From positions 1 to 34,107 of the forward strand of contig CAZBBK010000064.1 in the NCBI GenBank assembly GCA_964490075.1: DNA of 34,107 bases. The letters are read 5' to 3'. This document shows, one piece after another, positions 1-34,107 of the stretch (the first letter of the stretch is position 1; every line of letters begins with the position of its first letter). The notes under the pieces were generated by a model. It worked only from the letters and a program-made list of their open reading frames with translations, was not told the origin of the DNA and searched no databases. The stretch is from an uncultured Gemmatimonadota bacterium. Lineage in GTDB: Bacteria; GCA-2686955. The translations under genes were made by a program, and so were the position numbers.

Positions 1-248
1 AAGAGGGCCTGGCTCGCGAAGTCGTCAATCGCCTGCAGAACCTGCGCAAGGATCTCGACCTGGGCTACGTCGACCGGATCGCCGTGCACCTCGACGGCGA
101 CGCCGCGCTGCTGAACGCGGTCGATCGATTCCGCGACTACGTCGGCGGCGAGACCCTGGTGCGCACCTGGCTCGAAGCGCCGCGCGGCGAGATGCGCGAG
201 CTCGACGTCGACGGCATGACCCTGCGGATCGCGCTGGAGAAGGTGTAG
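1..248 (+). CDS. ileS: isoleucyl-tRNA synthetase (type 2), C-terminal fragment, 5'-truncated by the window edge
   Basis: Not in the ORF track. The frame from position 3 reads EGLAREVVNRLQNLRKDLDLGYVDRIAVHLDGDAALLNAVDRFRDYVGGETLV...RIALEKV, then TAG at 246-248. The EG-ARE-V-R-Q-LRK...DRI...ETL pattern is the C-terminal signature of type-2 IleRS. Confidence 0.88.
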   Translation, partial: EGLAREVVNRLQNLRKDLDLGYVDRIAVHLDGDAALLNAVDRFRDYVGGETLVRTWLEAPRGEMRELDVDGMTLRIALEKV

Positions 249-253
249 TCGCG

Positions 254-1909
254 GTGGCAGCCCGCGCGCCCTCACGAGACACCGGGAGCCTGCCGCGCGG
301 ATGCCGGGCGCTGATCGTGGCGGCGGTCCTCGCCACTGCCGCTCCGTCCCAGCCGGCGCAGCCCTCCGGGATCGACCAGATCCACCTCTCCTACCTGGGC
401 GACGCCCGCTACGCGTTGGCCTGGGCCTCGTCCAACCCCATCCCCAGCGCGCACGTGCGCTTCTGGGCCGGCGCCGAAGGGGAGCGGCGCGTGGCGAAGG
501 CCCAGACCTTCAGCTGGGGACGGCGCAATCGCAAGCGCAGCGGCCAGGTGGCGGTGCTGGACGAGCTCGGACCGGGGCTGCGGGTGGGCTACGTGGTGGC
601 CGACAGCTCGGGCGACCTAAGCGCGGCGCGCCAATTCCACACCGAGCCGCCGGCGGGCCAACCCTTCCGCCTCATCGCCTGGGGAGATCTGGGCACCCAC
701 GAAGCCTCCGCGAGCTCGGTCGCGATGGCGCTGGCCGACGCCCCCAGCCTTCTCCTTCACGCCGGCGACCTGGCCTACGCCGGAGGCGATCAGCGGATCT
801 GGGACCGCTGGTTTCGGATGATCGAGCCGCTGGCGGCGACCGTCCCCTACATGCCCGCCCCGGGCAATCACGAGTACGAGGGGCGCCGCGGCTGCGCCAC
901 CTACCGCGCCCGCTTCCACCTGCCGGGCAACGAGCGCTACTACTCCCTGGCCTGGGGCTCGGTCGACCTCGTCTTCCTCGACAGCGAGGAGGATCTCGCC
1001 CCCGGCTCGCCCCAGCACACCTTCCTCTCCGAGTCGTTGGCGCGCATCGACCTCGCCCCGGGCCGCTGGAAGATCGTGGTCCTGCACCGCCCCCTCTGGT
1101 CCTCCTCGCGGCACGGCTCGAACCGCCGCATCGCGCGCGCCCTCACCCCCCTCCTGCACCGCTACGACGTCGACCTGGTGCTCGCCGGACACGACCACAA
1201 CTTCGAGCGCGCCTGGCCCCTGTGGGGTCGCAAGGTGCTGCGCCCCTCGTCGGAGCGGAGCTGGGGATCGCTCGGCTTCGATCATCTGGTCACCGGCACC
1301 GCGGGGCGTCCGACCTACACGGGCGGCTACTCCGAGTTCACGGCTCACCAGGTCTCACGCATCCACTACACCCGCATCGAGGTCGCGGCCGAGGAACTGC
1401 GCATGGAAGCCGTCGCCGTGCCGGGCGGAGAGGTCTTCCATGCCTGGCAGATCGCCGCCCCCTGGAGCGACTGTCCCGCGCTGAGCATGGCGGCGGGCAT
1501 CCCCGACGGGCACGCTCGGCTACCGGCGCTGCGCCACCTACGCGATGAGATTCTCGCCCCGCTGCCGCGGGGGCAGGCGCTGGTCGGCGACTACTATCGC
1601 TTCGGTGCCGAGGCGATTCGGCTGCTCGAGGCCGATCCCTCGCGCGCGCGCGCCGCCGCCGCCTTGCTGGTGGAGATCGGCGAGGGCGTGGGGGCGAAGG
1701 GGGCGGACTGGGTGCCCGGAAAGGCCCTGAGGGCACGGGCCGCGGAGCTCGCGCGTCAGCTCGCCGCCGCGGCCTCGGCCGGTTTCGGGCCCCGGCTCGA
1801 CGCCCTGGCGCGTTCCCTCGACTCGGCCCCGGCGGACACCGATCTGGCTGGCCTCGCGAGTCGCATCGCTGCCGCCAGCGGGGCAAACGACGGCCCTCAA
1901 GTACCTTGA
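254..1909 (+). CDS. secreted purple acid phosphatase-family metallophosphoesterase (FN3-like N-domain, C-terminal CFI-box-CTERM-like region)
   Basis: All five PAP metal-ligand motifs are in order: GDLG, GDLAY, GNHE, VVLH, GHDH. Signal-peptide-like N-terminus (RALIVAAVLATAAPSQPA) and a QIHLSY-type FN3 start. GTG start 5 nt after the ileS stop; exact start uncertain. Confidence 0.9.
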   Translation: MAARAPSRDTGSLPRGCRALIVAAVLATAAPSQPAQPSGIDQIHLSYLGDARYALAWASSNPIPSAHVRFWAGAEGERRVAKAQTFSWGRRNRKRSGQVAVLDELGPGLRVGYVVADSSGDLSAARQFHTEPPAGQPFRLIAWGDLGTHEASASSVAMALADAPSLLLHAGDLAYAGGDQRIWDRWFRMIEPLAATVPYMPAPGNHEYEGRRGCATYRARFHLPGNERYYSLAWGSVDLVFLDSEEDLAPGSPQHTFLSESLARIDLAPGRWKIVVLHRPLWSSSRHGSNRRIARALTPLLHRYDVDLVLAGHDHNFERAWPLWGRKVLRPSSERSWGSLGFDHLVTGTAGRPTYTGGYSEFTAHQVSRIHYTRIEVAAEELRMEAVAVPGGEVFHAWQIAAPWSDCPALSMAAGIPDGHARLPALRHLRDEILAPLPRGQALVGDYYRFGAEAIRLLEADPSRARAAAALLVEIGEGVGAKGADWVPGKALRARAAELARQLAAAASAGFGPRLDALARSLDSAPADTDLAGLASRIAAASGANDGPQVP

Positions 1910-1931
1910 CCCCAAGCGCTTTCCGCCGTAC

Positions 1932-1961
1932 TTGACGCTCGCCCCCGGTCCTGACTACGCT
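1932..1961 (+). promoter_or_regulatory. candidate sigma-70 promoter for the 698-aa hypothetical gene
   Basis: TTGACG (1932-1937), 18-nt spacer, TACGCT (1956-1961), in the intergenic gap. Confidence 0.45.
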
Positions 1962-2138
1962 TGGCCATTCGTCGTCACCTGCGCCTCGGATGCCCGGTGG
2001 ATCGCGGAACCCAGGCGCCTGCGCGCCGCCGTCGCGCTCCAGCGAGCGCGCGACCCATTCACGATCCGCGGCCGGGCGCGACGCCTTTCCACGCGATATC
2101 TTCCGTGCCCGCGGCCCGGATCACGTTGGGGACCAGAC

Positions 2139-4235
2139 ATGCCTGAGCCGGACACAGAGCTCGACGTACAGATCACAACGAAGGACATCGCCTACCTGCG
2201 CAAGGTCGTTGCCGACGTCGGCGAGCCGGTAGAGATCGACTACCTGGCCTCGAAGCTCCGCGAGCGGATCATCCGCACCCGCAAGGTCAACTTCGCCGAC
2301 CGCTTGATCAAGGTCTACGACCCGGCCAACGACTACGACGTGGGCGATCATATCTTCCGCCACTTCGGCAAGGTGCGCACCTCACTGCGCCGCAACGTCG
2401 ACTTCAACGACTACGCCGAGGGCGAGGTCTACGAGAAGATCCTGCAGCCGGAACGCGACTACGACCTGATCTGCGTCGACTGGCAAGACCCGCTCCTGAA
2501 GCGCCAGGCCAAGTTCCTCACCAAGTCCGGCGCGCAGCAGTACCTGCCGGTTCGCTACGGGCGCGCCAAGCGCATCGTGACCCGCTACCTGGGCCCCGAT
2601 AAGACCGAGCGCAAACGCGACGAGGTGATCGAGCAATACCGAGACAACCTGCTGCGCCAGATCCGCGGCAAAGTGATCCAGGATCTCTACGAGCAGCAGG
2701 AGTTCGTCACCTGGGGACCGCTCTGGTACCTGATCGACCTGCTCGAAGAGATCGAGTACGACGTGATCGAGCAGGCCGGCCAGATGCTGGAAGCGGGAGA
2801 CGGGGCGGTGCCGACCGAAGGAATCGTCAAGGAGGTGTTTCAACTCACCCCCGATTCGGCGCGCTTCCTGCACTTCCGCTTCTCGCTCAACTACATGATG
2901 GAGAACTTCTTCAGCGAGAACTTCTACTGCCTCTCTCACTTCGCCGGCGGAGCCTGGACCAGCCGCGCCAAAGTCCCCAAGGAGTTCGGCTCACGTCCCC
3001 TGCGCCTGTCCAGCGCCAAGGTGCCCGCCGAGATCTATCGCAAGGAGTTCAGCCTGCCGAATGAGCGCCTCGATGCCCGGCTGGCCGAGATCCTCCACGA
3101 AGAAGAGGAGAAGCTGGCGGGGAGGGTCGAAGGCGACACTCTGGTGCACGTCCTCACCTACAACGAGCTGGTGGGCGGCGTGCTCGACGTGGAGGACGAA
3201 GCATCGACTTTCTTCCCCGAAGACACCCGCATCGTCTTCACCTTCGACGAGCAGGAGTACGCCGCCACCTACCACTACGAAAGCGGCTTCATCGCCGGCC
3301 TGGGGGAGTGCTTCCTGAGCGCGCGCCTGGTTCCGGGCGCTATCTTGGAGATCCGCGGCACCGGTACGCCGACCCGTTTCGAGTTCGGATACGTGAAATC
3401 CGATCAGCATCTCACTTACCCGCAGCTCCAGTACAACGAAGATGCCGATCTGGTGCACGCGCTGCGTGGCACCGAGCGGGAGTGTGATTGCGAGATCGAG
3501 TCCCACGCTTTCATCCCCGCCAGCGACGTCGACCAGATCGAGCAGCTGCGCGGCCGTCTCAAGATCGACGCCAGCCTCTACGACGTGCTGGTGACACTGT
3601 TCCGGGAGTACCGCCCCTCGTTCCACCCGGTCACGCTGTGGCGCGCCACCAACATCATTCGCGCCGCCGATTTCCGCTCGGTGTTCTCGGCTCTGACGGC
3701 ATTCAAGAGCTTTTACCAGATCGACGACGAGGGAGTCGACGACTACCACCTGAGCCCCACGCAAATCGGCTACGGAAATATCAAGAAGGGTGTGTCGCAC
3801 GCCGACTTCATGCGCGCCGAGCGGCGTCCCGAGCACGCCGAAGCGCGCTTCTGTCGCCCCAAGACTTACATCGTCAACGTGGCGGAGAAGCACTGGAGCG
3901 TGGCCCGCGACTACCACCTGCTGCCGATTTCACACCAGACCGAGCACATCGAAATCCGGCGCCAGGACCGCGCCGTGGTGGTCGTCGAGGGCGAAATCCA
4001 GGCCGCGGTCCAGGTCGCATCCGCCAAAGAGCGCCTCAATCCGCAACTGCGCAAGAAGTTCGACCACGATGCATTCATCTCGTCGGTGGACGTGACGATC
4101 CTGGGCGAAGGAGCCTGCGACGACATCGAGATCTACCACGTGCCCGATCCGGGCGTGTTCGTGGAGCTCGAGGCCGAGACCTTCGAGGATCTGATGGCGC
4201 ACTACGACGAGGCGGTGGAGACGGTCGAGGCTTGA
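2139..4235 (+). CDS. uncharacterised 698-aa soluble multidomain protein with probable C-terminal EVE/PUA-like domain
   Basis: Strong GC3 coding bias starts at ATG 2139 (MPEPDTELDV); the upstream 69 codons of the ORF-track entry look non-coding. No signal peptide or TM segment. The C-terminus (KTYIVNVAEKHWSVAR...IRRQDRAVVVVEGEIQAAVQV...FVELEAETFEDL) follows the EVE-domain pattern. CDS is secure; the domain call is tentative. Confidence 0.8.
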   Translation: MPEPDTELDVQITTKDIAYLRKVVADVGEPVEIDYLASKLRERIIRTRKVNFADRLIKVYDPANDYDVGDHIFRHFGKVRTSLRRNVDFNDYAEGEVYEKILQPERDYDLICVDWQDPLLKRQAKFLTKSGAQQYLPVRYGRAKRIVTRYLGPDKTERKRDEVIEQYRDNLLRQIRGKVIQDLYEQQEFVTWGPLWYLIDLLEEIEYDVIEQAGQMLEAGDGAVPTEGIVKEVFQLTPDSARFLHFRFSLNYMMENFFSENFYCLSHFAGGAWTSRAKVPKEFGSRPLRLSSAKVPAEIYRKEFSLPNERLDARLAEILHEEEEKLAGRVEGDTLVHVLTYNELVGGVLDVEDEASTFFPEDTRIVFTFDEQEYAATYHYESGFIAGLGECFLSARLVPGAILEIRGTGTPTRFEFGYVKSDQHLTYPQLQYNEDADLVHALRGTERECDCEIESHAFIPASDVDQIEQLRGRLKIDASLYDVLVTLFREYRPSFHPVTLWRATNIIRAADFRSVFSALTAFKSFYQIDDEGVDDYHLSPTQIGYGNIKKGVSHADFMRAERRPEHAEARFCRPKTYIVNVAEKHWSVARDYHLLPISHQTEHIEIRRQDRAVVVVEGEIQAAVQVASAKERLNPQLRKKFDHDAFISSVDVTILGEGACDDIEIYHVPDPGVFVELEAETFEDLMAHYDEAVETVEA

Positions 4236-4395
4236 TGAGGGGTTCTTCGCGGCTTGGTCGCGGCGGATTATGGCGTGGTGCTCCCCTGGACACTGCGCTA
4301 CGCTGCGCCCCGCGATGCTCGATCCTTCCTCCTCAACCGAGGCGGAGCCGGCGCGCTCCTCCGGCCGATTGACCCGCCCGAGCCCGCACAGCCAG

Positions 4396-4983
4396 ATGTC
4401 CGCTAACCTCTCGCGAGCACTGCACGTCGTCTACGAGATCGCCGCGCTCGGCGCTCTGTGGCTTGCCTTTTCGGGCAAGCTCGATGCGCTCCACCTTTCC
4501 TTCGGGCTGCTCTCGATCGCGCTCGTGGTGCTGATGACCCTCACTCTGATCGTGTCGCTCTCGAACCCCGACGAGAACGAGAGCGTGGCACGAATGCGCC
4601 TCGCGAGAGCGATCGCCTATCCCTTCTGGCTCGCCTGGCAGATCTTCGTCGCCAATCTCCAAGTCGCGCGCATGATCTTGAGCCCCAAGCTGCCGATCTC
4701 GCCCGCCCTGCTTCGCTTCCGGGCCGCTCTGCCCGGCGCCCTGCCCAAGGTCATTCTCGGCAACTCGATCACCCTGACCCCGGGCACTTTCACCCTGGAC
4801 ATCCAGGGCGATGAGTTCCTCGTGCACGCCATCTCGCTGCAGACGGCGCAGGGAGTGATCGACGGCTCGATGCAGCGCAAGGTCGCCGCGCTCTTCGGCG
4901 CCGAGCTCGACCCCGAGGCCGGCGTGCAGGCTTCGCTCACCATCGCCAAACCCCGCTGGAGGGCCGCGCCGTGGACTACGTGA
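4396..4983 (+). CDS. mrpE: Mrp/Mnh Na+/H+ antiporter subunit E
   Basis: LWLAFSG N-terminal TM, ANLQVARMIL, P-ISP and the NSITLTPGT signature. Start moved to ATG 4396. Confidence 0.93.
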   Translation: MSANLSRALHVVYEIAALGALWLAFSGKLDALHLSFGLLSIALVVLMTLTLIVSLSNPDENESVARMRLARAIAYPFWLAWQIFVANLQVARMILSPKLPISPALLRFRAALPGALPKVILGNSITLTPGTFTLDIQGDEFLVHAISLQTAQGVIDGSMQRKVAALFGAELDPEAGVQASLTIAKPRWRAAPWTT

Positions 4984-5243
4984 TCGCGCTGCTCGCGCTC
5001 ATCATCGCGGTGGCGATGCTGCTGCCCTTCTATCGAGTCATCAAGGGCCCCACGGTCTTCGACCGGATGATCGGCGTGGGGGTGATCGGCACCAAGACCG
5101 TCATTCTGATCTGTCTGACCGGCTTCGCCTTCGGGCGCCTGGAAATGTTCATCGACATCGCCATTGCCTACGCGATGCTGAATTTCCTCGGATCGATCGT
5201 GATCGCCAAATATCTCGAGACCTCGCCGGAGGGCAGCCAGTGA
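4971..5243 (+). CDS. mrpF: Mrp/Mnh antiporter subunit F
   Basis: YRVIKGPTVFDR motif, DIAIAYAMLNF, three TM helices, 90 aa. Confidence 0.95.
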   Translation: MDYVIALLALIIAVAMLLPFYRVIKGPTVFDRMIGVGVIGTKTVILICLTGFAFGRLEMFIDIAIAYAMLNFLGSIVIAKYLETSPEGSQ

Positions 5244-5548
5244 TCTACCTCGGGCTGATTCTGCTCTTCGCCGGCGCGCTCTTCGTGCTGATCGGAAGCA
5301 TCGGGGTGATCCGCCTGCCGGACTTCTACACTCGCACCCACGCCGCCAGCAAGCCCGACACTCTGGGTCTGGTGCTCAGCATGTCCGGACTGGCGCTCAT
5401 ACAAGGCGCCGACCTGAACAGCATCAAGCTATTGCTCATCGTGGCCTTCGTCGCCATCGCCAATCCGGCCGCCGCGCACGCTCTGGGGCGCGCCGCGATG
5501 CGCGCCGGGCTGGAGCCCTGGACCGCGGCAAGGAGCCGACGACGATGA
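5240..5548 (+). CDS. mrpG: Mrp/Mnh antiporter subunit G
   Basis: G-IRLPDFYTRTHAASK-DTLG signature and NPAAAHALGRAA. GTGA overlap with mrpF. Confidence 0.95.
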   Translation: MIYLGLILLFAGALFVLIGSIGVIRLPDFYTRTHAASKPDTLGLVLSMSGLALIQGADLNSIKLLLIVAFVAIANPAAAHALGRAAMRAGLEPWTAARSRRR

Positions 5549-5790
5549 TCTCGCAAATCAGTGGTTTGCTCTTCGTGCTGGCCATCGTGGCGGCAATCGT
5601 CTCGCTCAGCGCCAAGGATCTGCTGGCGGCGGCCGCCTCGCTTTCAGTCTTCAGCTTTCTCACCGCGCTGCTCTACATTGCGCTCGGCGCGGTCGACGTC
5701 GGCTTCAACGAAGCCGTACTCGGCGCCGGTGTCACCGGAGTACTGTTGGTAGTAGCAGTGTTCCATACGCAGCGGAGGTCGGTCGATTGA
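5545..5790 (+). CDS. DUF4040-type small Mrp subunit (split MrpA C-terminal / MnhB-related)
   Basis: KDLLAAA...ALLY-ALGAVDVGFNEAVLGAGVTG matches the A-DVA-TEA-VGAG motif. ATGA overlap with mrpG. Confidence 0.9.
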   Translation: MISQISGLLFVLAIVAAIVSLSAKDLLAAAASLSVFSFLTALLYIALGAVDVGFNEAVLGAGVTGVLLVVAVFHTQRRSVD

Positions 5791-6527
5791 AGAAGACTTC
5801 GATCGCCGTCCTGTTGCTGCTCGCCGCGGTGTTGCTGGCCGCCGGTCGCGGGCTGCCCCTGTTCGGCGATCCGCACTCGCCCGCCGCAGAGCACGTGTCG
5901 GATCACTATATCGAGCACGCCTACCACGACGCACATACGCCGAACTTCGTCACCGTGATGATCGCCGACTACCGGAGCTTCGACACTCTGGGCGAGACCA
6001 TGGTGGTATTCGCCGCCGGCATGGCCTGTCTGTTGCTGCTGCGCGGGCATATACGTCGCGGCGATCGCGGCAAGCCGGCCCGGATCGTACACCGCAACGA
6101 CAGCATCATCGTCGACCTAGTGACCCGCATCATGGTTCCGGTGATTCAGATCTTCGCGCTCTACGTGGTCTTTCACGGTCACTACAGCCCCGGGGGAGGA
6201 TTCCAGGGCGGTGCGCTGATCGCCGGCAGCGTGCTGCTGGCGCGCGTGGTCTTCGGTCGGGACCGCTCGCGCCCGATCTTCCCGGCATCCTGGGGCACGC
6301 CGATCGGTGTGCTGGGACTCGGGATCTTCCTTGGCGTCGGCGTGGTCGCCATGATCTGCGGAGGGTCGGAGCTGCAGTACGATCACCTGCCTCTGGGACT
6401 GGCTCCCGACATGCTGCGCAACTGGGGCATCCTCTTCGTCGAGATCGGTGTGGCTTTCGCGGTCATGGCGACACTGGTGTCGATCTTCGATGATCTGTCG
6501 GGAGAGAGCGAGGATCCGGCGCGATGA
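5787..6527 (+). CDS. mrpB: Mrp/Mnh antiporter subunit B (MrpA_C/MbhE-like domain fused to MnhB domain)
   Basis: PNFVTVMIADYRSFDTLGE followed by HGHYSPGGGFQGG. TTG start in a TTGA overlap. Confidence 0.93.
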   Translation: MKKTSIAVLLLLAAVLLAAGRGLPLFGDPHSPAAEHVSDHYIEHAYHDAHTPNFVTVMIADYRSFDTLGETMVVFAAGMACLLLLRGHIRRGDRGKPARIVHRNDSIIVDLVTRIMVPVIQIFALYVVFHGHYSPGGGFQGGALIAGSVLLARVVFGRDRSRPIFPASWGTPIGVLGLGIFLGVGVVAMICGGSELQYDHLPLGLAPDMLRNWGILFVEIGVAFAVMATLVSIFDDLSGESEDPAR

Positions 6528-6904
6528 TCGACCTGTTCATCGGCCGCTGGCCGTACGTTCTCACGGTCGTGCTGATGTTGATCGGCCTGTACGGAATGCT
6601 GGTCAAGCAGAACTTCCTCAAGAAGTTGATCGGCATGAACATCTTTCAAGGCGCGATCATCCTGTTCTTCATCGTGCATGCCTTCAAGTGGCGCGCGTCG
6701 GTGCCGATTCATGACCACCATCTCGGCGCTGTCGCCCGTGCCTACATCAATCCGATCCCGCACGGCTTGATGCTCACGGCGATCGTGGTTTCGGTGGCGA
6801 CGACCGGGGTAGGCCTGGCGCTCTTGATCCGCATCTTCCGTACCTATGGCACGCTGGAAGAGCCAGAGGTTTTGGAACGGATGCAGGCCCGGAGACGTCC
6901 GTGA
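6524..6904 (+). CDS. mrpC: Mrp/Mnh antiporter subunit C
   Basis: GLYGML-KQNFLKKLIGMNIFQ and NPIPHGLMLTAIVVSVA signatures. ATGA overlap. Confidence 0.95.
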   Translation: MIDLFIGRWPYVLTVVLMLIGLYGMLVKQNFLKKLIGMNIFQGAIILFFIVHAFKWRASVPIHDHHLGAVARAYINPIPHGLMLTAIVVSVATTGVGLALLIRIFRTYGTLEEPEVLERMQARRRP

Positions 6905-8382
6905 CCGAGAGCCCCTTGCCGGTTCTGATCCCGCTCTTGATGCTGGGTGGCGCGCTCGTCACCGTGACGGCGGGGTCGTTGCTCAAGCAATTCGCCTGGC
7001 CGATCGCGCTGGTAACGTTGTCACTTTCGACGGCAGTGGCAATCGAGCAGCTCTTGACGGTGCTCGCGGATGGACCGCTGATCCACCAGCTGGGTGGCTG
7101 GGCGCCCCCGATCGGCATCGCTTTCGTGGTCGACTCGCTCAACGCCTTCATCGTGACCGTAGTGGTCGCCATTCCGCTCCTGGTCTTGCTCTACGCACGA
7201 GATTCCGTGCGCAAGGAGACACCAGAGGAAGAGGTGGCGTTTTTCACGTTGCTCCAGGTGTTGCTCTTGGGGCTGACCGGCATGGTGCTGACCGGGGACC
7301 TGTTCAACCTCTACGTGTTCTTCGAAATCAGCTCGCTCGCCGGCTACTCCCTGGTGGCCCGCGGCAGCCACGCGGCTCCGGTGTCGGCTTTTCGCTATCT
7401 TCTGTTGGGAAGTCTCGGGGCGTCGTTCTACCTGATGGGCGTCGGCTATCTGTACGTGCTCACCGGAAGCCTGAACATGGGCGACGTGAGCCGCATCTTG
7501 CCGGGCCTGATCGGCAACCCCGCTCTGACGGTCGCCATGGCGATGATGGTCGCGGGGCTCGGCTTGAAGATGGCCCTCTTCCCCCTTCACGGCTGGCTGC
7601 CCGATGCCTACACCCATGCCTCCAGCGCCGCCACCGCCATCATCGCGCCGGTGATGACCAAAGTCTCGGCCTACGTGCTGATCCGAATGCTCTTCTTCGT
7701 CTGCGACCCAGCTCTGCGGGCAGCCATCCCCCTCGGCACGGTGATCACCTGGCTGGCGGCGCTCGGGATCATCGTGGGCTCAGTCATGGCGATCGCCCAA
7801 AACGACGTCAAACGGATGCTCGCCTACAGCTCGGTGGCGCAGGTCGCCTATATCGGTGTCGGCATCGGCCTCGGCACGCCTCTGGCCCTGGTCGGAGCGA
7901 CACTTCATGTCCTCAGTCACGCCACCATGAAATCCTGCCTCTTCCTGGTCACCGGAAGTGTGCAGCTACAAACCGGGCGCCGCACGCTCCATTCCTACGA
8001 GGGACTCGGCAGGCTCATGCCCTGGACTTTCGCGGGCTTCACGCTGGCGGCCCTGGCCATGGTCGGCATCCCGCCCACGGCGGGCTTCTTCAGCAAATGG
8101 TACCTGGTGCTGGGCGGCATCGAGGCCGGCGAGTGGCCGGTGGTGCTGATCGTGGTCGCATCGAGCCTGCTGACCGCCGGCTACTTCTTCCGCCTGATCG
8201 AGAAGATCTACGCCAATCCCGCACCCTCGTTGCGCGCCTCCGACCCCGGATTGTTGGCGCGCATCCCGATCGTGGCGCTTGGCGCCGCGGTGCTGGTGCT
8301 GGGCATCGCCAACTTCTGGTTCGTGGGCGAGGTGCTGCAGCCGGCGCTCCTCCCTCAGACCCTCGCCCTCACCGGAATGTAG
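6901..8382 (+). CDS. mrpD: Mrp/Mnh antiporter subunit D (NuoM/N-like proton-conducting subunit)
   Basis: GGWAPPIGI, GDLFNLYVFFEI, KMALFPLHGWLPDAY, KRMLAYSSVAQ, GIPPTAGFFSKW. GTGA overlap. Confidence 0.95.
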   Translation: MTESPLPVLIPLLMLGGALVTVTAGSLLKQFAWPIALVTLSLSTAVAIEQLLTVLADGPLIHQLGGWAPPIGIAFVVDSLNAFIVTVVVAIPLLVLLYARDSVRKETPEEEVAFFTLLQVLLLGLTGMVLTGDLFNLYVFFEISSLAGYSLVARGSHAAPVSAFRYLLLGSLGASFYLMGVGYLYVLTGSLNMGDVSRILPGLIGNPALTVAMAMMVAGLGLKMALFPLHGWLPDAYTHASSAATAIIAPVMTKVSAYVLIRMLFFVCDPALRAAIPLGTVITWLAALGIIVGSVMAIAQNDVKRMLAYSSVAQVAYIGVGIGLGTPLALVGATLHVLSHATMKSCLFLVTGSVQLQTGRRTLHSYEGLGRLMPWTFAGFTLAALAMVGIPPTAGFFSKWYLVLGGIEAGEWPVVLIVVASSLLTAGYFFRLIEKIYANPAPSLRASDPGLLARIPIVALGAAVLVLGIANFWFVGEVLQPALLPQTLALTGM

Positions 8383-8385
8383 CGG

Positions 8386-9885
8386 ATGGATCCGACCAAC
8401 GACAGCATTCGCCCGCTGCTGGCCCTCTTGGCCTCGTTGGCGGCGGTTCCGCTCATCGTCGCCAGCGGCGAGAAGCGCCCCAACCTGCGCGAGGCATGGA
8501 CGCTGATCGCCGCAACACTCAAGGCGGGCATCGTATACTCCATGCTGCCGGCGGTGCTGGCGGGGCAGACCTTCACCTGCCGCGTGCTGGAGATCTCGCC
8601 GGGCGTCGTTCTGGAGCTCGAGACGGACGCGCTCGGGATGATCTTCGCGATCGTGGCGAGCACGCTGTGGCTCCTGACCTCGTTCTACTCGATCGGCTAC
8701 GTGCGCGGGACGGGCGAGCACAAGCAGACTCGCTACTTCGCCAGCTTCGCGGTCTGCCTCTCGGCCACCATCGGGATTTCGTTCGCCGCCAACCTGCTGA
8801 CCTTCTTCGTCTTCTTCGAAACTCTGACGCTAGCCACCTATCCGCTGGTGCTGCACAAGGAGACCCGAGAGGCCAAGGCCGGCGCCCGCAAGTACCTCTG
8901 TTACACCCTGCCGGCCGGACTCTCCCTGCTCTTGGCGATCGCGATCACCTGGAGCCTGGCCGGCACCATCGATTTTCGAGCCGGGGGAATCCTCGACCCC
9001 TCGATGGCCAGCACCGGGCAGCTGCGCATTCTCTTTATCCTCTTCATCCTCGGTGTCGGTGTGAAGGCCGGCTTGATGCCGATCCACGCCTGGCTACCGG
9101 CCGCCATGGTCGCCCCGACGCCGGTCAGCGCCCTGCTGCACGCGGTCGCCGTGGTCAAGGCCGGCGTTTTCGGTGTGCTGCGAGTGACCGGTTTCGTGTT
9201 CGGGCCGGAGCTAGCGAGCAGTCTCGGCACGGGGCACGCGCTGGCGTGGGTGGCGGGAATCACGCTCACGGTGGCTTCGCTGCTCGCCATGAAGCAAGAC
9301 AATCTGAAGCGCCGGCTCGCCTACAGCACCGTCGGTCACCTCAGCTACATCGTTCTGGGCGCGGCCCTGATCAACGGCTGGTCGTGGACTGGAGCGACCT
9401 TGCACCTGATGTTCCACGCGACCATGAAGATCACGCTCTTCTTCTGTGCCGGCGCCATCTACGTGCGCACCCACAAGCAGAACATCAGCGGCATGGTTGG
9501 CATCGGGCGCCAGATGCCATTCACGATGGCGGCCTTCGCGGTGGGCGCCGTGGGCCTCGCGGGGGTGCCCGGCGTGAACGGCTTCGTGAGCAAGTGGGGG
9601 CTGGCGTCGGGGGCGGCCGCGGCCCAGGAACCACTCTTCCTCGGTCTGCTGGTGCTCAGTGGGGTGCTCAACGCGGCCTACTTCTTCCCCATCGTGCACC
9701 AAGCCTTCTTCAAGCGTAGCGACGCATTTCCGCGCCTGGGCGAGGCGAGTCCCTTCATGGTGGCGCCGCTCTGCATCACCGCGGCAATCTCGCTCTTGCT
9801 CGGCGTGGCTCCCAACATCGGTGTGCACGCCTGGGAGCTGGCCAACATGAGCGCGCGCGCGGTGACCGGAGGAAGCATCGGATGA
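8386..9885 (+). CDS. second proton-conducting antiporter subunit (MrpD family with MrpA/NuoL-type motif)
   Basis: ANLLTFFVFFE, KAGLMPIHAWLPAAMVAPTPVSALLHAVAVVKAG (APTPVSALLH is the MrpA/NuoL-type motif), KRRLAYSTV. Confidence 0.93.
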   Translation: MDPTNDSIRPLLALLASLAAVPLIVASGEKRPNLREAWTLIAATLKAGIVYSMLPAVLAGQTFTCRVLEISPGVVLELETDALGMIFAIVASTLWLLTSFYSIGYVRGTGEHKQTRYFASFAVCLSATIGISFAANLLTFFVFFETLTLATYPLVLHKETREAKAGARKYLCYTLPAGLSLLLAIAITWSLAGTIDFRAGGILDPSMASTGQLRILFILFILGVGVKAGLMPIHAWLPAAMVAPTPVSALLHAVAVVKAGVFGVLRVTGFVFGPELASSLGTGHALAWVAGITLTVASLLAMKQDNLKRRLAYSTVGHLSYIVLGAALINGWSWTGATLHLMFHATMKITLFFCAGAIYVRTHKQNISGMVGIGRQMPFTMAAFAVGAVGLAGVPGVNGFVSKWGLASGAAAAQEPLFLGLLVLSGVLNAAYFFPIVHQAFFKRSDAFPRLGEASPFMVAPLCITAAISLLLGVAPNIGVHAWELANMSARAVTGGSIG

Positions 9886-10121
9886 AGCTCAAGACACCGA
9901 GTCGACGGGGCTGGCTCTTCGCCGGGCTCAGCGGCGCAGTCGCGGTGCTGCTGCCCTACCTTTTCCACGTGGAGCACCACTTCGCCTGGGATTCGATCCC
10001 CGCCTTCTACGCGCTTTACGGCGGTCTCGGCTGCGCCTTGATCGTGATCTTCAGCAAGGCGCTCGGCGCCTCGATCTTGCAGAAGAGCGAGGACTGGTAC
10101 GGGGAAGGGGACGAGGGATGA
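9882..10121 (+). CDS. small two-TM membrane protein embedded in the Mrp operon
   Basis: 79 aa with two hydrophobic segments around HVEHHFAWDSIPAFYALYG, ending K-EDWY. ATGA overlaps on both sides. Confidence 0.85.
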   Translation: MKLKTPSRRGWLFAGLSGAVAVLLPYLFHVEHHFAWDSIPAFYALYGGLGCALIVIFSKALGASILQKSEDWYGEGDEG

Positions 10122-11920
10122 GGGTCCTGATCGAGGACTACGGACGCGTCGGCGGCACGCTGGAGGGCCTCGCGGCCATCCCGACCGCGCTGATCTTCCT
10201 CGTAGGCGCCGCGCTTCTCGCTCTCTTGCCCCGCACGGTTCGCTCGACCGCCATGCCATTGGTGCCGCTCGCCGCCTTGGCGCAGATCGCCACGGCGCTC
10301 CACCCGGCGGTCAGCGCCCTGGGAGCCGACCTGGCGGGCGTGGTCCGCGTCGACTTTCTGGCCTACCAGCTCGAGGTGGTACACGCCGACCGCCTGGCGC
10401 TGCTCTTCGGAACGATCTTCTCGCTGATCGGGGTGATCGCCGGGATCTACGCCTGGCACAAGCGCGACACCCGACAGCAGATCGCCGCTCTGCTCTACTC
10501 GGGCGGTGCGGTCGGCGTCAGCTTCGCCGGCGACCTCTTCACCCTCTACGCCTTCTGGGAGCTGATGGCGGTCGCCTCGGTGATCTTGATCTGGGCACGC
10601 GGCACCCGCGACGCCGAGCGGGCCGGCAATCGCTACATCCTGGTCCACCTCGCGGGGGGGGCGATCCTGCTGGCCGGAATCCTGCTGCACGTCGCCGACA
10701 GCGGCTCGATCCTGTTCCGCCATTTCGATCCCTTCCAGCGCTCGGCGGCCGGTTGGCTGATTCTGTGCGGCTTCTGCCTCAACGCCGCAGTGCCTCCGCT
10801 CGGTGCCTGGCTCCCCGACGCCTACCCGCGAGCCACGGTCACCGGCGCGATCTTCCTCTCGTCGCTCACCACCAAGACGGCGGTCTACGCGCTGCTGCGC
10901 GGCTTCGCCGGATGGGAGATCCTGGTCCCCCTGGGTGTGATGATGGCCCTCTACGGCGTCGTCTACGCCGTGCTGGCCAACGACATCCGAGAGCTGCTCG
11001 CCTACCACATCATCTCCCAGGTCGGCTACATGGTGGCCGGCGCCGGCATCGGCACCGAGATGGCGGTCAACGGCGCGGCCGCCCACGCGCTCTGCCACAT
11101 CCTCTACAAATCTCTGCTCTTCATGGGCGCCGGCGTCGTGATCGCCACCACCGGCCGGCGCAAGCTCACCGAGCTCGGCGGCTTCGTCGGCCGCCAGAAG
11201 CTCGCCTTCGGCCTCTATATGATCGGGGCCTCTTCGATCTCAGGATTCCCGCTCTTCAACGGCTTCGTGAGCAAGTCGATGGTGGTCGCCGCCGCCGGCC
11301 AGTCGCATCTCGAATGGGCCTTCCTGCTGCTGACCCTGGCATCGGTCGGGACCTTCCTCCACACCGGACTCAAGCTGCCCTACTTCACCTGGATGGGTGA
11401 GGACCGCGGCATCGTGCCGAGCCCGGCGCCGCGCAACATGATCGTGGCGATGGCGATCGGGGCCTTCTTCTGCACCCTGCTCGGTGTCGCTCCGGGGCTG
11501 CTCTACGCCTACCTCCCCTTCGCCACCTCTTACGCCCCCTACACCGCGACCCACCTGGTCGAGACGATTCAGATCCTGCTCTTCACCCTCTTCGCCTTCT
11601 ACCTCTTCATCCCCAAGCTCGGGGGGCAGCCGACCATCTCGATGGACACCGACGTGCTCTATCGCAAGACCGCCCCTCTGGCGCGGATCCTCTTCGTCGA
11701 CACCCCCGCGTGGATCTACGCCACGATCGGCAGCGCCGCGGAGGACCTGGCCGCCGCCGTCGCCCACGCCTTCCGCGATCCGACCCGCTGGATCTCCGGC
11801 GACTTCGGCCCCAAGAGCCCCTTCGATGTCGGTCGCGCCCGACAGCCGGTCGCCGTCTCCCTCGCCCTGACGATCGCGGTCTTCGTCTGGCTGGCGCTGG
11901 CGTCGCTGCGGGCGATCTGA
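10118..11920 (+). CDS. third proton-conducting antiporter subunit (long MrpD-family subunit)
   Basis: GDLFTLYAFWELMA, NAAVPPLGAWLPDAYP-AT, TTKTAVY, NDIRELLAYHIISQVGYMV, GFPLFNGFVSKSM. Confidence 0.93.
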   Translation: MRVLIEDYGRVGGTLEGLAAIPTALIFLVGAALLALLPRTVRSTAMPLVPLAALAQIATALHPAVSALGADLAGVVRVDFLAYQLEVVHADRLALLFGTIFSLIGVIAGIYAWHKRDTRQQIAALLYSGGAVGVSFAGDLFTLYAFWELMAVASVILIWARGTRDAERAGNRYILVHLAGGAILLAGILLHVADSGSILFRHFDPFQRSAAGWLILCGFCLNAAVPPLGAWLPDAYPRATVTGAIFLSSLTTKTAVYALLRGFAGWEILVPLGVMMALYGVVYAVLANDIRELLAYHIISQVGYMVAGAGIGTEMAVNGAAAHALCHILYKSLLFMGAGVVIATTGRRKLTELGGFVGRQKLAFGLYMIGASSISGFPLFNGFVSKSMVVAAAGQSHLEWAFLLLTLASVGTFLHTGLKLPYFTWMGEDRGIVPSPAPRNMIVAMAIGAFFCTLLGVAPGLLYAYLPFATSYAPYTATHLVETIQILLFTLFAFYLFIPKLGGQPTISMDTDVLYRKTAPLARILFVDTPAWIYATIGSAAEDLAAAVAHAFRDPTRWISGDFGPKSPFDVGRARQPVAVSLALTIAVFVWLALASLRAI

Positions 11921-12151
11921 GTCCCTAGCAGGCCCGCCACCTGGCAGAACACTTCGAAAGGCAGGACTGGCGCCTCACCCTTCTCGAAATCCCGAGTGCC
12001 CAAGTGTACCTGGTAGCAGGACGGAATATCGGTTCGTTCCAGGAAGTACGGGATCGCGGGACTCACGTCGTTTTCACCAATCTGGCACGGAAAAGGCTGC
12101 GAGTAACGTGACCCGAATGTGATTTTGCTCACGCGCAAAATGGACCAAAGG

Positions 12152-12859
12152 TCATTCTGCGCGCGGCCCCTCCGAGAGCAATATCTCCCGCACCCGCTCC
12201 ACGTCGCCGAGATCTTCCAGGGCGTGGTCGGGATGGCACGCCAGCAGCTCCGCCCGCGTGTAGGGTCCGGTAGCAACCGCCAGCGCCCGCACTCCGGCCG
12301 CCCGGGCGCAGCGGATATCGGCGGGAGTATCGCCGATCACCACGACCTGGTGTGGGGCGTGAATAGTGCCAAAATGGGCCTCCGCGCGGCGCATGGCGAT
12401 GCCCGGCAGACGATCGCGGTCGGCGTGATCGGAGCCGAAGGCCCCGACCGCGAAGTGATGGTCCACGCCCATTCGAGCCAGCTTCAACTTCGCGCCCTCT
12501 TCGAAGTTTCCGGTGACCAGCCCGAGGTGCGCCGAGGGCTCGTCCGCGAGCCGCTCGAGCAACTCCAGCACGCCCGGCTTGGGATCGGGCGCGCGCTCCG
12601 CCAGCCGCGCCTCGAGCATCTCCAGGTAGCGCACCCGCAGGCGCTCGAGCCGCTCCGGCTCCAGTTCGGCGCCGGCCCTTTCCAGGAGCTCGCGGAAGAT
12701 CTGGGGATCGGTGCGGCCGGCCATCGAGTAGCCGTCGAGATCGATCTCGAAGTGGCAGATCTCGCCAATCGCGTCGAGCATGGAGCGGGTGCCGACTCGG
12801 TGCGATTGAAGCAGTGTACCGTCGATGTCGAAGAGCAGAAGGCGGGGATGCGCGGACAA
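12152..12859 (-). CDS. HAD-superfamily hydrolase (phosphoglycolate phosphatase-like)
   Basis: Motif I LFDIDGTL, cap GRTD, motif II VTGN, motif IV IGDTPADI. TTG start preceded by a GGAGGAG Shine-Dalgarno. Confidence 0.93.
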   Translation of the reverse strand: MSAHPRLLLFDIDGTLLQSHRVGTRSMLDAIGEICHFEIDLDGYSMAGRTDPQIFRELLERAGAELEPERLERLRVRYLEMLEARLAERAPDPKPGVLELLERLADEPSAHLGLVTGNFEEGAKLKLARMGVDHHFAVGAFGSDHADRDRLPGIAMRRAEAHFGTIHAPHQVVVIGDTPADIRCARAAGVRALAVATGPYTRAELLACHPDHALEDLGDVERVREILLSEGPRAE

Positions 12860-12892
12860 GGCGAAGCTCCTCCCCTCGTTGGTGGGGCGTTT

Positions 12893-14170
12893 TCAGGCGG
12901 GCGGTGCGTCGGAGGCCGCCCTCGCGACCTCACGATACACCTTCACGTGCCGCCGAGCGATCTCGGCCCAGTCGTAGGCCAGAGCCGCCTCCCAGGACTG
13001 GCTTCCGAATCGAGCGCGCCGCCGCGGGTCCCTGATCAACGCCCCCAGCGCCTCCGCCAGGGCGGGCGCGTCGCCGGGCGCCACCAGCACACCCTTGCGC
13101 TCGGCACCCGCTCCGACCACCTCTCGATTGCCCGAGATGTCGGTGAGCACCAGGGGCAGCCCCGCCGCCATCGCCTCGACGTTGACCAGAGGAAATGCCT
13201 CGACCAACGAAGGGGAGCAGAACAGGTCGCAGCTTCCGAGCAGTCGAGCCAGCTCGATCGGCATGGGATGATCGGCAGGCAGCGGGGTGCCCTCCTCGGG
13301 TATCCGACCCAGGAGCCGAACTCGATTCTCCAGACCCAGATCCCGCACCAAGGGCTGCAGCGCTTCGGTCTGCGCGCCGGCGATCACCAGGTCGGCTCCC
13401 GGCGCCCGGTCGCGGATCCGCGCCAGCGCGCGCAAGAGCACCTCGAAACCCTTCTTGGGATGGTTGCGACCCACCGCCACGATCCGACAGCGAGGGGCGT
13501 TCTCTGCCCCCCCGGATCGGTCCGCCGTCCAGTGTTCGGCAGCCGTCCAGGCATCGCTCGCAGCACCGCCGCCGCGCGTCGCCGGGACCGGATGCTGCTG
13601 CTCCCGCCCCGACCAACGCCGCACCCAGGCCACATCGACGCCGTTCGGGATGCGTGTGATGCGCCGTGCGTCGGCGCCCGCGGCCACCATCTCGCTCTCG
13701 ATCTCCTCCGAGATCGCCACCAGAGCATCGCTGCGGGCCACGGTCGAGCGCACCCGACGATCGGCGCTTCGATCGAGGCGCAGGCCGTAGCCGATCTCGG
13801 GCGCCCGCTGCAGATCCGCCCCGTGGCTGGTCAGCACCACCGGGCAGCGATGCAGCGCCCGGGTCGCCACCGCCGCCCAACCGGCGGTATCGGCGTAGTG
13901 GGCGTGAATCAGGTCGGCCCGGTGCCGGCGCGCCGCGACCACGATGCGGCCGAGCCACAGGGCGAGGTTGGCGCGCCATCCACCGTGGCTCAAGGGCGCC
14001 CGCCTCCACACCGGATAGGGCGCCCCTCCCGGCAGAGGTCCCAGGTCCGGACACAACACCGCCGGCCGATGCCCCTGGCGCCGCAGCGCCAGCGCCAGCT
14101 GATGGACCGCCAGCTCCGCCCCGCCGATGACCGGCAGGTAGTTCGGCGTGACGATCAACACCCTCAGCAC
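12893..14170 (-). CDS. GT4 (GT-B) glycosyltransferase
   Basis: N-terminal RVLIVTPNYLPVIGGAE, DLIHAH, IPNGVD, VGRNHPKKG, EAFPLVNVEAMAAGLP (E-x7-E). GTG start at 14170 overlaps the upstream GT stop (GTGCTGA). Confidence 0.93.
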   Translation of the reverse strand: MLRVLIVTPNYLPVIGGAELAVHQLALALRRQGHRPAVLCPDLGPLPGGAPYPVWRRAPLSHGGWRANLALWLGRIVVAARRHRADLIHAHYADTAGWAAVATRALHRCPVVLTSHGADLQRAPEIGYGLRLDRSADRRVRSTVARSDALVAISEEIESEMVAAGADARRITRIPNGVDVAWVRRWSGREQQHPVPATRGGGAASDAWTAAEHWTADRSGGAENAPRCRIVAVGRNHPKKGFEVLLRALARIRDRAPGADLVIAGAQTEALQPLVRDLGLENRVRLLGRIPEEGTPLPADHPMPIELARLLGSCDLFCSPSLVEAFPLVNVEAMAAGLPLVLTDISGNREVVGAGAERKGVLVAPGDAPALAEALGALIRDPRRRARFGSQSWEAALAYDWAEIARRHVKVYREVARAASDAPPA

Positions 14171-15447
14171 GATGCGCCCCTGCTCCCGATCGAAACCGGC
14201 GAGCCGCCGTGCTCCCGATCCGGCACCCATGCTCCCGCCGCCCCCGCGAGCACCCCTTCCATCGTCCTCACGTGAGCCTCGATCGAAAAACGCGAGGCCG
14301 CGCGCGCCACCCCCCGGCCAACGAGCTCCCGAACCCCCGGTCCCCCTTCCAGGTTCAGGGCGATCGCTCCGGCCATCGCCGCGGGATCTTCCGGCGGAAT
14401 CAACCCCGGATGCTCCGGACCGAGCACCTCGCCGAGCGCACCGCCTTGGGTCGCCACGATCGGTGCTCCCCAGGCCATCGCCTCGAGGGGCACGCGCCCG
14501 AAGGGCTCGGGCCGGCGCGCCGCGTGCACCACCACGGAGGCCGCTGCCATGCAGTCGGTCACGTCGTCACGGTGGCCGAGCCAGTGCACGTGCTCCGCAA
14601 TGCCGAGGGTCGCCGCGAGCTCGGCCACCCGCGCCGGCCAGTCGCGAGCGTCATCCGAAGCGCCGCCGGCGAGCACCAGCGCCGGCACCTCGATACCGGC
14701 ATCGCGGAGCGCGACCAGCGCCCGGACCACGACGTCGGCCCCTTTCCACGGCGCCATCGTGGCGGGGCAGAGCACGACGGGCATCGCGCGATCCAATCCA
14801 AACCTTGCGAAGACCCGCCGGCCACGGGCGGCGGCGGCACCCCGCTGCTCCGCGTCGGGCACCCGCACTCCGTTGTGAATCACCATGCTGCGCTCGCAGT
14901 CGATGCCATGCTCCCGACAATGGCGCTCCACCGATTGCGAGATCCGAACGTGCGCCGCCAGGCCCGACGCCAGCAGTCCATGGACCCTGCGGAAGTTGCC
15001 GTGCTGGCGCTCGTGGCACACCACCGGCCTGCGCAACATCCGCGCGGCGCAGATCCACCCCGCGTTGGTCACCAGCTGGTCGTTGGTGTGAATCACCGCG
15101 AAGCGGTGGCCATGTTGATGCTCCAGCGAGCGAATGAGGGCCGCGCACTCGATCGTCGCCAGTGCCAGCTGGCTGTGGAAGGCGCCCCGCGTGGCAGCCA
15201 GGGGACGGATGGGAGGCACCGGGAGCACGTAACAGGGAAGATCGTGCTCGTGCAGCCGCGATTCCATGCCACAGGGCCGGGCAAAGAGCACCGTCGGCTC
15301 GAAGCGGCTTCGGTCAAGGCGCTCGAGCAGGCCGACCAGACTGTGAAACGAACCGCCGACACCATCCACGGCGCCTTCGATGTGCAGAGTCGGGATAGGA
15401 GCGCCAGGATCGGGAGCTGTTCTTGCGCGGATCCTCGGGATCGCCAT
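14164..15447 (-). CDS. GT4 (GT-B) glycosyltransferase
   Basis: GGSFHSLVGLLERLDR, IHNGV, PWKG, HWLGHRDDV, RPEPFGRVPLEAMAWG (E-x7-E). ATG 15447 has an AGAGGA SD. The upstream 431 codons in the ORF track are mostly antisense shadow of the neighbouring gene. Confidence 0.92.
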   Translation of the reverse strand: MAIPRIRARTAPDPGAPIPTLHIEGAVDGVGGSFHSLVGLLERLDRSRFEPTVLFARPCGMESRLHEHDLPCYVLPVPPIRPLAATRGAFHSQLALATIECAALIRSLEHQHGHRFAVIHTNDQLVTNAGWICAARMLRRPVVCHERQHGNFRRVHGLLASGLAAHVRISQSVERHCREHGIDCERSMVIHNGVRVPDAEQRGAAAARGRRVFARFGLDRAMPVVLCPATMAPWKGADVVVRALVALRDAGIEVPALVLAGGASDDARDWPARVAELAATLGIAEHVHWLGHRDDVTDCMAAASVVVHAARRPEPFGRVPLEAMAWGAPIVATQGGALGEVLGPEHPGLIPPEDPAAMAGAIALNLEGGPGVRELVGRGVARAASRFSIEAHVRTMEGVLAGAAGAWVPDREHGGSPVSIGSRGASC

Positions 15448-15696
15448 CGTCTTCCTCTCGGCGCGGGGGCGCGAAAGGGAATGTGCTGCTTCTGACCGTG
15501 TCGATCGACCGCAATCGCGGTCTCTTGATCCTGGCGCGCGAGCCGCTCCGACGACATCGAAGCGGTGCTTTCTGGCCCAACGCGGCGCCCTCTGGGCGTA
15601 TCTTCTAGCGGTCGTCGCAAAGCCCCACCCGCGCGCAGCGCTGGAGTCGCCGCCGCGCGCCGCGGGGAGCGCTCGACGCCCTTCGTTGGAGGCAAC

Positions 15697-16860
15697 GTGA
15701 CACCCCAGGAAGCCGGCCAGACGCGCCACGCACTGACGAAGCTCCTGATCCGCCTGAATCGGTTGAACTACCGGCTCGATCAGCACCTCACGGGGGAGGA
15801 GATCCGCAACCTCCAGGAGGAGCGGCTGCGCATCAACGCCGAGCTCTTTCGGGTATCGGTGAGCCTGCGGGGCGAGCACTCGCTGAGCGAGTCCGAGGTC
15901 GCGGAGCTGCAAGGCCGGGGCAGCCAGGACGAGAAGCTGCTGGGCTTCTTGATCCGGTCGATGTCCGCCGGTCAGGACTCGGGCGAGGACAAGGAGGAGC
16001 TGGCCGAGCGCGAGCGCGTGATCACCGCTCGCAAAGAGAAGATCGAGTCGCAGATGGAGGCCATCACATCCTCCAGACAACCCGCCAAGAGGCTCTCGCC
16101 CGACGAGATGGCCAAGCTCCGCAAGGAGCGTGACGGGCTGCGAGCCGACGTCGAGGACCTCCTCGAAACCCGGGACTTCTACTTGGAGCGGGTGGATGAG
16201 ATGCGGGCCCTGGCCCGGCGCGGCAAGACCGACCGCATCTACGAGACCCTGTCCCGACTCGAGCGACACACCACAGAGCTGCTTGCTATCGCGAGCCTGC
16301 GCCTGATCGCCGATCTCTTCACCAACAGCGAGCCGGTCCCGGCCACTCGGGCGCTCGAGCTGGCCCGGCGCTCGGACAACGATGTGTTCCTTCAACTGCT
16401 GCTCATCCATCATGGCGCGCTGGCCGACGACGAGGGGAGCGTGATGAAGGCGTTGCTCGACACGGTGCTCCGCAAGCCCGCCACCTTTCGCGCGGAGCTC
16501 CTCGAAGACACGGTCAGCTTCTTCCGCAGCAAGACCTTCCGCCGCGACCGCTCGCTGCACAGCGTGGTCCTCTTCAATCCCGCGGCGCCGGTGCACCTGC
16601 TGCGGCACATCTTGCGCGTCTCGTTGCGGGATCTGCAGCAAGCCACCGAGCGCGCGCGCGCCAACTACGGATCGAGCGATATCCTCGATGTCTTGACCGA
16701 GATCGCCCGCACCACGAGCGACCGCGGGCGGCTGCGCCACATCCTCCAGATCACCGCCGTCGATCCGATTCGGCGGGTGCGCTTCGAGAGAGTGCTCGGC
16801 TATCGGAGCGATATCGGCGAGGCCGGCGTACTGGAGCTGCGCCCCAGCTCCGGATCATGA
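15697..16860 (+). CDS. hypothetical 387-aa protein with N-terminal coiled coil and helical C-domain
   Basis: GGAGG SD 4 nt before GTG 15697, coding-like GC3, heptad-rich E/K/R/L segments. The stop overlaps the next ATG (ATGA). Confidence 0.8.
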   Translation: MTPQEAGQTRHALTKLLIRLNRLNYRLDQHLTGEEIRNLQEERLRINAELFRVSVSLRGEHSLSESEVAELQGRGSQDEKLLGFLIRSMSAGQDSGEDKEELAERERVITARKEKIESQMEAITSSRQPAKRLSPDEMAKLRKERDGLRADVEDLLETRDFYLERVDEMRALARRGKTDRIYETLSRLERHTTELLAIASLRLIADLFTNSEPVPATRALELARRSDNDVFLQLLLIHHGALADDEGSVMKALLDTVLRKPATFRAELLEDTVSFFRSKTFRRDRSLHSVVLFNPAAPVHLLRHILRVSLRDLQQATERARANYGSSDILDVLTEIARTTSDRGRLRHILQITAVDPIRRVRFERVLGYRSDIGEAGVLELRPSSGS

Positions 16861-17834
16861 CCCAACCCCCCGCCGCCGCCGCCGGGCGCCGCGGGAGTCG
16901 CCACGGCTACCTGCGAGTCGTCGTCGCCCTGGCGCTCTTGGCCTTGGCCTGGTCGCGAATCCAGCCCGAGGCGGTGCTCGCCGCGCTCACCCACGCCTCG
17001 CCCGGGCCGCTCCTGCTCTCCTTCGCGCTGCTCATCGTCGAACGGGTCGGCACCGTCGCCAAGTGGGTCGTGCTGCTGCGGGCCCGAGGTTGGGACCGGC
17101 CCCATCGCGATGCCTTCATTATCTTCTGGGGCAACAACTTCTTCGGTCTCTTCCTGCCGACCGGCCTGGGACTCGACGTTCTGAATGCCTATCGAACCCA
17201 TCGTGCGGGCATGCGGCTCGCGGACAGCACGTCGGTCGTCACCGTCGATCGTGCCCTGAGCCTGGTCTCCCTCGCCTGCCTGGTGGCCTGTTCCTGGGTC
17301 TTGACCACCCACTTCCGTGTGGAGCTGACCGGGGCGGTGATCACGCTGGGGGTGGCGACCGCGGCGGCGCTGCTCTTTCTGGCCTTCCCGGCGAAAGCCA
17401 TTGTTCTGGAAGGGGTTTCGCGCTTTCGCGTCGGCGCGGCGCTGGCCCATCGACTGGAGTCCTTTCACACCGCAGTGGTGGCATTTCGCAGCGATCGCGG
17501 CGCCTTGGCGTTGAACTTCGCGCTCTCGATCCTGGTTCAGCTGCTGCGGGTGCTGCAGTTGGCGGTCCTGATCCGCGCCCTCGGTCCTGGCATCGGCTGG
17601 CGCAACGCGATGGTGGTGGTGCCCGCGTGCAACGTCGTCACCGCGCTTCCGGTGTCGATCGGAGGCGGTCTCGGGCTCCGGGAAAACGCCTTTCTCTACT
17701 TCTTCCCGCGCATCGGCGTGCCGGAAGAGGACGCGATGGCTCTCTCGGTTCTGGTGCTGGCGTGGGTGGTGATCTGGGTGCTGCCGGGCGGGCTCTACGC
17801 GCTCTTTCGCAAGGACGGGACCTGGCGCCGATAA
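16857..17834 (+). CDS. UPF0104 / lysylphosphatidylglycerol-synthase-TM (flippase-like) membrane protein
   Basis: KWVVLL, FFGLFLPTGLGLDV, S-VTVDR, LPVSIGGGLGLRE motifs and multiple TM helices. Confidence 0.9.
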   Translation: MTQPPAAAAGRRGSRHGYLRVVVALALLALAWSRIQPEAVLAALTHASPGPLLLSFALLIVERVGTVAKWVVLLRARGWDRPHRDAFIIFWGNNFFGLFLPTGLGLDVLNAYRTHRAGMRLADSTSVVTVDRALSLVSLACLVACSWVLTTHFRVELTGAVITLGVATAAALLFLAFPAKAIVLEGVSRFRVGAALAHRLESFHTAVVAFRSDRGALALNFALSILVQLLRVLQLAVLIRALGPGIGWRNAMVVVPACNVVTALPVSIGGGLGLRENAFLYFFPRIGVPEEDAMALSVLVLAWVVIWVLPGGLYALFRKDGTWRR

Positions 17835-17906
17835 CGCGGGAGACCGGGGACGCGGGAGACCGGGGACGCGGGAGACCGGGGACGCGGGAGACCGGGGACG
17901 CGGGAG
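17834..17906. repeat. perfect tandem repeat of the 16-bp unit ACGCGGGAGACCGGGG, 4 full copies plus a 9-bp partial
   Basis: Units start at 17834, 17850, 17866 and 17882, with a partial unit at 17898-17906. No spacers. Confidence 0.97.
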
Positions 17907-18168
17907 GACGAAGGCGTGAGTACCTCCGGCGGCGCGCCGATCTAAGAAGAGAGCGCGGGCAGCACTCGGCTCTCACCGATCGACCGGGACGGCGCAGGCC
18001 CGGTGGGCGCCGACGATCCTGGTTGCTCCCGGTCGCCGCAGATTGCAACGAAACTGGCCATCTGCGCGAAAAACTGCTTACCAATGGGCGCCTCGGGACG
18101 CCAGGATAATCGAGCCAAGCCACTCATGCTCAACAAGTTGCGCGCCTGGAGCCGAGAGGCCCAGAAGG

Positions 18169-18184
18169 GGGCACGGAACTTGCG
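18169..18184 (+). promoter_or_regulatory. sigma-54 (-24/-12) promoter of the acidic small protein gene
   Basis: GGGCACGGAACTTGCG has GG at 18170-18171, N10, then GC at 18182-18183, close to the TGGCACG-N4-TTGC consensus. It lies 37 nt upstream of the ATG. An IHF-like TCAA-N4-TTG sits just upstream (about 18130-18140). Confidence 0.75.
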
Positions 18185-18220
18185 CGGACTGAAAGGGGTC
18201 AGCGGACGAGGAGACGACCG

Positions 18221-18559
18221 ATGAACGCCGAAAGCAACTTCGAACCCTGGGACGAGTGGGACGACGAAGAGCATGAGGACGAGCTCATCGACGAGCTCGC
18301 GTTCGAGGAGCTCGACGAGGAGATCGACGAGGAGATCGACGAGGAGCTGGACGACGATGAGCTCTTCGAAGACGATGATCCGCTGGCGTCGGGACCGCTG
18401 CGCGAGCGTACGCAGTGGCTGCAGATCCGCGGCTCCCTCGATGACATGGTCGGAGCCGACGACATCCTGGACTTCCACTTCTTCATCGAGGGCACGCGCG
18501 GGATCTGCAAGGGGGAGCGCAACTTCTTCAACCGGATGCGCCTCTACTTCTACAAGTAG
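18221..18559 (+). CDS. hypothetical 112-aa protein with extremely acidic N-terminal half
   Basis: GAGGAG SD, high GC3. 32 of the first 53 residues are D/E with no K/R. The C-terminal half is hydrophobic/aromatic (DDILDFHFF...RMRLYFYK). Confidence 0.85.
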   Translation: MNAESNFEPWDEWDDEEHEDELIDELAFEELDEEIDEEIDEELDDDELFEDDDPLASGPLRERTQWLQIRGSLDDMVGADDILDFHFFIEGTRGICKGERNFFNRMRLYFYK

Positions 18560-18646
18560 TCATGGGCTTCGCCACTGCCCTGCGTGACTGCCGCCGAGCC
18601 GGACTTCGATGCGTGATTGGCCTCGACAGGGAGCCGGCATCGGCAA

Positions 18647-20296
18647 TCAAGGACCAGTTTGGGACTGTTTTTCGGAATCAGGGCCGGGCACGGGTCGAGG
18701 TTCGGGGAAGAACTGCTCCCTGAGCCTGGCGATGGTTCGCCGGCATTCGGCCATCCGTGCCTCCAGCCCCACGCGATAGCGCCAGGCGTGTTGGTCGAGC
18801 GTGTGGTTGGGGCGTGAGATCTCCCGCTGCAGCTCCTCGAGGTAGCCCTCGCTCAGATCGAGATAGTGACGCGCTGTCTTGGGATTGTGGAATCCAGAGC
18901 CATCCACGCCGACATAGACCGGTGTCGTATGCGCGACCTGCCTCTCCCCGGCCTGCGCCCGAGCAGCGATCCACAGCCCATGTTCCACCGGCAGCGTCAT
19001 TTCGGCGGCTAGCTCGTTCGACGACTGACCCGGCTCATTCGACATGGCACGCTCGAGAACTTCGCCGTGGACTACCAGCTCCAGTTTCGTGAGCGGCAAT
19101 TGTTCCTCGCATCCGAACGCACGAGCCGCGATGTTCAACGTCGACCCAGTTGTCACTTCCAGGTCGTCGCCGGGGATCGCACCGTTCACGTTCAGCTCGA
19201 CGATCGGGCCATTGCTGACGAAGGTGTGCCCGGCTTCGACGCTTCCGCGCCAGTTCTCGAAACTGAAGTCGTCCTCCACGTAGGTGTAGAATCGAGTCTC
19301 CCCCACGTGCTCGGCCCAAGGATAGTCCGAGCCGGCGGTAGCCGTCAGTTTGAATCCCAGGTCGAGGAAATGGTAGTAGTGGGCGGTGTCCATTCCACCG
19401 TTCTGGAGGATCTCGAGGAAGTCCACCCTGTTCCTCAGAACATCCAGCGTCAAGCCTCGGTAGCCGTGGAATTGTACTGCTTTGTGTGCGTACCCGACGA
19501 TCCCACCCCGCTGGTGCACCGAATCAAACACTCGATCGTAGTGGTAGTACTTGTCTTTGAACCGGACGAACGAATCGGCGCCGAGCGAAATGGCATGACC
19601 GAGCTCTTGCGTCCGGGGCTCCTCCTGCCCGGACGCCAGCAGATGATTCCCGTCCTGGTACACCCCGTCTCGCCCCCACATCTGCTGCCAGTAGTAAACC
19701 TGCCAGAAATCACCCATCTGTAAGATCATGCCGGCGTGAATATCCTCGGCCGCGATCAAGGTGAGAAGAGGCGGATTCTCTCGCGGGGAGCGTTGGAGAT
19801 GAATATGATCATCCGCGGAGTACCAGCCTCGCTCCGGCATGTTGATCCAACGCTCGAGCGAAAATGTCTGCGACAGTTTCGCGCCGGGCTCGAGGCTCAG
19901 CTCGTGTAGCTGGCGCAGATACTCGTTGCCCTTCGATAGCGACAGTTTGTAGGTGCCGGGTTTCAGCTCGACCTCGAAGGCACCATCAACATAAAAAGAG
20001 CCGTCGACCAATGCGCCGAGCTTCCGGGGTGAGAACATGAGCCCGATCGCGGACTCCGGCGGCGCAACGACCGCGCCCCTTGCCTTCCAGAGACGGACTC
20101 GAACCGGGGTCGGCGCGCCGGTCACTCCATCGACGATCGTGGCCGAAAGCCGGGCCGGGGCGTCGGCCGTCGAGCCCACCGGCGGCACCGGTTGCGCCGG
20201 CGCTCGAGCGAAGGAGGAACCGGTCGCTCCGAGGACCGTCACCAGAGCCAGGGCAGAGGCGGCCAGGCGGACGCGGCCGAACGCCAGGAGCATCAT
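18647..20296 (-). CDS. exported CehA/McbA-family (PHP-fold) metallohydrolase
   Basis: GWYSADDHIH, GQE, GH, GYAH, TATAGSDYP and GHTFVSNGP motifs, plus the AHTTPVYV C-terminal strand. Signal-peptide-like N-terminus. Start uncertain (ATG 20296 or 20293). Confidence 0.85.
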   Translation of the reverse strand: MMLLAFGRVRLAASALALVTVLGATGSSFARAPAQPVPPVGSTADAPARLSATIVDGVTGAPTPVRVRLWKARGAVVAPPESAIGLMFSPRKLGALVDGSFYVDGAFEVELKPGTYKLSLSKGNEYLRQLHELSLEPGAKLSQTFSLERWINMPERGWYSADDHIHLQRSPRENPPLLTLIAAEDIHAGMILQMGDFWQVYYWQQMWGRDGVYQDGNHLLASGQEEPRTQELGHAISLGADSFVRFKDKYYHYDRVFDSVHQRGGIVGYAHKAVQFHGYRGLTLDVLRNRVDFLEILQNGGMDTAHYYHFLDLGFKLTATAGSDYPWAEHVGETRFYTYVEDDFSFENWRGSVEAGHTFVSNGPIVELNVNGAIPGDDLEVTTGSTLNIAARAFGCEEQLPLTKLELVVHGEVLERAMSNEPGQSSNELAAEMTLPVEHGLWIAARAQAGERQVAHTTPVYVGVDGSGFHNPKTARHYLDLSEGYLEELQREISRPNHTLDQHAWRYRVGLEARMAECRRTIARLREQFFPEPRPVPGPDSEKQSQTGP

Positions 20297-20358
20297 GGCG
20301 TCGCGAGCACTAGAGAGGACGACTTTGGGAACAACGCACCTCCGGCACGAGAAGATCT

Positions 20359-21213
20359 CTAGGGTACACTGGCCGGAAGCAGCGCGAACACGAAGGTGAT
20401 CGTGCCGCGATCCTGGCGGCCGGCCTGGGCGGCGAAGCGCCACTGCCGCAGCGCGTCGATGGCGGCCTCCTCGAACACCGGCTCCACGCGGGTCTCGGGC
20501 ACCACCTCTCCGACCGAGCCGTCGGTCCGCACCAGAAAACGCAGGCGGACGCGCTCCGAGCGCCGGGCGGCGTCAGGGAATCGGGGCACCACGCGGCGCA
20601 CGATCTGCCGGTGCGCCGCCGGCCCTTCCAGGAGCATCCCGGATGCGGCGGCCTGAGTCTCCGCGACGGCCTCCACCTCGGGCAAGGCCGGAAGAGCGCG
20701 ACCGACCGGCCCGCCGCCGCGCCGCGGCCGCAGCAGGTCGCCGCGCGGAGCGGGCCGCCGTGGCGTGATCTTGGCCAGGCCGGCGGGGAGCGAGGGCGGG
20801 GGAGACGCCACGGGCGGCACCAGGTCCTCGTCGGGCGCGGCAGCGACTCGAGGAAGCTCGGGCCGCCTGGTGATCGGTGCTCCGACCCGAGGCAGCTCTC
20901 CGGGCGACAAGGGCAGGGGACGCGGATCGAGGGGCACGATCGGCTCCGCCGGGCGCTCGGCTTCCACCTGCTCCTCGGGATCGGGCTCGATCACTCGCTC
21001 CGGCGTTGGCGGGCGACCGAGCAGGGTCTCTCCGGACCTGAGATCGAGAGCCACCTCGACCGCCGGCTGCTCCGGGAGCACCGGATCCAAGGCGACCTGC
21101 CACCACCATGCTCCGGTGAAGAGCAGAAGCTGAATCAGCAGCGTCCAGCCGATGGCGTTGGTCCAGGAGCTGGAATCGCGTCCCGGATGAGCTCGGCTCT
21201 CGTCTCCCGGCAT
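20359..21213 (-). CDS. tonB: energy transducer TonB-family protein
   Basis: Single N-terminal TM, long Pro/Glu-rich linker, C-terminal TonB_C pattern (PRFP...VRLRFLVRTDGSV...FEEAAIDALRQWRF...GTITFVF). Confidence 0.9.
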   Translation of the reverse strand: MPGDESRAHPGRDSSSWTNAIGWTLLIQLLLFTGAWWWQVALDPVLPEQPAVEVALDLRSGETLLGRPPTPERVIEPDPEEQVEAERPAEPIVPLDPRPLPLSPGELPRVGAPITRRPELPRVAAAPDEDLVPPVASPPPSLPAGLAKITPRRPAPRGDLLRPRRGGGPVGRALPALPEVEAVAETQAAASGMLLEGPAAHRQIVRRVVPRFPDAARRSERVRLRFLVRTDGSVGEVVPETRVEPVFEEAAIDALRQWRFAAQAGRQDRGTITFVFALLPASVP

Positions 21214-21215
21214 CG

Positions 21216-21632
21216 CTAGCGAATGCCCTCGGGCGCTTCGGTGGCGATCACCAGGCGCTCGACGCCTTGCTGGCGCGCCTGGTCGAGCACCGAAACCGCG
21301 TGCTTGAGCGCGATCTCCCGATCGGCTTCGAGCACCACGGTCGGCTCCGCCCCCCCCTCGAGACGGCGGAGCAGCGCCGCCCCGATCTGCTCGAAGCGCT
21401 CCACGCGGACCTGGTCGACATAGATCTCGCCCGTGGCGCTCAAGGTCACCGTGATCGGCGAGCTGGTGGTCTCTTCGGTCGCTTCACCGGCCGGCAGACG
21501 GATCTTCAGACCGGGCCGGAGCACGAAGCTCGACGAGAGCAGGAAGAAGATCAGCAGCAGGAGCACGATGTCGGTCAACGAGGCATAGCCGATGCCGGTG
21601 ACGTAGCGCCTCTTCGGGGGTCGAACCTGCAT
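21216..21632 (-). CDS. exbD: ExbD/TolR biopolymer transport protein
   Basis: SLTDIVLLLLIFFLL TM with the conserved Asp, and V-LEADR periplasmic motif. The true start is ATG 21632, overlapping the exbB stop (TGATG). Confidence 0.93.
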   Translation of the reverse strand: MQVRPPKRRYVTGIGYASLTDIVLLLLIFFLLSSSFVLRPGLKIRLPAGEATEETTSSPITVTLSATGEIYVDQVRVERFEQIGAALLRRLEGGAEPTVVLEADREIALKHAVSVLDQARQQGVERLVIATEAPEGIR

Positions 21633-22246
21633 CAGGATGCCTCGCCGGCATCCAGCAGGCGTTCCGCGGAGCGTCCCAGGAGCACTGCCTGGCTGTCGAT
21701 GCGCGCCGCCAGCAGGTTGTGCAGCACCAGGGCGATGATCCCGACGGCGAGGCCGGCGCCCGTGGTGACCAGCGCCTCCCAGATGCCTCCGGCCAGGACC
21801 GCCGGCGTCACCGCCGCTCCCTGCGCCTGCACGTTCATGAAAGCCCGGATCATCCCGGTGACCGTGCCGAGGAATCCCAGCAGCGGGGCGACCGCGGCCA
21901 GAGTCGCGAGCACCGCCATGTTCTGCTGCAGCAGATGGAGCTGCTCCTCTCCGGCCACCACCAGTCGGTCGCGGCGCGCCTCTCTCGTTCCCTGCCCCAG
22001 GCGCAGCGCCGCCAGGGCTACGGCTTGCAGCGAGAGGGGAAGCTGACCGACCAGGGGTCCGGCGCTCTCCGCGCCACCGCGCCGCAGATGCTCCAAGAGG
22101 CGCTCGAGGTCCTCCGAGGGACGCCCCGACCCCAGTCGCCGGAAAGTCAGCACGCGCTCCAGGGCGAGAGCGAGCGCCGAAAGGAAGCAGACGTAGATCG
22201 GCCACATCATCCAGCCGCCTCGGGAGAGAATCTCCAGCACCGTCAT
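21632..22246 (-). CDS. exbB: MotA/TolQ/ExbB proton channel protein
   Basis: GGWMMWPI, APLLGFLGTVTGMI-AF, GIWEALVTTGAGL. GGAGG SD before ATG 22246; ATGA overlap with the upstream gene. Confidence 0.95.
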   Translation of the reverse strand: MTVLEILSRGGWMMWPIYVCFLSALALALERVLTFRRLGSGRPSEDLERLLEHLRRGGAESAGPLVGQLPLSLQAVALAALRLGQGTREARRDRLVVAGEEQLHLLQQNMAVLATLAAVAPLLGFLGTVTGMIRAFMNVQAQGAAVTPAVLAGGIWEALVTTGAGLAVGIIALVLHNLLAARIDSQAVLLGRSAERLLDAGEAS

Positions 22247-23808
22247 CGCTGATCCTCCGTGATCCAGGACGCCACGCGCGGCAGACGACCAAGGGTCTCG
22301 TGCCACGAGCGTCTCAAAGACAAGCGGATCGACGTTCCTTCCTCGTCGTACCCGCGCCAGACGACCCAGCGCTCATTCAGGAGATTGACCGCCTCGATCG
22401 CCACACTCAGCTCCCCAAAGAGCGTCAGGGCCACAGCGGCGTCGATCGTGATCCATCCGGCCAGCTCGTCGCCTTCTCCGATCGCCTGGTCCGACGCTCC
22501 CCGTACCGCCCCTTCCAGGCGCAGCGGGCCGGCCCCGGTGGTCGCGCTGCCGCGCCACGCCCACGGCGCTCGATAGGGGAGATCGCCGCCCCCGTCGGCC
22601 CACGCGCGCTCCCCCCAGCATCCGAGCGCGAGTCCATCCCCCAGCTCCCAATCCCCGGTCAGCGTCGCGACTCGCGAATCGGCGATTCCGGAGCGCAGAA
22701 GCCCCTCGGCGCCGGCGTCCTCCACCCAGATCACGTCGTCGAGCCGCCGCTCGAAAGAGAGCGCGAGATGCCGCGATCCCTTGCCGTTCAGGCTCACGAA
22801 AACCGCCGGGACTTTGCGCCTCAGGGTCGGCTGCACGCTGCCCCCGCTGATCGGCGCCGGAGCTCGCGACCACCATTCGAGGCCCAGTGGCTCCACCTCG
22901 GCCGACACCCCGACACTCAGGACGAGATCGGGCCGCGCGACGGCATCGATCGCACCCAGAAGCGTGAAGGCGCCCTCGTAGGTCTCACCGATCGACGCCG
23001 CCAACCCCCCGAGCCCCAGGCGGAAGGTCAGGTCTCGATCGGTGGGCCTGGCCAGCTCGGTCCAGAGCTCGACCACCGACAGCTCCGGCTCCACCGCGAT
23101 GCTGCTACCGAGCAGCGCTCGGGCGCCCGAAAGGTCCCCGGTCCATTCACCGAGCAGCTGCCCGAACGCGCCAGATTGCTCACCGGCGGCCATCTCTCCC
23201 CGCAGATCGACGCGCGCCCAACCGACTCGCAGCGCGGCCCGCCGCGTCCAACGCCCCGCGTTCGAGTCGGCAAAGAGCAAGGATGCGACCGCGCTCCGGC
23301 GCTCGTCCGTGGCGCTCACCGGCGCCCCCCAGAGCGCACGCCGCCAACGATGAAATCGCGACTCGAGGGACCAGCGAGGCGTCAGCCCGAAAGTGGCCTG
23401 CCCTTCGATCGCGCTGTGACGCCGGGAGTTGAAGCCCCTTGCCACGGCGTGCAGCTCGCGCCGGCCCTGCGCCAGGCGCGCCGCCGCCCCCGCCTCGCGC
23501 CAATCGTGGTTGCCCCCGGCGCAGAGCGCGGAGATCCGGAATGCCGGCGCATCGACCTCGGGCGACTCGGGCGTCCACACAGAGGGGGCGGGTCGACCGT
23601 CGGCGGTCGATCTCTGCCCGCGCACCACCGACATGGGGACCTCGGGAGGCTCGGTGCGCGCCGGATCACGGGCGCTCGCCGGTCGCTCCGGCTGGTCGAT
23701 CCCTTCGACGACCACCTCGGGCAGGTCGAGCTGCGGCTCCTCCGCGACCACCTCGAAGGCAGAGAGGGCGGCGGCAAGGAATCCGCTGGCCAAGGGGAAC
23801 AACCTCAT
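22243..23808 (-). CDS. outer-membrane beta-barrel, short TonB-dependent-receptor-like protein (521 aa)
   Basis: Signal peptide MRLFPLASGFLAAALSA, TonB-box-like EVVVEG, amphipathic beta-strands, and a TBDR-type end (LPYRAP...NLLNERW-VW-GY...IRLSLRRSW). ATG 23808 overlaps the TPR gene stop (ATGA). Confidence 0.8.
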   Translation of the reverse strand: MRLFPLASGFLAAALSAFEVVAEEPQLDLPEVVVEGIDQPERPASARDPARTEPPEVPMSVVRGQRSTADGRPAPSVWTPESPEVDAPAFRISALCAGGNHDWREAGAAARLAQGRRELHAVARGFNSRRHSAIEGQATFGLTPRWSLESRFHRWRRALWGAPVSATDERRSAVASLLFADSNAGRWTRRAALRVGWARVDLRGEMAAGEQSGAFGQLLGEWTGDLSGARALLGSSIAVEPELSVVELWTELARPTDRDLTFRLGLGGLAASIGETYEGAFTLLGAIDAVARPDLVLSVGVSAEVEPLGLEWWSRAPAPISGGSVQPTLRRKVPAVFVSLNGKGSRHLALSFERRLDDVIWVEDAGAEGLLRSGIADSRVATLTGDWELGDGLALGCWGERAWADGGGDLPYRAPWAWRGSATTGAGPLRLEGAVRGASDQAIGEGDELAGWITIDAAVALTLFGELSVAIEAVNLLNERWVVWRGYDEEGTSIRLSLRRSWHETLGRLPRVASWITEDQR

Positions 23809-26714
23809 GGCCCGAGCTCCTCCAGCCGGGCAGTCGCATCGAGCCCCGGCGGATCGGTGGCGTCGGCGGCGATGATCTCGCTGTAGAGCTTCTTCGCGTC
23901 TTCGAGAGCTCCCTTTCCTTCGTAGCACTGCGCCGCCGCCAGCTCGCCGCGCCGGACCCAGAAGATCTCGGCCGGGTGGACGTAGCGGATCTTCAGGAAC
24001 AGGCGCAGCGCATCGCCGATCGCGCCTTCCTGGTAGCGCAGCTCCGCGTTGCGATAGAGCGCCTCGGCCGCGACCGCGGGTGGCGCTTCGGTCGCGGCCT
24101 CCTCCAGCGCCGCGCGCCCCCCCAGGGTGTCGCCCTCCACCCGGGCGATCAACGCCAGCGCGACGAACGACCGCCACCGAACCAACTGCTGATCGGGCGC
24201 GGTCGATTCCGCCAGCGGCTGCAGCAGCCGGCGCGCTTCGGCATTCTGCCCAACCCCGGCGTGGGCGAGGCCCAGCAGCAGTCGATCTTGCGAGTCGCGA
24301 GGCGGGACCCCGCTCATCAGCTCCAGGGCGCGCTCGGGCTCGCCCCTCGCGACGGCCTCCTCCGCCAGCAGCAGCCGCGCCGCGCGAGCGCGCGGATGAT
24401 CGACATGCTGGTCGATGAGCGTTCGCCAGGCGGCATTTTCCCGCTCCGGCTGCAACAAGCCGAGCGCATAGAGCGCCTCCGCGGCCTGATCGCTGCGTGG
24501 ATAGGCCGATGCCAGGGCGCCGAGCCGGTTGCGTGCCGCCTCGTCCTCGCCTCGGTCCTGCAGGATGAGCGCCTCGTGGAGCGCGATCTCGGCACCCTGC
24601 TCTCCCGCACCCTCGATCGCTTCGCGGACGATTTCGGGGGCGTCCACCGCCCCTTGCGCCTCGGCCGCGGCCCAGTAGATGCCGCGCACCGCATGCGCCA
24701 CCCTCTCCCCGCGGGGCCAAGATCGAACCACCATGGCATAGGCCTGGGCCGCGGCCTGTGGATCGCCGACGTTGAAGCGACAGTCCCCGACTCGGGCGAT
24801 CGCGTGCTCGGCGATCGACGAAGCGTCGGCGGCATCGGCGGCGGCGAGGTAGAGCGACTCGGCGGCGGCGTAGAGCGGCACGTCGAATCGCGCCTGAGCC
24901 TCGACCAAGAGCGCCTGCGCAATGCGGTCTGCGTGGCCGGATCCACTCTGGCGCGCCGCGCGCGCCGCCGCGGCGGCGGCATCGTGCTTCCCGAGCCGTG
25001 CGAGCGCGCGGGCCCGCCCCAGATGGGCCTCGTAGGCCAGTCGCCCGCGCGGGTCGTGCTGCAGGTAGAGGCCGTAGAGGGTCTCGGCTGCGTCGTCGTC
25101 GCCCATTGCCGTGAACGCATCGCCCATTCGCAGCACCGCCTCCACGCCGCGCGACGAGCTCGGATGCTCCACGGCCAGGCGATCGAACCAGCGCAGGGCG
25201 CCGGGCGCGTCGCCCTGACCCAGCCGGCACCAACCGACTCCGAAGAGCGCCTCGATGAGCAGCTCGTCGGCCCTCGGGCGCTCCTGGTCGGCGAGCGTCA
25301 CGTAGAGCGACTCGGCGGCCGCCAGATCGCCGGCGGCGAGATTCGCCTCCGCCTCCAGCAGTCGATCGCGCGGCCCCTGCGCACCCTCCGCGGCAGCCAG
25401 CACGGCGGCGGCGGGCTCGCCGGCCCTCAGGAGCGCGACGCCCCGACCGTAGAGCGCATCGGCGGCGTCGAGCTCCCCGATCTCGGCCGCCTCGATCGCC
25501 GCGGCGTAGGCCTGCGCCGCGGCGCGCGCGCGGCCGGAAGCCAGCAGGAGCCGGCCGGCCGCCATCTGCGCCGCGTGGATCGTCGCCGGGGCGGCACCGG
25601 CGAGGACCGCCACCTGCTCGAAAAGCGGCAGCGATTCGAGATCGTCGGGGCGCAGCAGACCCAGGCCCAGCAGCGCCCGCGCCCGCTGATCGGGCGATGC
25701 CCTGCCATCGACGCGCCGGAAATGCCGCTCGGCGGCCTCGTTCCTGCCCAGCGCGGCGGCGGCGTCTCCCGCTCCGAGCAAAGCCTCCAGCGCCAAAGCC
25801 CCACCGGCGTCCGCATGGGCCAGCCAGCGGGCCTCGGCGTCGAGGAGTCGCCCCGCGGCGGCCTGGCTCCACGCCAGCGAGTAGGCCGCCTCGCTGGCGG
25901 CTCCGAGCGAATCGACCGCCGCCTCCAGTGCTTCGATCGCCTCGCCATGGCGGCCTTCGCGCAGATAGGCCTCGCCCAGGAGCCAATGCTCCTCGGCGTT
26001 CCGTGCCCCCTGCAGCAAGGCGATCACGCCCTCATGATCGCCCCTTCGCAGCCGGGCCCGCGCCGCCTCGGTCCGTGCCAGCGAGCGAAGCTCGGCGGGC
26101 ACCCCGTCGGCGCTGAGCAGCGGCTCGAGGGTCTGAACCGCCTGCTCCGGCTGCTCCAGCTGCAGCTGGAACAAGGCCAGATCGTAGCGTGCGTAGCTGG
26201 CCGCGGAATGCTCGGCGAACGAGGAAAGGACCCGCTCCAAGTCGTCCACGCCGCTCTCGACATCGCCCAGCAGTCCGGCGTTGCGCGATCGCCGGAGCAG
26301 GGCGTCGGGGAGCAGATCCGAGCTCGGGAAGCCCTCGATCAATCGTCCGAGGGCAACCACCGCAGCCCGCGAGTCGGCGCGGCGGTGGGCCGCGTCGCCG
26401 ATCCTGAACAGCGCCTGGTCGGCGAAGGTTCCGGCCGGGGAGCGCAGCAGGTACTCCTCGTAGTAAGGGGTAGCGTCCTCGACGCCCTGCTCGCGAACGC
26501 ACTCGGCCAGCAGAAAGGCGGCGTCGGTCGCCGCCGGAGAGCCGGCGTCACCGACCTGCACCAGCTCGAGCTCCCTGATCGCCAGCTCGTAGAGCCCGTC
26601 GGCCATGAACCCGCGCGCCGCATCCAGCCTCGAGTCGGATCGCCGGGCCGCTCCGGTTGCCGCACCGGCGGCAAGCCACATCCCGACAAAGATCTCCAGC
26701 GCGCGCATCCGCAT
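23805..26714 (-). CDS. large exported tetratricopeptide-repeat protein (BamD/CpoB-like repeats), about 969 aa
   Basis: Signal peptide and GGAGG SD (ATG 26714 or 26708). Many TPR units with (Y/F/H)P-S-x-x-A-x-x-A linkers, e.g. EGFPSSDLLPDAL, EHPSSSRGVEAV, AYPRSDQAAEAL. Confidence 0.9.
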   Translation of the reverse strand: MRMRALEIFVGMWLAAGAATGAARRSDSRLDAARGFMADGLYELAIRELELVQVGDAGSPAATDAAFLLAECVREQGVEDATPYYEEYLLRSPAGTFADQALFRIGDAAHRRADSRAAVVALGRLIEGFPSSDLLPDALLRRSRNAGLLGDVESGVDDLERVLSSFAEHSAASYARYDLALFQLQLEQPEQAVQTLEPLLSADGVPAELRSLARTEAARARLRRGDHEGVIALLQGARNAEEHWLLGEAYLREGRHGEAIEALEAAVDSLGAASEAAYSLAWSQAAAGRLLDAEARWLAHADAGGALALEALLGAGDAAAALGRNEAAERHFRRVDGRASPDQRARALLGLGLLRPDDLESLPLFEQVAVLAGAAPATIHAAQMAAGRLLLASGRARAAAQAYAAAIEAAEIGELDAADALYGRGVALLRAGEPAAAVLAAAEGAQGPRDRLLEAEANLAAGDLAAAESLYVTLADQERPRADELLIEALFGVGWCRLGQGDAPGALRWFDRLAVEHPSSSRGVEAVLRMGDAFTAMGDDDAAETLYGLYLQHDPRGRLAYEAHLGRARALARLGKHDAAAAAARAARQSGSGHADRIAQALLVEAQARFDVPLYAAAESLYLAAADAADASSIAEHAIARVGDCRFNVGDPQAAAQAYAMVVRSWPRGERVAHAVRGIYWAAAEAQGAVDAPEIVREAIEGAGEQGAEIALHEALILQDRGEDEAARNRLGALASAYPRSDQAAEALYALGLLQPERENAAWRTLIDQHVDHPRARAARLLLAEEAVARGEPERALELMSGVPPRDSQDRLLLGLAHAGVGQNAEARRLLQPLAESTAPDQQLVRWRSFVALALIARVEGDTLGGRAALEEAATEAPPAVAAEALYRNAELRYQEGAIGDALRLFLKIRYVHPAEIFWVRRGELAAAQCYEGKGALEDAKKLYSEIIAADATDPPGLDATARLEELGP

Positions 26715-26915
26715 TGCCCCTCCGCTGACTCGCGTGGCACTCGGTTTCGGTGATTGGATCGACGGAGCAGCGCGCGCTCGGCGACGTCGCGTGCGGTCCA
26801 CTCGGCTGCCCCGGGCATCATACGGGGTCAGGAGTCCGCGGTTCCAATCGAAGTGGACGCGCGGTGGGGCCCTGACGGAGCACGCGATCGGCGCAGCAGG
26901 CTCCCGGGCGACGCG

Positions 26916-27086
26916 CTAACGGGTCTCGGCGGCCACGGCCACCGGCTCGGCGGCGGCGGCGGCGGCGACTCGGTGCACGGTCACGAAACCAGAAACCAGG
27001 ATGACGATGGAGACGATGATCGCGGACAAGAGAATCGACTTCCCGAGCAGGAGTGAGATTTCTCGTTGTTCGATCGCATCCGGCAT
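26916..27086 (-). CDS. small single-TM hypothetical protein (56 aa)
   Basis: GGAGGT SD 7 nt upstream of ATG 27086 (MPDAIEQ...), one long hydrophobic helix (SILLSAIIVSIVILVSGFVTV), Ala-rich tail. Confidence 0.65.
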   Translation of the reverse strand: MPDAIEQREISLLLGKSILLSAIIVSIVILVSGFVTVHRVAAAAAAEPVAVAAETR

Positions 27087-27226
27087 TTCGTGGACCTCCA
27101 TCGCGCGTGGCGCTGCTCTCGTCTCAGATATCGGCGCCGCCAGCTCTCCCCTTGAGGACTGCGAAATCTTTGTAAGTGATTATCGCTATGCTGGATAGAG
27201 ATCAAACAAGTCGTGCGGCGGGAGGA

Positions 27227-28246
27227 TCAGAACGCCGCCCAGTCGGCGCGTTCGTGCACTGCCCAGTGGGCTTCCAGGACCAGCACGCCGCCATCGGCGT
27301 AGACCGGGGATTCCGCGCCGAATTGCGCCTCGTCGACTTCGCTGACCGGCATCGGAAAGTGCATCCGGCCGAAATGGACCGTGCTGTCGGCCTCCGCCAG
27401 GCGCACGAAGAGAGCCTGGTCGTTCGCCACCACGAGGGTGTCGACCAGCGCCCCCCATCCGCCGGTATCGGTGCTCCAGCCCAGCGGGCGATCGAGACAG
27501 GCGGCCTCCGCGCAGAGCTCGGTGCGGATTTCGACCGATCCACCCTCGATCTCACCGGGAGCGACGGCCACCGAGATCTGCCACTCGCCGGCGATCTCCT
27601 CGGCCAGCAGAGAAAGCCAGATCACGGGGCCGGGACTCAAGAACTGCTCGTCCGGCGCGTGGCGAAGATCGAGGGGGAAGCTCAGCCAGCTCGGCTTGAT
27701 CTGCACGTTTGCGCCGACCTCCCAACCGACCTGGAACTGAGTGTCGTAGCTCCTGTGCGGCACGACCGTGACCAGCGGCGTCGCGACGCTGTGCGCTCCG
27801 TCGTCGCTGCGGGTGATCATCGCGTAGCGATAGATCCGGTCGTTGGTGACCGGGGCGTCGGTGTGAGTACGGGTCTCTATGCTCAAGCGCCGGGCGAAGA
27901 GCAGAGTGTCCTCGAAGGTCTGGAAAGAGAGGGAGTCCTGGCGTAGAAAGCCCTCGACCTCCCGGCTGCCGAGCAGCGCCTCGAGCTCGAGCGAATCGAG
28001 GTCGACCGAAGGCGTGCGCAAAAGGGTGTACCCGCCCTGCTCTCCCACCGGTCCGTCTGCCCCGATGTCGCTCCGTTCCGCCTCGCTCGGTGACGCGGTC
28101 CAGGTAACCGCGACGCTGCCGTCTCCCGGAGCTACCTGCACCGAGGCCGGAGGCATCAGTGCGGGCATCAGGTCGACGATATCGCTGCACGCGATCAACA
28201 CGGTGCCCGCCAAAGCGGCGGTCAGAACGGAACGCGGGACTTTCAC
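27227..28246 (-). CDS. hypothetical lipoprotein with FN3-like N-terminal domain
   Basis: GTG 28246 (GAGGT SD) begins K-PR plus a hydrophobic stretch and lipobox LIAC. PPASVQVAPGDGSVAVTWTAS and D--VTNDRIYRYAM are FN3-like patterns. Confidence 0.8.
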   Translation of the reverse strand: MKVPRSVLTAALAGTVLIACSDIVDLMPALMPPASVQVAPGDGSVAVTWTASPSEAERSDIGADGPVGEQGGYTLLRTPSVDLDSLELEALLGSREVEGFLRQDSLSFQTFEDTLLFARRLSIETRTHTDAPVTNDRIYRYAMITRSDDGAHSVATPLVTVVPHRSYDTQFQVGWEVGANVQIKPSWLSFPLDLRHAPDEQFLSPGPVIWLSLLAEEIAGEWQISVAVAPGEIEGGSVEIRTELCAEAACLDRPLGWSTDTGGWGALVDTLVVANDQALFVRLAEADSTVHFGRMHFPMPVSEVDEAQFGAESPVYADGGVLVLEAHWAVHERADWAAF

Positions 28247-28302
28247 GGGAACCTCGGGGTGGACAGGGGATTGGCGCTCATGCGTTGTTGCCGCGGTCGC
28301 CG

Positions 28303-28311
28303 AGCTTACCA
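28303..28311 (-). promoter_or_regulatory. candidate extended -10 promoter of the lipoprotein gene
   Basis: Minus strand reads TGGTAAGCT (TG-n-TAAGCT) in the intergenic gap. Confidence 0.35.
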
Positions 28312-28339
28312 CGCACCCGATGGTCGCTTCGCCGGCTAC

Positions 28340-29392
28340 CTATGCGGCGGAGCGCGTCGACCTCGCCCCTGCGGCCGGCGTGACCGCCACCACGGGAGCG
28401 TCGTCCGGATAAGGAACCGAACCCAGGCGCAGGCCGATCACCACCAACACCGATCCAGCGGCGAGCGCGGGCAGGAAAGCGATTCCACCGGCCATGCGCA
28501 GTGTGGCCAGCGCACAGATCCCCAACACCGATGCCAGCAGATACTGGAACATCACCACTTCGCGATCGGTCAGCCCAAGACCCTGCAGCCGGTAGGTGAG
28601 ATTCGACTTGTCGGGCAGGTAGACCGGCCGCCCGCGCTTGGTGCGCAGCACTACGGCCAGCGTGGTGTCGAAGATCGGAACGCCGAGGATCATCGGCAAG
28701 GCACTGAGCTGGGCCATCGACCCGTCGAGATGGCGTGCCTGCAAGAGCGCGATCGCACCGAGCGAGAAGCCGAGGAAGAGGGTTCCGGTGTCGCCCAGAA
28801 AAATCGATGCCGGCTTGGAGTTGTAGCGCAGGAAGCCGCAACAGGCGCCGGCGATGGCCAGGGCGAAAATTCCGGCCGGTGTGGTCGGCTCGATCAGGAA
28901 GAGCAGCGTGCCTCCGATGAAGGCCACGCCCGAAGTCGCACCGTCGATGTTGTCCATCAGATTCAGCGCGTTGGTGACCCCGACCAACCAGAGCACCATC
29001 AGCGGAACCGCGATCCAGTGCTCGGACAGGCCGGGAATACGCACATCCGCAACGACGATGAAGGCGATGCCGGCCAGCGCCTGGACCAGGATGCGGGGTT
29101 TCCAATCGAGGACCACGACATCGTCCAGGAGTCCGAGCGCCAGCATTCCGGCCGCCGCCCCGAGCAAGGTGGCGATCTCCGCGTCGAGAAGACCGGCGAC
29201 CGACACGGCCAGGACGCTCGCACCGAACACCGCGATCCCTCCGCCGAGAGGCGTGGGAATGCGGTGGATCTTGCCGGGGTTGGTCGGGTTCGGCGCGTCC
29301 ACGAGATTGACGCGCCACATCAGCGAGCGCACCAGGGGGGTGAGCTGATGAGCGATGAGCAAAGCGGCGAGGAATGCGATGGACTGAGTCAT
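28340..29392 (-). CDS. MraY/WecA-family polyprenyl-phosphate N-acetylhexosamine-1-phosphate transferase
   Basis: KIH--PTPLGGG, GLLDD, NALNLMDNIDG, GFLRYN-KPASIFLGDTG, PIFDT. WecA/TagO-like rather than true MraY. Start placed at ATG 29392. Confidence 0.92.
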   Translation of the reverse strand: MTQSIAFLAALLIAHQLTPLVRSLMWRVNLVDAPNPTNPGKIHRIPTPLGGGIAVFGASVLAVSVAGLLDAEIATLLGAAAGMLALGLLDDVVVLDWKPRILVQALAGIAFIVVADVRIPGLSEHWIAVPLMVLWLVGVTNALNLMDNIDGATSGVAFIGGTLLFLIEPTTPAGIFALAIAGACCGFLRYNSKPASIFLGDTGTLFLGFSLGAIALLQARHLDGSMAQLSALPMILGVPIFDTTLAVVLRTKRGRPVYLPDKSNLTYRLQGLGLTDREVVMFQYLLASVLGICALATLRMAGGIAFLPALAAGSVLVVIGLRLGSVPYPDDAPVVAVTPAAGARSTRSAA

Positions 29393-29420
29393 GCGAAGCT
29401 GGGGTGCGAAAAATCGCGGC

Positions 29421-29450
29421 ACCCTATCAGAGCGTTCCGACGGGCGTCAA
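29421..29450 (-). promoter_or_regulatory. candidate sigma-70 promoter of the WecA-like gene
   Basis: Minus strand TTGACG, 18-nt spacer, TAGGGT, with an extended -10 TG. Confidence 0.5.
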
Positions 29451-29466
29451 CGAATGCCGGGAACAT

Positions 29467-29482
29467 TGCAAGAGCCCTGCCA
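29467..29482 (-). promoter_or_regulatory. sigma-54 (-24/-12) promoter upstream of the WecA-like gene
   Basis: Minus strand TGGCAGGGCTCTTGCA, one mismatch from TGGCAC-N5-TTGCA, with exact GG-N10-GC spacing. Confidence 0.75.
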
Positions 29483-29533
29483 CGCGGCAATTGCCTTCAG
29501 GACACCGCTTCTCGCGCTCAGGGGCACTCCAAC

Positions 29534-29574
29534 TGTCCCCTGATGGAGACAGCCGATGTCCCCCCCAGGGGACC
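29534..29574. promoter_or_regulatory. twin 18-bp palindromic operator / enhancer-like sites, TGTC-N10-GAC(A/C)
   Basis: TGTCCCCTGATGGAGACA (29534-29551) and TGTCCCCCCCAGGGGACC (29557-29574), 23 bp apart start to start and upstream of the sigma-54 site. Confidence 0.6.
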
Positions 29575-29582
29575 GCGCGCGA

Positions 29583-32513
29583 TCAGTCTTCCTCGATCAG
29601 GCCGAAGCGGACCAGCTTCTTGCGCAGGTTGCCGCGGCTGAAACGCAGTCCCTTGGCCATGGCGCCGATATCGTGCCGATAGAAGAGCAGCGCCTGCTCC
29701 AGGGCATCGTGCTCGACCGCCTCCAGGAAGGACCGGTAGCTCAGATCACCGCGCAGCGCCTCTTCCAGGAGCTCGTCGCGAGCGCCCGCGGCGCCCGCAG
29801 AGTGGCGCTCGCCGGAGGGAGCCGCGCGCAGCTCGCCGATGTCTTCGAGCGCGTCCTGGAGCTCCTGCTTGGATCGGGCCAGCGTTTGCTCGCTCTGCGC
29901 CGACTTGATGCGCACCGCGCGCAGACGCAGCTCGCGTACGATCGAAGGCATGGACGCATCGACCATCAGGCGCAAAATCTCCAGCTCGTGATTGGCCGGA
30001 CTCTGCCCCTTCTGGAACCACAGGATCATCGCGCCGGAGTAGCGTTCCGCGCTCGGGATCGGGAATCCCAGGGCACAGTCCTCTCCGGGGCCGTTGAGCC
30101 GATCGCGGCCATCCAAGGGCACCTCCTGGCCCTCTTTCGCCACTTCGCGAATCAACTTCCGGATCGGCTCGGTCTTCGACTTCTCGCGCCCCGGCAGGCT
30201 GCGTCCCTTGAAGTACTCGAAGGCATCTTCGCGCTCTGAGTCGATGATCCCGACCGCTCCCATGCGCGCCCGGATGATCTTGATCGCCGAGGAGAGCAGC
30301 TCGCCCGCGACAGCCGGTGCGTCGTCCTTGGTCGCGATGTCGACGATCTTCCGGACCCGCTCGCAAGCTTCGTTGCTCTGCTCGATCTCCTCGATCGATG
30401 CCGGAGGATTGTCTTCGTAGAGATCGAAGATCGACGCCGAGAGACGGCCGATCTCGTTGTAGCGCGGCCCGGTGTCGGCGTCGGCATCGGCGTTCTTGCG
30501 CAAGAAGTCCAGGAATCCCTCGTGGCTGGCGGTCTTTAGATGTGCCAGAGGAGTCTGGTAGGGACGCGACGAAAGGAAAGCCACGACGCGGTCGCGGTAA
30601 GGCTCGAAACGCCGGCGCAGGAAGGACTCGCGGCTCTTGCGATCCTGGAAGCGGCCCAGGAGCTGGTCGAGGATCGTGGTCGCTTCGCCGATGCGGACGA
30701 ACGCGTCCTCGTGGCGGCCCTCGGCGAGGTAGACCCGCCCCAACGCGTGGTAGCCGCGCCAGACCAGGTCGGGGACCTCGATGAACTCCAGGAGTCGGAG
30801 CGCCATCTTCACGCCGACCGCCGCGCGCGCTCGCGCGTCGGGTGCGGTCTGGTCGAGCAGCCCGAGCGCGTAGTCGACCCGCGAGCGGGCGATCAGCACG
30901 CGGTTGCGGGTGCGCTCGGCATGCTTCAGACTGCGCTCGAGAGGCTCCAGGGCCACCTTGGAGTGACCGATCAGCCGGTAGCAGACCCCCAGCTCGCGCA
31001 GCGCCAACGCCGCGTCGGTGTCGCAAAGCTCGGTTTCGGTCAGCGACTCGAGCGCTTCGATCGCGTCTCCGTTTTGCCCTTTGAGTGACATCATTCGGGC
31101 CCGCAGCAGGCGCTGACCCGCTTCGTCTCGAGCCTCTTTGGGCAACGATCCGAGCGCGTTCCCGAGGCGGTCGGCGTCTCCCCGGTCGGCATAGACGCGG
31201 CCCCGAGCCAGGGCCACCTCGATCAACGCGCGCTGCCGGCCCTGCTCCCGCGCCAGCACCTGGGCGCGATCGAGAAATGTGTCGCTCTTGGCGAACTGGG
31301 AGCGGTGGTGGAACGCAGTCCCCAGGCAGAGAGCGGCTTCGCGCTCCCCCTCGACGTAGGCGCGATTGCGATGGATATCGAGCGCCTCTTGGAGCGGCGC
31401 GATCGCGCGATCGAAGTCGCTCAGAACCAGCAGCGCCCGCCCGCGGAGCAGCGCCGCTCGAGCCCGGTCCACGGGATCCTCGAGAGTCTCGGCGAGTGTG
31501 GCCAGGTGCTTCAGAGTGTCGGCGGCCGTGCCCTCCAGCAGCGCCAGCTCGGCGTTCACCAGGGCCCGGCGCATCTGCTGCTCAGCCGAGGAGGGGCTCG
31601 AGAAGGCGTCCACTTCGACCAGCAGCTCCTTGACTCGGGCGATGTCGCCTTCCGCCAAAGAGCACTCCGCCGCGACCAGGTGCGCGAGCGGATCACCACC
31701 CTCGGTCGATACCCGCTCCGAGCCGATGATCGGCTCGAGCAGGGCGCGCGCCTCGCCCAGGTGGGAGAGACGCTGGTTGGCGATCGCCCCCCTGATGCGG
31801 AAGCGCTCCTCGAAGCGCTGCGCAGGGGCCTCGCCCTGGTACTCGCCGTCCACGCCCTCGCGGGCCAAACGCGCCGCGCTCTCGCTGTCTCCCCGGCGCA
31901 GCGCCTCTTCCACCAGTGTGAGGAGCTCTTCCGCGCTCTCTTCTCCCGAGCGGGTTCGGCGCCGGTCGCGACGCTCGAGCCCTTTGCGACGGGACGCGCG
32001 GTTGCCCTTCGCGTCGTCGACCGACTCCCGCTCGGTCTCCGGCTCGGGCACCGCCTCGTCGCTGCTCGGAGGAGGCGGCTCCGCCGGCCGCGGGGAATCG
32101 TCTCGCGCGGGCTCTCCGTCGGCGGGGGCGCCCGGCAGCTCGCCCGCCATCTGCTCGAGCTCGGCGCGTTCGTCCTCCGCGATGCCGCCCACCAGATCGC
32201 CTCTCAGCTTGGTGTCGGCGATCTCGTAGACCGCCGCGAGATCGCTCTCGTCGCTGCGCGTGAGCAGACCGCGCTCCACCAGGTCACTGAGGAAGTAGCG
32301 CCAGTTCCTTCCTTTGTAGTCGAGCGCGTCCTTCAACTCGTCGCCGCGACTTCCTCGCCCCAGCACGGCCAACATCTCCAGGATCCTGCGCTTGATCCCC
32401 TTCACGGGCAATGCCGCGCGATCCTCCGTTCCCACGCTCTCATCGCGTGGACCTGTTGTCGGCTCCACAGCCAATCTCCTTCCACGACGCGAGGGCCCGT
32501 CGGGCCCGTCCAT
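29583..32513 (-). CDS. 976-aa putative transcriptional regulator: winged helix, TPR array, GAF-like domain, coiled coil, Fis-type HTH
   Basis: The C-terminus (FLEAVEHDALEQAL...DIGAMAKGLRFSRGNLRKKLVRFGL) is Fis/NtrC-type HTH. Central MalT-like TPRs, GAF-like segment (LLSSAIKIIRARMGAV...CALGFPI...GAMILW), N-terminal wHTH (ILEMLAVLGR...LSDLVERGLL). Start uncertain. Confidence 0.8.
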   Translation of the reverse strand: MDGPDGPSRRGRRLAVEPTTGPRDESVGTEDRAALPVKGIKRRILEMLAVLGRGSRGDELKDALDYKGRNWRYFLSDLVERGLLTRSDESDLAAVYEIADTKLRGDLVGGIAEDERAELEQMAGELPGAPADGEPARDDSPRPAEPPPPSSDEAVPEPETERESVDDAKGNRASRRKGLERRDRRRTRSGEESAEELLTLVEEALRRGDSESAARLAREGVDGEYQGEAPAQRFEERFRIRGAIANQRLSHLGEARALLEPIIGSERVSTEGGDPLAHLVAAECSLAEGDIARVKELLVEVDAFSSPSSAEQQMRRALVNAELALLEGTAADTLKHLATLAETLEDPVDRARAALLRGRALLVLSDFDRAIAPLQEALDIHRNRAYVEGEREAALCLGTAFHHRSQFAKSDTFLDRAQVLAREQGRQRALIEVALARGRVYADRGDADRLGNALGSLPKEARDEAGQRLLRARMMSLKGQNGDAIEALESLTETELCDTDAALALRELGVCYRLIGHSKVALEPLERSLKHAERTRNRVLIARSRVDYALGLLDQTAPDARARAAVGVKMALRLLEFIEVPDLVWRGYHALGRVYLAEGRHEDAFVRIGEATTILDQLLGRFQDRKSRESFLRRRFEPYRDRVVAFLSSRPYQTPLAHLKTASHEGFLDFLRKNADADADTGPRYNEIGRLSASIFDLYEDNPPASIEEIEQSNEACERVRKIVDIATKDDAPAVAGELLSSAIKIIRARMGAVGIIDSEREDAFEYFKGRSLPGREKSKTEPIRKLIREVAKEGQEVPLDGRDRLNGPGEDCALGFPIPSAERYSGAMILWFQKGQSPANHELEILRLMVDASMPSIVRELRLRAVRIKSAQSEQTLARSKQELQDALEDIGELRAAPSGERHSAGAAGARDELLEEALRGDLSYRSFLEAVEHDALEQALLFYRHDIGAMAKGLRFSRGNLRKKLVRFGLIEED

Positions 32514-32546
32514 CGCTTGTCAGTCGTCTTTCGTCGTGGTGGCGGA

Positions 32547-33596
32547 CTATGGGTCAAGGTCTCTGGCGAGCACGATGCGGTCTCGGCCTCTGGTCTTGGC
32601 CGAGTAAAGCGCTCGATCCGCCAGCTCCAGCAGGTCCTTCTTCGTCGTTGCGTCGTCGGGAAGGCTGGCGATGCCGGCGCTCAGGGTCAATGAGACGGCC
32701 TGATCGCCGGCGAGAAACTCGCTCTCGGTCATTCGTTGTCTGATGCGTTCACCGAGCACCGAGGCCTGGTTCGCGTGCGCCCCAGGGGAGATGATCGCGA
32801 ACTCCTCGCCACCGTAACGCGCAACGAAGTCGTACTTGCGGCAGGTTTTCCTCAACAGGTCGGCGACCTGCTTGAGGGCGACGTCTCCGGCCGGATGGCC
32901 GAAGCGGTCGTTGAACTCCTTGAAACGATCGAGATCGAGTATCAGCAGCGAGACCTTGTGTCCGAATCTCCTTGCCCGGGCTACCTCGGAGTCCACCAAC
33001 TGGTGGAAAAACCGGTGGTTGTAGAGCTCCGTGAGGCCGTCCAGGCGCGAAAGACGTTTGTAGTAGTCCTTTTCCCTTGCCGCTCTGATCAGACGCCGGC
33101 GCTCCAGAACCTTGGAGACGACGACCTGCAGATGGGTATTGGAAAACGGTTTGGTGACGAAGTCGGCCGCGCCGAGCCGCATCGACTCGACCGCCACTTC
33201 GATGGTTGCGAATCCGGTGACGACCACGACGTCGGCATCCGGAGAAAGCTGCAGAATGTTCTTGAGAACGTCGAGGCCGTTGATGCCGGGCATCACCAGG
33301 TCGACGAAGTTGACGTCGAAGGCGATCTCGCGGACCAGCTCCAACGCCTCTTCGCCGGCGGCCGCGGTGGTCACCTCGTGACCGTCGATTCGGAGTGCCT
33401 CGGCCATCATCTCGCGCACCGACTCGTCGTCGTCCACGACCAGCACGCGGGCACGCGAGCTCCGTCCCTTGGGCTCTGCATGAGCCACGTTGCGCTCGTC
33501 GCTCGGAGCCGGCACCGAAGGGGGAGGCGCGGGCGCCATCCGGCCCGCGGAGGGATCGGCGTCGAGGGGCGAAGCTGAGGCGTGAAGATCGTTCAT
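32547..33596 (-). CDS. response-regulator diguanylate cyclase (REC-GGDEF)
   Basis: REC: VLVVDDD, phospho-acceptor D in FVDLVMPG, VTG, KPF. DGC: DGLT-LYN, DLDRFK-FND-FGH-AGD, I-site RKYD, active site GGEEF, AD-ALY-AK-GR. Start placed at ATG 33596 (uncertain). Confidence 0.95.
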   Translation of the reverse strand: MNDLHASASPLDADPSAGRMAPAPPPSVPAPSDERNVAHAEPKGRSSRARVLVVDDDESVREMMAEALRIDGHEVTTAAAGEEALELVREIAFDVNFVDLVMPGINGLDVLKNILQLSPDADVVVVTGFATIEVAVESMRLGAADFVTKPFSNTHLQVVVSKVLERRRLIRAAREKDYYKRLSRLDGLTELYNHRFFHQLVDSEVARARRFGHKVSLLILDLDRFKEFNDRFGHPAGDVALKQVADLLRKTCRKYDFVARYGGEEFAIISPGAHANQASVLGERIRQRMTESEFLAGDQAVSLTLSAGIASLPDDATTKKDLLELADRALYSAKTRGRDRIVLARDLDP

Positions 33597-33742
33597 GAGA
33601 TGGAGCGGCGTCGCATCGGGGCCGGCGCGGCCACGCCCCTTCGCGAAAAAACGGGCTACCGATGCGCCCGAACGCGAGCCCGTCCCCCGGGGGCCGATCG
33701 AGCCGGCGGCTCGGGTCGGGCAGGCCCGGGGCGGACCCGGGC

Positions 33743-33772
33743 AGTATACGTAGTGCGCCCCTGCGGCTTCAA
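33743..33772 (-). promoter_or_regulatory. candidate sigma-70 promoter of the diguanylate cyclase / regulator pair
   Basis: Minus strand TTGAAG (33772-33767), 18-nt spacer, TATACT (33748-33743). Confidence 0.55.
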
Positions 33773-34043
33773 TGGCGCAGGTGGGCACCTGGCGTTTCGA
33801 TATAGCGCGGCAGGCGAAGCGCCCTGCCGTCTCATTGACGAGGAGTCTGCCAGCTCTGCGCGCGATCGAGTGGCCCCCGGGCGGTGGTAACCGGGGACTT
33901 CGGCCGCGGAGATGGGTGTTGCGACCGAGATTTGGCCGCAACGCGTGACCGCGGCGGCGGAGATCGGGGGAACGACCGCTCATCGACCTCGGCTCGCGGC
34001 TTTGGTCGCGCTGGCGCGACGCGGCTCCGTTCCGGGCCCCTGA

Positions 34044-34107
34044 TCAGGAACGGCCGAGGGCGACGGCTACGGCCCGATCGGCCGGCTCCCCGTTCTCCTC
34101 GACCACC
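34044..34107 (-). CDS. possible 3' end of a gene entering from beyond the window
   Basis: A minus frame reads VVEENGEPADRAVAVALGRS then TGA, with GC-ending codons. Too short to identify. Confidence 0.35.
   Translation of the reverse strand, partial: VVEENGEPADRAVAVALGRS

Follow-up and report, generated by a model that had tools for sequence, protein, structure and literature searches.

Proteins with the TonB-dependent transporter (TBDT) fold are overwhelmingly importers. Oar of Myxococcus, described as a TBDT, has a full plug; to our knowledge, it has neither a TPR partner nor a coupled motor. Oar is reported to be required for the secretion of the PopC protease and so sets a precedent for a TonB-type barrel acting outwards (PMC6434023). 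The so-called Type S TBDT-like barrels of Bacteroidota have a small or absent plug and escape both the barrel (PF00593) and the plug (PF07715) models of Pfam; they are reported to lie in carbohydrate-utilisation clusters beside CAZymes and to take up short sugars, and are described without a dedicated motor or TPR partner (bioRxiv 10.1101/2025.11.13.688124). TPR proteins are also encoded in Ton operons: the TonB2 operon of Vibrio (TtpB-TtpC-ExbB-ExbD-TonB2-TtpD), which encodes no receptor as described, ends with the 425-aa TPR protein TtpD2 that is essential for iron transport (PMC6957404). In addition, a report on the Agl-Glt core complex (aglRQS together with gltD, E, G and C) describes clusters with TPR proteins, a TolQR-like motor and TonB-like proteins, the function of which outside myxobacteria is unknown; the Agl-Glt/Nfs machineries have two TolR-like subunits, FHA and TonB-like domains on GltG and several TPR proteins (GltD/E/C) (PMC3169522).

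The window studied here is a stretch of 34,107 nucleotides from an uncultured Gemmatimonadota bacterium (contig CAZBBK010000064.1). Five genes occupy positions 20359..26714 of its minus strand in the order TPR, barrel, exbB, exbD and tonB (Table 1), joined by ATGA, ATGA and TGATG overlaps and then a 2-nt gap before tonB. All five frames were judged to be coding from the GC content at codon position 3, which is 0.83-0.88 across the genes (0.83 for the barrel frame, compared with 0.74 for the long opposite-strand ORF). The 4-nt overlap of the barrel gene with exbB makes the Ton genes more than mere neighbours of it. The original prediction, made from the letters of the sequence, had described five tightly coupled genes for a ~969-aa exported TPR protein with BamD/CpoB-like repeats, a 521-aa barrel in which EVVVEG is followed by a proline-rich linker only, and ExbB, ExbD and TonB. 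The gene lengths, coordinates and junctions agreed on re-reading, and the family scans given below bore out the protein assignments.

Table 1. Features of the five-gene unit and its upstream region (positions in the window).
Feature	Position	Strand	Basis or remarks
Exported all-TPR protein, 969 aa	23805..26714	-	Pfam and NCBIfam TPR families; Sec-type signal peptide
Outer-membrane beta-barrel, 521 aa	22243..23808	-	Predicted TBDT fold, ~22 strands (residues 90-500), no plug domain
TonB-box-like motif LDLPEVVVEG, barrel residues 27-36	23701..23730	-	Translation and family conservation
Proline-rich N-terminal tether, barrel residues 24-88	23545..23739	-	pLDDT <50, without secondary structure in the model
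Conserved C-terminal tail, barrel residues 501-521	22246..22308	-	After the last strand; presumed periplasmic
ExbB/TolQ-type proton channel subunit, 204 aa	21632..22246	-	PF01618; three hydrophobic segments
ExbD/TolR-type subunit, 138 aa	21216..21632	-	PF02472; one TM helix with Asp
TonB-like transducer, 284 aa	20359..21213	-	N-terminal TM helix, Pro-rich linker, TonB_C
Small conserved ORF, 61 aa, one TM helix	26916..27101	-	201 nt upstream of the TPR gene

The barrel family is tiny, with six matches among 1.84 billion representatives, and genomic loci with a related barrel were found in three cases (L001, L002 and L003), all of them Gemmatimonadota MAGs. Outside the motif block the relatives of the barrel are only 34-46% identical, and the identities of the window proteins to those of the related loci are 80-81% for ExbB and 44-59% for the TPR protein. 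The TPR gene lies immediately upstream of the barrel gene in 3/3 loci, and the gene order and overlaps are repeated in all three within reach of the contigs; the five-gene arrangement is therefore more than chance. The survey of gene order that had been proposed along with the original prediction thus found the TPR gene kept beside the barrel gene throughout, but as the three loci are close kin from one phylum, the conserved order is weak evidence for functional linkage. Upstream of the unit, the 61-aa ORF is the sole conserved block in a 512-nt gap; a tblastn search located it in the corresponding position of L001, L002 and L003 (84, 77 and 57% identity, respectively), and it may be the unit's sixth gene.

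The barrel matched neither a Pfam nor an NCBIfam family, and in Pfam none of the nine family members matched any family even at E<=10, be it the barrel model PF00593 (0/9) or the plug model PF07715 (0/9). The AlphaFold2 model based on a nine-row alignment is of moderate confidence (pLDDT 62, pTM 0.60), this pLDDT having been reached in one of five models and the remaining ones having 42.9-49.9. It contains 22 DSSP strand segments in residues 90-500, with residues 1-88 disordered (pLDDT <50); as strands 1-4 have pLDDT values of about 50, the number of strands could be wrong by two, and the lumen is beyond inspection. A Foldseek search of the PDB with this model gave 131 matches at E<=1e-3, and those listed are all TBDTs (TM 0.36-0.45), the best being BtuB (E 3.4e-10). 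At the sequence level the C-terminus weakly resembles TbpA (E 0.045) and, in hhalign, five E. coli TBDTs (E 0.019 at a probability of only 2.4%). Unnamed barrels of 533-596 aa are the Atlas feature neighbours, and the nearest named ones carry PF00593. The barrel is thus predicted to have the TBDT fold without a plug domain, and the modelling suggested at the outset as a check returned about 22 strands and no visible plug, rather than an ordinary plugged receptor, at moderate confidence.

In place of the plug domain, just 65 proline-rich residues lead from the signal peptide to the first strand. The first predicted strand starts at residue 90, and only a proline-rich stretch separates it from LDLPEVVVEG (23730..23701 in reading direction), which, from its likeness to known TonB boxes, we take to be a putative TonB box. 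Every full-length member of the family retains the core LDLP[ED]VV, and no other 20-residue block of the barrel is as conserved as residues 21-40 (mean column conservation 0.81 vs 0.61 overall); conservation is 0.79 in residues 25-64 vs 0.57 in the strands. The C-terminal tail has a value of 0.66, with R, L, P, R, A, S, W, E and R invariant in the four full-length rows. The model has short connections facing outwards (loops of 2-9 residues, 47 residues altogether) and long ones facing the periplasm (93 residues altogether, the longest 24).

Similarly to the classical TBDTs BtuB, FhuA and FepA, the barrel has a predicted 22-strand fold, an N-terminal TonB-box-like peptide and a faint sequence signature in the corresponding part of the C-terminus, and it is accompanied by the ExbB, ExbD and TonB_C families. 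Unlike these, it lacks the plug and any match to PF00593 or PF07715, is shorter (521 aa vs 614-774-aa precursors of five E. coli TBDT genes), has very short predicted surface loops, and has its gene coupled in translation to those of a dedicated motor and a giant TPR protein. A shortened TBDT-fold barrel with the plug gone, missed by the Pfam barrel and plug models, is what it has in common with the Type S proteins as described, but the conserved TonB-box tether, own motor, TPR partner and lack of a CAZyme set it apart; sequence kinship with Type S barrels was not detected in the search of 1.84 billion representatives.

In BcsC and PgaA the domains follow each other in the order seen here for the TPR and barrel genes, and the pair could be seen as a split polysaccharide-export apparatus like BcsC/PgaA/PelB or AlgK-AlgE, with a TPR protein in the periplasm and a porin in the outer membrane, that is merely located beside Ton genes. 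The conserved neighbours, a WecA-like transferase, GT4 transferases, a response-regulator diguanylate cyclase and a TPR-HTH_8 protein, include transferases and a cyclase suited to such a role. Nevertheless, this explanation is highly improbable: no 16-18-strand export porin occurs among the Foldseek matches listed, which are all 22-strand TBDTs; searches of Pfam, NCBIfam and PDB sequences gave no match to BcsC, PelB, PgaA or AlgK; the Pfam scan of the window showed neither a synthase nor a PilZ gene; and the barrel gene is the one that overlaps exbB. The same neighbourhood would also allow a new kind of translocon, a TBDT-derived 22-strand barrel with a pull-cord for a plug, opened from within by its own TonB motor and fed by a TPR solenoid that spans the periplasm. 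Such a translocon would export a surface polymer, a glycolipid or a protein, or else place it laterally in the outer membrane, with the WecA/glycosyltransferase neighbourhood supplying this cargo under c-di-GMP control. We consider this elaboration unlikely.

The motor proteins were assigned by Pfam to MotA_ExbB (PF01618, 2.1e-26), ExbD (PF02472, 9.6e-25) and TonB_C (PF03544, 1.3e-6; 29.2 bits over the 24.6 cut-off). The signature of an ExbB-ExbD-TonB motor is therefore present, with a MotA/ExbB channel, an ExbD with a TM Asp and a TonB C-terminal domain, and the operon contains one MotA_ExbB protein only. The TPR protein matched TPR_16 (1.2e-19) as well as TPR_6, TPR_8 and TPR_19 in Pfam, and its window copy has no lipobox Cys. 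It exceeds the cut-off of the YbgF/CpoB model TIGR02795 (105 vs 90.1 bits), a score summed over the repeats of a 969-aa all-repeat protein, and stays under that of BamD TIGR03302 (63 vs 81.4 bits); the best natural matches of its profile in PDB sequences are CpoB 6g5s (3.2e-5) and YbgF 2xev (5.7e-5). CpoB has a size of about 260 aa. As the protein here is built wholly of such repeats, its CpoB/YbgF likeness is at the level of repeats and not of equivalence.

These similarities raise the question of a Tol-like system, in which a TolQ-TolR-TolA-like motor would pull an integral outer-membrane anchor, the N-terminal peptide of the barrel would correspond to the TolA box of TolB, and the CpoB-like TPR protein would coordinate with the cell wall, the role being in outer-membrane integrity or constriction and not in transport. 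The motor is of the same superfamily as that of Tol-Pal with CpoB and the TPR repeats are of the CpoB/YbgF type; the best NCBIfam models are TolQ for ExbB (63.8 bits vs 58.3 for ExbB) and TolR for ExbD (54.7 vs 36.7 for ExbD); short outer loops and long periplasmic turns, as modelled, would suit an anchor; and further variants of outer-membrane tethering have been proposed (PMC12204202). However, all these NCBIfam scores are far under or below their cut-offs (206.2 for ExbB and 216 for ExbD), so that no equivalog-level match to ExbB or ExbD was obtained, and against solved proteins in the PDB the order is reversed (ExbB 46.5 bits vs TolQ 38.8; ExbD 36.2 vs TolR 23.9). The family profile of the transducer found TonB C-terminal domains in 11/11 PDB matches and TolA in none, the YbgF score is a sum over 969 residues of repeats set against a far smaller CpoB, and the outer-membrane partner is an integral barrel. 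TolB (PF07676, PF04052) and OmpA/Pal (PF00691) were absent from the scanned ORFs of both the window and L002. Tol-like tethering is thus quite improbable, and our reading is that the unit is of the Ton and not of the Tol-Pal type.

The His of the TonB TM helix belongs to the canonical S-H-L-S motif. It is absent from the TM helix of the TonB-like protein in the window and in L002, and present in eight of the nine more distant relatives P0008-P0016, the ninth, P0012, being a fragment in which the N-terminus is missing. In the absence of this residue, coupling of the TonB-like protein to the motor may differ.

The Pfam scan of window ORFs (10 + 14 + 5) detected no domains of an ABC transporter, periplasmic binding protein, TolB or Pal, in line with what had been noticed originally, and the window and L002 scans revealed no inner-membrane transporter, catabolic enzyme, ECF sigma factor or Fur-type regulator nearby. 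The best match to the 19-nt Fur-box consensus, at 27172-27190, scores 13/19 and is tied by a site within a coding region, for which reason it is not significant; the original statement that no Fur box is visible holds. The AT-rich element at this place is kept in two of the three relatives with a weak Fur likeness (12/19 in L001 and L002) and is absent there in L003.

These surroundings bear on ordinary nutrient uptake, i.e., a reduced TonB-dependent importer in which the plug is vestigial, with its own ExbB-ExbD-TonB and a TtpD-like TPR accessory, taking up a small or medium solute that is perhaps iron-linked. The predicted TBDT fold, the TonB-box-like motif with a TonB-type C-terminal domain and the weak Fur-like element all favour it, as do the sugar-importing Type S barrels with their small or absent plug (bioRxiv 10.1101/2025.11.13.688124) and the essential role of TtpD2 in Vibrio iron transport (PMC6957404). 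Like the Vibrio TonB2 operon, the unit here is a Ton operon including a TPR protein. On the other hand, it has no TtpB or TtpC counterpart, and its TPR protein has over twice the length of TtpD2 (969 vs 425 aa) and is encoded first instead of last. Moreover, none of the uptake partners listed above is nearby, the Fur-like match is equalled inside a coding region, and predicted surface loops of only 2-9 residues leave little for the binding of an external ligand. We regard nutrient uptake as a doubtful but serious candidate. The original prediction had placed the operon outside both classical nutrient uptake and Tol-Pal, with the TPR protein bridging motor and barrel; the absence of TolB and Pal from the window agrees with the Tol-Pal part, while the exclusion of nutrient uptake and the bridging are conjectural.

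As for novelty, no characterised system that combines a TPR protein, a plug-less barrel and ExbB-ExbD-TonB was found in the literature search. The unit resembles Agl-Glt/Nfs, as described, in its trans-envelope TolQR-like motor, TonB-like transducer and large exported TPR protein (the TPR likeness being by description only), but it has a single ExbD, a TonB-like protein free of FHA domains and one barrel of predicted TBDT fold in contrast to the small, not TBDT-like barrels of Agl-Glt (PMC3169522). The designation as an undescribed machine was too strong for the single parts, for which the TPR protein of Vibrio TonB2, the Type S barrels and Agl-Glt are precedents that lower the novelty; the combination itself appears undescribed.

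We favour, with a probability of roughly 45%, a self-contained atypical Ton-type unit with a proposed thread-pulled plug-less barrel gate and a TPR adaptor or scaffold. Gene coupling, the motor families with ExbB and ExbD ahead of TolQ and TolR against solved proteins, the TonB-only PDB profile, the predicted TBDT-fold barrel without a plug, the most conserved block at the motif, the modelled short outer and long periplasmic connections with the conserved C-terminal tail, TPR adjacency, the lack of uptake partners in the window and the nature of the conserved neighbours argue for it; the limited confidence of the model, weak TBDT kinship in sequence, the missing TM His and the restriction of relatives to one phylum argue against it. 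Further points against it are the mostly importing TBDTs, the weak Fur-like element and the service of the Vibrio TPR protein in iron uptake (PMC6957404). In the Ton-type unit, ExbB and ExbD would act in the inner membrane as a motor driven by protons, and the TonB-like protein would span the periplasm and capture the TonB-box-like peptide at the barrel N-terminus with its C-terminal domain. The barrel would have descended from TBDTs by losing the globular plug and keeping the 65-residue proline-rich thread, the pulling of which, possibly together with the long periplasmic turns, would open or re-shape a wide 22-strand gate. The TPR protein of ~940 residues in the periplasm, translated just before the barrel, may act as an adaptor or scaffold on the periplasmic face of the latter. 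We lean towards a cargo that would be handled from the periplasmic side, either a large solute or a macromolecule of the envelope, rather than a nutrient of the siderophore type.

Five tightly coupled genes on the minus strand of the window encode a TPR protein, a beta-barrel, ExbB, ExbD and a TonB-like protein, and the simplest account of these parts is that the operon is most likely an atypical but genuine Ton unit. In gene order, the first three junctions are overlaps (ATGA, ATGA and TGATG) and the fourth is a gap of 2 nt. Because the DNA is GC-rich (GC content 0.61-0.74 in 2-kb steps), long spurious open reading frames (ORFs) are common in the window, and the frames were therefore picked by codon-position GC; third-codon-position GC is 0.83-0.88 in all five operon genes. 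Pfam and NCBIfam assign four of the genes, the exception being the barrel gene, which is without any match. The gene set and its coupling had been correctly described in the original prediction, as the coordinates, the overlaps and the TPR, ExbB, ExbD and TonB families were all recovered from the ORF, Pfam and NCBIfam analyses. The absence of an ABC transporter, a binding protein, TolB and Pal, also claimed there, holds as well: none of these domains was found when the 29 ORFs of the window were scanned against Pfam.

Features of the window and their positions (forward-strand numbering)
Feature	Position	Strand	Length (aa)	Remarks
Phosphoesterase	2-1909	+		calcineurin-like/purple-acid-type; runs off window start
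834-aa ORF	1731-4235	+	834	no Pfam family
Mrp/Mnh-type Na+/H+ antiporter cluster	4195-11920	+		MnhE, MnhB/MbhE, three Proton_antipo_M subunits
Block beyond tonB	12152-17834			HAD hydrolase, GT4 transferases, 443-aa protein, LPG_synthase_TM protein, 149-aa acidic protein
CehA/McbA-family metallohydrolase	18647-20443	-		exported; NF038032, 1.3e-59
tonB-like gene	21213..20359	-	284
exbD	21632..21216	-	138
exbB	22246..21632	-	204
Barrel gene	23808..22243	-	521
TPR protein gene	26714..23805	-	969
Small ORF	27101..26916	-	61	one TM helix, single-pass
AT-rich element	27172-27190
Fn3-like lipoprotein ORF	27227-28312	-	361	lipobox L-I-A-C, Fn3-like start; between WecA-like gene and operon
Upstream block	28340-34043	-		response-regulator GGDEF protein, 976-aa TPR protein with terminal HTH_8, WecA/MraY-family transferase

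At the sequence level the barrel has very few relatives. None of the nine sequences of the family gave a Pfam match, even at E<=10, and word-index searches with the single sequence or a 6-row alignment returned only the window's own 345-aa gene call. This call (P0001) is the sole database copy of the gene and starts at residue 177, so that signal peptide, TonB-box tether and first strands are all missing from the public prediction. A phmmer search of 1.84 billion cluster representatives yielded six proteins at E<=0.001, the 345-aa call included; four relatives span all or almost all of the protein (513-535 aa, 34-45% identity) and two are fragments. This pass, which covered all lengths, revealed no longer, plugged or fused relatives.

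The AlphaFold model obtained from the single barrel sequence was unusable (pLDDT 31.9). With a 9-row alignment the best model reached a pLDDT of 62 and a pTM of 0.60, and its confidence is moderate because the other four models scored lower (42.9-49.9). In this model residues 1-88 are disordered and 22 strand segments extend over residues 90-500, the strands at approximately 170-480 being confident and the first four not. Together with the lack of a match to the plug model PF07715, this supports, at the moderate confidence of the model, the earlier view that the barrel has no plug. A Foldseek comparison of the model with the PDB gave 131 matches at E<=0.001, and all of the matches listed are TonB-dependent transporters (TBDTs): BtuB is the best (3.4e-10), followed by FetA, OprC, YncD, PfeA, FhuA, PqqU and others, with TM scores of 0.36-0.45 over the full query length. 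Sequence kinship to TBDTs is weak, yet it lies at the right position. When the barrel profile was searched against PDB sequences, seven of the eight matches were weak TbpA chains (E 0.045-0.079; the eighth was unrelated), the alignment covering the last strands of TbpA, and hhalign paired the barrel family with five E. coli TBDTs over its last 60 columns only, at the C-terminal end of the TBDTs (E 0.019, probability 2.4%). In the Atlas feature search the barrel adjoins unnamed 533-596-aa clusters from Rhodothermota and Spirochaetota, and the nearest named clusters have the TBDT barrel model PF00593; these neighbours are leads only.

The best-conserved part of the barrel protein is the segment that precedes the barrel. 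In the AlphaFold model, 65 unstructured, proline-rich residues connect the signal peptide to strand 1; mean column conservation is 0.79 over residues 25-64 compared with 0.57 in the strands, and residues 21-60 hold 18 of the 72 invariant columns. The core motif of this tether, LDLP[ED]VV[VI], resembles TonB boxes, above all those of the Bacteroidota group. The termini of known barrels face the periplasm, and on the assumption that both do so here, the outer loops of the model are very short (47 residues in total, the longest 9) and the periplasmic turns long (93 residues in total, the longest 24). A conserved tail of 21 residues follows the last strand. As an open 22-strand pore would be harmful, some element must close the barrel, and the thread and the periplasmic turns, which in the model are together about the size of a plug, are a candidate closure. 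Co-folding of barrel residues 18-95 with TonB residues 190-284, run without controls, scored 0.00, which speaks neither for nor against binding.

The motor genes are readily recognized by Pfam, with MotA_ExbB at 2.1e-26 for ExbB and the ExbD family at 9.6e-25 for ExbD. Among solved proteins, ExbB scores higher with ExbB than with TolQ (46.5 vs 38.8 bits) and ExbD higher with ExbD than with TolR (36.2 vs 23.9 bits), whereas NCBIfam puts TolQ and TolR slightly above ExbB and ExbD, with every score far below the cut-off. Due to this disagreement the motor is assigned to the Ton/Tol superfamily, with no clear side. The transducer, by contrast, is clearly TonB-like, judging by its C-terminal domain: TonB_C is matched at 29.2 bits (cut-off 24.6), and all 11 PDB matches of a profile built from the window protein and its relatives are TonB C-terminal domains, with no TolA among them. 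The TM helix (near residues 16-38) has no His in the window protein or in its orthologue from the related locus L002. In the more distant relatives P0008-P0016, which share 45-47% identity with the TonB-like protein in the C-terminal domain, this His is found in eight of nine, the ninth (P0012) being a fragment without the N-terminus.

TPR repeats cover the whole TPR protein according to Pfam, and a Sec-type signal peptide is present; the window copy has no lipobox. The YbgF/CpoB model TIGR02795 is matched at 105 bits (cut-off 90.1), while the 63 bits for BamD do not reach the cut-off of that model; specific likeness is limited to CpoB/YbgF-type and BamD-type repeats in both NCBIfam and PDB sequences, where no link to BcsC, PelB, PgaA or AlgK was found. 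An export pair of the BcsC/PelB/AlgK-AlgE type was likewise considered and is unsupported by NCBIfam, by PDB sequences and by Foldseek, in which the listed matches are all TBDTs. Approximately 27 repeats in a TPR superhelix would be long enough to span a periplasm, and the protein, with about this number, could do so. Its CpoB-like repeats would also fit a third reading, in which the operon is a Tol-like tether, but TolB and Pal are missing from the window ORFs and the transducer is of the TonB type.

In the Ton unit favored here, the ExbB-ExbD motor would drive the TonB-like transducer, whose C-terminal domain would grip the conserved N-terminal peptide of the TBDT-derived barrel. Force on the barrel would then act via a thread, which takes the place of the plug. 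As for the TPR protein, it would serve as an adaptor at the periplasmic face of the barrel, the side on which the model has the conserved features (tether, long turns and C-terminal tail).

A genome scan with a 4-row barrel alignment gave three loci (L001, L002 and L003) among 164 pattern matches, all on contigs of Gemmatimonadota MAGs, and the window is therefore likely to derive from this phylum as well. L002 has the complete set of TPR, barrel, exbB, exbD and tonB genes; L001 has TPR, barrel and exbB as far as the contig end, and L003 the TPR gene and the start of the barrel gene at a contig end. In all three, then, the barrel gene directly follows the TPR gene, with identical overlaps. The loci are close kin, and their common gene order is thus weak evidence for a common function. 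Identity to the window is 80-81% for ExbB, 79% for ExbD, 44-59% for the TPR protein, 45% for TonB and 34-46% for the barrel, which is the fastest-evolving member of the operon.

The relatives also have neighbors in common with the window: upstream, a response-regulator diguanylate cyclase (GGDEF), a TPR-HTH_8 protein, a WecA-like transferase and the Fn3-like lipoprotein; beyond tonB, a small acidic protein, an LPG_synthase_TM protein whose gene is overlapped by that of a 443-aa protein with a weak VWA_3 match (E 0.004), GT4 transferases and a HAD hydrolase. The surroundings look like a surface-glycan or c-di-GMP neighborhood. The CehA/McbA gene, which follows tonB on the same strand, is absent at this place in L002 and is therefore probably an insertion outside the unit. 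The Mrp/Mnh-type antiporter cluster appears unrelated.

The TPR gene is preceded by a 512-nt gap whose sole conserved block is the 61-aa ORF, found at the equivalent position in L001, L002 and L003 (84, 77 and 57% identity, respectively). No meaningful Pfam match was obtained for this ORF, which is a possible sixth gene of the unit. L002 retains the Fn3-like ORF, which has no Pfam family, and so does L001 at its edge, but L003 lacks it; its neighbors in the Atlas are clusters of Krumholzibacteriota, Gemmatimonadota and WOR-3 that are either unnamed or named fn3. The product could be a lipoprotein that partners the barrel. Rfam gave no matches, either at gathering scores for the window as a whole or at E<=1 for 26600-27400, and hence no riboswitch hint at a cargo. 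No sigma-70-like promoter was detected in 20000-27400, and the four terminator-like sites in this region (1.9 expected) are all inside genes. The AT-rich element, approximately 70 nt upstream of the 61-aa ORF, is shared with L001 and L002, not with L003. Of the 19 positions of the Fur-box consensus, it matches 13 in the window and 12 in L001 and L002; as a site inside a coding region also reaches 13/19, the match is not significant and was rejected as evidence of a Fur box. The element may be a promoter or operator.

The prior that a TBDT-fold protein is an importer is overwhelming, and it speaks for plain nutrient import. The weak Fur-like element upstream of the operon points the same way, and so do two known systems: the Vibrio TonB2 operon is a Ton system with a TPR accessory, and this protein is essential (PMC6957404), and a recent preprint describes the 'Type S' importers of Bacteroidota, TBDT-like barrels with a small plug (bioRxiv 10.1101/2025.11.13.688124). 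On the other hand, uptake partners are absent nearby, the barrel is predicted to have only minimal surface loops, the TPR protein is very large and the neighbors are surface-glycan and c-di-GMP genes.

Further precedents exist for parts of the Ton unit proposed here. 'Core complexes' of a TPR protein, a TolQR-like motor and a TonB-like protein of unassigned function are known (PMC3169522). In Fibrobacter, the TPR genes FSU_2397 and FSU_2398 are near the ExbB-ExbD-ExbD-TonB operon FSU_2400-2403 (PMC6851124), and our guess is that the FSU_2397-2403 cluster may be such a core complex. Use of a TBDT in secretion is also reported (PMC6434023), and a recent survey of force-transducer operons presents other TPR-associated motor variants, with the present arrangement not among them in the parts covered (PMC12204202). 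In full-text literature searches, no paper turned up that describes this arrangement or links Gemmatimonadota to it; a preprint on outer-membrane proteins of Brachyspira and one on TonB of P. gingivalis contain nothing relevant to it. Each ingredient thus has a precedent, and the combination is that of a Ton system in which the receptor has lost its plug and a giant TPR protein has been gained as a partner. To date it has been seen in no more than a few uncultured Gemmatimonadota.

To our knowledge, TonB acts by plug unfolding in every case studied. What, then, is the use of the force in a natural barrel that has lost the plug and retains a strongly conserved TonB-box tether, together with a motor of its own and a giant TPR partner? 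Since the barrel family escapes the standard domain models and the gene call is truncated (345 aa), such systems will be overlooked by automatic annotation. A gate that operates outwards or in the assembly of the envelope would mean an additional proton-driven route through the outer membrane. If the barrel is an importer, the TBDT design can be stripped this far, and the recent 'small-plug' finding would reach beyond Bacteroidota.
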